The position numbers and the translations under genes were made by a program. Of a stretch of DNA of 64,000 nt, positions 1 through 64,000 are shown one piece after another. Every line of letters begins with the position of its first letter. Position 1 is the stretch's first letter. The notes under the pieces are model-generated. The model was not told the DNA's origin and ran no database searches. It saw only the letters and a list, made by a program, of their open reading frames with translations. Source of the DNA: Epithemia pelagica (Eukaryota; Protista; Bacillariophyta); NCBI GenBank assembly GCA_946965045.2, contig OX337231.1:372001-436000 (forward strand). Reading direction: 5' to 3'.

Positions 1-3000
1 GTGGTTGTTGCATGGCATTGGGGGAGGGTGTTCTCATGTGCACCCTTGTTGTCTGTGATGGCTTTTTGACAGCGTTGGGAGAGGGTGCTCTTATGGCCGG
101 TCTGCGGTGGCCATGGTTACTGTTGTTGTTGTTGTTGTTGTGGTTGGTTTGATACGGCTGTTGTTGTGGTGGCTGGTCGTGAGTAGAATGGTGATTGTTA
201 TTCTGGTACGGCGACGTCATGGACGAATGGTCGGACGGTACGGATGACTGGTGCATGCCAGGTCCAACCGTTGGGGAAGGATGCAAACCGACCGAATGTG
301 AGGAGGAGAGATGGCGGTCGGTTTGTCGGGAGAATTGATTGTGGTGGAATCGATTGCTTCGAGCCAAATCCGATTGAAGGTTGTTTCGAACATCTCTAAT
401 TGTTGAAGCAATCATCTCTTCCAGGAGTTCTGAATCTGTCTTTTCCAGTTCAGGACTTGGAGGACGACGTGACGACGCTTTTCCACCACGAACATGGTGA
501 AACAAGAAATCATCGGTCGAATCTTGCGCTTCAATACAATTCGATGCCATGTCATCTTCATCATCCCACGAACTTGCCACCGAAAAGACGGAAGCGTCCA
601 ATCCACCCACGGCAGCCAGTGCGGCAGATGAAGAGTTGGTACGTCGTACAACGGAATGAAGACGATCGTTTGTCCTGTTCGAAGACATGAGACCCGACTG
701 ATTGCCCTGAATTTGGTGATGTCGCTGTTGCTGTTGCTTTTGTTGACTCCACTTGGATGGGCCAGCCATTCTGAAAGCTGATCCAGAAGGCATTGGATTA
801 CCAGTCCCAGGACCGCTCCGATAGTTGGTACGAGCAAAACCTGGAACTCCACCACTACCGTTGGACTCTTGTTGTTGTCTGCTCCATCGGTGCGTTGTCC
901 CGGTGGGGGTTGTAGTATCTGTTTGGGAAGATGAGACTGATACTGTGTCGGAGGCCGAATTGTCCCATTGTGCGGAGGAGCGATCTTGTCTGTGTAAAAC
1001 ACCCGAAGACGACTTTGTCAAACGAGGGTGAGCTTGCTGCTCCACAGACATGAAGTTGGCGGAAGACATTGGATTACCAGTCCCAGGTGCATTCTGAAAG
1101 TTGGGCGATGTGCGCGCAAAACCAGGAACTCCACCACCACCGTTGGACTCCTGTTGCTGTCTGTTCCATCGGTGCGTCGTTCTGGTGGGAGTTGTGGTAT
1201 CTGTGTGGAAAGACGAGACTGAGACGGTGTCTGCGGCCGAATTGTCCCACGGTGCGGAGCAGCGATCTTGTCTGTGTAAAACTCCCGAAGACGATTTTGT
1301 CAAACGAGGGTGAACTTGCTGCTCCGCAGACAAGAAGTTGGTGGAACGCGGTTGTGCTTTGGCATTGACAGAAGAGTCGTGTGCTGACATCCTGTTTGCG
1401 GTCGGCATTGAGGAGGCGGAAGGACTAGAGTCAATCTGTTCGTCTTTTTTGGAAAATTGTTGCTGTCCCTGGGACATGCTATTTCTAAAAAGGCGTTCAC
1501 TGATCTTTTTGATCGCACTTCCAGTCGGTGCCGAGGAAACTGAAACGCTATCAGATGAAGTCCATTCAGAAGAATTGCCTGCCTGTTTTTGGCCAGAAGC
1601 CGCGCGAGAGAAATTCGTCTTTGTATCTTCAAGATTCGGAGGAGCAGAAAGCGGACGATGAGACGGCGATTCCGTCGCAGAGACGTTATGCTTCTGCTTG
1701 GATGAGGGGACGTCGGAGGAAATCTCCATTTCTCGACGATGGTGGATCCCATTCGAATGGTCTTCATTCACGGGAGAAGGCATATGGGATCGTTCCATGC
1801 CCATACCTTGTGTTCGTGCGTTAAATGAACCAGTGGAGCCTGATCGAACCTCAGTCCTACCTGGACCCATTGTTCCACCATACTCTTTCTTGTGTTGTTG
1901 GTCCGTGGCCGACATGTCATCCGCAAACACAAGAGGGTACGGATCTTGTTCCCTGCTGCTTTTTTCCGAGAAGTCTTCCTCTTCTCCCGTGGATGAGTCG
2001 ACACTAAATGTGCTGTTTGTAATGCGAAATCGAAGGGTTCCCGCATGTCCACTGTCCACCTCTTTAATTGTTTCCAGCACGTGTACATTTGCTCCATCGG
2101 GATGGGGCATATGAGCATAGCCGTCATTGGACGACGACGACGATGACGCAGAGCAAGTCTTGGAAGTCTTGTTCTTGTCTTTTTTGGTGTCGGTGCAACA
2201 TAACACCAGTCCCTTCATGGCATCTTGAGCCGTGACCGTCCCGCCACTGGCAGCCAACGGTCCATAGGCTCGTGGATCACCGGAAAGATACTCTTCGACC
2301 GGACAGTCTTCCACCAGTGAGTTGGTGGGATAGACAAAGGCATTCAAATCTGCTGTATCTGTGCTTTTGGCTTCAATGAAAGCACCCGTTTCGTCCGAAT
2401 CGGCCGCCGACAAGGGGGCTGCCTTGTTATTGTTGTTGCTGTTGTCGTCGTCCGTCGTTAAACCTTCTAGATTGGAAGACGAATCGAGCCAGGCGTTTTC
2501 GGATGTAGCCGCAACGTGTGAAGCCGAAGTCGCAGTATTGGTAGAGGACGAAGAAACAGATGTCCTCTCTTCTACTACCCGTTCCTTGCCTCGTTGTTGT
2601 TGTTGTTGGGACCGTGCTTGATTCGATGACTGCAACTTGGAGAGAAACCGTTTCTTCAAGGATTGACGTCCGTCCGTGGTGGTGCTACGAGGTACGTTTG
2701 GCCCTTTCGTCTTCGTAGTAGTAGTAGTAGAAGACGGCAGAACCTGCTCATCGGCTCCTGGATGATGTTTGTGGGTACGCTTGGATCCGTTGGGGACTTG
2801 TCCTGGTTTTGTATCGCTGGACTGCTGGTACGAAGAATTCTTAGTGGTGTTTGGAGTCGGTTGTGGTTGCGGTTGTTCTTCGGTCTTTTCTAATCCTTTC
2901 AAATCACTTCCTTGACGAGGAGGAAGTTGACCGGGACATTCTCGATCGTCCGCTTCCATGCCTTGTGCTTGTGGTCGACTTGTGTCGTGTTGTCGTCCCT

Positions 3001-4828
3001 GGGCCCCTCCTGTTTGGTCATTGTTGTCTTGTTGTTGTGGTGGTGGTTGTTGTTGTTCGTAGGAAGACGACGAACTGGAGGATTGACTGGCGGATACGAT
3101 GGTGGAAGGATCGGGTTGTGGTGGGGGAACCACCCGTTGTCGTTCTTCGAAGTTGTTGTCGTCATGGGCCGTCGAGGACGATGGCATGTTGGAAAAATCT
3201 TGCAAAATGACCACGCCCGACTGGGGATCAACACTGGGCAAGGTATCGACCGTGGGCAAGGACGGTGATGCCGTCGTTGTGGTATTGTTGGTTTGGCGAC
3301 CACCACCACCACCACGATTGGGAGGAGGATGGTATGGATGAGACGACAACGACGACGAGGCAATGGTATCACGATGACTTGCCGACACGGAGGAAGAGGA
3401 GGAGTCACTGGATGGTGCATCGGGACGTCGATGGAAAAAGGTACTGGGAACCACACTGGATCGTTCTTCGGGGAGTGTTGGTGGTGGTCCTTCCTCATGA
3501 TGTTGTTGCTGTTCGTGTTGTTGGTGTTGTTGATAGTGTCGTCGTGGGACTGTGTTGCCACTGGTTGTCGTGGCAGCCGGGTGATGCTTGTCCTCCTGTG
3601 GATCCTCGTCCTCCCAAACAAAGGAGGCGGCACTGGGTGGATCCACCTGCTGCGACAAAGTCGTAGTAGTCCCAGTGTTGAAACTGTGGCGTCGCCGAGA
3701 TCCAGCGGGTCGTGGTGGATGTCCTTGTCGAGGAGAGGCATCGGGATCTTGTCCCTTATGTGGCTGTTGCTGTTGTGGTGGTTTCGAGGAAGTCGTGGTC
3801 GTGACTTGCGGCTGTTGCTGCGGTGGACGACGACGCGGAGGAAATCCCACTCGGTGCGACATTTTGGTCGTGGTGGGAGGTGGATCGGCCGACAAGGGTG
3901 GTCGACGACCACGAGAAGGTGGAGGAGCATGCTGACTGCTGCTGTTGGTGGTCGGAGACGAAGAAGAAGGAACGTGTGGTGGTGGTGCTTCCTGCTGGTG
4001 CGTCATGGTACCCTTGAAGGAGGAGGACCGAAAGGGTTTGTTTTGTTTTCGTTGCACTACTACAGTCGGTTGTGCCTGTTGTTCGGGCAAGGGATCCTGT
4101 TGTCGTAGATGGTGGTGAAAACGATGCGGTGAGGGAGTTCGATGTCGTCGAGGCGATGGTTGGTGGTAGTCAGAGGATGAGGGTGGAGGACGCAACCGGT
4201 ACGGACTCTGATTGGTGGTGGTGTCATTCTGATTTCTGGTCGGAGGAGGAGTGTGCCGCGGATGATGGTGAGGATGATGATGAGGAGGATGATTGGACGG
4301 TGGTAGTGGGGCTGAATATGGCGATGGACGACGGTGATGATGATGATGATGAGGAGGAGGATTATATGCATCTTGAGGATGAGAATGGTGATATGGATAG
4401 GGATGATCTCCCGCACCACCACCAGTACTATAGAAAACCGCCTCGTCCTCCTCTTCTTCTTGGGAATAATTGTCTTGCATGTGCCCCAACAGAGATTCGG
4501 TCATTTGTCGTTCTTGTTCTTGTTCTCCTTCGACCGAGGATTGGTCATCGTCCATGGAAGGATCTCGACCCAATTGTTGTTGCTGCTCATAGTCTTGGTA
4601 CTGTGGATGATTGCCACCTTGATGTTGGTAATACGAATAATAGTCGTCTGGAGGAGGATGATTGGCATTGGCATACGGATGATCTGGTCCTCCTCCATAC
4701 GGGTTGTGATGATGAGGATGGTGGTGAATGGGCGACGAGGGAGCCGACGAATAGCCACCACGACCATTGTCGTTTCGACCTCGAGCGAGCGATGGCAATC
4801 GATTTTGCCGTAGCAAGGAACTTGCCAT
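1..4828 (-). CDS. Very large low-complexity/disordered protein (>=1609 aa, 3' end beyond window)
   Basis: Manual translation: ATG at 4828 (MASSLLRQNRLPSLARG...) and no stop seen in this frame down to position 1. H/P/Q/S/T-rich, with a 92-aa internal duplication. Missing from the ORF track because it has no stop in the window. Confidence 0.85.
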   Translation of the reverse strand, partial: MASSLLRQNRLPSLARGRNDNGRGGYSSAPSSPIHHHPHHHNPYGGGPDHPYANANHPPPDDYYSYYQHQGGNHPQYQDYEQQQQLGRDPSMDDDQSSVEGEQEQERQMTESLLGHMQDNYSQEEEEDEAVFYSTGGGAGDHPYPYHHSHPQDAYNPPPHHHHHHRRPSPYSAPLPPSNHPPHHHPHHHPRHTPPPTRNQNDTTTNQSPYRLRPPPSSSDYHQPSPRRHRTPSPHRFHHHLRQQDPLPEQQAQPTVVVQRKQNKPFRSSSFKGTMTHQQEAPPPHVPSSSSPTTNSSSQHAPPPSRGRRPPLSADPPPTTTKMSHRVGFPPRRRPPQQQPQVTTTTSSKPPQQQQPHKGQDPDASPRQGHPPRPAGSRRRHSFNTGTTTTLSQQVDPPSAASFVWEDEDPQEDKHHPAATTTSGNTVPRRHYQQHQQHEQQQHHEEGPPPTLPEERSSVVPSTFFHRRPDAPSSDSSSSSVSASHRDTIASSSLSSHPYHPPPNRGGGGGRQTNNTTTTASPSLPTVDTLPSVDPQSGVVILQDFSNMPSSSTAHDDNNFEERQRVVPPPQPDPSTIVSASQSSSSSSSYEQQQPPPQQQDNNDQTGGAQGRQHDTSRPQAQGMEADDRECPGQLPPRQGSDLKGLEKTEEQPQPQPTPNTTKNSSYQQSSDTKPGQVPNGSKRTHKHHPGADEQVLPSSTTTTTKTKGPNVPRSTTTDGRQSLKKRFLSKLQSSNQARSQQQQQRGKERVVEERTSVSSSSTNTATSASHVAATSENAWLDSSSNLEGLTTDDDNSNNNNKAAPLSAADSDETGAFIEAKSTDTADLNAFVYPTNSLVEDCPVEEYLSGDPRAYGPLAASGGTVTAQDAMKGLVLCCTDTKKDKNKTSKTCSASSSSSSNDGYAHMPHPDGANVHVLETIKEVDSGHAGTLRFRITNSTFSVDSSTGEEEDFSEKSSREQDPYPLVFADDMSATDQQHKKEYGGTMGPGRTEVRSGSTGSFNARTQGMGMERSHMPSPVNEDHSNGIHHRREMEISSDVPSSKQKHNVSATESPSHRPLSAPPNLEDTKTNFSRAASGQKQAGNSSEWTSSDSVSVSSAPTGSAIKKISERLFRNSMSQGQQQFSKKDEQIDSSPSASSMPTANRMSAHDSSVNAKAQPRSTNFLSAEQQVHPRLTKSSSGVLHRQDRCSAPWDNSAADTVSVSSFHTDTTTPTRTTHRWNRQQQESNGGGGVPGFARTSPNFQNAPGTGNPMSSANFMSVEQQAHPRLTKSSSGVLHRQDRSSAQWDNSASDTVSVSSSQTDTTTPTGTTHRWSRQQQESNGSGGVPGFARTNYRSGPGTGNPMPSGSAFRMAGPSKWSQQKQQQQRHHQIQGNQSGLMSSNRTNDRLHSVVRRTNSSSAALAAVGGLDASVFSVASSWDDEDDMASNCIEAQDSTDDFLFHHVRGGKASSRRPPSPELEKTDSELLEEMIASTIRDVRNNLQSDLARSNRFHHNQFSRQTDRHLSSSHSVGLHPSPTVGPGMHQSSVPSDHSSMTSPYQNNNHHSTHDQPPQQQPYQTNHNNNNNNSNHGHRRPAIRAPSPNAVKKPSQTTRVHMRTPSPNAMQQP
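790..1335 (-). repeat. 276-bp (92-aa) intragenic tandem duplication
   Basis: cattggattaccagtcccagg at 791 and 1067; units continue through ...aaacgagggtga(g/a)cttgctgctcc. The period keeps the frame. Confidence 0.9.
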
Positions 4829-5677
4829 GATGACTGGATGGAATCCGGTTGTTGTAGATACAACGAACTGGTTCAATCAATTTGTCTCTCTAGAGAAGAA
4901 GGACACACCAGTGATGATGACAAGAAAGAATGGATGTGAAGGGAGAAAGATGATATCACCAATCGATTTACAGACATTCACAGTTGACTGACTGTGTTTC
5001 GGTTTGCCACACCCTTCTCTCTTTCTCTCTTTGGTGTGTGTATTATTGATACGATCACTCGTGTACTCGATGAAATCCTTGCATCAATTATCGGCTTGTC
5101 CTTTCGGCGGATCCTGTCATAACCAAGGATGTGGAGTTTGTCGAAGCAACCGCTGTTCCTCGCCAATGGAAGCGATGAAGCGTGCTCGCCAAACTGAACG
5201 AGCAGTCGCAGCAGAGATTCGGTCGCAGAAAAGAACCATGGAGTATTCTACAGCCAGGATTCTCCACAGGATATAGTGTATCATCGTTCGGAAGCTAGGC
5301 GGGCTCGCAACATCAGAAATCAGAGAGGCTAGATTGTATCACAACAACAACAACAACAACAACAAACGTGTGGCAAAACAGAAAAATGGCACCATGCATG
5401 CATGCCAACCAGCAAGCAAGACTTGAATTCGGTTCCCTTTTTCCCTTGTCCAAACCAAGAAGGAGGAGAAACACACACAAGAGGATGACACGAATGGTCG
5501 TGAGTTGGTATATATAGACCTATTCCTGGAACCAAACGCCATGGCAAGCACACCCACTCAAGTTTGTTCCACACACTACTACTCAAAACACGAAACAAAG
5601 AAGAAAAAGAAGAAGACGACAAATCGTCCAACTCTCGCCCAAAAGAGGATCACTGCTCACCACCCTGGACGAGTACC

Positions 5678-6787
5678 ATGACGCACCCTTTCATCATGAT
5701 CGCCCAGACGACGAAACGAGTTCATCCTCCTCGTCTTCGAGGAACAACAAGGAGCCGCTACAGTCTCTGTACAAATGACCATTCCTTTCCCACCACGCAC
5801 CGTCGACTGGCACCCGAGGAGCAGCAGTACCATGGCTCCTCCTCCTCCTCCTCCGATATCACCATGCACAATACTACTACTACCACTACGAATACAAAGA
5901 CAAGTGCACAAGGAGGAGGAGGAAAAACACTCGTGTCCATGATTTTGTACAGTCTCTTGGTGGTCCTTGTCCTGACACTGGCAATCTGTGGCCTCAAGGT
6001 GGCCTTTCAACGGCACATTTTGTCGTCCGAACCAGTGGCATCCTCGTCCAGCCGCCAGAGTACAATGACAACAAGGGCCACCACCACCGCCACCCGACGA
6101 GAAGAAGGACCACACGATGATGACGATGACGACGACGAGGCATTGCCGAGGACGAGTCCAATCCCCTCACGTCCCACCACCCTTCCCACCACCCTTCGGG
6201 TGGTGTTGGCACCCGCATTCGACTATGCCACCGTGTTGGAACCAACTACCGTGATTCTACAATCCAAAGATTTTGCGTTGAAGGACGACAAGAATCAGGA
6301 CAATCACAACAACTACAACAATAACGATGAACAGGGGTCCTTCGCATGCTCCTGTTGCTCACAAACAGAGGGTTATTTCTGTGACGAAGGGACGACAAGT
6401 ACGAGTACTAGTACGACAACAAAAACAACACGTACTGTCAATCCTGGGTACGTGCAGCTTCCCTCCAGTCCTGGCACTCGACAACGACAACGACCAGTTT
6501 CAGCTGTCTGTGCCATTTGTTTGAGTCCCTATCAACCAGGAGACTCGATCTCCTGGTCGCCATTGTCGGTCGATTGTCGCCATGCCTTTCATACACACTG
6601 CATTGTGCCGTACGCGGAAACGTGTTACACAGCACAAGCACACCAACAACAACAAGTATCGCTGGATCCGTGGAATTCCAACCCGCACGACAGCATTGCT
6701 CATCCCCCTGTCACCGTGACGGTCCCCTGTCCCTGTTGTCGCACTCCCTTTTTGCAACATTCCATCTCGCTTGTTCTCTCATCCTAG
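5678..6787 (+). CDS. Transmembrane RING-H2 E3 ubiquitin ligase-like protein
   Basis: TM helix ILYSLLVVLVLTLAICGL; CAIC...CRHAFHTHC...CPCC fits the C3H2C3 pattern. First in-frame ATG at 5678. Confidence 0.85.
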   Translation: MTHPFIMIAQTTKRVHPPRLRGTTRSRYSLCTNDHSFPTTHRRLAPEEQQYHGSSSSSSDITMHNTTTTTTNTKTSAQGGGGKTLVSMILYSLLVVLVLTLAICGLKVAFQRHILSSEPVASSSSRQSTMTTRATTTATRREEGPHDDDDDDDEALPRTSPIPSRPTTLPTTLRVVLAPAFDYATVLEPTTVILQSKDFALKDDKNQDNHNNYNNNDEQGSFACSCCSQTEGYFCDEGTTSTSTSTTTKTTRTVNPGYVQLPSSPGTRQRQRPVSAVCAICLSPYQPGDSISWSPLSVDCRHAFHTHCIVPYAETCYTAQAHQQQQVSLDPWNSNPHDSIAHPPVTVTVPCPCCRTPFLQHSISLVLSS

Positions 6788-6998
6788 TACTACTACGGAA
6801 TCGCGGGTTCCGGTCACATACCATGCGTTTCTGGTCCTTGTTCTGTCGAATGTGAGAATGAAAAGTGTGTGTGAGTGTGTGTGTGACAACAGATCCTCTC
6901 CAACAAATAGCAATGTTTCGGTCGAGCTCTCGTCGTTGTTGGACATGGGACCCAAACACAACAGTAGAGATAGCAACAGAAGGAACTCTCTCCCACAA

Positions 6999-7031
<33 letters not shown>

Positions 7032-7689
7032 CACGTTGGCGGAGCTCTCGTCGTTCGGCATGGACAGTGCAATAGATCGAGGAGAGAGTAGGGAGTCTGC
7101 TCTACAATAGGAGTAATAGCAACCCACTGACTGTCTGTGATCGCCACGAGCAGTCGCAAATACATCAATCGATCGCCGAAACGAAGAATGGAGTGTACCT
7201 ACGACATAGAAAACTTCATAGTATTGTACCTAAAGCATGAAAATGTGCGGGCTCGCAGCATATTTCGCGTCGCTCGAAGATAGCACCACGGACAAACAAA
7301 GCGACACCATGGTTCGCTTTTCTCTCTGGATGTCGGATGCGATGATGATAGAGTCTGTCTGCGTTTCGAATTCCCCGAGCAGCATCCGCAATCCGCGCGT
7401 GCATCAATCGTGGGAAGTGGGAAGAGTACTTCCTATCCAGTGAATGACTTTCATACTTATACAATATAGCATACTTGTCACGATGTTGCCGCTGGAGATT
7501 GGTTCGGCACTCGCAGAATCCAGCTCGGGAACGATCGCGCGATCGTGCCTGCGCAAAAAGAAAAATACCAACAGTGGATCGAATGCTGCCGCCACAAATC
7601 CACAACGAACTTGATCGACAAAGGTCGACCCAACGACAACACATTCGACGATACTCTTGGTTTTCTGGATATAATATCTGACACACACA

Positions 7690-8286
7690 ATGGGAGGTCG
7701 TTCTACCAAGCTCGCCAATGCGGACAACACGGAGGGCCAAGTAGTGGCGCCAAAGGGATCCCCCGAGGACACGGTGTTTATCGTAACCTATGTAAGTATA
7801 GCAGCAACCACATTTTGCAGCTGGATGCTTGTCAAGAGAGACTTGTGGAGTTGGGATCCTACCGAGACGCGTCTCCGAATGGAAACGAATTCCTGAGGAG
7901 GCAGTTGCTCGTAGTCTCAACCCTGGTGCTTTGTACTGACATGTCCCCCGTCTCTCTAGTCTCCTCACCCTTGTGTCATTCGTTTCCCCCTCTTTTATGA
8001 TTCCTGGTGTCCACAGGGCGAACGCTGAGATGGCGGCGCACAGGAATTCCAAGCGGCCTTGACGGCCATTCGGCAGGGTTGGCCGGGTGCCAAGGTGCGT
8101 GGGAATACCGTGATTTTGCGCGAAACGCCCGTGCGGGTCACGGCCCAGAATCGTCGTCAGAAGGTGGAGGTGTGGCGGGGACGACAACCCGACCTCTTTC
8201 AAAAGTATCCCGAACGACGGGCCACCAGCATGGCTCAAATTGCGGCGGCAGTCGCCCAGTACCAAAAAGAATTGCGGCAAGTTTAA
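7690..8286 (+). CDS. Candidate Rdx/SelW-like selenoprotein (2 exons, in-frame TGA)
   Basis: Exon 1 7690-7791 (MGGRSTK...VFIVTY); intron 7792 GTAAGT ... TACTGAC ... CAG 8016; exon 2 8017-8286 with TGA at 8026-8028 in frame (Y-G-E-R-U-DGGAQEFQAALTAIRQGWP...VEVWRG...). No SECIS identified by eye. Confidence 0.55.
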
Positions 8287-8667
8287 CAACACCAACAAAA
8301 AATAATCGCCACCACCACAACAAGAGCACAGTTTCGGCTGGTGGAATCGTACAATTGACCATACTCTCTGGGACAATGGTTGGGAGCACGTTTGTTGGGA
8401 GGGTCTGGAATGGCATGACGGTCTTGTTTGGATGCATGCATGCGAGTCGTTGGTGTTTGTACACACAACAATGACGTGGCGCACATGTCCCAGCATGACT
8501 TGACGACAAGAATGATACACAACCCACATTGATTCCAGATCCACCCGGCAGCCCCCTCGTTGTCCCACAAGAGTCGATTGAAATTACTAGTGTAAAGAAG
8601 TAAAAGAATGGCATGTCGAATTCCAATCATTCGTTCCACAGCATCTACCTGTTTTATTCTAGTAATC

Positions 8668-9346
8668 TCAACTACCGAATGGGTGACGAATCCAAACCAA
8701 CCGACGCAACCTGTTTTCAGACATGACCGCCAAACTCATGTCATTCGAAGGGTTTGGAGAACTGTACACGGACGGTTGTGTGGCTGCGTGTGAATCAATC
8801 ATCGAATCTCTCTTGTTTCTTCGAAACGGCTCACGGATTCTCCCCCGTTGTAACAAGAACGACACGATGGGCGGGGACCACCACAGTCTGTCTCTTGACT
8901 GTGCAGGGTTTGGTTCCTCTCGGTGGTCGAGTTTTGGCTCCAGTTGCCAACGCCATCCTTCGACATTTGGCTGTGGTTGTACGACGACATGCGCCATTTT
9001 GGAAGAGTCCTCCAACGCCACGGAAGATGATGGGTAGGAGCAATCCGGCAAACAAAAAGCCACAAGCCCATCTTCCTCCACAAAACTCCCACATATCGGA
9101 CCGCGACGGATGCATCCCCATCCTCTCGGAGTGACGACGAACGCGTAACGATTGTCTGTTTCCGTGAGAAAGCCACCGACCGGAAGGTCCGTGTCTTGTT
9201 CCATCTAGAATTGCTGCAAGCACTTTAACATTTTGCGCGTTCCTCGCACCCCCATTCGATCCATCATCATCGGCATTTGTGTTGTCTGTTTGTGGTTGTT
9301 GTTCTGACAAGGTTCTGGGGGAAGAAAAAGTGGGCACGGGTGGCAT
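8668..9346 (-). CDS. Hypothetical protein (frame uncertain: 8831-9346 or 8668-9204)
   Basis: Two overlapping minus-strand ORFs of 171 and 178 aa, one with a hydrophobic stretch. No recognisable domain. Confidence 0.25.
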
Positions 9347-9918
9347 GGGGGCGTGACAGGGTCCCCACGTCCGTTGGATCTCGGATGGGAAGGGCTTATA
9401 GAAATTTTCTATTCTTTCGAGAAGTATTTCACAGATACTATGGCGACAAATTTTTCGGTGCTCGCTTGTGGCCGGCTCGCTCAGTTCTTACACAAGACTC
9501 GTTTCTATGATAGTGTAGTTTTTGGCGAAGACCCATTCTTCTAGTTAGACAGAAAAGACCAAGCCGGTCCTCGCTCATCGGATGTTCTCGCTGGTGTGCG
9601 AGACGCACAACACTCTCTCTCTTGGAAGCAGTCTTTCGTCCGTTGAAGAAAGGTAGGCGAACAACACATTGCAATCGTTTGGAAGGCCACCTCCTTTACA
9701 CGACAAACACAAAAGATTGAGCATAGTACGAAACAACAAACGAGTTCTGGAGGTTGTTGTTGTTGTTGTTTGTTGTCAGTGTCGTCATCCTTGGTGTTGT
9801 GCGTTTTTCGATTTGGCGTACCAGCAGCACAGCGTCTATTCGAGGAAAGTCGCTCGAGCTCCAACAAGAGCCACAACAGAAACAACAACAACAGAAACAA
9901 CAAACAACAAACAACAAG

Positions 9919-10746
9919 ATGGTGTTTGGACAATTGCAAAAGTTGCAAGACCAAGTCTTTTGTTTGCAAGAGGAACGGAATTATTTCCAAGCCAAATATT
10001 TGGAACAAGTTTCGGAATTGCAAGCCCTACGAGAGGATTTGGGCAAGGCCAAGAAGGAAATTGTCCGATTGCGTCAAGAACTCATGGACACGCATACCAC
10101 CAACACTATGGAACAACCCAAGAAGAAACCGCTGACCACAGACAAGCATCACGACGACGACGACGAAGAAGAAGAAGAAGACACGACGGCCAGTTGCCGC
10201 AGTGATGAGGAAGACGAGGATGAGGACCTTCACCACCAGGAAGATGATGATGACGACGACGACGACGACGACATGCCCAATTTACAGACGGCCTGTAGTA
10301 CCATGTACGAAGAAGATGTCCAATTGCGACAAAGTGCGGAAAAGTTATTGCAATGGGCCCGGTATCGCGAATCGACGACCAGTGCGTCGTCGCGTCGTGA
10401 AAGTATGAGCAGTAGTAGTAGTTCGCACGACGGAGGATCCAATCACCCTCATCACCACCACCCAAAGACAAGGAATCCTCAGGCCACTCCCAATACAACC
10501 GCCACCTCCACCTCCTTGTTGTCGTCATTGTCGTCTCCCAATGATTCCTTTGACAACGACGACGACGACCACAGCCTCGAACCGGCGTTGGAAACCGAAC
10601 AAGCGGTACCACCACGTCGTTTGACGGGACAAGTGTCGGATTTGAGCGATGGCTCGTTTCTATCCGACGACTCGCCGCAGCAGGAGGACCCACCACCGAA
10701 CGGCTCCTTGCTACAACGCTTTGAAAAAGTTGTGACCAGTCTGTAA
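9919..10746 (+). CDS. Coiled-coil protein with acidic/Ser-rich tail
   Basis: ATG 9919, MVFGQLQKLQDQVFCLQEERNYFQAKYLEQVSELQALREDL... heptad pattern, followed by a D/E/S-rich region. Confidence 0.75.
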   Translation: MVFGQLQKLQDQVFCLQEERNYFQAKYLEQVSELQALREDLGKAKKEIVRLRQELMDTHTTNTMEQPKKKPLTTDKHHDDDDEEEEEDTTASCRSDEEDEDEDLHHQEDDDDDDDDDDMPNLQTACSTMYEEDVQLRQSAEKLLQWARYRESTTSASSRRESMSSSSSSHDGGSNHPHHHHPKTRNPQATPNTTATSTSLLSSLSSPNDSFDNDDDDHSLEPALETEQAVPPRRLTGQVSDLSDGSFLSDDSPQQEDPPPNGSLLQRFEKVVTSL

Positions 10747-11333
10747 CACTAGTTGGATATACTACCGATTGATAAAAGTTTTTGTATACTACCTACTTGA
10801 AAAGGACCTCTGCGTTGCAACCTCTTGCTTGCTTCTTGTGTTGTTGTCTTGTTGTAGTCGTTGCTGTAGTTGTTGTTGTTGTTGTTGTTGTACTAGAGGA
10901 GTATTTGTTGTTGTGGAGTATTCTTGGGTCCCCTAGCTCTAGAGGACTACTCCTACTATGGTCACCAAGTACGGGTCTCTCTAGCAAGCAGCTGCCACGT
11001 GTACACCAAAAAAACAGAACAAACCCCGACTGTCAATGTCTGTAGATAGACCACAGACAGTGGCGAGTGTCGCCCCCAAAGAATGCGTGATGAGTGATGA
11101 GGCAGCAACAAGACACGTGGTGAGAAGTGAGAATGGACCGGATGTTTTGGGTCTGCGCTTCCGCGCCTCCTTTGTTCCAATAACACGGCAGACAATAGCG
11201 ATAGAAAAGCACAGAAGAAGAACGAACCTCTTACGACAACGTCTCGGAAACATGTTCGAGTTGGCATTAGACATGTGACTCCCGCGCTCTTTTTCTTTTA
11301 CTTCGAGCACATTCGACAATAGACCACAAAAAG

Positions 11334-12800
11334 ATGATGACGACGATGATGGGTAACTTTGCAACTACAGTCCTCCTCCTTGCACTTTTGTGTGTGGATT
11401 TGGCTTGTGGTCTGGTCTTTTCAGGACCACCGCTTGTCTCTCCTCCTCCTTCTCCATCCGCAACCACGTACAATGCAGACTCACGGCTGTACCTTTCGTA
11501 CTCCCCGCCCTCGTCACTGGCGGAAGGAGTTGCCACTTGGTTGGCTACGCGACAGCCAAATCAGAGCATTCGGCCATTTGTCCCGACCAGTGTCCCAAAT
11601 GCACAGACGGACACTTCCCAGGATGCTGTGCCAGACTGGAAAGAACAGTGGGGAAGCTTTGCGGGAGTCGCAACAGATGTCTCAGCCTTTGCAACCTCTG
11701 TTGCAACCGGCGGTGGAATAGCCATGGCCCTGCGGATGGATGGACGGGAGACGGGTCGGGACGAACGGGAGGAGGGTCGGGACGAACGGGAGAAGAGACA
11801 GGAAAAACGGGAGAAGGGTCGGGACAACCGGGAGAAGAGGTGGCGGGTCGAAGATCGAAACCGGGAGAAGAGGTGGCGGGTCGAAGATCGAAACCGGGAG
11901 GAGAGGTGGCGGGTCGAAGATCGAAACCGGGAGGAGAGGTGGCGGGTCGAAGATCGAAAGTCGCAGCGTCAAACAGCTCTGACATCGTGTACGTTAACAC
12001 TACTGATCATTTGTCTTTTCATGTTATACTTTGCAACGTCTGATTCTTACTTTGATTATTTGTTTAAGTGAAACCATCATCTATACGCTATCAGAGCCTC
12101 GCGCAGCTGATTGAAAACGACCAATCGCAGCTCTTCCGTTTGAAAAAGGAAGCTTTGAGATTTGAAGAAGGTAATGTCGGGTGCTGGTGCACGTGGTACT
12201 ATTGTATGACTCTTGGCGAACACTCACTTTCTATCTCTTTTTATTTGTCATGTAGAAACATGCAAGGATGGCAATGAACGCAAAAACATCACGGTGAACA
12301 TCAACTCTCTCAAACGCGATCGACTGGAAGAGCTTGTCATCCAAGGAGCACGTCTCCACAACCAAGGGAACATCAAAGGGACAGTTATTGTTATAGAGCT
12401 ATTCCGAGAGGATCTCGGCGGAGTTGGTGGCGCCAAGAGCCCTTGGTGTTCGCCGGAGTACGAACAAGAATTCAAGCAAGAGCTTGTCACCAGAATAGAT
12501 GAACTAAAAAAAGTCTCTTGGAGAAGAAGGTTGTCAACTTGGTTGGGGTTTGGGGTGGAGACAAGTGGAGCGGTGAGTGTCTCGAGTCATCCCCCGCAGA
12601 ATCCTCAGGCCACTCCCAATACAGCCGCCACCTCCTCGTTGCCGTCATCGTCTCCGAATGATTCCTTTGACAACGACGACGACCACAGCCTCGACCCGGC
12701 CTCGCAAACGGAACAACCGGCCTTGCCAACGGAAAAAGTGTCGGATGTGATATCCGACGACTCGCCGCAGCCCGCAGAGCTCCTTGCTACAAAGGTCTGA
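11334..12800 (+). CDS. Signal-peptide protein with REERWRVEDRN repeats (3 exons), chimeric C-terminus
   Basis: Exons 11334-11988, 12069-12170, 12256-12800; introns start GTACGT and GTAAT and keep the frame. N-terminal hydrophobic signal. Paralog at 21809-23143 has introns at the same positions. Confidence 0.75.
11826..11957 (+). repeat. 33-bp coding tandem repeat x4 (NRE[K/E]RWRVEDR)
   Basis: aaccgggag(a/g)agaggtggcgggtcgaagatcga repeated 4 times, no spacers. Confidence 0.95.
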
Positions 12801-12955
12801 AAAAGTTGTGACCAGTCGGTAACACTAATAGATGGATAAACAACCGATTCATCAAAGTTTTTGTATACTAGAAAAAAGGACCTGTGTTGCAACTTTTTGC
12901 TTGCTTCTTGTAATTGTTGAAGTTGTTGCTGTTGTGGAGTATTCGTGGGTCCCCT
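12599..12955 (+). repeat. Duplicate of 10473-10935 (3' coding end + 3' UTR of the coiled-coil gene)
   Basis: gaatcctcaggccactcccaatac... and gaaaaagttgtgaccagtc...gggtcccct are shared at an offset of about 2.1 kb. Confidence 0.9.
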
Positions 12956-13009
12956 TACCCAATGAATCCAAGCATTTTGTGTTTGGATTCCCCTTGCCAT
13001 TTTGTGATT

Positions 13010-13570
13010 GGATTTGTCTTGTGTGTGCTCTGTGGGCTTGTCCGGACCACCCAGTGTCTCTTCTTCTCCTCCTCCTCCTACCGTCCGTACTCCTCGCCCT
13101 CGTCACGGGAGGAAGGAGCTGCCACTTGGTTGGCTTCACGAGACAGACTCAAATCAGAGCGTTCGGCCATTGGTCCTCACTCACCACCCGTGTGTTCCAA
13201 CTGCGCAAACGAACAGAATGCTCGGACAAAATGGAAAGAAACGATAATAGGAAGCGTTGCGGACGTTGCAGCAACGTGGCGTTTGTCATTGTAACACCAG
13301 TCATTTCTGCCAGCCATTGCAACGTCGGCTGCAACCGCTGTGGTGGAGCATTTATGGTCACTTGGATTATGGATGGACCGGGACGAATGACGAAGGACTC
13401 TGGAACGGGAGGACAAGCGATTGGAGCGGCTCATACTATTTAATGTTATCTTCGATCCGTTCGACTTGTCGTCGTCGTTTTGGCGATTCTTTTGTTTCTT
13501 CTTGATACGAGTTCCAGCAAGAGCTTGTCGGAAGAATCCAAACAAAACTCCTGGAGAAGAAGAAGGAGGA
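13010..13570 (+). pseudogene. Decayed third copy of the 11334-12800 gene
   Basis: Fragments (ctcgccctcgtcac..ggaaggagctgccacttggttggct, caaatcagagcgttcggccatt, YEFQQELVGRI ~ YEQEFKQELVTRI) lie in different frames, with deletions. Confidence 0.7.
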
Positions 13571-14733
13571 TGTGAACTTTTCGGTTGAGTGTCTCATGTA
13601 GTAGACAATTGCAAGGGACGACAATGAACTCAAAAGGATGGAGGAAAATCAAAGCAACAGACTAGAAGACCGTATCACCCTAAAATGCTCCAAGATAGTC
13701 TTTAGTGGTCATTGGACAACGACGAAAAACAACAAAACAAGAAGCAGCAACTGGTATCCAGTAGAAAGCACAAGCCAAGACAAAATTCTGGGGCGACACG
13801 ACTGTTGACTCGGCCAAAGTGGAACAATGAGTGGCTCCTGGTCCTGGAGAAAACTGTGAGTTTGGGGGTCCTATCGAGTTTTGGGCGTCCCAAAGAAATG
13901 GAATAGGACCGGCGACACGAGACCACAGTTTTGGCTGTCATTCCTACTAGACTCTTTACTACGACTTGCCATTTTTTTCAGCCTGACGACTCCAACAAAT
14001 TGGCAACGACTCCAGGTAGTTTCGGGAGCGAGGAGTCGTGCCATCGGACCTACCTGTATGACACAACGACACCATGGCCACGACGCAACCAGCACCATAA
14101 GAGAGGTGTGCCGAACGAGCATCGGTCCCACTAGTCGTACGGATATTAGATGGCCTTGGACTTGGACCCCTCTCATGGCAGCATGTCCCGGAAGTTCGTG
14201 TAACAAGCTCCCGCTCACAGTCCGTTACGGGCGTTGGTAGGGCTTCACGGAATTCCTCCGATCCCAACACGCTTGTGGAATAAGTATCCCCTCGGGAGTA
14301 CTACAAGAGTACTGTACGAGAAGGAGTAGGAGTTTGGAGTAAGGTGTACTCGAAAGTTACGAGTATGGGTGATTGAGGAGTCCACGTAGGCTTTGACACT
14401 GGTTGGGAATATTCCAAAGATTGCGTGCAAGGCGTTGGACCAGTGAGAGCCACGACACCCACACGTAAAACAAAAACCATTCGGCTGTAGAGCCGCGGCA
14501 TTGCTCTTCTCCTCTTGTGCTCTCTAGACTACCGAATCGAGGTAGACTCCTCTCCATTGAAGAGAACAGAGTCGTTGTTGTTCTGGTAGACTCCTCTCTC
14601 TCTCTCTCTGGTTGCCCTCTCGTCTGGATCGGGGGTCATTTTTTTCTGGGACAAGGGAAGAGTGGAGAGCATTCGTTCGATCCATCCATTGCACACACAC
14701 AAAAGACACGAACCACCACCATTGCACACAATC

Positions 14734-15438
14734 ATGCCGTTGATGCATCCTCGAGTGCCAAGTCACCATTCCTCCTTGCTCACCACCACCAACACGACGA
14801 CGACGACGAATCCTGATGAAACTCATCATGGGAACCACCACAGTTGTCGCCAATCCTCCTTTGCCAAACACCAAGTCGAACCACTCAAACAACAACCACC
14901 ACCACAACCACAACCATTAGGTAAGGAGGAGGAGGAGGAGGAGGAGGAGGAGTATGGTACACCCAATGATGTCTTGTCGTCGTCCTCCTCCTTCACTGCC
15001 GCCGCCGGGTCAGTAGTACCAACCACAACCACCACACCACGCCAAACGACCCTACCCATTGGCACACAAAGCAACAACAGAAGAACCCCGCAAACCACCA
15101 AGAAATCGGTGCACTTTCAACCACCACCCAGTCCTTCACACAACAACGACAACGACAAGGACCATCCTCCTACAGTGGCTTGTACCCTGTACCACTATTC
15201 CCATTTTGACAATCCTTTGGAGAATAATGATGATTCGTCTGGTTCGTCCAATCGGTCGCTGTTTTGGACGCCTCGTGAATTGCAAGCCACGTGGGAACAG
15301 GATCAACAGACCTTGCACCAACACCCAACAACAACGACGGGCTTGCCAACCACCTATGCCCACGCCTTGCAGCGAGCGCATCAGTGGTATGCTCGTTCCA
15401 CACACTCCCCACCATCCTCCTCATCACCCGTACGGACC

Positions 15439-15476
<38 letters not shown>

Positions 15477-17349
15477 TCATTTCTTGGAGTGTTTGCTGCT
15501 CCCAAAATCCCCCATCACCACCACTGGCCCCCATGCGGTCCACCACACCCACACCCACAACGACAACACGGACCCATGGACCTTGGTCCGGGGCTTGGAA
15601 TTGCATGTCTGGCCCAAACTCTATCGCTACACCCAACGACACAATCGAGCCGTCCTCCAACACTACCAACAACACCAACAATCATCATCATCCTCTTTAT
15701 CATCATTCCAGGACGACCACGACAAGGAGGAACAATTGCGACGCACCTCGCTCAAATATTCGCAAGCCAGTCGTTGTGTGGCGTGGTCCTTGGCGCAAGT
15801 CGATGCCATCGTGGCGGCGTCCACACCACCAGCACTGGGACTCTCCTCCTTCTTGGTGTGGCCCGTGCCGTGGAACCACCACGACAATGCCGACGAGGAT
15901 GTGGTGAGTGTGTGCAGTAGTTTGGAATCGTCCTCGTCCTCGTCCTCGTCCTCGTCGTCTTGCTCGAGTAGTAGTACCACTACCGTGAATGACGACGACG
16001 ACCACCACCACCAGGACGACTGGGCCGTTCCCCAATCCTCGTCCTTGCTACGAACCAACCACCGTCGCCATGCTACCACCAATGTCTTTTTTACGCTCGA
16101 CGACGATGATAGCAGTACCACCACGAATGATGGCTTGTACGATTCGGCGGGAGTGTTGGACTTTTCGTCGTGTGCATTGGAACAAGAAGGAGATCGTGCC
16201 ATGGCAACCACCAGTGCTGTCGAACAAGAAGAAGAAGAAGAAGACGAAGCTTCGGACATTGACGATACCAGTGTCTTGAGCTTTTTGCATACCGATGGGT
16301 TCTTGGAGGAACAAGCCTTTGTCTTGGGTACCACTCCTACCTTGGCCAGTGGAGATTCGTCGGAAGAACCCGAAGAATTGTTGGACACGGAGGACGTGAC
16401 GCAATTTGTCACGGGATTTTTACTCCAAAATGACAACGACACTGACGAACCACCACCAACACCACCTGCAACAAGAACAAGAGCAGCCGATCCAGACCAA
16501 GACGAGGACAAGCAGTCACAAGAGTCCTCCTCGTCGGATCGTGTGGATTGTTGTTGGGAGCTCGAGGAATCCGAAGATCAAGACAGTGATGCTTCTGACA
16601 TGGAAGAGGAGCATGTGATCGAGACCAATGGGAGGGACCCGGACGACACCACGGCTACCAATCCTCTCGGAGTCGTGGTGGCCACTGCAACTGCCACCAT
16701 CTCAACGACAACGACGACAACGACGACCACCCCAACTCCGAGTCCGGTCCATCTTCGATCCTTGTCCATGGCGAGCACCAGGAGCATGGCCCGTTCCAAG
16801 ACACGGTCCATTGAAGCGTGGTATGCTCGTCGTCGACAATCGCTCGATGGTTCCTCCTCCCTGACGACGACAACAAGTGGTACACCCTCTACTACTACTA
16901 CTACGGCGTTCGACTCGATCAATCTTGTGGGAACAACGGGATTGGTAACTCCCACGAGTAGCTCTGCTACTGCTGCTGCTATTACTTCTACGCCCTCGAC
17001 ACGGTATGGTACGAATACGTCTACTGCTACGTCTACTACTGCCCCTCACATCAAACAAGCATTGACGGCTCGACCCTTGTCGACAATTCATCCCTCGAAT
17101 CGCAACAACAACAACAACAGCGACACGGACAAGGAGCAGCACAAGCCGCCACCCCATGGCCGACGGAAATCGCTCCCTCCCAATGCAACTATTACTTCCA
17201 CAACCACCAAATCGGCACGGGATATCAACCGATTGATTGAAGGTTCGTGGTTTCAACAACAACAACAACATCCGCCACAACAGCAGGATCGAGATGCGGA
17301 ACCCATTACGGTTTCGTCCTTTCATCCTCCCCGCAGCTACGGTTCCTAA
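14734..17349 (+). CDS. Low-complexity protein with a diatom-type conserved domain (SVHF...LFW...E...RGLE...R...VL...S..YS..SR..A...A..DA)
   Basis: 895-aa ORF, first ATG about 14734; the motif pattern is recognised from diatom hypothetical proteins; the rest is T/S/D/E-rich. Confidence 0.8.
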
Positions 17350-17657
17350 TTTGTTTGTTTTGTTTTAGTGGGCCGACTCGGAATCCAAACGCCACCAGAA
17401 GCATATATGTACGGCACACAAGTAGAGCAAGAATCCGCACAACGAGACTGGACGAGAACGGCCAATCCACGCGGAAAAAACCCTCCCACCGACAGTAGGT
17501 AGAATAGGTCGAGAGGCAGCCGAACAATCGCCCGACTATAGACTTTTTCTATGTAGTCATGGAAAGAACGTTGCTCCTCGGAGGACACCCAATCTGCAAT
17601 CGTATCAATGATATCCTTCTTACCAAAAAGAGGAGAAATGCACAACACATGGAACTC

Positions 17658-17658
17658 G

Positions 17659-17725
<67 letters not shown>
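17658..17725. repeat. (GTT)22 microsatellite
   Basis: Perfect trinucleotide run. Confidence 0.95.
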
Positions 17726-19292
17726 CGCAGTCGACACTGTGTTTGGCCCATGCCGGAACCCGAGAGTGGAGTTGTTGTTGTGTGCCACATCCAAACAGTG
17801 CCTCCGTCACTCTCTCTCTCTCTTTCTCTCGGGACAGGTCCATTGGGTGGCACCACACAGGATATATCATGGTGGTGTTCTGTAGGTGGTCGTGGTGGTA
17901 CAGTACAGTCCTTGGTGTGTGGGACGCTGCCGACACTGGAACGTCCCACCGCCACTCTCCTTCCACCACCCCATACGAGTATTATTACGATTCGGACCCT
18001 TGCGCGCATTGTGGTGCCAGTTGTAGTCGTTGTTGTTGATTGGATTCTTGGGCGTGTGTGGTGCGCGGGTCTATCCTCATATTCGAGTACTACCTAGGTG
18101 GTCGTATCGTATTTTTGGTGTGAGCCATGCACCGATTGAAACATTTGGATGTGCCGCCTTTTTCTTGGTATCACAAACAGTTTCACCAAAGAGGATCGGC
18201 TCGAACCAATATTCCCAAAAACAAACAAAACAGAACTCAATTGCCCGTTTCCTAGTTGTTGTTGGTGTTGCACCATCCCCTCCGGCCTGCCTGCCGGTGG
18301 GTGCCAAACCCAGCTACAACGTACAATACGACATTGTATACTACCACAGCCTCTTGGTCAGAATATCACAAAGCCAGCAAACAGTCCAACGGCTCGGAAC
18401 GCGTGTGGGCTTCTAACGATTCTAGCTAGCTACTAGAGAGTATGTTGTTGTTGTTTCTTGTTGTATGAGTCAAAGCCTCGAACCAGCCGTAGTCTCTACA
18501 CCCGAATCACTTTGGGCGAACCCAAACAGGACCGTTGCCGCCTTTGGTGGTGTACCATTTTCATTCTCGACCAACCGTTGACGTATGATGCGCCACGAAT
18601 TTTTGCACTTTGGTCCCGCAGGGGCACAAAATCTGGCGACTCTTTTCCGGCAACGGCTCGATGTCACCCGGCGATCATCCGTGTTACGGAACTAGCTAGA
18701 GTACTACTTTCTCCATACTCTATGCCGTGCAGGCGTGATGATCGCAGTCACTTAGGTAAAATTGAATCCGTTGACAAGATCGTTGGACATTCAAACTTGG
18801 GCGAGTCATTTCGGTGGGGTCGTTCGTTGTGCACGAGATTTCCACCCGACATTGGGGCCAAAAATTGGGAACGAGAATGGGAGTGTCCTCGGCGCCACTC
18901 CTCTGTTCACTTCACTCCACAATCTCGCAACCACCACCATCACACACCACCACCATCACACACCAAAGTGAAAGAAAGAAAGAGAGAGAGAGTCTTGTCG
19001 TCTGTCTCGGTGGTACTCCACACTTGTTTGACTCCAACCTTCCAATCCAGTTTGTGTCTCGACTGGACCTCCTTCTTGCTTGTGTGGTCGTTCTCATTGG
19101 TGCAGTCTACGCCTCGAACGAGATCCCAAAAACACACACACACACACACGTAACAGCAACCGGGCCTCACAAACGACCCACCAAACAGGACACTCCCAAG
19201 AACAACCAAGCGAAGCAACGTGGCGTCGTTGTTGTGTGAGAACGAGTTGAGTTTGGTTGTGGGGAATCGAGTCTGGAAGAAACGAAAGAATC

Positions 19293-20813
19293 ATGGGCAA
19301 GGAGTTGCCTCCTTCTTCTTCATCTTCATGGTTGGAGATGGATCCCATGGGTTCCATCCACCATGACGACAACAACAACGACGATGAGGAATCTCTTTAC
19401 AAGACACATCCACAACAACAACAACAACAACATTCACAGCAGGAAGAAGACCTTTCCTGCTCCTCTACACAACTTTTGATCACAACGACAACATCTCCCT
19501 CCTCCTCCTCGTCGCCCTGTCCGGCCAGTACGAGTAGTAGTGAAGACGATGAAGACGACGAGGAGGAGGAACTGGGTCGACGGATTCCCATGCTTCCCCG
19601 ACGACAACGCTTCGAACCACTACATTCCCAATTCCAAACGGCAGAACGACGACGGCCCCGCCAGTGGAATCACTCACCATTCCAACAACAACAACAAGGC
19701 CGAACAGCACCACTTTTCTTGCCCCTGTTTGGGTCCGTACCATCATTATCACCACACGGTGGAGGAACTACCACCACCACCACCAAAGAAGCACCACCCC
19801 CATTACGCCAACAATACAAATTGCGCCGAGAATTGCTCTTGTTGCAGCTCGTGGGTTGCTTGACCATGGCATTGGTTCTGGGCCGTGGACTGCGCGTCCT
19901 GTGGTCGTCCTCCGAAAAGCCTCCGTCGTGGAACCTGGCTCCGCTGGAACTCGTGGTGCCCGTATCCAACGAACGACTCCAAGGACGACCCTTGTGGGAC
20001 TATTTGCAACCCACATTACGACAGACCGTTGGTACTACCAATACGGAGTATATCGTCTACCTTCGGTCGAACCAGCACCACACGGCTTGGACCTGGACGG
20101 AAACGGTCCAATCCTATTTGACCTGTCCCCATTTGGTCGAGTTGTGGATTGATGATCCCACGAATGCGAATGACGCATCCTCGGTGGTGTTGCCCAATCG
20201 TGTCTGGAATCATCCCGCCGTACGATTCACACCCACCATCACCACCAACGACTGGAAGAGCCACCCACCACCACAACAAGAGGAGGAGGAACGACCGTCG
20301 GCCCTCTTTGTGGTGGATCCGTCGCGACGATATTCTTGTCACGAATTGGATCGAGCCATTCAAGAATGGAAGCGCGATCCGACACGATTGGTGGGATTGG
20401 AACCACCCGTGTGGTACCAGCAGGCACCACAAGACGACGACGAGTCGTCCTCGTCACTGTCGTGGTCGTATTCCTTGGTCTCGGACAAGGCACTCCTTTT
20501 GCATTCCCGCATTTTTCAACTCTTGAAACTGGCGGAGCAACCAGACCACCCACCCGACGAGGCGGCGGCAACAAGACGTGCCCAAACTCGAGCGGCTGTC
20601 GAGTGTCGGGAATACCGTTGGTCGGCACAATGGGCCGCCGTGTCGCAACAAGCACCCACCGCCCTCATGACAATGTCGACCGTACAGCACCACCACCAAC
20701 AACACGACGACGACAAGTCGTGGTGTCACACGCAATTGCTCGAGGCCACACATCAAACCAGCTTTCCATCCAATCAGGTCCTCTACACGGGACGACAGGT
20801 CCAATCCTACTAG
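19293..20813 (+). CDS. Type II membrane protein with divergent glycosyltransferase family 64 (EXTL2-like) domain
   Basis: TM helix LLLLQLVGCLTMALVLG; YLTCPHLVELWID, ALFVVDP..YSCHELDRAIQEWKRDPTRLVG and YSLVSDKALLLH follow the GT64 motif order. Confidence 0.65.
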   Translation: MGKELPPSSSSSWLEMDPMGSIHHDDNNNDDEESLYKTHPQQQQQQHSQQEEDLSCSSTQLLITTTTSPSSSSSPCPASTSSSEDDEDDEEEELGRRIPMLPRRQRFEPLHSQFQTAERRRPRQWNHSPFQQQQQGRTAPLFLPLFGSVPSLSPHGGGTTTTTTKEAPPPLRQQYKLRRELLLLQLVGCLTMALVLGRGLRVLWSSSEKPPSWNLAPLELVVPVSNERLQGRPLWDYLQPTLRQTVGTTNTEYIVYLRSNQHHTAWTWTETVQSYLTCPHLVELWIDDPTNANDASSVVLPNRVWNHPAVRFTPTITTNDWKSHPPPQQEEEERPSALFVVDPSRRYSCHELDRAIQEWKRDPTRLVGLEPPVWYQQAPQDDDESSSSLSWSYSLVSDKALLLHSRIFQLLKLAEQPDHPPDEAAATRRAQTRAAVECREYRWSAQWAAVSQQAPTALMTMSTVQHHHQQHDDDKSWCHTQLLEATHQTSFPSNQVLYTGRQVQSY

Positions 20814-21808
20814 CCAGCGTCAAAAAGCCGCCGTACGTACCCCCATGACACAAAAGGAGAAGAAGAATCACGAACCAACAAGCAGGTAACTCTGTATTGA
20901 TTGGACGATACCGTAGTCGATACTCCTCCCAAGTAGTTGGACGGACAAACAGCCTCCTCTCGCATGGTTCCGAGTGTTCCAGGCTGGACTGGAACCACCA
21001 TTCAACATGTGTGTCAAGTATAGAGAAGACTATAGGAACTATCGGATGACAACAACGGGACGTGGGCTCTTTGGTCGGCCATTGAAAATAATACTACATT
21101 CTTGGGGCCTCAAACTCGATACGACTCGATGGACACAAAACTCACGGTTTCTCTGACCACTCACACTACATTCTTCTTGTCCAGGAGTTTCTTCTTGGCT
21201 TCTTCTTTGTACTACTTACATAACAGTGAGTTGCGTCTAGGTTTTTGTTTCGTAGTCAAAGGACCACCAAGACTAATTTCTCCTTGCGCTCCGACAAGTT
21301 CCTCTTGGAATTGCTCTAATCATAGTGGACAAGTGGTACCCATTGTTGAGACTAGCTTCTTCTTGGAGGATAAGCTCAGTCGATTTCCTCCGCAATCTTT
21401 TTGCGTTCTTTGTTACATGCTTGCAATTTTCTATACGACAAACAAACAACAACAGAAATGATTCGCCTTCGCCAGGGGTCGTAGTACTACCTACATGGCC
21501 CGGTGCCGGAAATTACAGTCCTCCATTCCTAAGGCTTGCGTTCGCACACGGAAGTATTCCGATTGGCCTATTTCAATCAGCTCCACCAAGCGGTGATATA
21601 GACTTGGAGGATTTTTTGTGAACTGTCACAAAGAATCACACCACACACCAAAGTAAGACTCCGAGGGTGCAAAAGTATCACAGGAGAAAAGAAAGAGGAA
21701 TCATTTTTGTCAACGCACACGAAAGCTGAGCGGATCATCGAGGCTGTGATCTTGGACCTCCCTTTTTCTGCCTCCCTTTCCTCCGATTCAAACCCTTTCT
21801 GGTCCCTC

Positions 21809-23143
21809 TCAGAGTCTTTCGTCCATCCATTCATTCGAGGTACAACGACGACGACCACAGCCCCGAACCGGCCTCGCAAACGGTTGTTCCGTTTGCGAGG
21901 CCGGTTCGGGGCTGTGGTCGTCGTCGTTGTCAGAGGAGTCATTCGGAGACGATGACGGCAACGAGGAGGTGGCGGCTGTATTGGGAGTGGCCTGAGGATT
22001 CTCCGGGAGATCACTCGAGACACTCACTGCTCCACTTGTCTCAACCCCAAACCCCAACCAAGTTGACAACCTTTTTCTCCAAGAGTCTCTTTTTAAGTCA
22101 TCTATTCTCGAAACAAGATCTTGTTCGAGTTTTTGGTTGTACTCAGGCGAATACCAAAGACTCTCTTTTCCACCAACTCTACCTAGTTCCTTTTGGAATA
22201 GCTTCAAAACTACAGCTGTCCCATTGTTGCTCCCAATCGTGTTGAGACGTACTCCTTGGATGACAAGCTCGTCAAGCCTTTTGCTTTTGAGGAAGTTGAT
22301 TTCCTCCTTGATCCTTTGTTGTCCTTCTTCGTCGTCCTTGCAATTGACTGTATGGTATATGGTTAACAAAACAGAGATGGAAAGTAAGTGCTCGCCAGGG
22401 GTCGGAATACCGCATACTTTGGTGTGGGAAATTACCTTCTTCCATTCTCAAGGCTTTCTGTTCCAAACGAAACAAGTCGCATTGATGCTTTTCGATATTC
22501 TCCGCGTTCAAGTGATACCCTCCAGAGAATCGTTTATCTGAAACAAAGAAACACACGACAGACCAACGTAAGAATCAGCCAGTGCAATGTATGGCGCGAG
22601 AAGAAAGTGGAATAGTTTTGTGGACTTACAACGACGTATTTCTTGTTTACTACTTCGAAGATTATCTTCACGCCTTTCAATTCTATCTTCGACCCGCCAC
22701 CTCTCCTCCCGTTCGTCCCGACCCTTCTCCCGTCCATCCATCCGCAGGGCCATGGCTATTCCACCGACGGTTGCAACAGAGGTTGCGGCGGCAGACACAA
22801 CTGTTGCGACTCCCGCAAAGCTTCCCAACTGTTCTTTCCAGTCTGGCACAGCATCCTGGGAAGTGTCCGTCTGTGCAGTTGGGACACTGGTCGGGATAAA
22901 TGGCCGAATGCTCTGATTTGGCTCTCGCGCAGCCACCCACGTGGCAACTCCTTCCGCCAGTGACGAGGGCGGGGAGTACGAAAGGTACAGCCGTGAGTCT
23001 GCACTACACGTGGTTGCGGACTGAGGAGGAGGAGAAGAGACAAGCGATGGTCCAGACAAGACCAGACCACAAGCCAAATCCACACACAGAAAAGCAAGGA
23101 GGACTGTCGTTGCGAGGTACTTTGCCATGTGCATCATCATCAT
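21809..23143 (-). CDS. Inverted paralog of the 11334-12800 gene (3 exons)
   Basis: Exons 23143-22630, 22537-22436, 22347-21809; exon 1 protein nearly identical; one WRVEDR unit instead of four. Confidence 0.75.
21842..21930. repeat. Perfect fold-back palindrome (42-bp arms, 5-nt loop)
   Basis: 21842-21883 is the exact reverse complement of 21889-21930; loop ttgtt. Confidence 0.95.
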
Positions 23144-23805
23144 CTTTGCCGGTTTATGGTGTGTTGTCTAAGTGATCGCGGGAGTTACATGTCAAATGCC
23201 AACTCGAACATGTTTCCGTAAGTTCTTTCTTCTTCAGTGCTTTTCTACCAGGGTGTTGTCGGTGCAACATTGTGGAAATGGAGGCGCGGGAACGCGGAAA
23301 CAGAGCAAAATTCTGTGCCACGTGTGACGTGTGCCTCATCTTCGATACACCACTCCCAAGCGCCGGGACGAGTTGGATTCCCGCGTGAGCGTCGACCTAT
23401 TAGACATGCTTGCGCTGGGGATTATTATTTGCTTTTGATCAGCCGTCCGTCCGTCCGTAGTCCGTAGCTCCATGACGACCGGTCGCTGGTCGCTGGCCCC
23501 CCGGACGCACTTGTGCATTCGTACAATATCATTATTTTGGGGGCATGTCGATGTCGCTTGGGGCTTGGGCTTGGGGGCAATGTACAAAAAGAGGCGAGTC
23601 AAGTCACGGAAGCTCATGACTCACTCTCCGCTTGTCGCAAACAGCAAACACATTCAAGCATCGAGAGTCGAGAGACGGACCAGAAGAGCATATTATTATA
23701 TGAGCAAAGTACTCCCTGGAACGACATTGGACCATACTCCCACACGCTGCTCTGCGCAAATAGAAACGACAAGGAAAAAAAAGCAAACCATTCCTCGACA
23801 CAATA

Positions 23806-26083
23806 ATGGATCATCGTCGGTGGCACGACGAACCAGCGAATCGTCGCGGTGACAATCCTCCTCCCCGCAGCAGCCATTGGAACGGTGGTCGTTGTCACCG
23901 AAACAACCACCACAGGGATCCTTCCCAACAATGGAAAGACGATCGACGGGGAGAACGACGCCCACGTGGATGGGGCCGTATAGAGGAGGAGGAATCACAG
24001 CAGCAGCAACAACAACAACAACGAGGTTATACCGAGGTTTCGTCGTCGTCCTCGCGACACCCATCCAGGAATCGTGACCACCCAGATTCGTACGATTCCT
24101 ATCAACAACAGCAAGAACTACAAACCAAACGACGAGGTGATTGGACCATGCAACCCGTTTCCAAGGGGGGTAGTGTACAACTTGTGTGCTGAGGTGTACT
24201 ACTACCCCCTTTCTATTGTTGTACTATTCGACAGGTTTGTATCTCACTTACTGGTACTCTTGTTTCTTGATAATGATGATGATGATGATTGGACGACATT
24301 TTGACAGCCACGGAACGAGAGCCTGACAGGAGACGACAAGGCTGGAGAGACGAACGAGATCGACGAGAACGACTACGACAGGAATGGGAGTCGCAGGAAC
24401 GGCCAAACTCGGATTGGAAGTGCCTTGAGGTAAATCATATGATCGATAATAAATGACTTGGTTTCGTTGGATCAGCTCTGTGAGAATGGAACATTCAGTG
24501 GAGAAAATCATGGTGGCATTTTTCGAATGGACATCTATCTCGACATGTGTCTGTGGCTGATCCATTCCTTCCTTTTGCCTCTTGTTGTTGTTGTTGTTAT
24601 TGTTGTCAACTCCAAACAAAAACATACAAATTACAAACCCAAAACACAGTGTTTGATATGGAATTATCCTCACGAATCCAAGTGTCATGGATGCGGAGCT
24701 CTTTGGATCGACATGTATCCACCGCAACACGATAGGGGATCCACCCGTCGGCGAGAAGGAGGAGAAGAACAAGTGGTTTGCAAGGACCAGGAGGATACCA
24801 AAACAAAGGAGGAGGAAGAGGTGGATGAATTTGGACGAACTATCAAAAAGCGGAAATCCACCAACGACAAGGATCAAGATTCATCCAAAAAATCACGTCG
24901 CGAGTGGCCTCCGCCCTTTGATGAAACCAATGGTTCCGAATATGTATTAGACAGTGGGAGTGGCATGTTTTATCATGCCGATTGTGACTTTTTTTACGAT
25001 CCGCAGACCAAATTGTATTATGGCAACAAACAGGCCTGTTATTTTCGGTACGAACCGGCCAATGACCCTGATACTGCCAAGGACAAGGAGGATGATGACG
25101 AAAAGAAGAAGGAAAAGGAGACTCGAAACAAGTCTCGATTTGTTCCCATCTCTCAATCCAGTGGCAAAGATCTTGCCACGACGACCAAGGATTTGGATGT
25201 CCTGTTGGACACTAGCAAGAGTCGCACTACCACGAGTAGCAAGTCCAGCATATCCATTACCCTCAAAACCAAGAAGTTACCCAAGTCGAACCATGGCAAT
25301 CCGAACAAGCCCAAGGCACTCTCGAAAACCAAGGCACTCTCGAAAACCGACGTGGCATCCGATCCTAGTAGTACTGGCCAGAACAGTAATCCATTGCAAC
25401 GACAGCATCACATGGATATGAGTAAATGGTCCGAGCGACAAGAAGAACGGAAGCAGCAAGAGGACTCGGGTCCCACTGCTACCACCAAACGCGAATCTAC
25501 CAAAGACGACAAACCTACAGAGTCCACCAACACCACCACCAATAAAAAGATTGCACGCACAGCCAAGGGAGAACCCATGTGTGTCTTGTGTCAACGCAAA
25601 TTTCCGACGGTTGAAAAATTGCGGTACCACGAACGGGTTTCCAAATTGCATGCCGAAAACTTGAAGAAGAAAACAAAGAAGGAAAAGGATACCACAGTAA
25701 CCGAGTCCACCATGAAAAGGGAAGAAAAATACATTGATCGGGCGCAACAACGTCGGGCCTTGTATGGCGACGACGATGCAGCCCTTGCACCAGTTGTCAC
25801 GACTGTGCCCGCGATGGAATCCTCCACGACGTTGTCGTCGTCGTCGAGTACGGCTCCTGTGGAAGCACATGCGCCCACGGAATTGTTGGGGACGCATACC
25901 GTGGGCAATCAATTGTTGCAAAAATTGGGATGGAAAACAGGACAGGCCATTGGTCGACGACAACAACAACAACAACAAGATTCTAGCAACGCACAACCAG
26001 CGAGTCGCCAAACGGATACAGCCTTGCGCAAGGAATGGGAACGCATTGAAGCCTTGGCGGCATCGCAACAACGAAAGTACTAA
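23806..26083 (+). CDS. RBM5/RBM10-like splicing factor (RanBP2 ZnF, OCRE, C2H2 ZnF, G-patch)
   Basis: Exons about 23806-24169, 24308-24429, 24650-26083. The splice joins DWKCLE|CLIWNYPHESKCHGC (RanBP2 finger). OCRE YVLDSGSGMFY..FFYDPQTKLYY; CVLCQRKF..LRYHERVSKLH; KYIDRAQQRR; G-patch VGNQLLQKLGWKTGQAIG. Confidence 0.88.
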
Positions 26084-26735
26084 TCTCTTACGATTCTACC
26101 ACCCAAGTTTTTGGAAGCTTGGAAAGTCAAACTGTGTCCACACAAAACCACCTCCATCCGTGAAGCACGACCGATCCTATTGAGAAAAATTGACGTGGTC
26201 CGTCCAATTCTAGGTAGTGCAGTTTGTGAACAACAAGGAATGATGCAGTGCGTTACCATCCATCATTCGCTGGTTCGCCTTTCGACCCGTATTATACTAA
26301 GTCTGTTAAATGCCTTGATACACATCCGTCATCACATGAATACTGGTAGCGTTGGTGGACAAGCACAGAAGCAGATCCTTATAACACAGTGAGTGTTTGC
26401 AAACCCCCCGGGAATTTGTGACGGACAGCTTGGTCGGCGGGTGTGCGGAAGCAGGCCCTGTGCGCTATGGTCACGCATGCCATGCTTCAGTCGTCCGTTG
26501 GAATCCGACTTGGTCTCGCTAATGGCCGATCGAACTTATCCATGGTCGCATGCCCTTACACGTGCCCGCGCTCTCGACCCACAAAATTGGCACCTTTCAC
26601 ACTCTTGTTTCACTCGTGTGTTTCCATTTTCGTCTTGGACGGACAAGAACTACCACCATGATGACAACCACCACCAGCAGCAGCAACAACAGAGATCGTT
26701 CCCAGCGAAGAATCACCCGTAACATCTCGATCGCC

Positions 26736-27116
26736 ATGGTGGGGTTTGGGTTGTGTCTCTTGAGTGTGGTAGTGGCGGGATGGAGGACAGTTCCACGCAT
26801 TGTGCAAGAAATCATAATGGTGTCCACCACCAACGACGAACCACCACCACAAGAGCACGAAACAGCAGTCTCCTCCTCCTCCTCCTCCTCCATGCTTCGT
26901 CATCGTCGATTGCCGGGACAAGTCATGGAATTGACCGACGAAGAGCTGTATGCGGTGGGAACTGTCTTGGGTGGTTTGGTGTTGCTTTGCCTCTTGTGCT
27001 GTTGCTGCTGTCGACGATGGAGTTTGTGGGATGTGGTGGCCTGTGTTTGTCTCTACGAACTCTGTTGTGACGATCGGCGCATGGAGGATGATGGCATGGG
27101 CTTTGTCCTTTGTTAA
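26736..27116 (+). CDS. Small membrane protein with Cys-rich juxtamembrane tail
   Basis: MVGFGLCLLSVVVAG signal-like start; TM segment then LCLLCCCCCRRW...CVCLYELCC. Confidence 0.6.
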   Translation: MVGFGLCLLSVVVAGWRTVPRIVQEIIMVSTTNDEPPPQEHETAVSSSSSSSMLRHRRLPGQVMELTDEELYAVGTVLGGLVLLCLLCCCCCRRWSLWDVVACVCLYELCCDDRRMEDDGMGFVLC

Positions 27117-27758
27117 CACAGAAAGCGAGGCATTGTCGATGCGGACTCTTTTGACGACAAAACTGCAAGAACATTCTCCTCCTCTTCTTCCTTCTCCGCC
27201 TCCTCCTGACCGACTCGGACGAGAAACACCAGGAAATGACTCTTTCCTTGGGGTGGTGGTCCATGGCCAACATTGCTACGGAAACTTGACTCGTTGCATT
27301 CCACCAGCTGTGGAACAAATAATATAAGAGTCCGTATCCCGAAAAGAAGCACGGCTCGTCCGGTGGTTAGGGTTCCAGATTCCATACATGATGCATGAGC
27401 TCCACAACGATATATAGTACCTAAGTAGATAGTTTCTTTCTCAGATTCAGCATTCTCCTTTAGAGGAAATTCTTTGCACGTCGTGTGTGTCTATAGATAG
27501 TTTGGAGTCTGTAGGAAAGATTACAAGACATGCGCTGTGCCTTGTGTTACAACATGGGTTCTGCTTTCTGACACGGAACGGTGCTTCACTCAGGCCTATT
27601 TTTGAATGGCCCACGCGTAAGGAAATGATATGCAATCAACCTACCAACCAACCAACCGCAGTCACGGTGGAATAGAAAATGACGTGCATAACTTACTTCT
27701 AACGACCCTATAGACTTGGACAACGACGAGAACCCATACGTCATGGAACGGCAACGGT

Positions 27759-29128
27759 TTAATCGGTTTTGAAATGCAAATAGGCACGATCGGCCAATTT
27801 TCGGGGTCGCAACAATTGTTTGGCGGCAAAAAAGACACCGGCTGCCAAACAAAAGTATCCGACATAGGTAAAGGAGGGTCCAAAATAAATGTTGCGTCCT
27901 CCAAACATGGTATTGGTGGTCACAATCAAGGCCTTGCTCCCACGAAATCGTGTCACAACGTAATTGGCCGTGACTTGAAAGGTAAGCTTGGTACCCTTGG
28001 CAATGGGCCGATCGAACCAACCATAGAGTTTGCGAAAGGTGGGTTGCAAGGCGACACGCATCCACACGACAAAGTGTTCGTTCGTGACGCCTTCGAGAGG
28101 GGAAATAATGCCTTCGTAGGTTTCGTACAAGTATTGTGTCGTATTGTCGCGAGGATAAAAGAAGCGAAAACACTTGCCCGTTTTGGTATCATTAAAGGGT
28201 TCATCACAAGACCATTCCTCCCCGTCGCAACATTCGGGTGTACAACCAACATCTTCGGGACATTCTTCACTCTTGAATCCATCGGGTTGCGAAAAGAGCC
28301 AATCCAAATCGGATTGCCAGGCAATGCCGGTTTCAATCATGGACAATTCCACTGGATTTCCCTCCGGATCAATGCCTTCTTGAAAGACAAAGACATCGTT
28401 GAAAAAGGTATTGGCAATCATCCCACAGGGATTCAACGTGATATTGCCGAGTTGATTAAGGGGATCGCATCGCTCGCGACTCACCTTGTCTTGATTGCCT
28501 ACTTGACCCGCCAATTGAAAATCGTCCCTCGAATTGACATAGGCCCGATGATTTTGATGAAAATTGGTCAATTCGTAATAGACCAAAATGGGTGGTTCCA
28601 TATCCTCGGGGGCGAAAAAGGTAATGTCACACTGTCGACCATCGTTGAAGCGTTCTTCAATACCGCATTCCGGAGGATCTTCGTCTTGCGGATTTTCAAT
28701 GTACTTGTCGTAGACGCGTTTCAATTCCACCACATCGTCTTGCATCGATGTGAGTTTCAATCCTAGAATGGGAAGAACCACAACGGACAACAACCACCGG
28801 CAAATTAGAACAAAACGCAAGTTTAATCAACAAAACAACAACAAGAGTCGATGGGCATTCCGATCTGCTTCAATAAGCGCACATAACCTTCATTGCATGA
28901 AGACTACCAGCAAGACCAGATTCCCACTGGGCTCTAACAACAACAACAACAACCACAAAACGTACCGGTGGGAACCAAAATGACACCCAAATAAAAGAGA
29001 GAGATAATGACCCAGACCGGATCCAAAATGGGATGCCATGCTTGAACGCGTTGTTGATGCAAGGCATCGTCTCTCGGACGATTGGTTTGTTCCGAAATAT
29101 CCAAAACGTCTTCGTCGTCGTTCTCCAT
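27759..29128 (-). CDS. CDC50: CDC50/LEM3 family P4-ATPase flippase beta subunit (2 exons)
   Basis: Exons 29128-28966 and 28762-27759; HQQRVQAWHPIL, ILVYYELTNFHQNHRAYVNS, PCGMIANTFFND, NEHFVVWMR, FGGRN motifs. Confidence 0.95.
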
Positions 29129-29701
29129 TGTGTGTTGTTTGTTTTGAATGCTAGCTAGTGCGGAAGTTTTCGGAAATGCACTTTGTCAAGGCTCCAAAAA
29201 GAAAAAAGGTAACACAAGGGCCACAATTGGTTCTGCTTCCAGTCTCCAATCTCCAAAAGAAGTCGATCAAGGAGGCCACACAAAAACAAAACGGACTACG
29301 AACGACGAATAGTCGAACATCGCGCGGCGCCCACTCGTGCGGAGCTGCGCAGTACTCCAGACCACTCTTCATCTGTCATGGACGTCGGGTCTTCTAAAGG
29401 ATCCTTTGTGTCTGTTCAGAGTTGGTAGGATGGGTTGTAGTACTGGAAATTTGAAACCGTTCCGCGCCGACCGGAGCACCTCGTCCGGAAGCAGCATGTG
29501 TATGTTACGGCAAACTCGTCTGTCCACCCGTCGGATAGAATGCGCACGCTTGTGGGGCGCCCGACGAGAGAGTGTTCGTCATAAAATTCATACGGTGCGT
29601 TGTCTTCATCCATCATGGCTTGTGTCTGTAACACACAAGGTTCAAGAACTGTGCAATATCCTTTGTTATAGGATTACCGGGACTATGTATAAACAGTAAC
29701 T

Positions 29702-32947
<3,246 letters not shown>

Positions 32948-32999
32948 TGTTGGGAAAGTGTCTTGTCTGTTGTCGTCACGCTAATAGAATACGTAGAGA

Positions 33000-33345
33000 G
33001 ACTTTGTGATGCGCGTTCCAGAACTCACACACTCACAGCAAGAATAGAAGCTACTGGAGGACACGATCGATGATACTCTGTCCCACAATACAGCACAGGA
33101 AGCAGAGGAATCTCTGATGATGGTTCAGGGCGGACTTTGGAGTGAGACGAACGACGACGAAAAAAATGGACAAGGCGAAAAAGTCACCCACTGTCGTCAG
33201 CGGCGAATGGCATGACTCTTTTACGCGACTGGGTTCGTACTCTCTTTCGTACGCATGACAAACACCATGTCCTAAGGCTCCACGCAAAAAAAGTTTCGTT
33301 TTCTGTTTCCATCACAAAAATCAGAAAACTTGGGTTTCGGCGTAA
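33000..33345. promoter_or_regulatory. Upstream region of the ABC gene, repeated at about 47690-47865 and 57740-58030 (likely ancestral bidirectional ABC/kelch promoter)
   Basis: Shared blocks gatgatactctgtcccaca, gaatggcatgactcttttacgcgactgg, ggctccacgcaaaaaaagtttcgttttctgtttccatcacaaaaa. Confidence 0.6.
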
Positions 33346-33797
33346 AGCACAAATACCACACAATAGATCTGCAACTTCCGGTAACTTCACGTGAGTCGCA
33401 TATTCTATCCCAATACCCAACGGACGAAACCAAAACGAAGGATCGATATTAAAGCAAAGTACGAACTATGATACCATAGAATATGATTTGCCATTCTCTA
33501 GTACGGAACAAACGGGAATGTCGAAAGGTATGTCGTTCGATATGTCGAAAGGTATGTCGTTTGGTTACCTACGCAGGCTCGTGTACTCGTAACATGGTGG
33601 CTAGGGTTAGTCCCTACCCACACAAGTCCCGAAGGATTTCTTACTGTTCTAGGCCAACTCTAACGGGTGGTGCTGTTAGAGAATCTCGGCCGTCGGATCC
33701 ATCCACGTTCATGGATGAGATCAGCCATACTTTCCCCTTCCACAATAGAGCCGCGTTCCATCGTTCCAACGAACCAACTGTCCCTCCCCCACAAAGC

Positions 33798-35438
33798 TTA
33801 TAAACAAAACATGGTCAAATAAAGGCGGTCCGCAAAGGTCCAAGAATCATATTGTTTGTCAATGGGTTCCGAGGAGCGCTTGAGTCTCCACCGAGCGTGT
33901 TCGTACAGTTGCGGGCCCGACGCCAAACGGGTACCGTCGTCCTTGCGCCGTTTAGTGGCATGGGATCGAGAGCCACGACGATAAGAGTGCAACGACCAAA
34001 ACTTATCGGGAATGGTGTTGCCTGCCACGTCGTCGAAGGCACGGAGAAAAGGGTCGCCTGTAGATTGGAGATGCTCCAAAAACGGGTGAAGAAAGCATGA
34101 CCGAAAAAACGAAGATGACCAAATCCGTCCGTCAGAATGGCGGAACACATAGCGTGGGTCCTGGGCAATGTCACCGAAAGGTAAATCCGCCGCCTGGGCC
34201 CGTCGAAGCCAGCGGCCACATGACAAGCCGGACAAGCTGTCGAAGGAAATCACCACGTCCACGGCGGCAGATTGGGAAGATTTAGTGGCCGGTCCCAATC
34301 GGAGACCAATCATTCCGACATTCGGGGGTAAGTCTTCCCTCGGACCGTTCCGTGGGAGAGTGACACGGATGTCACGCCATCGGAGATTGAAAACTTCGCT
34401 CCCACGGAGCCACCCCAGCCAGAGAATGGTATTAGCCAGGCCCACTAAGGCCCACGTGCGCTGAACCGAAGAACCGACCGGAGCTTGACGGTATTGGGTC
34501 TGAACGAAGGTATCAAAGGCTGCAACATGTCGACCAAGAAGGGCTGTGGACGGCCGGGTCTCCGTGCCCAGACGGACCGACAGGCCGGTGGTGAAAAGTG
34601 TCATCCCCAACTGGTCCGTGGAGCGGGCCTCTTGAAACAATACACGGTTGTGGGTGTCCAGACGACACGGGCGCCCGGAATGAAGAGGGGCGATTGCTTT
34701 GTGTTGCGAAAGAGCACTGCGTAGCCCCCGGATAGTCGCAAAGGTTGAGGTATCACCAAACCGGCCGGGCCTGAGACTGTACACTTCTGCCGCCCACATC
34801 AAAGGAATATCGGCTCCACAAGGTGGACGGATAGGACGGTCCACCGTCAGGAAATCCAAACCCGGAATTCGAGTCTGGAACTCACGTAAAAACCGCAACT
34901 TCTGTTGGTATTGACGGTGAGTACCTGGTGCCCAACGATGGGCTATGTCCAAGATACGGAGACGCTCCAGGGCCATGAGTCCGTAATCGACACGGCTGTG
35001 GAGTTCCCTATCAAGGACCGAACGAACTGTACAGCCCTCACAGATGAAAAGAGGCCATTCTCGAATATGGGGAATGGTCAGACCCCGTCCATCTTCAAAG
35101 CGAGTAGGGAAAGGTGGACCGGCACGGATACAGTGTGTATGGTACGAGACACCACACGGGGTGGCCCGTCCGCCGTGACGGAAAGGGAAGCCTGTCGTCC
35201 GAAAACAGCAATCCACCAAACTTTCAGAAGGGTAAAGAGGCTGGAGGCAGCTCCCGCAGAGCCGTCGCCTGTTGTTGATGCCATTGTCGTTGGCTATGAT
35301 ACCGGGGAATGGAATCGGTGTCCACGTCCCTGGGTAAAAGACGCACAAAACAGGGTAAGTGTAAGACCACAAAGGGGATAGGCAAAAGGGGAGGATTGGC
35401 CAGAGGCCAATCACCCGGTTTCCACGTTCCGACTTCAA
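33798..35438 (-). CDS. Tyrosine recombinase with N-terminal Cys/His finger
   Basis: Catalytic set WLRGSE (R), ATKS (K), HSYRRG (HxxR), HARW, DKQY (Y). Confidence 0.9.
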   Translation of the reverse strand: MKSERGNRVIGLWPILPFCLSPLWSYTYPVLCVFYPGTWTPIPFPGIIANDNGINNRRRLCGSCLQPLYPSESLVDCCFRTTGFPFRHGGRATPCGVSYHTHCIRAGPPFPTRFEDGRGLTIPHIREWPLFICEGCTVRSVLDRELHSRVDYGLMALERLRILDIAHRWAPGTHRQYQQKLRFLREFQTRIPGLDFLTVDRPIRPPCGADIPLMWAAEVYSLRPGRFGDTSTFATIRGLRSALSQHKAIAPLHSGRPCRLDTHNRVLFQEARSTDQLGMTLFTTGLSVRLGTETRPSTALLGRHVAAFDTFVQTQYRQAPVGSSVQRTWALVGLANTILWLGWLRGSEVFNLRWRDIRVTLPRNGPREDLPPNVGMIGLRLGPATKSSQSAAVDVVISFDSLSGLSCGRWLRRAQAADLPFGDIAQDPRYVFRHSDGRIWSSSFFRSCFLHPFLEHLQSTGDPFLRAFDDVAGNTIPDKFWSLHSYRRGSRSHATKRRKDDGTRLASGPQLYEHARWRLKRSSEPIDKQYDSWTFADRLYLTMFCL

Positions 35439-38400
35439 TTACAAATCGGGACAGGCCGGTCCACATGTGGGCTAGGGTACGGGGGACAAACACAAGGCAC
35501 GAGGTATCCAGGGGTGACTCCACCCAAGTTTCCAGAATAAAAGTGAGGACTTGGCGAGCCAACTCCGGAGGAGGGAACCAGACGGTAAGTTGTCCAAGTA
35601 CGAGCGCCGCCCGCCAGGGAGACTCCCAGGGCGTATAAACCCAGTCAGCCCGCAGACCCAAAGTGTTTACAAAGGTATGCACTAACCCCGGGTCATAGGC
35701 CAGTGGGGCGAAGACGGCACCGGTTAGTTCTCGTTGAGAGAGTCCGTCATGAAGAGAACTGAACCAAATTCCCCGACTGAGACCATCCGTTCCTTGGAGG
35801 ATCATGACGAGTCCAGGAACGTGTACCACCACAAGCTGAATGAACAGGTCCAACTCCATCAAGCGGATGTGTTGAATTAAAGCCTGTAGTCGCGGAGAGC
35901 GTGAGGATCCGTTGTGCATGATCCAATACGTGGTACTATTATCCGTGAAATAGAAGATAGTAGTACCACGTAGTACCGACTGATCCTGTTGATACAAATG
36001 CTCCATTGTAAGGTCCAAAGTACGAAGTTCTTTCCAATTTGAAGAGAAGGAATAGATTACGGGCGTCCACTGTCCCATCCACGTAGTAAGAGGTTGGTCG
36101 GGAACAATAAAAGTCCCTCCCGTCCCAGTGCCACTACCATCTCCAAAGGTGGGCACTAGCGTGGCTGAGCGTGCTGACCGTGCCGGTCGGCCCACATCTT
36201 GCCGCAAAAGAGTCTTCCACCAATGCAGTTCTTGTTCCATTGTCGGTGTCAACTCTACCGATGTATAGTACACATCTTCACCAGCCTCGTAACCTGGGGG
36301 GTGAACTAGGCTGTGAAAAGATCTCAAGAAGGTATGTCCGATACGTGAAGGAGTCGCTTCCACCATCGATTCGAGAGTTCCACTGACCACGGACAGTGCT
36401 AGCCGCGACATCGCTCTTGGTGTCTGCAACAGGTGTTCAACCATTGCCAGAGCTCGCTCCCGTTTCGCCACTGGGATCCGGAGAGTTGGTATGCCTCGAG
36501 TATCGAAAATGAAACCCGTGTATCCCTGCACCTGAGACGGCGGATAGAGTTTACCCGGATGACAAAGCATCCCTACTCGGACCGATAAGTCCAAGAAAAC
36601 CTGTAACCCTTCCTGAGTCGACTCTTTGTCGGGTCCGTGGATGAGGAAATCATCCACATGGACCCACGCTCGGACAGCAGGTTTGTTTCCGTCCCGTCGC
36701 TTGAACACCAGACCGTATCCCCATTGCGGATTGTATTTATCGAGAACGATTGAGGTCCACCAACAATTCGGTTCGCCCGTAACATTTGAAAAGACAGTGT
36801 CGCCTTCTCGGAGGGCGCGCAACATACTTAGACCGTACCGACACGCCATAGCCGGGGAGTTTCCACTGCCCATCGGGAGTCCAAGATAGACCAAAAGAGC
36901 CAGCGTGACCGGGTGCAGTATGCCCAGCCATGGTCGGTCGTCCGGGTGGGTGGAAAACTGGTAAAAGAATTTACTAGCGTCCACCACCGCCGAATACCCG
37001 CCCTCGTACATCTGTTCGAGAATATGGACCGGACGGTTCAAATAAACTGGATCCGCGGCTATGTAGGCATTTTGTCCGCCGTCCTTCATGTTAGAAATAA
37101 CACGCCATTGGCCTGGTTGACCAGGTTTGGGAACACAGAAAAGCGGTCCATCGCATTGCACGTCCGTTCCATCCGGTAAGAAACCAACCACACCTAGATC
37201 CACCAACTCGTCCACCAACTCCCCAGCCACTTGAACCTGTTCCGGGGTCATTTCCGAGTTGGGGTGGATCATGGTCGGGGGATGCTCCAAGAAATTCATG
37301 GAGCTCCCCTCTCGAATGGCATCTCGATGTAGAGGGGAAAACTCCCACCAAATAAGCTGCAAGTGCCGAGCCTTGGGCCCCTCCGTCGTATAATTTCCAC
37401 GATGTGTTTCGAGAATCTTCTGTCCCTCTCGTATCAAATCTGCTGCTTGGTTACCATAGTCCTGTGCTACCTCGATCAGTCGTTGCATTCGTGCCTGATA
37501 CCACTCTCCCCCTTCTCTTAAATCCGGGGGTCTCCACTCAATGGGATGGGTATCTGGGTCTCCTACCAAATGTTGGTCGTGGAGGGCTTGTTTGTGGAGT
37601 ACTTCCTCTACCCGTAGATCCGTGTCCACTTGTTCACTCGGGGATTCGATCCAGGAATCCGGACTCCCTTTCAAGAGTAAGGATTCACTCAAAAACTCCC
37701 AGTGAAAAATGCTCGTAGTTGCATTTAACATTCTCGCCGTTAGGGGTGCCACAGCCATCTGTTGCTTCGTCACTCCCAAACCTTTGGCCATTTCCTCAAG
37801 TGTGAGTCTCCGAATACCTCGGGAGTCTCGTATCCACGAACCCGGTCGGCTAGGCATTGCCTCCACTTGAGGGTCACTTATGTAGGCTTTCTCCGGCACT
37901 AGGATTCGATAAGATCGTCCAGGTACCAAACCCACGGGCATCAACAGATTACTCATAGGACGGGCTTGTCCAACGACGTCTTTGGGTTGCCAGCACCAGA
38001 GATGTTGTCTTATCTCAGACACTCGTACCACAATTAGGCGGGTTTGTTGTATAGCTCCTCCCACGGTGGTGGCGTTCACCCGTTGAAACCGGGAGAAGTA
38101 TCCCAATCCTCGCCATCTTGTTTTAGTACACTTGGACATTGGCCCTTCAGCCCATTCAATAGCCCGATCGGGCCACATTTCAATGACCACTTGTGGTCTA
38201 TCTTCACCAGGAGTAGTTGCAACCATCACTTCCCATCTGCTGCGCTGATCAACCGTGCGGCTGGAAGGGGCTCGGGAGAAATGGCCCCTTTCCACCACCA
38301 GAACGTCAACTGGATGCTTCCTCAATAGTTTAGGCGTTATCCGTCCCTTAGGATATCGGGTAACCGCTGTGTCGATGCCCTCTCCAACCGAGAACCGGTG

Positions 38401-38625
38401 CTCCATCGAGGTCCAGGCCTCGGCCACAGTGGCTATACCACAATCGATCGTACCAAATGTCTTGGGCTTCCAGGAGTCTACTTGTTTGTCTCCCAATGCC
38501 GTCGTTCTAGGTTCGTCGGGCTTGGGTTGTTTCATTCGAACACCTGTCACTTCTCCTATCTCAGCCCCCTTTCGGTCTGCTAACTCTACTACAAATACAA
38601 CGCGAGAAATGAATGTAAGTATCAC
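35224..38625 (-). CDS. Pol: degenerate C5-MTase-like domain + reverse transcriptase + RNase H + DIRS-type MT-like domain
   Basis: RT: LFCVPKPG, VVDASKFFYQF, LPMGSGNSP, VHVDDFL. RH: FGDGSG, NWKEL, FTDNS, HVPG, TDGLSRG. C-terminal WFPPPE..VFVP..W. First ATG at 38535. Confidence 0.92.
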   Translation of the reverse strand: MILTFISRVVFVVELADRKGAEIGEVTGVRMKQPKPDEPRTTALGDKQVDSWKPKTFGTIDCGIATVAEAWTSMEHRFSVGEGIDTAVTRYPKGRITPKLLRKHPVDVLVVERGHFSRAPSSRTVDQRSRWEVMVATTPGEDRPQVVIEMWPDRAIEWAEGPMSKCTKTRWRGLGYFSRFQRVNATTVGGAIQQTRLIVVRVSEIRQHLWCWQPKDVVGQARPMSNLLMPVGLVPGRSYRILVPEKAYISDPQVEAMPSRPGSWIRDSRGIRRLTLEEMAKGLGVTKQQMAVAPLTARMLNATTSIFHWEFLSESLLLKGSPDSWIESPSEQVDTDLRVEEVLHKQALHDQHLVGDPDTHPIEWRPPDLREGGEWYQARMQRLIEVAQDYGNQAADLIREGQKILETHRGNYTTEGPKARHLQLIWWEFSPLHRDAIREGSSMNFLEHPPTMIHPNSEMTPEQVQVAGELVDELVDLGVVGFLPDGTDVQCDGPLFCVPKPGQPGQWRVISNMKDGGQNAYIAADPVYLNRPVHILEQMYEGGYSAVVDASKFFYQFSTHPDDRPWLGILHPVTLALLVYLGLPMGSGNSPAMACRYGLSMLRALREGDTVFSNVTGEPNCWWTSIVLDKYNPQWGYGLVFKRRDGNKPAVRAWVHVDDFLIHGPDKESTQEGLQVFLDLSVRVGMLCHPGKLYPPSQVQGYTGFIFDTRGIPTLRIPVAKRERALAMVEHLLQTPRAMSRLALSVVSGTLESMVEATPSRIGHTFLRSFHSLVHPPGYEAGEDVYYTSVELTPTMEQELHWWKTLLRQDVGRPARSARSATLVPTFGDGSGTGTGGTFIVPDQPLTTWMGQWTPVIYSFSSNWKELRTLDLTMEHLYQQDQSVLRGTTIFYFTDNSTTYWIMHNGSSRSPRLQALIQHIRLMELDLFIQLVVVHVPGLVMILQGTDGLSRGIWFSSLHDGLSQRELTGAVFAPLAYDPGLVHTFVNTLGLRADWVYTPWESPWRAALVLGQLTVWFPPPELARQVLTFILETWVESPLDTSCLVFVPRTLAHMWTGLSRFVIEVGTWKPGDWPLANPPLLPIPFVVLHLPCFVRLLPRDVDTDSIPRYHSQRQWHQQQATALRELPPASLPF

Positions 38626-38761
38626 GCATTGTTATGTAAACCTCATAAAAGTAGAGACAGTTTTCCTTGGGGGTGGGGTCCGAAACAGGAGCCTCGAGGT
38701 TGGCTTTTCAGCCCGTCGCGGCTCGCTAGCATACTTGACGATTCCTCTGCTGTAGAGCCTT

Positions 38762-41707
38762 CTATAATCCGGCTTCGGCCCGAACGGCCGCGATTGCCGA
38801 AAGGATATCCTCATCCGTTGAACTGGACGGTGCTCGGGCCTTTAATGCATCCGAAAGTGATTTAGCCTTAGCCCGTCCGGTCACATCCTTGAGGAGCGCC
38901 ACCGCATGGATGGACTTATAAGTGTGGAGAGGGCACTTGGCGGTGGCATGGCCAAGACGGTGTTTGCAATGTCCGCATCGCGTATTACTGGAGGGCGAGG
39001 AATTGGTTCCTCCGCTGGCTGATGCTCGTCCGACTCCAAGTCCATCTCCGAGAAGAGTGTTATGCGTTTCAACGCGTTTCCACATGACACGATAAAAGGA
39101 ATTATCGTGCCATTTCTTCTTATATCCGTCTCGTAGAACAATGTAAACCTCTATAACCAGGTCACGGTAGTTCTCAGAACGTTTGCGCGTATCCGCCAAC
39201 TTTGTTCCCCAATATTTGACCATAGTTTGTGCAAAGGACCCCTCCCATTTGCCGTCCGCATAAAGCCGACTGGCCTGGATAATCTCCTCGAGGAGAGATT
39301 TATAATGGGAGATGCTCCGCAGGATCAGACGTGGGGCCCCACCGGAGTCAACGTTTTGTCCAATAGTCTCTGGGCCGTAGCCCCGGATCATCATGAAAGA
39401 CTTTAACTGTTTAGTCTGAGTCTTCCAGTCGTCCTCCGCGGCCTTGCTCACTCTCTCAGTCAAGTTCTCCAGATCCTCGATAGACTTGACGCTTAGTAAC
39501 GGCGTGTTCCTGGCGGCCTTATATAGTAGAGCTCGACCGGTTCTCGCTCCCCCAGTGCTCACTTGAGATAGAGCGATGGCCGTTATCTCCATCGTTTTCT
39601 GGAGATCGTCCCTTCGATTGCCGTCCCAGCCCTGATCTGTGCTACTGCCGGGTAAAGCCGCCACATCCATGCAACGCTCGTACAAACTAAGTGTGTCCTT
39701 ACCTTGTGCTAACCCATCCGGCACGAGTGGTGCCCTGTCGATTGCTCCCTGATCGATCACGCTGAGACCAAAAATCCTTGTGTCGTCGCCCGCATTGGGA
39801 TCCGTCCCAATCATAAACAATGGAGGTGGTTGTGACCGATGCACAGGCATCGTTCCACCCCCCAGTGACGGAGATCCAATTCCTGTTCCGACGGGCGGGC
39901 CTCCAAGATTACCCGCAGGAGGGCCCGTAATGGTCTGCGTATACTGGGAACTACCCCCAACGATCGGAGATGGCGTCGTCGGGGAACTGGGAGCGGGCTG
40001 GGTTGCCCACTGGATGGCTCTGTCACGTGTGGGGAGACGTTGTTTCCACTCATAGCCCTGACCGATATAACGCTCGACGGCTGCGAATCCTTGTGCCTCC
40101 GGCACACACACCCGATGCCATGGCTGGTTTCGTTGAAGACCGATATACCAGTCGGGCACAGGTACCGGTGGGGCGGCGGGGGGACCAGCATTGGTCTGTT
40201 GGATTCCTCCAATAACACCATCCACCGAGGTGGTATAATTCGTACCAGCCGTCGGGGTGAGATTTGTTGGTGTTGTTGACCTTGCCGTCCGGGCCCGGCG
40301 ACGATCCTGGTACAACTGCATCTGGGTCTGAAACCACTGCGATGCCGAGGGGTTGTACCCCAGAAAATGGCGTCGTATACTCCAGCCCCCCTCATCGAGA
40401 AGACGTCGAACGTTGTCTGCTTGAGTTTCTAACCGCGGATAATCCTCCTGGTTCACCAACCCTAGGACCAAGTTCTGTCCACGTTGGGCCAGACGAGGAT
40501 CTTCCTCACCCGCGGCGGTGGCTTCCTCCACTCGTACGGTAACGCCTTCCTGGTGGATTCGCATCTGGATACGATACCACGCCATGGCTGCATCCCAATC
40601 CTCACCGAAATATTCCTGGATAGTCCACCCTCCTTCCTCGGCTAAAAGCCGTTGGAGATCCTCCTGATTATCCTCTAGACGAGGAAAATTATCCTGATTA
40701 GTCAGCCCCACAATGGAGGTAGCCGCGTCTTGCAACTCGGGCCGTCCCAACGGAGGATTTCTTGGGGGAGGATTACCCGTCGGTCCACGTCGGCTATTAC
40801 GTCCTGTATCTTCAGTATTTCTCACAGGGTTGTGGCTCTCATTACGCCGGGTATACTCGTTGCGACCATCTGTCGTGGTGGTTCGCATTCCTTGGGCATT
40901 TTGCGTTGGTTCCTGACCTTGTCCTTGGGTTGTAGCCGTGGGTCGTGCATGAGGCTCGTTTCCCGCTCCCAAGTACGTCGGGTCTCTAGCCTCTACTTCT
41001 TGGTCCAGGCCATCGTGGTCAAGTCGCCGTTCCGCAGCGAAACCTTCACCAGCCGCTTCCAGATCCATCTGTTCCGCCAGGCGTAGCTCACCGTATTCAT
41101 CTTGTGAATAGGAACGCAGATCCTTTCGGCCGTGAACTATACCGCCTCTGGTGGGCACCCCCATATAATAAGCAGAAGTACCTCTCGCCTGGACATTGGC
41201 TTGTTTCTGGCGGTGTCCTCGAAGATTACACTGGGTAGCCCAGTGTCCACAGTAAGCCATGACTCGGCCACGTTCTTGTCCTGGAAGCTTGCAGGTCATA
41301 GTGACTCTACAACGGTCGTTGCTCAGCCACACCAAAGTGCGTGTAGGAGGAGCCTCGTCCACCGGTATACTGCCTTGAGAACTTTGGTCCCCCTCCTGAG
41401 ATGCTTCATCATCCAAAGGGCCCCGATCAGTACGCTGTTGCCCTTCTTCTTCGTCGTCGTCGGCGGTGTAGTATCCTACCCCGGGACGTTGCTCTCGTTC
41501 TTCGCGTCGCAACTCCGTCTCTCGGTTTGCTTCGGTCGGGCCAAATTGGACCCGCTGTCGCGTTCCTCCTCCAGCCTTGTTTCCCTGTCCACCAGGGGTA
41601 CGATGCGGAGTTCGCATTTCTTCAACTGTCGTGCCCAGGGATTCACCCCCTGGGCTTTGACACTCGCTGGTCAAACCGGAAGATAAAGGACCGGAGTACA
41701 TCGTCAT
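38762..41707 (-). CDS. Gag-like ORF (981 aa)
   Basis: First ORF of the element; N-terminal C..C...CGH...C...H motif, three internal related modules, C-terminal CGHCKHRLGHATAKC knuckle. Confidence 0.8.
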   Translation of the reverse strand: MTMYSGPLSSGLTSECQSPGGESLGTTVEEMRTPHRTPGGQGNKAGGGTRQRVQFGPTEANRETELRREEREQRPGVGYYTADDDEEEGQQRTDRGPLDDEASQEGDQSSQGSIPVDEAPPTRTLVWLSNDRCRVTMTCKLPGQERGRVMAYCGHWATQCNLRGHRQKQANVQARGTSAYYMGVPTRGGIVHGRKDLRSYSQDEYGELRLAEQMDLEAAGEGFAAERRLDHDGLDQEVEARDPTYLGAGNEPHARPTATTQGQGQEPTQNAQGMRTTTTDGRNEYTRRNESHNPVRNTEDTGRNSRRGPTGNPPPRNPPLGRPELQDAATSIVGLTNQDNFPRLEDNQEDLQRLLAEEGGWTIQEYFGEDWDAAMAWYRIQMRIHQEGVTVRVEEATAAGEEDPRLAQRGQNLVLGLVNQEDYPRLETQADNVRRLLDEGGWSIRRHFLGYNPSASQWFQTQMQLYQDRRRARTARSTTPTNLTPTAGTNYTTSVDGVIGGIQQTNAGPPAAPPVPVPDWYIGLQRNQPWHRVCVPEAQGFAAVERYIGQGYEWKQRLPTRDRAIQWATQPAPSSPTTPSPIVGGSSQYTQTITGPPAGNLGGPPVGTGIGSPSLGGGTMPVHRSQPPPLFMIGTDPNAGDDTRIFGLSVIDQGAIDRAPLVPDGLAQGKDTLSLYERCMDVAALPGSSTDQGWDGNRRDDLQKTMEITAIALSQVSTGGARTGRALLYKAARNTPLLSVKSIEDLENLTERVSKAAEDDWKTQTKQLKSFMMIRGYGPETIGQNVDSGGAPRLILRSISHYKSLLEEIIQASRLYADGKWEGSFAQTMVKYWGTKLADTRKRSENYRDLVIEVYIVLRDGYKKKWHDNSFYRVMWKRVETHNTLLGDGLGVGRASASGGTNSSPSSNTRCGHCKHRLGHATAKCPLHTYKSIHAVALLKDVTGRAKAKSLSDALKARAPSSSTDEDILSAIAAVRAEAGL

Positions 41708-42094
41708 ACGATCAACACCCCCCCAACTGAATCCAAAAGAAAAGAAAAGGAATCGTAAGGTGTTGTCGTTGTTGCTCCGTCTTCGTGAGCCACGATTGTC
41801 CTAGAGAACAATCTCTGCAGCTTTATGAGCGTACAGTGTTCGCTTCCTTGATGATCCCTCATCCGCGACCTGACTCGACTAAACCTTCCAATTTGGGGAA
41901 GCGGGCAGATGTCGTTTGATGTTGTTTGATGTCGTTTGATGTCGTTTCGGGCTCGCGCGCAAACATGGTTTGCCTCAAAATCCAGCGGTTTTCATTCAGT
42001 TGATGGGTCAACCGTCAATGATTGACTCGTAACGTTGTGATTTCTCTTAAAGAAATTCAACTGCTGGAGAGTACATATTCTTTTGGCGATAAAA

Positions 42095-42187
42095 ACATCC
42101 GACATCCTCCGACATCCTCCGACATCCTCCAACATCCTCCGACATCCTCCGACATCATCCGACATCCTCCGACATCCTCCGACATCC
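42095..42187. repeat. 10-bp tandem repeat (GACATCCTCC) x8 plus partial units
   Basis: Read directly; two variant units (aacatcctcc, gacatcatcc). Confidence 0.95.
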
Positions 42188-42397
42188 GTGACTCTGGATG
42201 TTTTCCTCATATTGAAATAATCTGTAGCTACCGTAATTTGCGGATTCCTGTCCCCCCTATAGTCCTGTCCCCCCCCCCCCCCCCACCCAGTGATGTACAT
42301 GGATCTCTAACTTTACCAGGAAGTAAGCTACGTTAGGTTTGAATACACTACGTGATTCGTGACATTACGAGCTTTCCATCGGTGTATCACACGTAAC

Positions 42398-42865
42398 ATG
42401 GGGTTTTCTCTGACGGGAGATACCATCAATATTGTGGGCATTGAGGCCTCATCAAATGGCCGATGTTGTGAAGAAAATCCTATTTGTGGTATTGTTCTTC
42501 AACACAACTCCCTTGTTCGAATCAGACTTGTCCAAATAACCATTTGTGGAAAAGAAGAGTCGGCGCTGGCTGTATTCTGGGTGACAGATGGGGTGGATCG
42601 CTGCAGAGTTGGGTTTCTTCCAAGATACTACAAGAAGAATGCCCATCTCTATGATGGAAAGCTGGCTCAAGTCACCGAGTTTTTAAAGGATTCAGAGTTC
42701 CCTTCAGAGAGGGAAAAGAGTTACAGAGGACGTGGTGTTTGTCGTGCTGCTTTAGTGGAAGTTGTGGAGACTCCACCAAGAAAACGTTCACTCAGTTCCG
42801 TATCAAAGGATGATGATGAAGACCAAGACAACAAAAAGAAAAAAAGCATCAGTTCTATAGCCTAA
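42398..42865 (+). CDS. HIRAN-like passenger protein inside the pogo element
   Basis: 155-aa ORF from ATG 42398: INIVGIEASSNGRCCEENPICG...SALAVFWVTDGVDRCRVGFLP...YDGKLAQVTE. The A-x-V...VGFLP pattern resembles HIRAN; basic C-terminal NLS-like stretch. Confidence 0.6.
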   Translation: MGFSLTGDTINIVGIEASSNGRCCEENPICGIVLQHNSLVRIRLVQITICGKEESALAVFWVTDGVDRCRVGFLPRYYKKNAHLYDGKLAQVTEFLKDSEFPSEREKSYRGRGVCRAALVEVVETPPRKRSLSSVSKDDDEDQDNKKKKSISSIA

Positions 42866-44194
42866 TTAATCAATAGAAATACTGTCACTTGACAAACTGA
42901 GTTCTTGCATACTATCTTCCAATTCTTGGATTGTTTCTGTCGGTGTAGATGGAGCAACCTCCCCAGGAAAAAATGAGTATTCTCCATGTCGCCAGGCATG
43001 CCTAATGATATCCCCATCCAATTCCTTTAAAGCCATGTCACACCACTTGGCAATGGTAGGACGACTTGGAGGAGTTGTCTTATCCTGTGCAAGTCCCTCC
43101 TCCAACATGTATTGCTCCCAGGCCGCTCTAATCCGATTTTTGAGCGGCTTGTTGATACCAACATCAACTGGTTGGCAAAGGGAAGTACATCCACCAGGGA
43201 TGTACTCCACTTCAACTCCGAGTTCCTCAATGGCAGTATTCACAGATGACATCAAATGACACTTGTAAGAGTCAAGGAACAACAAGGGGGTAATTCCTTC
43301 TGGGGCTTTCTGCGCCCATGGTTTCACCACCTTCTCTGCCCACTCAAGACAAATACGCTCATCCATCCATGCTTTTGGCTGTGCTGCGTAAAAGCAGTCC
43401 TTGGGATAGTCGTTCTTATCATCTGTAAACTCTCTGTTGATTCTTCCATTGGCTTTACCTTTATAAACCATGTAGGGGGGGAGCATCTCTCCATTTGCAG
43501 TCACAAACACAGCCAGCGTCACCCTCATTGTACTCCCACTGGACGCCCTTACATGTACACTTCTCGACCCCTGTGTTTCAAGTGTAGTGTTAGGAGTCAT
43601 TGAGAAAAACACAGGGGTCTGGTCCATATTCGCAATGAAGTCTTTATGACGACATGGCTGTTGAATCAATGGAAGGACAGACTGGACAAACTGCTTGGCT
43701 TCTTCTTGTTTTTCTCTGGGATGGGTTTGCGCCTCGTGGGTCTTTGATCTGATCACAATACCCTTGGCACGGAGAATGCGTCTGATTATTGCATACTTAG
43801 CTGTAGAGCTCTTGCGACGCAAGTTGTTGTCCATCTGGCATGCCATTATGACAGCCATGTTGGTGGACACTGGCATTCCAGACTCTCTCAACTCCATGAT
43901 CTTGTCCACCAGGTCATCTGCCTTCGGAAAGGTTGTCTTCCGGCCAAAGTGGACAGAGAACTTCGACTTCTTGGAATCGTGGCAAGCCTGTAGGAGCGTT
44001 GGCATTTGCTTCATCCATCGTCTCAACTGAGAGGGATCCACATCTTCATCTCTTGCCAGCTTTTTTAAAGAAAAGTTGGCATCCAATCTACGACCTCTCC
44101 TCAGTTTGTTGCAGATCTCCACCTTCCTTTTGTTGGGAATGAAAACCCGACATCGCTTTGGGACGTTGATGTGGTCTTCATCCGCAGCGTCCAT
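42866..44194 (-). CDS. pogo-family DD35D transposase
   Basis: HTH/CENP-B-like N-terminus; NMDQTP, FLDSYKCH, 35 residues, QPVDVGINKPLK. Intact ORF from ATG 44194. Confidence 0.95.
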   Translation of the reverse strand: MDAADEDHINVPKRCRVFIPNKRKVEICNKLRRGRRLDANFSLKKLARDEDVDPSQLRRWMKQMPTLLQACHDSKKSKFSVHFGRKTTFPKADDLVDKIMELRESGMPVSTNMAVIMACQMDNNLRRKSSTAKYAIIRRILRAKGIVIRSKTHEAQTHPREKQEEAKQFVQSVLPLIQQPCRHKDFIANMDQTPVFFSMTPNTTLETQGSRSVHVRASSGSTMRVTLAVFVTANGEMLPPYMVYKGKANGRINREFTDDKNDYPKDCFYAAQPKAWMDERICLEWAEKVVKPWAQKAPEGITPLLFLDSYKCHLMSSVNTAIEELGVEVEYIPGGCTSLCQPVDVGINKPLKNRIRAAWEQYMLEEGLAQDKTTPPSRPTIAKWCDMALKELDGDIIRHAWRHGEYSFFPGEVAPSTPTETIQELEDSMQELSLSSDSISID

Positions 44195-44557
44195 GGTCAA
44201 AAGCTCTTACACGCAGTGATGAGCGGACCTCCCACCACCGAATCAAAAAAAGCGCGAAAAAACACTGTCTTGTAAATAGTACTACGATATGGAATCTTAT
44301 GGAATCTTAAAAAAAATTTACGAAAAATTTACGTAGTCCTGTCCCCCCCCCTCAGATTTTTTGAACATTCCGGGGGGACAGGAATCCGCAAATTACGGTA
44401 GTATGATCATATCAGAGGTATTACTGTGTGATACTGAAGAAAGGAAACATCGTGACGATACTCTGAGTAGTAGAAGGATTACCTACGTTTTGATTTTGAG
44501 TCCATTACCGGAAGTTGCTGTAAAAATAAAAAAAAGCGTAAAGTGAATCAACTGTGT

Positions 44558-45682
44558 ATGACCATGACACTACAAGAACAAGCAAGTCAGTCGGGCCTTG
44601 TCCTTTTGAACAACTCAGCAGAATGGAATGAAAACGACTGGCCTCCCCTCAAGGGAGGATCGCGTTACGATCATGCTTCGGTCGTACTCGATCATACGGT
44701 CGTCGTGTTGGGTGGATATCAACAAGGTCAAGGCGTTCTCAACTCCGTTTTTCTCCTAAATTTAGCAGAACCAAGCAAGCAGTGGCGAGAAGGACCACCC
44801 TTGATCAAGAAACGTGACGAACATTCCGCTGTTGTGTGCAACGGAGGCATCTACGTTATGGGAGGACGCAATCTGTTGAATTGTATCGAACGGATTGACG
44901 TTCATGATTTGCTGCAATCATCTTTAACAACCAGCACCAAGCATGCGAGCAGTTGGAAGACATTGAATTGTCGGTTATCAACAGAACGAAGACGATGTTG
45001 TGCTGTTGCGGTGGAAAATCGATATATTGTGGTAATGGGTGGACGCAAGAGCAAGAGGGGGCAAGACTTATCGTCAGTGGATATTATGGATACCCGCAAC
45101 CACACTGTCAATGCGGGACCATGCATGAAGGTTCCTCGGTGTGACTGTGCCGGTACGGTCATTGGTCACCGCATCTTTGTCGTTGGTGGTGGTAACATTG
45201 ATGACGGACTACTTGACTCGGTGGAGTATTTGGAATTCGCATCGGCTTGTGACAATCAGGAGACAAAGGCAGAGACAGTTGCTAAAGTCATTTCCTCCTG
45301 GTCCACTTGGACCACTCATTCTTATTTGAGGCTTTCGGACCCAGGACGTGTTTGTGCAGTGGGTGTGGGATCCTGTCTGGTGGTGGCGGGAGGACGATAC
45401 GACGGAACCGTGGAAATCTTGGATACGAACCGAAACTGCGTGTGGAATCTTCCACCATTCAGAAATGACCGTGAAGGCTGTAGTATGGTCACTGTTGCCA
45501 ATCAAGTTGCCGTGATTGGTGGATGGGGCAATTCTTCCTGTGCGACATTACCACTCATGGACAAGAATTCGTGGTGTTTTCGTCGACTCTGCGAGCCTCA
45601 GCCCAATGGATGGTATCATTCTCTGGAAGGAATGGGTAACCGAGATACTGATATTTCATCCTTCTCCACCGCGGCAACATGA
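44558..45682 (+). CDS. Kelch-repeat protein (copy 1)
   Basis: Repeated VVLGG, IYVMGG, IVVMGG, IFVVGG, VVAGG and AVIGG kelch blades. Confidence 0.92.
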   Translation: MTMTLQEQASQSGLVLLNNSAEWNENDWPPLKGGSRYDHASVVLDHTVVVLGGYQQGQGVLNSVFLLNLAEPSKQWREGPPLIKKRDEHSAVVCNGGIYVMGGRNLLNCIERIDVHDLLQSSLTTSTKHASSWKTLNCRLSTERRRCCAVAVENRYIVVMGGRKSKRGQDLSSVDIMDTRNHTVNAGPCMKVPRCDCAGTVIGHRIFVVGGGNIDDGLLDSVEYLEFASACDNQETKAETVAKVISSWSTWTTHSYLRLSDPGRVCAVGVGSCLVVAGGRYDGTVEILDTNRNCVWNLPPFRNDREGCSMVTVANQVAVIGGWGNSSCATLPLMDKNSWCFRRLCEPQPNGWYHSLEGMGNRDTDISSFSTAAT

Positions 45683-46198
45683 CAATCTGAATTTGCGACA
45701 GCGAATACGGGACATGGTGATTAAAGGGAAGGATGAAACTTGAAATGGGCAACACGTTGCATGTATGTCATACATTGGTAAAACTATAGGATAATCACTT
45801 TGAGTCTTGTTTTCTGCATGCGGTGCAACAGCACGACGAGATTTCTCAGGTCTTGTTCTGTTGTTCCTGGTGCACTGGTCGGTCGAAGCTGGTAACCTTT
45901 CCTTCTGGATCATCCTCTTTCTACAATCGGTGGTGTATAGTTGCCGTGTGGGTCATGTCTCCAATCATTCATTCTACTACTGCTCTCCGGTCTAACGGCA
46001 AGGTCACCATGATGTTCCTTCCTGTTCCTTCCACCAACATGTGCGTTCACACCCATGAATGGCGGTTGTCATATTCTTCTCCTCTATGTGTGTGTATGTG
46101 TGTGTGGATCGCAATACTACCTACTATGATATAAGAATGGATTCGACCTAGTGTAGAGTGAGAGACTCGGTTGGAACGTGTGTTCACGCCAACGACAT

Positions 46199-47332
46199 TC
46201 ACAGACGAAACTCTCGTACGCTATTATTGTCGTTGCCGTTCTCTTGTTTAAAAAATTGTTTCATTTCTCCCAACAATTCCTGCATATCGGGATCATCCTT
46301 GTACTTGTTGAGGCCTTCTTGTGGATTGCGCATGCAGTCTTGTAACATGGCACGCACTTTTGGATTGTTTTGCGCCTTCATCATGATTTGCATGACTTTG
46401 GGATTTTTGGCCATTTCCGCCGCCTTTTGTTGGGCTTGTTCACCGCCCGGAAACCCACCCGCAAAGGGATTGGGCCCCACAGCATTAGGGCCGCCACCAC
46501 CACCAGGGCTACTGCTACCCATGTTGCCAAACATGTTGCCAAAGCCACCCATTCCGGGGATGCCACCTGGAAAGGGATTGGGACCTCCAAATCCCGGTTG
46601 TTGTTGTTGTTTGGGTTGTTGGGTGGTTGTTTTGGACGTGCGCGGACCGGAATCTTGATCGGTCAAGACTTCGACATTGTCGTATTTGTGAACCACTTCG
46701 TCTTCGTCTTTTTGCTTTTTGGTCACGCCATTGACGCGGGCCTCGGCCAAGGCTTGGACCAATTCCGACTTTTCAAACAAGGCTGCGGTGGAAACACCTC
46801 GTTCCTGTAATTCTTGTTTTAATTCGGCCGCCTTGAGTCCTTGACAATTGGCAATTTCTTGTTGCAATCGTTCCTGTCGAGACTCGGCCGATTCCTCCTC
46901 GGATTCTTTGGCAGTTGTTGTGGTTGTGGTGGTGGAATCGTTGTCGTTGGCTGTCAAGCCGTCGGCTCGAGCTTGTGTCAAGGCTTGGACCAATTCGGAC
47001 TTTTCGAAATACTTTTTGGTATCCAATCCATAGGATTCCAATTCTCGTTTGATTTCACCGGCTCGCATCGTTTCAATTTCGGGCAATGTCGTTGTTGGTT
47101 CCCTTGTACTCCACAAGCGTATCTGTACCATTCCGGTCGAACGCAACGAAGGATGACTAGGACGACTGTAGGACGGTCGTGGTGCCACCACGGAAGAAAA
47201 GGCTCGCACCGAACGACTCGGCGACGACGCCAAGAGCGATGTCACCACCATGGTGACAATGGTTCGAAACGGTGATGATGATGAAGAAGAAGAAACCCCT
47301 GACTTGGCAATCGACATACTGAGTGGACACAT
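46199..47332 (-). CDS. Organelle-targeted protein with two SAP/HeH-like motifs and C-terminal STI1 (Hop DP) domain
   Basis: Ser-rich presequence ending RSVRAF; ELKxELxxxGxxxxxxFEKSELVQALxxAR x2; GGMGGFG linker; NPKVMQIMMKAQNNPKVRAMLQDCMRNP...DDPDMQELL. Confidence 0.8.
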   Translation of the reverse strand: MCPLSMSIAKSGVSSSSSSSPFRTIVTMVVTSLLASSPSRSVRAFSSVVAPRPSYSRPSHPSLRSTGMVQIRLWSTREPTTTLPEIETMRAGEIKRELESYGLDTKKYFEKSELVQALTQARADGLTANDNDSTTTTTTTAKESEEESAESRQERLQQEIANCQGLKAAELKQELQERGVSTAALFEKSELVQALAEARVNGVTKKQKDEDEVVHKYDNVEVLTDQDSGPRTSKTTTQQPKQQQQPGFGGPNPFPGGIPGMGGFGNMFGNMGSSSPGGGGGPNAVGPNPFAGGFPGGEQAQQKAAEMAKNPKVMQIMMKAQNNPKVRAMLQDCMRNPQEGLNKYKDDPDMQELLGEMKQFFKQENGNDNNSVREFRL

Positions 47333-47982
47333 GGTTGATTTGTGTGTCCTTCTGCTTTGTTTGTTTGTGTCGTCGTTGCTGTTGAGTTGTCCGTATCTCT
47401 CGTGGCTCAAATGGACGATCATCGATCGACACATTTCTTGATTCTCATTTTTCTTTGCACAATGGAGATACCAACATGCAGCATACTAATCGGGACCATT
47501 ACGTGTGTATCTATACCTCTCTCGAGAGAGAAGTATTAGTAGTAGTAACATGGAACTCACGAGTTTTCACCGTGTACGGTAAACGACGCACGTGAGATGC
47601 ACTACCTGGACTAGTAGCGTCCGAATTCCGGAAGGTCGACCAATCGTCAGGTCGCTGTTTCCTCGAGAACCTTTAGGTAGAACACGTGGGTGCACCACTC
47701 CAGAAAAGCTACTAGAGGACAAGATTGATGATACTCTGTCCCACAATACAGCACACGAATGGTTCGGTGGACTTTGTGGAGTGAGACGATCCGACGACGA
47801 AAAAACCAAGGCGAAAAGTCACGCAGCGGCGAATGGCATGACTCTTTTACGCGACTGGGTTAATTCTTGTCATTCGCCCATTTCCCATCCCAATTCCCAA
47901 TTCCCAATAGCCATCTCCCCCGTTACAAATCTTCGAGAGAGGTGAAAACCCAAATCTTCTGTTGGACAAAGTGAAGAGAGCC

Positions 47983-48677
47983 ATGGACTTGCTTGCTTTG
48001 ATCCACCGCTTCTTTCTTCTCCTTTGCTTTCTATTTGTGCATTCGACCTTGTAAGTTTCATGGAGGGGTGGTGCTGCTTAAGTGTTCTCAATGCATTCTT
48101 CAATGCTGGTAGACTGGTCTTTTCTCACCTTCGCACTGTGTCCACACAAACAACAGGGGTGCCGAGTTGTCGACAGGAGAGGATGTGAACGTATTTGTCG
48201 ATAGTAACATCAACGCACATGATGTCATGGTGTTTGCAAAAAGTTATTGTCCGGTACGTCTCCTCTTGATTCCTTAAAGAGCTACATACTAATAGTATGG
48301 CATGAAGCCACCATTTCGGTTGTTCTCACTTGCGTATATCGTCGACATGATGATGTGCTTTCCAGTCATGCCAGAGAACGCGCCGCCTGCTAGAAACGGT
48401 CCATCAAGAAATGGAAAACAGCTGGACCTTGAAAATCATTGACCTGGACCGTTTGGAAACGGATGGACCTACCATTCAAACAGCCCTGGCCGAAAAGACG
48501 GGTCAACGAACCGTTCCAAATGTGTTTATTGGCGGAACACATGTGGGGGGATACCCGGACTTGCAAGAACTGAATGAAAATGGAGAATTGATTCCCTGGT
48601 TGGAAAAGATTCCTTCGGAGAAAATTGCGTTGCAGTGGAGTCGATTGAGGTGGTCATTTCCAACGGCATGGCAGTGA
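47983..48677 (+). CDS. Glutaredoxin with signal peptide, CPSC active site (3 exons)
   Basis: Exons 47983-48050, 48157-48253, 48366-48677; VMVFAKSYCP|SC, GQRTVPNVFIGGTHVGG. Confidence 0.88.
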
Positions 48678-49044
48678 AATATGGTGGGGTCAACTACCTT
48701 GTATCCAATCACAGAGGCACTCCATCGGCGCATTTGCTCACGATCTATAAAGAAATATCGTTCATTTTCTTTTTCGTATGTAAATCTCCCGTCGTTTGGA
48801 TGTTCTTTGCTTCATGGAAACATCTGAAAGCGGAACTGGTCGTATTTGCCGCTCCATTCTTAGATTTCCATGTTCAGTTTTCAATACTTTCCTTGCACTC
48901 TGTATTCTCAGTTTCCTAGCGCACATGATGGAACATGGGGGTAGCAACGGGATGCACCATTCGAATGAACCATCACGGCTGTGTCTACCTATAGAGACGT
49001 CTGGTACCATGGAACTCGCGAGTTTTCACAGGGTATGGAAGCCA

Positions 49045-49047
<3 letters not shown>

Positions 49048-49087
<40 letters not shown>
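49048..49087. repeat. (GA)20 microsatellite
   Basis: Perfect dinucleotide run. Confidence 0.95.
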
Positions 49088-49090
<3 letters not shown>

Positions 49091-49500
49091 TTGCGACACT
49101 ACTAACTGGTAGCGTCCGAATTCTGAAATGTCGACCAATCGTTCGAAACCAGTCGCTGCGTCTACTCGAGACCCGATAAAACAGTAGGGTCCGTTTCGTG
49201 GACCTTTTTTTTCCAATTCCGCGGGCGTTCTGGCACTGGACCCCTCACTATGTATGCCGGGAAATCCGGCACCCCTATGGCATGAATCCCAATTGCTCGT
49301 TTAGGCGGATTCGGGAGATTCACATGCAGTAAATAATAAGCTGTCGTCGTTTTCACAACATGAACGTTTGTGGTGTACAAATGACGAGAACGACGGAGAG
49401 GGCCCGATAACCAACCTTCTTTCAATAAAATAGAGTCGGATGGTGGTACGTACCAAAGAACATACCAATGGCCAACACAACGGCACCGTGCTACGGATCC

Positions 49501-49644
49501 GTTCTGTACGAGAATGACTTACGTACAGTCTCTCTTCTGCCATGCTGTGCCCTGGGTTGTTGTGGGGGCGGTTCTGTACGAGAATGACTTACGTACAGTC
49601 TCTCTTCTGCCATGCTGTGCCCCGGGTTGTTGTGGGGGCGGTTC
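49501..49644. repeat. 70-bp tandem duplication
   Basis: gttctgtacgagaatgac...gttgttgtgggggcg twice, one mismatch. Confidence 0.95.
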
Positions 49645-49793
49645 GGTTCATTCCACCACTACAATCATTTGTCTTTTTCGTGTCGGAAGTGATTACAAGG
49701 CCAGTAAACCTTCCAAGACATCTTGTTCTTCGGGTGTAATTTTGGCCAAATCGGACAATTCTCGTGATTTAGGATTTCAATATATAACGAGGG

Positions 49794-49910
49794 TAGGCTG
49801 CTTAGGGCACGAGTGCCGTTACAGCTGTTGGCGCACGAGTGCGTGCAGCTTCAGCTGCCGCACGAGTGCGCCAACAGCTGTAACGGCACGAGTGCCCTAA
49901 GCGTAGCCTA
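49794..49910. other. 117-bp quasi-palindrome with four GCACGAGTGC motifs
   Basis: Motifs at 49807, 49833, 49860, 49886 (spacing 26/27/26); the intervening segments are mutual reverse complements. Confidence 0.9.
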
Positions 49911-50134
49911 GCCTCAGTTAAAAATGTAATTATACAGTGTCGATACTTTATTCCAAAGTAGACCGAGTGCTATTATTCTAGTAGTCGCTATTTGCTATCC
50001 CCAGTAGAAATCCTCTAATGTTCCTCTAGTATTCCTTGGCATCAAGTTTTCCTTGGCATCAAATTCTATGCGTGACGCGTGACACAATTCAAATTTCCAC
50101 ACTATGGTGTATAGTCTAACATTATTTTCTATAG

Positions 50135-50567
50135 TAGGGCTTGCGCTCACGCCAGCTTGGAATTTGCCTCCGGACCACATTTGCACCCTCATTCTTCTGC
50201 CAAAACAATCAAACAGCAGGGAAACACTCACCATGGCATGTTGGCGCGATGTGGACTACCTAATACCCTACGCGGACAGCTACGACACTATGCATTGACT
50301 ACGCTTGCCAACACTCCGGGGATGAATCCGTCTGAAATTTCCCGCACGGCACGCCATAAGTCCCTTACATCTCAAGCAGCTTACATCCGTGTGAATCGTA
50401 CAAGTGAGGTGAATCGTGCTTCTGCTCTCACTGGGGTCTTGGCTACGAATGCTCCCAAGACTGGAGATGCCATCCCACAACCCAGTGGACACGGTCCTCA
50501 GCCGCCGGTGCGAAACCCCTACATTCGTCCTTCGCAGAGCGCTTCTGGTCCAGTCTATCCTCTTTGA
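50135..50567 (+). pseudogene. Crypton-like tyrosine recombinase C-terminal exon (5' part missing)
   Basis: CTAAC branch point + ttttctatag acceptor, then GQLRHYALTTLANTPGMNPSEISRTARHKSLTSQAAY (H-x-x-R-like, RH, Y) and SEVNRASAL. Confidence 0.6.
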
Positions 50568-51345
50568 GAATTTAGACGTGTAAGCGTGCCTAGATAGTAG
50601 ATCTAGCCTTGACCATATTCTTCCAGTGCCATTACACGTGATCAAGACTAAAAATTACTAGAATAATGACACTGGACGATTTTTACTTAGAGACCAGTGG
50701 CGACTACTAGAATAATAGCACGAGTCTACTTAGAAAAAAGTATCGTCATAGCATAGGCAGCACTTGGTACCCCAAGTCGCGCGCATGCATCTCTTTTGGG
50801 CTGTCTCGACCATCTCAGAAGCCCAAAAACTCACTATAGGCGAAACAGTGCAAAGAGTTTTTAGTTAAATACAACCCGATCCCAGACCCAAAAACCACTC
50901 TTGAGCATCTCCTCTCCATTGGATGCCCAAAACGAAGTCCATTGTATCCATGTAACGCTGATGTAAGTATCCAAAATCCTTCGTCTATGTATCTCCTTTG
51001 GATTCCCGGCCTTAGATCAGAGTTACCGGTCCAGCATTCGTGTTGCAAAGCCCAACGGAAACCCCCTCCAATTTATGAGAATAGAACCACTGCCGTGCTC
51101 GGCCTCCTCCCGAGCTGGACCATTCGTAACATTACTTTATATATATCTACGAAGACAGCATACACCACTTAGTCGCACATTAATCGACATTTCTAAACTC
51201 TCCCTTTCTTATCCTAACGATTGGGCCTCTCTCTCATCTTTTGAGAGATGGACGAATGTAGAATGACCCCTCCCTTGTCTCTTTTACCTACAAGGCATAG
51301 AAGCACTGTTTTGGTTGTCACTGATCTTATTGGATCCAAGCAACC

Positions 51346-54300
51346 ATGGCTCCTCAGCCAAAAGATGCCACACAAGGCGCCAAGGCACCTCCTGCACCCG
51401 TCCGTCGTTCCTCTCGTATCATCGAGGATCTTCCACCGTCGCCCAGCATGCAGACAAGAGCGATGAGAAGACAGAATGGAACGACGGTTGACAACAGTTT
51501 TACCGAAAAGAAGAGGATAGCAAAAATACGACATACCTTCAAGCACCACTTCAAAAAACCTTGCTCTGTCTTTGGGCTTGAACGCGAAGCCCGATACCGA
51601 GGTGGATTTTTCTTTTGCTTGAATTGTGAACATGCCGACAACAAAGAAAAGGCATCTCCACATCTCTATGTCAATCGGTTCTCGGGTCTTTATGGCTGCA
51701 AAGCGTTCCACAAGAATGTGATCTTTCCCACCGATCGCAAGACAGATGAGAAGAAACGACAAGAAAAAAAGAAACAAGAAGAAAAGAGAAAGAGGCAACA
51801 AAAGAAACTCGCTGCTCTGAAAGGACTGCAAATTGAAACATCGCCATTGAAGAAGATGAAGAAATGCAATACTCCGCCATCCCCCAGTCAAATCTCCAAA
51901 GAACCATCAACTCAATCCAGTCCATCGCCCAACACAACACCCAAGAACCTTCCCGTTGTTGCCCCACCTGACGATGCAAATTCTCCAAGACCGTCATCAC
52001 CTCAAGTTACTGTTGAAGTTACAGACGGCCCCACCCCATCTCCCTCGAAAGATGATAGCGACAAGAAAGAAGCTGTCTCAACAAGGTTGACACCGACTGC
52101 GGAAACTGGGGCACGTACCCCCACAGAAATGGCAGAAACAGTCGGAATGTACTCCATTCCGTCGAATCTCTCTCACCTTGATGACAACGACGATGGAATT
52201 GAATCAGACCGTGTTCCTGACGATGATTTCCTTCTTGATTCCATAGATAATCCTGATGTATCTTTAGTCAACTCCCGCAACCCCTCTGATCCAACTCGAG
52301 GAATGACCATTCCACAGATCTTGGATAGAGAAGAGAGTTCCATTGCTCCCACTCCAACCTCCCCGGACCAGCAAGAAGAGGAACGAAAGAAGTACACTGT
52401 TTCTCTTGTAAATGGACTTCTCTTGCAAGTTGAATCATTGAAAAAGAAACTTTCCAAAGAAGGTGAGAAGAACGCAACTCTCAAACGTCGTCTACAAGAA
52501 CAACGGTCCAAGAACAAAGCCCGACTTGACAGGATCTATTACCTCGAGAAACGCGTCCAAACCAATAGCTCTAAGGAGCTAAAGATTGTTCCAAAGAGTA
52601 TTTCCAACGAGGAGAATGCCGAAATGATTGTTCGGCACATCAAGGAAGTGATAAAGGCATCTGTCAAGAACCACCAGATTGGAAGCCAGCGTTCGGACAA
52701 ATTTTTTCGGATGCTCACTAACATGCTCATGAAGGACAACCTTCATGGCACACAGGCACGCGATATAATTGTAAAAGCTGTATCAAAACATTTACGTGAT
52801 ACATGTTTTTCTCCCTTCAATCTTCTCCGTGAGATGGACATGAGTGGAGGTGTTCTGAGCTTATCCGGTTTGGAACTACTTCGGAAATGCGAGACCAATG
52901 GGAAAAAGGGAAAGCATACTCTAATCCCCAGTGCAGCAGCGATGAAGAAAGCCCAACAAGAAATAGAAAACTTCGCCGACAGTATTGTTCCGTTCCATAC
53001 CATCCGTAACACCAAAGATTGTTCGGAGGGATTCATCTTTCGTGGTGCAGACGCAATGACTGGAATTCTCCGGACGAACAATGCTTTGGATGGTCCGGCA
53101 AAGGAGCGAGAACACACTGTTGCCTCTACAATGGATGGGGCTGGTCTTACGAGATCTCTCCAACACACTCTAGGGGGATTCAAGTACAACGACGATTCAA
53201 ACCCGCTTCAACGATCCCAGGCGGCTTGTGTACCTACCTGCTGCATCATTGGTCGAGAGAAGAAGAACACGGTACGAGGAATATTCTCTCGGGTTTTGAA
53301 GGAAAACAAAGAGGCTGCGGAGAAGGTCCTACCAAAAGCCTACGGCATCAAGAAAGTGTACAATCCACTAAATGCTGACATGGCATGTGACATGAAAGTA
53401 GCCGACAAAGGAGGTGCGGTCAAGGTAGCTAAGTTCCCTTGCGCGAAATGCCACATATCGAGTGACAACCTGACCAAAGGTCTAGGTTCACCCGAAGATT
53501 GTAAGTGGTGTGAGCATATGGGATACACCGAAACGGAAGAGGACTGGGTCTGTCGCCACTTTCCAATCTGCACTGGAGACTACGTGAGTGTACGCAAAGA
53601 AGAGATGGACAAATATGAGAAAGACATGCCGCATGTCACTAAACAGATTGAGACTATTTGGAAGAAATCTAAAATCCACATGACCAAGGCTATGGATCCA
53701 CGAATGCCTGATGACGAACTACAGAGAAGCACGATCACGTCCATCCATTTTGATGTCTCGTCAGCGTCCCAACAATCCAAGACAAAGTACTCTGGTTTCT
53801 ACGAAAAGACCTGGAACTCCGGAAGTTGTCGACATCGGGAGATGTTCTCCAACGTCAAGAGAGACTCCGAAAGCAATTGATCTCCGAATGGCAGTACGTG
53901 GATTGTTGCGACTGCTTGCGTCTATTCGGGAAAGGATCGTTGTGCACAGCATTGGTCATGGTAATGGACGCCCTACCATGCATACTGCATATGGAGATGC
54001 GAATGGGCCAGAAAATACTCACTATGTGTTTTCGAACTGGTTTGGCCAACGCAAAGAACAATCTACTTCCTTGGATTGAAATTGGTGCCCGTTCTTCGGT
54101 TGACAAGCAGTGCAAGGCATTCCTGAGGGGCGTTCAAAAATGTATCAACACAGAAGTATTGGGGACCGGTGACTTAGCCTTCCAGTTCGAGATCCCATTT
54201 GAGAACACTACAAAGACTATTGGCGTAGTCTCAATGAACAATGTCCAGATTCGGAAACTCATAGCTGACATATCCAAGTTGGTCAATATGTGTATTGTGG

Positions 54301-55010
54301 ACGTCGAGGACAAGAAGCTATGGGACAGAGGTATGGTGCACTACTCGGCGTCTTTCGATGTTCTCAAGATTCGGGAACGACTGTCGGACGAACAAATCTT
54401 CCAGTACCAGAAGCACGCCGACTTGTGGTACCGAGATTGGATCGACCTCTACGGTGACGACGGAATCACAAACTATGCCCACTACATCGGCAGTGGGCAT
54501 ATTGGGGAGTATCTGTTACATTGGCGTAACCTGACGAATCACTCTCAACAAGGATGGGAAGCTTTTAATTCTGCCTTTAAAAGCTTCTACTTCAACCGAA
54601 CGCAACGAGGTGGTGCCGTAAACAAGGGGCAGGGTCATAGGTCTCGCTTGCGTCCCATGGCACGATGGATCCAGAGACGCATGGTCTTCATGCTCGGATA
54701 CGATCTAGAAACAATGAGAGCAAAAGTCAATGCACGAACACCAGCAGAAGAAGCCAAGTTCAAGACGTGGGTGAAGGACAATGGGGGCACGATCGAGTTC
54801 GGGCAACTCAATCGAAGTCGGACAACAGATCAGGCCAATGACGATTCCAAGGAGGAGGATGACGAAGACGATAATGAAATAAAGGAGTACCAATTTGACT
54901 GGGACGTTGGGGTCGAAGTCTTGTACGACCCACGCTTGGATGACTCCAACGATTTGGATACGGACTCTGAAGAGTCCACTGACTGGGACGACGACTATGA
55001 ATCTGAGTAG
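51346..55010 (+). CDS. RAG1/Transib-like transposase (about 1220 aa), split by one frameshift near 53795
   Basis: TMDGAG (D), NADMA (D), CAKC, SAP-like DLELRKLSTSGDVLQRQERL, PCILHMEMR, and ITNYAHYIGSGH...SQQGWEAFNS, which resembles the RAG1 NYFH...EGNE segment. Confidence 0.75.
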
Positions 55011-55067
55011 AAGTGAATAATGTTTAGTAGTTACGTTTGGATCGAATGAATGGGCATTGGCGTCCAT

Positions 55068-56738
55068 CTATTTATTATACTTCTCCACAAGGGACGAAAC
55101 CCAGGATAGATCGGTAGGAAAGACCATGTCCTGAAGGCCTGATGAGATACCGTCTTTGAATCGCTTCCCTCCAACCACGGAACATCCAACAAGACAACCA
55201 TCGGAGGGATGAAGAGTACCCAAGTATTCAAATCCATCTATGCCACCTTCTTTGTCATATCGGTCGGGGTCATTCATGGTGAAGATTGTTTCTTCCTCCT
55301 TGTGGCGTAAGACATATAATTTGGATTGTGTCTTGGGGAATATCATGGAAACCACGAATTTCGAGCCATCGTGTTCGTACTCGTCGCCATAACTGACAGG
55401 GCAGTCACAAGAATCCGTGGACTGGGGTGTCGCGTCCTGAAAGAGCAAATTGGATGAAGGCATCCCAGATGTGTTGGGAGATTCATAGACAGTTGGGTTG
55501 CTCGAGTCGGTTGACGAGCTGGTTCCAGGAGTGGACTCAGCATTAGAGGCATCTTCGGGGACAGGGAAAGGACGGAAAAGAATATTGTCAGCATGGTATT
55601 CCTTGGCTCTGAGAATACAATCCAAGTGATCAGTTGGAGGAGTGGTGCGAAATTGACCACTCCTGCTCCGATCATATCGGAATCGTTGAAAGTTGGCCGT
55701 GACACGAACTTGGAAGGGCGAAAAAACCACATCAATTCGCTGTTCGTAGCAGCGACGCTTGAATTCGCTTGCCTCTTCACTACCCTTGATGACTGTCAGG
55801 AAATGCCCTCTCTTGAGGGTCACTCCGGCATCTCCATCTTGTAAAGTGGGACGAACTTCACTGGAACCATAAACCGCTGCAAAGCCTAGCATGTTGCGAA
55901 TAAAATTAAGATCAGATTGTGTCGCGAAGCGGAGAATTCCGTTTTGGAACGACATTCTGATCTTGCGACGTGTCATCTTGTCGTCGATGTCCTGGTAACT
56001 TTCAGAACCATCGACAAAATGACAAGAGAGAAACTTCATGTGAGAATTAGAAAGAATATAGATGTAGTTGAAGGTTTCCGTCGGGATGTTACCGATGGAA
56101 ACAGTCTCGGAATCGCGTCTCTCAGCTTGTCGACCTCGTCGATTCAGTGCCTTCACAAGAGCCTTGCGCAACAGAAACAGTCCGTGCCAGGTATTCTTGT
56201 GAAAGCATCTTGGTGAGGCGATGAGATTTTCGCCCAGTTTAACATTGTCCATGGGGAAGCAACAAATCTCGGAGTCTTCTACTGGCATGAGCTTTCCGCC
56301 ATCTCCGGGCTCTCCCGGCACTTGCTTGTAGCGAATGACATAGACGTTTTTGATCCCTTCAGCCCAGACATTCGAGGGAGAACCAAGTTGGGAGGGAGTA
56401 AAGCAAAACGTGGGATAGCGAATGGCGATATCGTCGTTCTGGGCTTCGTAGCGAGAGATGACGTCCCAAGACTTGTACAATTCAATCTGACGACAGCCTG
56501 TTTCGTTCTCGAGAGGTAGGAAGTCGTGCCTTGGAATGGACGGGTGACATTTCAGCTTAGTTTTCGGAAACAAAGGGTAAAACAACGACAACTTGACATT
56601 TCCGTCCCAGTGTTTGTTCAGTTGGCAAATTGTGGTGGACCATTTGTCTTGGTCCTTTAGTTTGACGTGCACGAAAGTCCCAATACGGAACACATCGTTG
56701 AACAAGGGCACGTACACAGGTCCTTCGTTCTCGTACAT
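55068..56738 (-). CDS. Transposon-associated protein of unknown function (556 aa)
   Basis: Intact, intronless, compositionally complex ORF, tail-to-tail with the transposase (57-bp gap) and inside the insertion. Confidence 0.75.
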   Translation of the reverse strand: MYENEGPVYVPLFNDVFRIGTFVHVKLKDQDKWSTTICQLNKHWDGNVKLSLFYPLFPKTKLKCHPSIPRHDFLPLENETGCRQIELYKSWDVISRYEAQNDDIAIRYPTFCFTPSQLGSPSNVWAEGIKNVYVIRYKQVPGEPGDGGKLMPVEDSEICCFPMDNVKLGENLIASPRCFHKNTWHGLFLLRKALVKALNRRGRQAERRDSETVSIGNIPTETFNYIYILSNSHMKFLSCHFVDGSESYQDIDDKMTRRKIRMSFQNGILRFATQSDLNFIRNMLGFAAVYGSSEVRPTLQDGDAGVTLKRGHFLTVIKGSEEASEFKRRCYEQRIDVVFSPFQVRVTANFQRFRYDRSRSGQFRTTPPTDHLDCILRAKEYHADNILFRPFPVPEDASNAESTPGTSSSTDSSNPTVYESPNTSGMPSSNLLFQDATPQSTDSCDCPVSYGDEYEHDGSKFVVSMIFPKTQSKLYVLRHKEEETIFTMNDPDRYDKEGGIDGFEYLGTLHPSDGCLVGCSVVGGKRFKDGISSGLQDMVFPTDLSWVSSLVEKYNK

Positions 56739-57607
56739 GGTTTAGCAGCTACTGTGTTGGATTGCTGAATGGAAAGAGTCGCAGTCAAGGCATGGAAATG
56801 GTCGTGTTGCAACAAGAATCATTATCCACCATTGGCATCCATTCGTCTAAGCCTCGGATGGTTGGTTCCGAGTACGAAGTACCGTATGAGAAATAGACAT
56901 TGGTGGGATATGTTCCACCAGAAACTGTAATAATTAAAAATGATCAAAGTGGTATTCCGGAATTCTGTGGGGTCAGGGTTACATATGAGCGCAAGCATAG
57001 CTTTTGGGTGAAAATTGGGGAAAGGCCGGCTCGAAAAGCATGTTTTGTCGGAATGGATGGGATCCCAAGTGCTCCTTATGGTGTAATTACAACACTGATG
57101 ACGATGAGAATGTTCGATGGGGTCCCGTCGGCAAGAGGCGTTCCACCGCCCGTTGTATTGATTGATTCGAGGACCATCGAACCACCGTGCTGGTGCTGGT
57201 GGTCGTGGTCGATTCGGGCATAGGAGGCACCGTGTCCTGATTCTGGTTGTGGTGGCTGCTGCCGTGAGTCTCGGAGCGTGGTCCACTCGAAAGTGTCGTA
57301 CGAGGCGGGTGTAGTGGTGCGGCAGCAGTCATTGGCTGTGGTTCTGCCATTGGTAGGGTGGGAGTGTCCACCAATGGTTGTGATCGTACGGCGGCTAGAC
57401 CCAAGGGCCAGTGTGGTACTACAATCCTCCGAACCATGTGGTGCTGCTGGTGTGGTTGTGGTGGCCGACGACGACGATTGGGGCAGTGTTGGTGGTGGTG
57501 GAAGCACCATTCGTTTTGCTTGTCATTGTCGTGGTTGTGGTAGTGTAGGGCATTGGGGAATGAACCAAACTTTCCGTGACGGCCGCCACGGGTTCTTATT
57601 GTCGTTT

Positions 57608-57720
57608 AATGGACGAAATTCATTCGGATTGGTTTGACTTTCTTCTTCTTGTTGTCCGGACCGTGGGGTGATGCCATTGGGCAGTTGCGATTCCACATTC
57701 CACAGACCTTCCAGTCATTG
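57608..57720 (-). pseudogene. Duplicated, frameshifted 5' end of the ABC gene fused to the DUF6824 fragment
   Basis: Matches 32835-32950 (MTGRSVE...PNEFRP); junction at 57607/57608. Confidence 0.85.
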
Positions 57721-58060
57721 TTGTGACAGTGTGTTCTCGTCGTCGTCACACGAATAGAATACGTAGAGACTTTGTGATGCGCGTTCCAGAACTCACACAC
57801 TCACAGCAAGAAAAGAAGCTCGATCGATGAAACTCTGTCCCACAAAATACAGGAAGCAACAAAAACGGCTGATGGTAGACTACGACGAGAAAAAAAATGG
57901 ACCATGTCGTAATCAGAGAATGGCATGACTCTTTTACGCGACTGGAATCTTACTCTCTTTCGCACGCATGACAGACACCATGTCAAGGCTCCACGCAAAA
58001 AAAGTTTCGTTTTCTGTTTCCATCACAAAAATGGCGTAAAGCGTAAAGTGAATCAACTGT

Positions 58061-59176
58061 ATGACCATGACACTGCAAGAACAAGCAAGTCAGTCGGGCC
58101 TTGTCCTTTTGAACAAGACAGCAGAATGGAATGAAAACGACTGGCCTCCTCTCAGGGGAGGATGGCGTTGCGATCATGCTTCGGTCGTACTCGATCAAAC
58201 GGTTGTCGTGTTGGGTGGATATCAACAAGGTCAAGGCGCTCTCAACTCCGTTCTTCTACTCAATTTAGCAGAACCAAACAAACAGTGGCGAGAAGGACCA
58301 CCCTTGATCAAGAGACGTGACGAACATACCGCTGTTGTGTGTAACGGAGGCATCTACGTTATGGGAGGACGCAATCTGTTGAATTGTATCGAACGGATTG
58401 ACGTTCATGATTTGCTGCAATCATCTTTAACAACCAGCACCAAGCATGCGGGAAATTGGACGACATTGAATTGTCGCTTATCAACAGAACGAAAACGATG
58501 TTGTGCTGTTGCGGTGGAAAATCGATATATTGTGGTAATGGGTGGACTCAACAGGAGGACGTTGCCGTCGGTTGAAGTTATTGATACCCGCAACCACACT
58601 GTCACTGCGGCTCCAAGCATGAACGTTCCTCGATCGTTTTGTGCCAGTGCGGTCATTGGTCACCGCATCTTTGTCGTTGGAGGCCGCAACGGTTTCGAGG
58701 ATGACAGGTTTGACTCGGTAGAGTACTTGGAATTTGCAAAGACTTGTGACAATCAGGAGACAGAGACAGTTGCTAAAGTCATTTCCTCCTGGTCCACTTG
58801 GACCACTCATTCTGAGTTGAGTCTTTCTTGCCCAGGATGTTTGTGTGCAGTGGTTGCCGTGGGATCCTGTCTGGTGGTGGCGGGAGGAAGATACGACCGA
58901 ACCGTGGAAATCTTGGATACGAACCGAAACCGCGTGTGGAATCTTCCACCAACCCAAAATCGCCATGAAGGCTGCAGTATGGTCACTGTTGCCAATCAAG
59001 TTGCCGTGATTGGTGGATGGGGCAATTCTTCCTGTGCGACATTACCACTCATGGACAAGAATTCGTGGTGTTTTCGTCGACTCTGTGAGCCTCAGCCCAA
59101 TGGATGGTATCATTCTCTGGAAGGAATGAGTAACCGAGATACTGATATTTCAACCTTCTTCACCGCGACAACATGA
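58061..59176 (+). CDS. Kelch-repeat protein (copy 2)
   Basis: Paralog of 44558-45682 with the same blade pattern; intact ORF. Confidence 0.92.
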   Translation: MTMTLQEQASQSGLVLLNKTAEWNENDWPPLRGGWRCDHASVVLDQTVVVLGGYQQGQGALNSVLLLNLAEPNKQWREGPPLIKRRDEHTAVVCNGGIYVMGGRNLLNCIERIDVHDLLQSSLTTSTKHAGNWTTLNCRLSTERKRCCAVAVENRYIVVMGGLNRRTLPSVEVIDTRNHTVTAAPSMNVPRSFCASAVIGHRIFVVGGRNGFEDDRFDSVEYLEFAKTCDNQETETVAKVISSWSTWTTHSELSLSCPGCLCAVVAVGSCLVVAGGRYDRTVEILDTNRNRVWNLPPTQNRHEGCSMVTVANQVAVIGGWGNSSCATLPLMDKNSWCFRRLCEPQPNGWYHSLEGMSNRDTDISTFFTATT

Positions 59177-59704
59177 AAATCTGAATTTGCGACAGCGAAT
59201 ATGCGACTTGGTGATTGAAATGGGCAACACGTTGCATGTATGTCATAAATTGGTGAAACTATAGAAAAATCATTTTGATCTCAAACAGTGGTCTTTTTTT
59301 CTACATGGCAATTTTTTCTATTGAGTGATCATGTGAATCCTTTTGTACTAGATAAAATGAAATCATGTTTTCGGCGTTCGGCAGAACTTGACTGTTACGA
59401 AAAGACGAACGAAAGCCATGGATTCTCATGAGGTTTCCTTGGTGAATCGTAGCCGTTTTGGTCATGTCTGCAATCATTTTACTACTACTGTGCGGCGTAT
59501 ACGAGCAAGGCCACCATGGTATTCCTTCCACCCACAAAATTACACAAACCGATGGAACCGCCATCCTGTGCACCGGGGTGGTTGTCATATGATTCTCCTC
59601 CTATGTGTGCATGTGAGAGTGGATCGCAATACAACCTACCTACTTTATAGGAATGGATTCTTCCTAGGTAGTAGAACGAAAGACTCGGTTGGAAAGTTCT
59701 ATTC

Positions 59705-59888
59705 TTTCACGACGTTGGTTCCGTGGTACTCCACAAGCGTGTCTGTACCATTCTGGTAGACGCAACGAAGGATGACTAGGACGACTGTGGGACGGTCGTG
59801 GTGCCACCATGGAAGAAAAGGCTCGCACCGAACGAAATGCCGACGACGCCAAGAGAGATGTCACCACCATTTTGACAATGGCTCGAAC

Positions 59889-59921
<33 letters not shown>

Positions 59922-60065
59922 GAAACCCGTGACTTGGCAATCGACATACTGAGTGAACACACGGTTGATTTGTGTGTCCTTCTTGTTTGTTTGTGTCGTC
60001 GTTGTGGTTGAGTTGTCCGTATCTCTCGTGGCCCAAATGGACAATCACCGATCGACACAATTCTT
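59705..60065 (-). pseudogene. 5' remnant of the STI1-domain gene (about 0.9 kb deleted)
   Basis: Matches 47095-47450; the sequence jumps from the 46170-like flank directly to the 47095-like sequence at about 59700. Confidence 0.85.
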
Positions 60066-60641
60066 GATTCTCATTTTTCTGGCACAATGGAGATACCAAC
60101 ACGCACCATCCGAATCGTAACCATCACGTGTGTATGTATACCTCTCTCTCGCGAGTAGTAGTAGTAGTAGCAACATGGAACTCCCGAGTTTTCACAGTGC
60201 GGTAAACGACGCACGTGAGAACGAGACTGTCTGCACTACCTAGACTCGTAGCGTCCGAATTCCGGAAAGTCGACCCATCGTCAGGTCACTGTTTCCTCCA
60301 GAACCTACCTAGGTAGATAGAACAGGTGGGTCCACCCGTCCATTTCGTGGAACTTGTTGTTTCCAATGCAACCGCCATGCTCCGGGCGTGCTGGATCCTC
60401 CTCGCCAAGTATATATATACCGGGAACCCCGTTTGCAGGAATCCATATGGCTCATTTTGGCTGCTTCGAGTGCAGTGCATATTCAGCTGCTGTCGTTTTC
60501 ACAACCTGAATATTTTGGTTGTAGAAATGAGAACACTCTCTCTCGTGCCATGCGATCCCACATTCTTGTTGTTGCTGTTGTGATGGTGTCATTCCACCAC
60601 AAATCATTCCTTTCCCAACCACCGACTCCCAAGGATTACTA

Positions 60642-62111
60642 TTACAAGGCCAGCAATCCCTCCAAGACATCTTGTTCTTCGGGTGTAATTTTGGCCAAAT
60701 CGGACAATTCTCGTGATTTGGTGCGCAGGGTCAAGGGTTCCAACACGGACGACGATGATGAGGATGATAGTGTTCGATGTGGTCCGGACGACAAGAGGCG
60801 TTCCACTGCCCGTTGTATAGATTGATTCGAGGACCATCGAACCACCGTGCTGGTCGTGGTCGTCGCCGATTCGGGCGTTGTCGACACTGTCGTGTCCTGG
60901 TTGTGGTGGCTGTTGCCGTGGGTCTCAGAGGAGGATGGTCCACTCGCCAGTGTCGTACGAGGCGGGTGTAGTGGTGGTGCTGCTGCTGCGGCTGTTGCGG
61001 CAGCAGCCGTGGGTTGTGGTTCTGCCACTGGTAGGGTGGTGGGAGTGTCCACCAATGGTGGTTGTTGTGTTTGTGGTGATTGTGATTGTACGGCGGCGAC
61101 GCCAGACCCAATGGTACAATCCTCCGAACCGTGTGCTGCTGCTGGTGGTGTGGTGGTGGCCGACGACGACGATATTAGGGGCAGTGAGGAAGGTGGTGGT
61201 GGTCGAAACACACTGGTGGTCATGGTGGCGGAAGCACCATTCGCTTTGGTGGTCGTTGTCGTGGTGTAGGGCAGTGGGGAATGGACCAAACTTTCCGTGA
61301 CGGCCGCCACGGGTTCTTGTCGTTTGTAATCCTTGAGCGCCTTCATCACCTTGAGTTGACTCTTGGCCGGGGACAATTCCACCAAGGATTCGGCGGGAGG
61401 TGGCGTCAAGGACGAGGACTCGTCGGGGTGGTCCTTGGATTTGGGTTTCTTCTTCTTTTTTTTCTTTTTGGTTGGTTTGGGTCCTCCCTCGCTTGCTGTC
61501 GTTGTGGTGGTTGTGGTCGTCGTCAAGAATCGTCCACCCCGCAAATGGATGATCTTGCACACTTCTTGGGCCAACAATCGTTTCAAGGTGGGTGTGACAC
61601 AGGCCGAATAGGCGGGATAAAATTGTCGAATCAACAAGCGGTAATGTTCATTCACCTTCTTGGCATATTCGCCCTTTTCACACATGACATCGACTCCCAT
61701 GCGGAACCCAGTAGTGGTTTTCGTTGTGGTGGTGGCAGACGTAGTACTTTTAGTGGAAGGACGACTGGCACTCGGATCCACGTGTGTTGGTGATGGTGGT
61801 TGCGAACCAGACTGGGTGGTGGGGGGTGGCGATTCGACTGGTTTGTGTCGTTTGGCCAATGGCACCACCAAGTCACTGGTGGTCGTCGTTGTGGTCCTGG
61901 GTCGTTTTTCGTTGGAGGTGGGGGAGAAAGGACTCGGACCCGTGCTGGGCCCAGGGGGTGGTGGTTCCACTGCCCGAGTCGTCAATGATTCCTCGGGTTC
62001 TTCCGGCACGGCAGTTGCTGTCAAGGCCGTGTGGGACGCACTGTCACTGCGGGTTGTCGCGACTGGACCGTTGGTTGTCACAAACGACAAAGAAGAAGAA
62101 GATTGATCCAT
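60642..62111 (-). CDS. DUF6824-like domain protein (diatom regulator family)
   Basis: GVDVMCEKG...NEHYRLLI...Y....KRLLAQEVCKII..RGGRFL...VELS..KSQLKVMKALKD follows the DUF6824 consensus order; ATG 62111. Confidence 0.8.
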   Translation of the reverse strand: MDQSSSSLSFVTTNGPVATTRSDSASHTALTATAVPEEPEESLTTRAVEPPPPGPSTGPSPFSPTSNEKRPRTTTTTTSDLVVPLAKRHKPVESPPPTTQSGSQPPSPTHVDPSASRPSTKSTTSATTTTKTTTGFRMGVDVMCEKGEYAKKVNEHYRLLIRQFYPAYSACVTPTLKRLLAQEVCKIIHLRGGRFLTTTTTTTTTASEGGPKPTKKKKKKKKPKSKDHPDESSSLTPPPAESLVELSPAKSQLKVMKALKDYKRQEPVAAVTESLVHSPLPYTTTTTTKANGASATMTTSVFRPPPPSSLPLISSSSATTTPPAAAHGSEDCTIGSGVAAVQSQSPQTQQPPLVDTPTTLPVAEPQPTAAAATAAAAAPPLHPPRTTLASGPSSSETHGNSHHNQDTTVSTTPESATTTTSTVVRWSSNQSIQRAVERLLSSGPHRTLSSSSSSSVLEPLTLRTKSRELSDLAKITPEEQDVLEGLLAL

Positions 62112-62954
62112 GATTCTCGTTGTAGATCCAATCGACGGCACAACACACCCGTGGTACACACAGAGAGAGAGAACGATGGATCCACCACCAATCACAAACA
62201 AACGAAAGACTGTGGTGGAAGGACGATACTATAGGTATGGTCCGTTCGACAATGTAAGAATGCAATGTGTGTCTCGCTCGGAGGATTCAAAATGTGACAG
62301 GAGGAGGAGACGATAAGGAGATGCTGCTGCAGTAGTCTCGATCACAAGGAGGAGGGTGAATGACGACAAGACAACCAAAGAGAAGGACAAGAGAGAGAGA
62401 GAGATCGATCGTTCGTGTGGGTGTGGTTTCCCGAAAAAGATTCGCCCCCATGCGCCCGTCAGTCTGTCGCTCAGGATTCACGTACCGGCTGCGTAGCTGT
62501 GGTACTTGCTGCGAATCGGACGGAGCGAGTGTGACACTTTCTCGTCTCTCTCCGGGTCCCGCTTACAAGGATGGGGATGGGGCACATGCACATAGCTTGG
62601 GACTTCGTGTAGGTAGTTCTGTCAAGCTAGGATTAGAGAGGTATAGTTCCCTACAATAGGAGTACATTCCCATTTCCTCTACAACCTGCAATCTGTAATG
62701 CAACCAACCAACTTATACATATCCATGTTATTTGATCCATGCACTATGGGTCAATGGCTTCTCAAGACACTAACGAAGTTTACGGATATAGACTCTCTCT
62801 ATTGTACACCCACACAGACATTTACACGACGCGGCCGACCAAAGGCCGTCGAAGGTATAGCGGTGGCCCTCATCAGTGTCGTCATTCTCCGACACCACCA
62901 ACCATCCACAATGGTCGGTTCCTTCGTAGCGATAGCGGTACCCCTCCGACTATA

Positions 62955-64000
62955 CTACACGGGCGCTTGGTTGACATGGCGTGCCGGACATTTGGGAGTG
63001 ATCAAGGCGGCCAAATAATCGACAATGGCTGGGAGTGGGGGCAGGGAATCGGTCGTCACGACCGGCGCGGTCTGCGCCGTCACCTCGCGCAGTTCGTAAA
63101 ACTGGTTGAAAAAGAGACCATTGGTTTCCAAACATTCCAGGAGCCAAACAATCTTGTTGAAAAAATTCCAGGCCTCGGCACCCGTACTCACATCGTGTCG
63201 GCCAAAGAGGGCACCGGCTCGGTAGGCAAAGTCGGGCAGTTCGTTCACCAACCACTGCAAGGAGGGATTGGTCCCACTGTTGGTCGACCGAAACTCGCGG
63301 ATGGAATCTTCCACCGCCTCGCCATTGAGCAGCATGAGGGACGTGTGACCAAAGGCAATGTTACTGCCCAACCCGGTAAAGTCCAATTCCATGTCGGGTT
63401 CGAATCCAAACGTTTGCAAAAAGATATTGTCGGCATTGTTGTTGACGGCAATGGAAAACAATTCGCATTGTTCCAACGTATGGCTCTTGAGGGGAACAAT
63501 CATGGCGGGCACATCCAAATGACCAATCACCAGCGTCACGTATTTTAACTGGACGGGGTAGGGACCACAGTGTCGTAAAAAGATAGCTTGGGCCCGTCCC
63601 CAACCGTCATAGGGGACAATGTCCACCACACCGGCAATGTTAATGTCTTGAATACGACCATAGTCTTGTACGTAGGGTTTCGGAGGTTCGATATTGGCAC
63701 AGCTCAAGGGATTGCAACACTTGACCATGGCATAATGAAAGCCGGCATGAATGCTATTGTCAAACAACATGGCCTTGTACGGACCCGACGTTCCCAAATT
63801 GGCAATCCGACCCACCTTGGCATGGTCCGACAATTGGGCCAGCGTTTCGGGATCGTACGTGTATTGCAACTTGCCATCGCTGCCATCGGGGGCATAATGA
63901 TACCACAAGTAGGGGTTCATGTCATGAATCGCATGGCCCTGCGCCGTCGTCCAATGACTCAAACAGGCGTCATGATTGGTGGGATCCAAAAAGCATTGCC
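62955..64000 (-). CDS. Hypothetical globular protein, 5' end outside window
   Basis: Frame open to position 64000 (QCFLDPTNHD...), >=348 aa, complex composition; no family recognised. Confidence 0.7.
   Translation of the reverse strand, partial: QCFLDPTNHDACLSHWTTAQGHAIHDMNPYLWYHYAPDGSDGKLQYTYDPETLAQLSDHAKVGRIANLGTSGPYKAMLFDNSIHAGFHYAMVKCCNPLSCANIEPPKPYVQDYGRIQDINIAGVVDIVPYDGWGRAQAIFLRHCGPYPVQLKYVTLVIGHLDVPAMIVPLKSHTLEQCELFSIAVNNNADNIFLQTFGFEPDMELDFTGLGSNIAFGHTSLMLLNGEAVEDSIREFRSTNSGTNPSLQWLVNELPDFAYRAGALFGRHDVSTGAEAWNFFNKIVWLLECLETNGLFFNQFYELREVTAQTAPVVTTDSLPPLPAIVDYLAALITPKCPARHVNQAPV

Follow-up and report, generated by a model that had tools for sequence, protein, structure and literature searches.

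Upstream of its reverse transcriptase, the Pol protein of an intact DIRS-like retrotransposon in Epithemia pelagica carries a domain (aa 55-319) with the fold of C5 cytosine methyltransferases and homology to these enzymes. The fold is predicted by a structural model. Loss of the catalytic motifs characterizes the whole sampled family, not this copy alone, and the domain is kept by purifying selection and fixed in its clade. We lean toward the explanation that this is a captured, catalytically dead C5-methyltransferase homologue that now serves as a nucleic acid-binding module of Pol. Binding and the role in the element cycle are inferred, and there are no binding or activity data.

Active cytosine methyltransferases have reportedly been found in retrotransposons of dinoflagellates and a charophyte and, more recently, of green algae and Euglena, in every case via the Pfam DNA_methylase model. 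The clade described here escapes that model, and therefore surveys relying on it would have missed the clade. It is nonetheless abundant, forming at least 394 clusters at 50% identity and occurring in a named diatom genome, and the family would be useful as a new Pfam-type annotation model. In diatoms, CG methylation is used for transposon silencing, and the domain therefore also offers a handle on the interplay between mobile elements and host methylation.

Fold and homology of the N-terminal Pol domain

We analyzed a 64,000-nucleotide stretch of contig OX337231.1 (the window). The features identified are listed in Table 1. The domain bounds are those of the stretch modeled at high confidence by AlphaFold2 (pLDDT 91.9, pTM 0.89), using an alignment of 59 relatives (60 sequences) and no templates. 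In a Foldseek search of the PDB, the best match was M.HhaI (E=2e-11, TMq 0.71, 323/327 columns), followed by M.MpeI, Dnmt2 (E=9e-10), M.HaeIII, and DNMT3A/B. DNMT3-type chains matched more weakly (TMq 0.5-0.55), and no other fold was among the matches listed. Named matches in BFVD down to E=1e-4 were all cytosine methyltransferases, except for one 1154-residue "DNA polymerase". When the family profile was compared with 177,635 PDB sequences, M.HhaI was the sole match (E=0.009 and 0.075 with two alignments), and motifs VI-VIII and IX-X were colinear with those of the enzyme. PF00145 was matched by 6/60 relatives (best E=2.3e-6), and is the sole Pfam family matched by more than one of the 60. 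The resemblance is beyond chance because Foldseek, the family profile, and PF00145 in relatives agree.

Table 1. Features of the element and of its Pol protein (positions in the window)
Feature	Pol aa	Position	Strand	Basis or remark
DIRS-like (tyrosine recombinase-type) retrotransposon, coding span		33798..41707	-	Three intact ORFs (gag-like, Pol, ORF3); true termini undefined
ORF1, gag-like, 981 aa, low-complexity middle		38762..41707	-	No Pfam match
Pol ORF, 1133 codons stop-to-stop, intact		35224..38625	-	Uninterrupted translation; first ATG 38535
N-terminal C5-cytosine-methyltransferase-fold domain (predicted), without catalytic residues	55-319	37669..38463	-	Model, Foldseek, profile, PF00145 in relatives
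Motif I position: strand beta1 and loop, aromatic-Gly-x4-Gly instead of Phe-x-Gly-x-Gly	57-63	38437..38457	-	Model, alignments
Motif IV position: strand beta4 and loop start, no Cys	104-114	38284..38316	-	Model, alignments
Motif VI-like: strand beta5, Glu-x-Trp replacing Glu-Asn-Val	143-151	38173..38199	-	Pro 99%, Glu 94%, Trp 97%
Motif VII/VIII-like hairpin	173-200	38026..38109	-	Aligns without gaps to M.HhaI 105-166 (profile)
Target-recognition-domain equivalent, between motifs VIII and IX		37816..38025	-	16 columns >=80% conserved
Motif IX-like helix and motif X position		37696..37815	-	Weak colinear match to M.HhaI 270-314
Motif IX-like	271-284	37774-37815	-	Located in Pol translation
Motif X position, Trp-Glu	304-310	37696-37716	-	Glu in 100% of 70 sequences
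Reverse transcriptase core		36550..37134	-	RVT_1 E=9e-4 in window, under curated cut-off
RNase H-like region		35770..36168 (approximate)	-	Order of conserved acidic motifs in alignment only
Conserved C-terminal Pol domain with Trp-x-Pro-Pro-Pro-Glu		35326..35769	-	21 invariant columns, 15 sequences; nature unresolved
W-F-P-P-P-E string after RNase H	1016-1021	35563-35580	-	Located in Pol translation
ORF3, 546 aa		33798..35438	-	Overlaps Pol end; N-terminal Cys/His cluster

The window domain by itself had no Pfam match at E<=1 and did not reach the PF00145 gathering threshold. As a single sequence, it also found nothing relevant in the PDB (phmmer), PHROGs, or NCBIfam; an NCBIfam acid-phosphatase match (E=0.095) was dismissed. 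Ten relatives with more canonical-looking glycine loops matched PF00145 only once, and weakly. An earlier model from 5 sequences was poor (pLDDT 40.9).

The domain shares with M.HhaI, and with prokaryotic or viral type II C5-methyltransferases generally, the full-length two-lobe fold, and the window reproduces exactly the spacing of M.HhaI Pro113, Tyr145, Gly158, and Arg165. The motif VII/VIII-like hairpin has conserved Gly-Tyr, Gly-Gly, and Gln-x-Arg; in the ungapped profile match, its Arg196 falls in register with Arg165 and its Gln194 with Arg163. In the recognition-domain equivalent, Arg-Pro-Met-x-Asn-Leu-Leu-x-Pro (37942-37962) is strongly conserved, as is a Met-Pro. However, identity to M.HhaI-type enzymes is only 13-14%, Pro-Cys, Asn-Val, and the canonical cofactor loop are missing, and the domain forms part of a fusion with RT-RNase H. 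The positions of motifs I and IV come from the secondary structure of the model and not from alignment to a real enzyme. A tblastn search against phages for a true C5-methyltransferase comparator returned a chance match only (E=9).

These results bear on a sequence-only reading of the window, which had quoted a series of motif strings and proposed a degenerate C5-methyltransferase fold upstream of RT, kept in an intact element. All of the strings are present in the order given (minus strand, 37696-38457). The fold proposal held, supported by the model with its Foldseek matches, the profile, and PF00145 in relatives, and so did the intactness of the element, in which the Pol ORF is uninterrupted. 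Absence of a structural match, named in that reading as a refutation, did not occur.

Loss of catalytic motifs across the family

In two alignments, the motif IV Pro-Cys was present in 0/134 and 0/90 relatives (0/224 in all). The motif VI Glu-Asn-Val was likewise absent (0/142 and 0/90), with Glu-x-Trp found instead in 132/142 and 90/90. Phe-x-Gly-x-Gly of motif I was retained in 2/76 and 0/71, the glycine loop being non-canonical in 145/147, and Arg-x-Arg of motif VIII was found in 0/142 and 0/92; Arg occupies the Arg165 register in 84% and Gln the Arg163 register in 90%. The sequence-only reading had noted that the catalytic Pro-Cys is absent and Glu-Asn-Val altered in this copy, and both observations extend to the whole family. 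With Pro-Cys, the motif VI Asn-Val, the leading Arg of motif VIII, and the canonical glycine loop all lost, methyl transfer by the known mechanism would not be possible. Loss of cofactor binding is inferred, without biochemical data on S-adenosyl-methionine binding or methyl transfer. At aa 65 the window has Ala, whereas 78% of relatives have an acidic residue, and it is possible that the window copy deviates from its family.

Could the domain still be an enzyme, with RNA or a flipped base as its substrate, that uses non-canonical residues or a different reaction? Several polar residues are near-invariant (Glu149 94%, Lys165 93%, Asn226 97%, Glu278 97%, and Glu310 100%), and the good match to Dnmt2, an RNA methyltransferase of the same fold, also favors this idea. 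The conserved Glu of Glu-x-Trp lies one residue before M.HhaI Glu119 in ungapped register, and its equivalence to Glu119 is unsettled. Against an enzyme, Cys makes up no more than 6% of any column of the loop after beta4, and there is no conserved Cys, Ser, or His nucleophile there. No Cys or His column in the domain reaches 80% conservation. The cofactor half, with its non-canonical glycine loop, is the least conserved, and beta2 does not end in a conserved acidic residue (8-28% acidic). We consider residual enzymatic activity very improbable.

Selection and a proposed role

The domain is conserved in the clusters noted above, which come mostly from marine metagenomes, and 52 of its columns are at least 80% conserved. 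It is N-terminal in 90/90 full-length Pol relatives, one of which is from Cylindrotheca closterium. At 35-50% identity, 20/24 metagenome copies lack a stop codon. For one pair of copies (L011/L013, 72% identical), pN is 0.198 versus a pS of 0.864, which is saturated, and another pair (L024/L025) shows 1 non-synonymous versus 5 synonymous changes. Thus, purifying selection on the domain is shown. The neutral decay across copies that would have refuted the sequence-only reading did not occur.

Two other comparisons were rejected as tests of selection. The window and L003 represent the same locus (in another assembly or haplotype), and their pN/pS of ~0.65 reflects post-insertion drift only. Near-identical copies L005-L010 differ by no more than 14 nt and were chosen for identical proteins, so dN/dS would be biased.

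It could be argued that the likeness is due to chance, to a modeling artefact, or to a neutrally decaying relic. The lack of database matches to the window sequence alone, the poor 5-sequence model, and the near-neutral ratio between the two copies at this locus are in line with this. However, three independent lines agree on the fold, and the model is template-free. Decay is excluded because there are hundreds of conserved clusters and pN is far below pS, and near-neutral drift at one locus is expected for any insertion and is uninformative about the lineage. This explanation is practically ruled out.

The clade shows that a captured methyltransferase can lose all catalysis yet stay indispensable to the element, and catalytic loss combined with retention points to non-enzymatic use of a base-flipping fold. 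We propose that a C5 methyltransferase with a Rossmann-like catalytic lobe and a small recognition lobe was captured by the ancestor of a large DIRS-like retrotransposon group found in diatoms and other marine protists. Catalysis would then have been lost clade-wide, with the domain retained under purifying selection. Its present role is most likely that of a non-catalytic nucleic acid-binding module of the polymerase polyprotein, which would tether Pol to element cDNA or host DNA, possibly engaging a cytosine.

The pattern of constraint is uneven. The least conserved parts are beta1-beta3 and the beta4 loop (entropy 2.5-2.8 bits), and the most conserved are beta5-beta7 and motifs IX-X (2.1-2.2 bits). 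By analogy, resting on motif equivalence and not on geometry, the strongest constraint (the beta5-beta7 face, the recognition-lobe equivalent, and motif IX) falls on the parts that face DNA in real enzymes. Two points may count against the binder reading: the motif VI-like Glu and the Arg at the Arg165 register might also fit residual chemistry on a flipped base, and recognition-lobe conservation could equally reflect a protein partner.

One alternative is that the domain is only a stable N-terminal body of Pol, an oligomerization or folding module without a ligand. Its invariable N-terminal position fits, as does its faster evolution (35-45% identity to the window, versus 50-59% for the RT-RNase H part). 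However, such a module would not predict surface-type polar residues in motifs VI, VIII, IX, and the recognition lobe as the best-conserved columns, and we give this reading little credence.

Another alternative is a protein-protein scaffold or decoy that diverts or recruits host cytosine methyltransferases without binding nucleic acid. DNMT3L and DNMT3B3 are precedents for a C5-methyltransferase fold selected after loss of catalysis, and diatom cytosine methyltransferases are chiefly DNMT5-type and methylate transposons. This reading is favored by a fold under selection without its catalytic motifs, by the DNMT3A/3B/3L-type chains (including complexes of DNMT3L and DNMT3B3) among the Foldseek matches, and by the silencing of diatom transposons by CG methylation (PMC9998398). 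However, DNMT3L and DNMT3B3 act as host regulators in partnership with active DNMT3 and have no recognition lobe, whereas the domain here is encoded by a mobile element and has a conserved recognition-lobe equivalent. The best matches are instead compact enzymes with such a lobe, and in the family both the equivalent of this lobe and the Arg in register with Arg165 show strong conservation. The CpG observed/expected ratio of the element (0.92) equals that of the remaining window (0.94) and is neutral on this reading. We regard a scaffold or decoy as unlikely, if less so than the folding module.

If the domain is a nucleic acid binder, a bolder version, which is no more than a possibility, is that it reads cytosine or methylcytosine, either against host silencing or in the choice of a landing site. 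It may occupy CG sites on new cDNA, leaving the diatom methylation machinery unable to mark them, or it may guide both Pol and the recombinase toward a given state of chromatin or sequence. If true, this would be the first mobile element-encoded pseudo-methyltransferase and a new transposon answer to host epigenetic control. The DNA-binding or base-flipping module and the anti-silencing decoy suggested by the sequence-only reading remain inferences.

Element layout and related elements

The host is a raphid pennate diatom. The gag-like/Pol/ORF3 gene order is common to relatives L001, L004, L005-L010, L014, L017, and L024, in which the ORF at the ORF1 position encodes 734-905 aa. Over aa 370-1100, Pol is 50-59% identical to more than 100 Pol proteins. 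Three of 8 scanned relatives (P0002, P0004, and P0113, the last from assembly GCA_024449705.1) pass the RVT_1 cut-off of 29.6 bits, with 34-38 bits. The RNase H-like region had no Pfam match, and Pfam matches to protease and integrase families were absent from the element. The composition is thus DIRS-like: gag, and Pol with RT and RNase H (the latter from motif reading only), without a protease or DDE integrase. A further DIRS criterion is the presence of split direct repeats or of inverted terminal repeats plus an internal complementary region; neither was found in the window. No terminal repeats were detected there by three ways of searching, nor in L005, L014, or L024; L001 alone has 515-bp direct repeats flanking the coding part on both sides.

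Similar elements are known. SymbioDIRS-Dnmt3 elements (de Mendoza et al. 2018, PMC5890265) are DIRS-like retrotransposons of dinoflagellates whose Pol includes a DNMT3-type domain. Like the element here, they have a C5-methyltransferase fold embedded in Pol and a separate ORF for the recombinase (here the recombinase-like ORF3), and in both cases purifying selection acts on the domain while synonymous sites are saturated. However, their domains are detectable with PF00145 and retain the key catalytic residues, and for one of them de novo CG methylation was demonstrated. The window domain has no Pfam match, all sampled relatives lack Pro-Cys and Glu-Asn-Val, and the closest structures are M.HhaI-type with a recognition lobe, not DNMT3. 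EpiLTRs and DAM-DIRS elements (Fernandez-Moreno et al. 2026, bioRxiv 10.64898/2026.05.21.726589) also carry DNA methyltransferase-type domains, some with two kinds per Pol. Those are of the LTR type and have a chromodomain, and their adenine and cytosine methyltransferases are catalytically intact, whereas here the cytosine-type domain is dead and the adenine type (PF05869) was undetected.

PF05869 denotes a Dam-like adenine methyltransferase domain after RNase H (usage in PMC3783388), and a second, DIRS-type adenine methyltransferase-like domain had been claimed at this position. The Trp-x-Pro-Pro-Pro-Glu motif is real and conserved, but likeness to adenine methyltransferases is unconfirmed. 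PF05869 was not matched at E<=1 in the window or 8 relatives, no other Pfam or PHROG match was found, and a 15-sequence profile retrieved nothing relevant from the PDB.

For ORF3, PF00589 was not detected in the window or 11 relatives, and there was no PDB recombinase match. Its C-terminal half has invariant Arg, Lys, Arg-x-Gly, His-x-Arg-Trp, and Tyr residues in the order seen in tyrosine recombinases.

Fold and catalytic motifs of the N-terminal Pol domain

The sequence-only reading of this element claimed that the region of Pol ahead of the reverse transcriptase (RT) is a degenerate C5 cytosine methyltransferase fold, kept without its catalytic residues. The strings it quoted are all present in the stated order (37696-38457, minus strand), and this observation held. 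Pol residues 31-315 have no Pfam match at E ≤ 1, the only match elsewhere in Pol being a weak one to RVT_1, and no relevant match to the domain alone was found by phmmer against PDB or in NCBIfam or PHROGs. When alignment A3 (the window's domain and 59 relatives) was used as a profile against all PDB sequences, M.HhaI accounted for the eleven best matches (top E=0.0088). The match to M.HhaI is ungapped over residues 105-166, spanning motifs VI-VIII, with a weaker colinear stretch at 270-314, spanning motifs IX-X. A smaller alignment used as a PDB profile again returned M.HhaI alone (E=0.075). With each A3 member searched singly against Pfam, PF00145 is matched by 6 of the 60 (best E=2.3e-6) and is the sole family matched by more than one of them.

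An AlphaFold2 model, built without templates from the window's domain and its 59 short relatives in A3, has a pLDDT of 91.9 and a pTM of 0.89; the pLDDT was 40.9 when 5 sequences were used instead. The model shows the canonical strand/helix alternation: beta1-beta4, a helix, beta5, a helix, the beta6-beta7 hairpin, a less regular lobe, and the motif IX and X helices. Foldseek against PDB ranked M.HhaI first (E=2e-11, TMq 0.71, 323 of 327 columns), followed by M.MpeI, fission-yeast and insect Dnmt2, M.HaeIII, human DNMT2, and DNMT3A/B, and no fold other than C5-methyltransferase was among the listed matches. In BFVD, to E=1e-4, the named matches are cytosine methyltransferases of giant viruses, phages or herpesviruses, the one exception being a 1154-residue phage protein named DNA polymerase. 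The claimed fold is supported by Foldseek, the PDB profile, and the PF00145 matches in relatives.

The spacing of Pro113-Tyr145-Gly158-Arg165 in M.HhaI equals that of Pro144-Tyr176-Gly189-Arg196 in the window. In this register, Arg196 corresponds to M.HhaI Arg165 and Gln194 to Arg163, and the conserved family Glu149 lies one residue ahead of Glu119 (the numbers Glu119, Arg163, and Arg165 were taken from PDB entry titles). Between beta4 and the next helix, a Pro-Cys dipeptide was not found in relatives (0/134 and 0/90), and Cys reaches at most 6% in every column of the stretch. Glu-Asn-Val is also absent (0/142 and 0/90 relatives), with Glu-x-Trp standing in for it in 132/142 and 90/90. Arg-x-Arg is absent from the relatives, and Gln-x-Arg is kept (111/142 and 88/92). 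Phe-x-Gly-x-Gly is confined to 2/76 and 0/71 relatives, and the position closing beta2, expected to be acidic, is unconserved (8-28%). Nowhere in the domain is there a Cys or His column at ≥80%. These absences run across the family, and the loss of known catalytic machinery is thus ancient and general. The claim that catalytic residues are absent is thus supported, and for the whole family rather than the window copy only. A residual enzyme, in which the domain would retain some activity, is a less favoured reading.

Active DNMT3-type domains are known from DIRS-like Pol proteins in Symbiodinium and from a Gypsy element of Klebsormidium (PMC5890265), and LTR elements joining adenine and cytosine methyltransferases are the subject of a 2026 preprint (10.64898/2026.05.21.726589). 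Neither the present diatom clade nor any retrotransposon with a catalytically dead C5-methyltransferase domain was described in the literature searched, which excludes most subscription journals.

Distribution, constraint, and predicted function

A word-indexed search with Pol residues 31-340 returned four proteins. An exhaustive phmmer search with residues 45-335 against 1.84 billion cluster representatives returned 394 at E ≤ 1e-3; the tighter limits of 1e-10 and 1e-30 leave 232 and 67. Apart from one NCBI genome, the sources are metagenome assemblies in ENA, JGI, and Logan. Searching with the region from RT to the C-terminus identified over 100 Pol proteins with identities of 50-59%, only one of them named, from Cylindrotheca closterium. 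The 90 among them that reach 1000 residues all have the N-terminal domain, which starts at median residue 26; it is thus fixed throughout a large clade. One 750-aa Pol relative (P0352, 53% identical) is labelled by NCBI as part of a Plesiomonas shigelloides metagenome-assembled genome, and almost certainly comes from a eukaryotic contig wrongly binned with bacterial sequence.

The window residue is matched in at least 80% of sequences at 52 columns. Among 24 metagenome loci found by pattern scan, 20 have the domain without any stop, despite mutual identities of 35-50%. The sole moderately diverged pair of loci (L011 and L013, 72% identical) has pN=0.198 versus pS=0.864, with pS saturated, and a close pair (L024 and L025) differs by 1 non-synonymous versus 5 synonymous changes. 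These conserved columns, open copies, and pN far below pS support the further claim that the domain is kept by selection. The combined statement, of a C5-methyltransferase fold that has lost its catalytic residues and is maintained by selection, is thus supported.

A second assembly of the locus (L003, ENA assembly ERZ21939226) shares host flank with the window, and so represents the same insertion on a different haplotype or in a different strain. Premature stops interrupt both its Pol (2, alongside 2 in-frame indels but no frameshift) and its ORF3 (2), and the element contains one nested Copia-type insertion; the window copy is free of such stops, indels, and nested insertion. Divergence between the two is near-neutral (pN/pS about 0.65), as expected after insertion, and is uninformative about selection on the lineage. 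Compared with window positions 25875-40239, the element in L003 is 99.2% identical and the shared flank 97.2% (mismatches only), with 41 gaps. The element region looks younger than its flank, and gene conversion or haplotype recombination is possible.

Constraint within the domain is uneven. Entropy is highest in the cofactor half and the beta4 loop (2.5-2.8 bits) and lowest in beta5-beta7 and motifs IX-X (2.1-2.2 bits), and the equivalent of the recognition lobe has 16 columns at ≥80%. The recognition lobe is the most variable part of real C5-methyltransferases. A variable cofactor half alongside conserved beta5-beta7, motifs IX-X, and recognition lobe would be expected had catalysis and cofactor binding been lost and the nucleic-acid-facing side kept; the last step is inferred. 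Overall, we favour, with moderate confidence in the statement as a whole, a non-catalytic nucleic-acid-binding module, in which binding itself is an inference. Two other readings of the same conserved domain, a purely structural role and a DNMT3L-like decoy, are less favoured than this binding module.

Element organization

Just one copy of the element was identified in the window. The gag and Pol ORFs use different frames without overlap; the first Pol ATG comes about 230 nt after the gag stop (38535-38761), and how Pol is translated is unclear.

Features of the element and its surroundings (window positions)
Feature	Position	Strand	Description
Gag-like ORF	38762-41707	minus	981 aa, uninterrupted
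Pol ORF	35224-38625, first ATG 38535	minus	1133 codons, uninterrupted
ORF3	33798-35438	minus	546 aa, uninterrupted, overlaps Pol end
ABC transporter	31184-32944		neighbours element
Tandem repeat	42078-42197		~12 copies, 10-bp unit
DNA transposon	42228-44401		adjoins gag end of element
DNA transposon ORF	42866-44197	minus	443 aa, DDE_1 (pogo/Tc1-type) transposase domain, E=5e-24
DNA transposon inverted repeats	42228-42257 and 44372-44401		perfect, 30 bp
Dispersed repeat	33048-33235, 47706-47861, 57608-58032		three window sites
518-aa host ORF	60642-62198		DUF6824 just under Pfam cut-off (26.3 vs 27 bits)
895-aa host ORF	14662-17346		no Pfam match

The RT core of the window Pol matches RVT_1 weakly, and that of 3 of the 8 relatives scanned exceeds the Pfam cut-off. 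The C-terminal Pol domain, which includes Trp-x-Pro-Pro-Pro-Glu, has 21 invariant columns. The sequence-only reading took this for the usual DIRS adenine-methyltransferase-like domain after RNase H. That identity is unconfirmed, because neither the window Pol nor eight relatives match PF05869, the model by which DIRS methyltransferase domains are identified (PMC3783388), and a PDB search gave no match.

Neither Pfam nor PDB recognises a tyrosine recombinase in ORF3. An N-terminal Cys/His cluster is followed there by invariant Arg, Lys, Arg-x-Gly, His-x-Arg-Trp, and Tyr, in the order typical of tyrosine recombinases. No terminal repeats were identified in the window, and only one relative, L001, shows direct repeats (515 bp) on either side of the coding part. 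Given the blank ORF3, PF05869, and terminal-repeat searches, we describe the element as DIRS-like, from how its genes are ordered and from its recombinase-type residues, rather than as a proven member.

Within L001 (1-9161), the 515-bp unit occurs twice ahead of gag and twice behind ORF3, followed by a second gag, with a unit length of 8346 bp. Either tandem copies or the assembly of a repeat-bounded element could produce this arrangement. The non-coding ends of other relatives contain tandem repeats (L024, 64-bp and 55-bp units; L014, 27-bp x 11), whose link to element termini is unknown. The N-terminal third of ORF3 (here taken at 33801-35342) has five invariant Cys or His positions across 12 sequences, before the recombinase-like half, and 3 of 12 relatives have faint PHD-finger-type matches (E about 0.1). 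The cluster may form a zinc finger that binds chromatin or DNA.

Genomic surroundings

The best named relatives of the neighbouring ABC transporter are from Amphora, Mayamaea, Cylindrotheca, Nitzschia, Pseudo-nitzschia, and Seminavis (48-58% identity); the host is a raphid pennate diatom. The tandem repeat lies between the gag start and the directly adjoining DNA transposon. The dispersed repeat (~190-490 bp, 76-77% identity), likely a small non-autonomous element, is also found in L003 (15297-15780), and one of its window sites is just past the ORF3 end of the element.

Follow-up and report, generated by a model that had tools for sequence, protein, structure and literature searches.

The genome of the diatom Epithemia pelagica harbors a pogo-superfamily cut-and-paste transposon which carries, next to its DDE_1 transposase, a second, small gene. 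This gene is a component of the element, experiences purifying selection and has been passed on along with the transposase ever since the family began to diversify. The element was found in a window of 64,000 nucleotides (GCA_946965045.2 OX337231.1:372001-436000, one strand, 5’ to 3’), and all positions given below are counted from the first letter of this window. We read it as an autonomous and recently active transposon that operates as an obligate two-gene unit, in which the small protein would serve as a transposition cofactor binding DNA ends or DNA structures. We put the probability of this reading at roughly 60%.

The features of the element are listed in Table 1. A repeat finder returned one outstanding inverted pair in the region 41800–44900, with arms of 30 nt each (42228–42257 and 44372–44401) that are 100% complementary. 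Read against the sequence, these arms resolve into a 27-bp terminal inverted repeat (TIR), the TA and one extra base that is complementary by chance. The two convergent open reading frames (ORFs) lie between the TIRs and their stop codons touch, leaving a gap of zero. A preliminary description of this stretch had reported perfect 27-bp TIRs, a TA duplication and two ORFs with abutting stops, and the repeat finder, the ORF list and the sequence itself bear this out. The minus-strand ORF extends further to a TTG at 44200; this listed start is irrelevant for a eukaryote, and from the first ATG the transposase comprises 442 aa. For the small ORF a GTG start at 42359 was discarded, as the homologues start at ATG. 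The first bases of the TIR, CCGTA followed by A or T and then TTT, are common to six divergent relatives of the element. On both sides the inner half of the TIR is repeated in subterminal position, similar to the subterminal TIR repeats of Lemi1/Emigrant (PMC1636448). The motif of the left subterminal repeat is found again in a MITE (L009), and the repeat is probably a second binding site for the transposase. The right subterminal copy could form a hairpin with the right TIR, with a spacer of 23 nt (44326–44348 and 44372–44394, 87%).

Table 1. Anatomy of the two-gene pogo element; positions refer to the 64,000-nucleotide window.
Feature	Position	Strand	Remarks
TA target-site duplication, left	42229–42230		TA precedes the TIR in 36/36 perfect genomic copies of the pattern
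Left TIR, 27 bp	42231–42257	+	100% complementary to the right arm
Left subterminal repeat of the TIR inner half, running into a poly-C tract	42261–42284	+	direct copy; read from the sequence
Accessory gene, 155 aa	42398–42865	+	ATG start; stop TAA 42863–42865
Pogo transposase, 442 aa from the first ATG (44194)	42866–44194	-	stop read as TTA 42866–42868
Right subterminal copy of the TIR inner half	44335–44351	+	inverted relative to the right TIR
Right TIR, 27 bp	44372–44398	-	100% complementary to the left arm
TA target-site duplication, right	44399–44400		read from the sequence

The transposase matches the Pfam domain DDE_1 (PF03184) over residues 226–403 with an E-value of 4.9e-24 and a score of 85.3 bits (cut-off 22). 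When the window transposase was aligned with 47 homologues, the catalytic residues D191, D308 and D344 were found to be invariant in all 48 sequences, which corresponds to a DD35D triad with 35 residues between the last two positions. The N-terminal helix-turn-helix signal is weak, with values for HTH_Tnp_1 (0.0018) and CENP-B_N (0.018) that both stay below the curated Pfam cut-offs; PF01527, PF03221 or PF04218 are present in some of the transposase homologues. A word search yielded 275 homologues at E ≤1e-10, and the few named ones among them are annotated as ‘pogo transposable element’ of the diatom Fragilaria crotonensis (~45% identity). The DDE_1 domain, the DDD triad with the spacing typical for the family, the TIRs and the flanking TA place the element in the pogo superfamily, as had been proposed from the window, and it also shares with this superfamily a length of ~2.2 kb and the presence of MITE derivatives. 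In its spacing of 35 residues the triad resembles that of Passer and Fot/Fot-like elements. The element departs from the superfamily in its coding capacity, which is not restricted to the transposase, as all lineages that were examined have a conserved second gene. This makes it a variant of the known pogo type and not a new kind of transposon.

Within the genome (60.5 Mb, 23 contigs) we found three full copies with 98–100% identity, a further copy that is internally deleted and, in addition, more distant relatives of the element. Dozens of short genomic elements share the ends of the element alone. The word consisting of TA and TIR is present at 68 sites in the 60.5-Mb genome when up to 2 mismatches are allowed, compared to 0 sites for the reversed control, and the pattern is thus not due to chance. 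Most of these sites pair at a distance of ~433 bp and a few at ~810–830 bp, and one MITE of ~433 bp was read directly in the sequence. Overall there are about 30 MITE derivatives that carry the ends of the element; because they are non-coding, they need to be mobilized in trans. The near-identical copies together with the many short derivatives indicate that this pogo element moved recently in the diatom genome.

Regarding the small gene, a protein-level search revealed a stop-free ORF at 10 genomic places with 42–100% identity, and at all 10 of them a pogo transposase, either intact or decayed, is located tail-to-tail with it. The distance between the two stop codons differs between lineages (0, -6, +7, +32 or +109 nt); since it does not exceed 109 nt in any of them, an overlap of the convergent transcripts is a reasonable assumption, and such transcripts might form dsRNA, as put forward in the preliminary description. 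All six divergent relatives that were checked measure ~2.2 kb and are bordered by TA-flanked inverted repeats. The same arrangement is found in other organisms. Both genes are present at nine of nine foreign loci with space for both, one of them from F. crotonensis. When we started from homologues of the small protein, a convergent DDE_1 gene was found at four of four foreign loci with space for a neighbor, and in the opposite direction, each of three transposase homologues that we tried, with five loci in total, had a convergent member of the small-protein family just downstream, with E-values from 1e-48 to 1e-53. One of these five loci stems from the NCBI assembly of F. crotonensis. The two-gene system postulated from a single stretch of DNA thereby recurs across lineages and organisms, and the gene pair was present in every lineage examined, in this genome and elsewhere, down to a transposase identity of ~33–40%.

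The small gene shows a dN/dS of ~0.12 between the window lineage and a lineage with 75% identity; for lineages that lie further apart, the synonymous sites have reached saturation. Conservation and dN/dS rule out a chance ORF. Non-synonymous divergence amounts to 0.19 in the small gene vs 0.15 in the transposase, 0.29 vs 0.29 and 0.30 vs 0.28, and over 12 paired loci the pairwise identity in one protein correlates with that in the other (r = 0.93, Mantel p = 1e-4). From the paired loci and the correlated divergence we conclude that both genes travelled together throughout the diversification of the clade. An alternative would be that this pogo copy picked up the small gene from the host in a single event and that the gene has no role for the element, in line with the description of classical pogo elements as transposase-only (PMC7386202; PMC7325037). 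A single capture is highly improbable, however, given a gene pair that extends over every lineage examined and several organisms, the correlated divergence of both proteins and the purifying selection, and a stand-alone host copy of the small-protein family was not seen among the loci with space for both genes. The term ‘passenger gene’, which the preliminary description had used, is consequently unfit for a gene that is co-inherited and co-diverging with the transposase. Copies whose transposase has broken down still have an intact small gene; this may be a mere effect of its small size, and it also fits a role that is independent of the transposase.

The family to which the small protein belongs has neither a name nor a Pfam entry. 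No Pfam match was obtained for the small protein or for 58 of its relatives, even at E ≤10. A word search gave 123 matches, and a profile search among 1.84 billion cluster representatives retrieved 1,907 of them at E ≤1e-3, with 954 remaining at E ≤1e-10; most of the family matches come from metagenome or assembly records. Members are mostly small. Longer ones (260–425 aa) differ by their low-complexity tails, and no extra Pfam domain was found in them. In the window protein, residues ~5–122 are predicted to adopt a HIRAN-like fold, which is followed by a basic PPRKR patch and a disordered tail with acidic and basic residues. The core of the family alignment spans ~118 residues with D64, G65, C69, G72, F73 and L74 being invariant. 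Among 288 members a C-x2-H-x2-C...C pattern is highly conserved (C24 97%, H27 94%, C30 98%, C69 99%), and these four residues probably form a structural zinc site. The window copy carries Asn at position 27, where His is present in all three of its sister copies and in 94% of the 288 members. Because Asn27 replaces the His of the sister copies, the small protein of the window copy may be weakened. The reading frame of the small ORF is intact in spite of Asn27. The preliminary description had spoken of two intact ORFs, which is accurate for both reading frames, but has to be qualified for the window copy at this conserved position.

The preliminary description had further called the small protein HIRAN-like, a claim that we could follow at the level of the fold only. 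The AlphaFold2 model has a mean pLDDT of 78, with values of ~90 at residues 40–120 and only 54 at residues 21–30, where three of the four residues of the putative zinc site are located. A Foldseek search against the PDB placed HIRAN domains on top (3k2y and the HLTF structures 6kcs, 4s0n and 4xzg) with E ~0.02 and a probability of 0.99. VIA-align against 48,161 representative chains gave a Z of 8.0 for 3k2y (97 residues, 4.6 Å), 6.8 for the HIRAN domain of HLTF and 5.7 for the HIRAN region of K. lactis Rad5, with the next fold at 4.0; Z values of 6–8 lie in the range where the program warns of a merely common arrangement. After realignment of the top 1,000 Foldseek chains, the first seven PDB entries were all HIRAN (Z 8.0–5.6), with the eighth entry at 3.2. 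These top alignments cover ~90 of ~120 residues with an rmsd of 3.6–4.6 Å and 14–16% identity. In the ESM Atlas the protein retrieved its own diatom cluster and then a giant-virus HIRAN cluster (TM 0.48/0.63, the value of 0.63 by target), and HIRAN proteins were listed among the weak matches in a viral library. RPA domains rank low in the structure search (Z 2.3–2.4). A feature-based Atlas search gave RPA-like leads alone, whose scores of 0.75–0.77 are at noise level and below those reached by shuffled proteins.

At the sequence level no relation to HIRAN was detected. A profile search with the small protein returned no match among PDB sequences, and a six-frame search of this genome with PF08797 returned nothing at E ≤1. 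Using hhalign, the comparisons with phage AXL1 gp56 and with an alignment of 18 phage HIRAN proteins were not significant (E 0.09 and 0.04, probability ~1%), the latter alignment being shallow (58–92% identity) and therefore a weak test. The non-significant match to the single phage protein pairs the invariant VGFLPR of the family with LGYIPR of this HIRAN protein in the same strand order. With the three-dimensional fold agreeing on the predicted model and the match to the family profile failing, the small protein is outside PF08797 as this family is defined. What it has in common with the HIRAN domains of HLTF, Rad5, phage and giant-virus proteins is the overall fold of the predicted model and the size of ~100–120 residues. 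Like gp56 of phage AXL1 (PMC9206674) and the giant-virus HIRAN proteins of the Atlas cluster, it is moreover small, stands alone and is encoded by a mobile genetic element. In contrast to canonical HIRAN, where such a motif is absent, the C-x2-H-x2-C...C pattern replaces the loop after the first strand, and the invariant signature W-V-T-D-G-x-D-x-C-x-V-G-F-L-P is unlike the HIRAN signature.

It could be argued that the protein resembles HIRAN by coincidence, small beta-barrels being common, and that it represents a novel zinc-binding fold whose function has nothing to do with DNA ends. The Z values of at most 8, the large rmsd with low identity, the negative outcome of all sequence and profile tests, a conserved C-H-C-C motif alien to canonical HIRAN and the low model confidence around this motif would be compatible with such a coincidence. 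We nevertheless regard it as quite unlikely, as HIRAN fills the first seven positions with more than 2 Z units down to the next fold, most of the domain is covered by the alignments, independent libraries returned HIRAN as well and the VGFLPR/LGYIPR pairing keeps the order of strands. We read the predicted model as a fold of the HIRAN type, which may be a very distant relative and carries a putative zinc motif in addition.

In HLTF and Rad5 the HIRAN domain binds DNA at free 3’ ends, and cleavage by Tc1/mariner/pogo transposases leaves 3’-OH ends and short 3’ overhangs. As HIRAN binds free 3’ ends and pogo-type cleavage creates such ends, end-binding is the most economical guess for the function of the small protein. 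In the mechanism that we propose, the DD35D transposase would recognize the 27-bp TIRs and the subterminal repeats and insert the element at TA. The product of the second gene would be a small nuclear-type protein consisting of one beta-barrel domain with HIRAN fold, a probable zinc motif and a charged disordered tail, and would act as a DNA-binding cofactor of transposition, most likely by reading DNA ends or structured DNA. Candidate targets are the 3’-OH ends and short 3’ overhangs that cleavage leaves on the element after excision and at its donor site; recessed 3’ ends of the target DNA are another candidate. The protein might hold or protect these ends, aid the choice of target or aid repair, and it could also serve, in trans, the ~30 MITE derivatives, which have neither of the two genes. 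This cofactor role is inferred from the predicted fold and the context of the gene, as are the binding of transposon ends, the targeting to forks and the aid in gap repair that the preliminary description had considered.

The main rival of the cofactor role holds that the small protein belongs to the element as a regulator. It might damp the transposase, counteract host silencing as the VANC proteins of plant VANDAL elements do, or escort the transposase into the nucleus as does the Myb-like protein of PIF/Harbinger. Co-inheritance and purifying selection would suit any function that is useful to the element, and the basic PPRKR patch with the charged disordered tail, the intact small gene in copies with a broken transposase and the missing sequence-level tie to HIRAN can all be accommodated in this way. 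We consider a regulatory, anti-silencing or nuclear-import role possible but doubtful, since the outstanding structural relatives are solely DNA-end-binding HIRAN domains and no pointer to any specific regulatory mechanism was found.

A more far-reaching version of the cofactor role takes up an analogy from bacteria, where TnsE of Tn7 binds recessed 3’ ends as well as the sliding clamp and in this way steers insertion to replicating DNA (reviewed in PMC5371812). A domain of the HIRAN type would be suited to reading 3’ ends in a similar manner. The small protein would then be a functional eukaryotic counterpart of TnsE that senses free or recessed 3’ ends, at replication forks or at the cleaved ends of transposon and donor, and couples cut-and-paste transposition of the Tc1/mariner type to replication or repair; it would also be a new, zinc-bearing branch of HIRAN. 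The analogy is hypothetical and functional alone, with no homology, another kingdom and another transposase, and we rate this version as rather unlikely. If true, the element would represent the first lineage of pogo/Tc1/mariner transposons in which a dedicated subunit senses ends or targets.

Several two-component DNA transposons are known in eukaryotes, among them PIF/Harbinger with a Myb-like ORF, MuDR with mudrB, VANDAL with VANB/VANC and CACTA with TNPA. To our knowledge, and within the literature searched, no accessory partner is known for Tc1/mariner/pogo elements. Similar to the element described here, the two-component transposons have an accessory protein beside the transposase that is co-inherited and able to act in trans on non-autonomous copies; they differ in that they use a transposase of another superfamily and an accessory protein with an unrelated fold. 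An assignment to PIF/Harbinger fails on both genes, as the transposase is of the DDE_1 type and the accessory protein has neither a Myb/SANT nor any other Pfam match. Plant Helitrons carry RPA-like single-strand-binding proteins, which likewise are transposon-borne DNA binders of the OB type, with a zinc motif in some of them.

For the pogo superfamily (Tigger, pogoR, Passer, Fot/Fot-like, Lemi, Mover), Gao et al. 2020 state ‘one or two ORFs encoding transposases’ (PMC7386202), and a survey of pogo and Tc1/mariner diversity describes transposase ORFs only (PMC7325037); neither of the two surveys mentions an accessory gene. The ‘two ORFs’ of Lemi1 are two pieces of one transposase (PMC1636448), whereas the element from E. 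pelagica has a constant second gene that is unrelated and convergent. A full-text whole-word literature search for HIRAN and transposon revealed no eukaryotic transposon with HIRAN. Within the literature searched, the two-gene architecture and the small protein family appear to be undescribed.

Tc1/mariner/pogo elements are the textbook example of transposons reduced to a single gene, and gene-transfer tools in wide use are based on them. That a second gene was kept while the transposases diverged to ~35% identity implies that in this large clade the machinery comprises more than the transposase. At the same time a nameless family of ~1,900 cluster representatives gains a genomic context and a predicted fold. 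If the HIRAN-like domain reads 3’ ends, the handling of transposon ends, a replication-related choice of target and the fate of the donor break would become testable. With its active-looking copies and MITEs, the element provides diatom genetics with a natural system and perhaps also with a tool.

Inside the C-x2-H-x2-C motif of the small accessory gene, codon 27 (about 42476-42478) of the window copy encodes Asn. We found His at this position in all three near-identical sister copies, on contigs 5, 6 and 7, and in 94% of 288 family members. Judging from this comparison of sequences, the accessory protein of the window copy may be impaired despite its unbroken reading frame. Among the sister copies, those on contigs 7 and 5 carry a damaged transposase gene, and the small gene is intact in both (see table).

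Coordinates of the genes flanking the transposon in the window and of the two sister copies with a damaged transposase (G000, the 60.5-Mb genome that holds the window; C, its contigs; L, individual loci)
Feature	Position	Strand	Observation
Kelch-repeat gene, right neighbour of the transposon	window 44561-45682	+	Kelch_1 at 1.1e-27
981-aa ORF left of the element	window 38762-41707	-	CxxC...H...C knuckle-like stretch near the ORF end
Contig-7 sister copy (L034 / L003)	G000:C7:946773-948949		longest transposase ORF 212 aa
Contig-5 sister copy (L032 / L004-L005)	G000:C5:3594284-3595979		~457 bp missing (query positions 948-1404)

A six-frame search of the whole 60.5-Mb genome with the Pfam HIRAN model (PF08797) gave no match at E<=1, which would be unexpected if a canonical HIRAN of the Rad5/HLTF type were present; such a domain may, though, be split by introns or be too divergent for the first look of the search.

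The right end of the transposon lies ~160 bp upstream of the first ATG of the Kelch-repeat gene, and the insertion therefore falls within the likely promoter region of this gene. On the other side, the 981-aa ORF had no match in a Pfam search at E<=0.001. Directly left of the transposon we noticed a 10-bp tandem repeat of the unit CGACATCCTC, with about nine slightly varying copies (window 42100-42187). Two further short tandem duplications, TATGGAATCT and a AAAATTTACG-like unit, each present twice, are located within the element at 44289-44335, in the stretch that separates the start of the transposase from the subterminal repeat on the right, and may represent promoter or binding-site repeats.

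Regarding other assemblies, the foreign two-gene copy L058 (JGI 3300081957, Ga0673009_0004517) is flanked by reverse-transcriptase and RNase H fragments, a position which indicates that the element was inserted into an LTR-type retroelement. A second copy, L048 (ENA assembly ERZ21939226, contig ctg1347l), shares 97% identity in both proteins with L037 (G000:C3:1705017), one of the divergent lineages of the two-gene element in the genome of the window. This similarity points either to a very close relative of the window's organism or to horizontal spread of the element.
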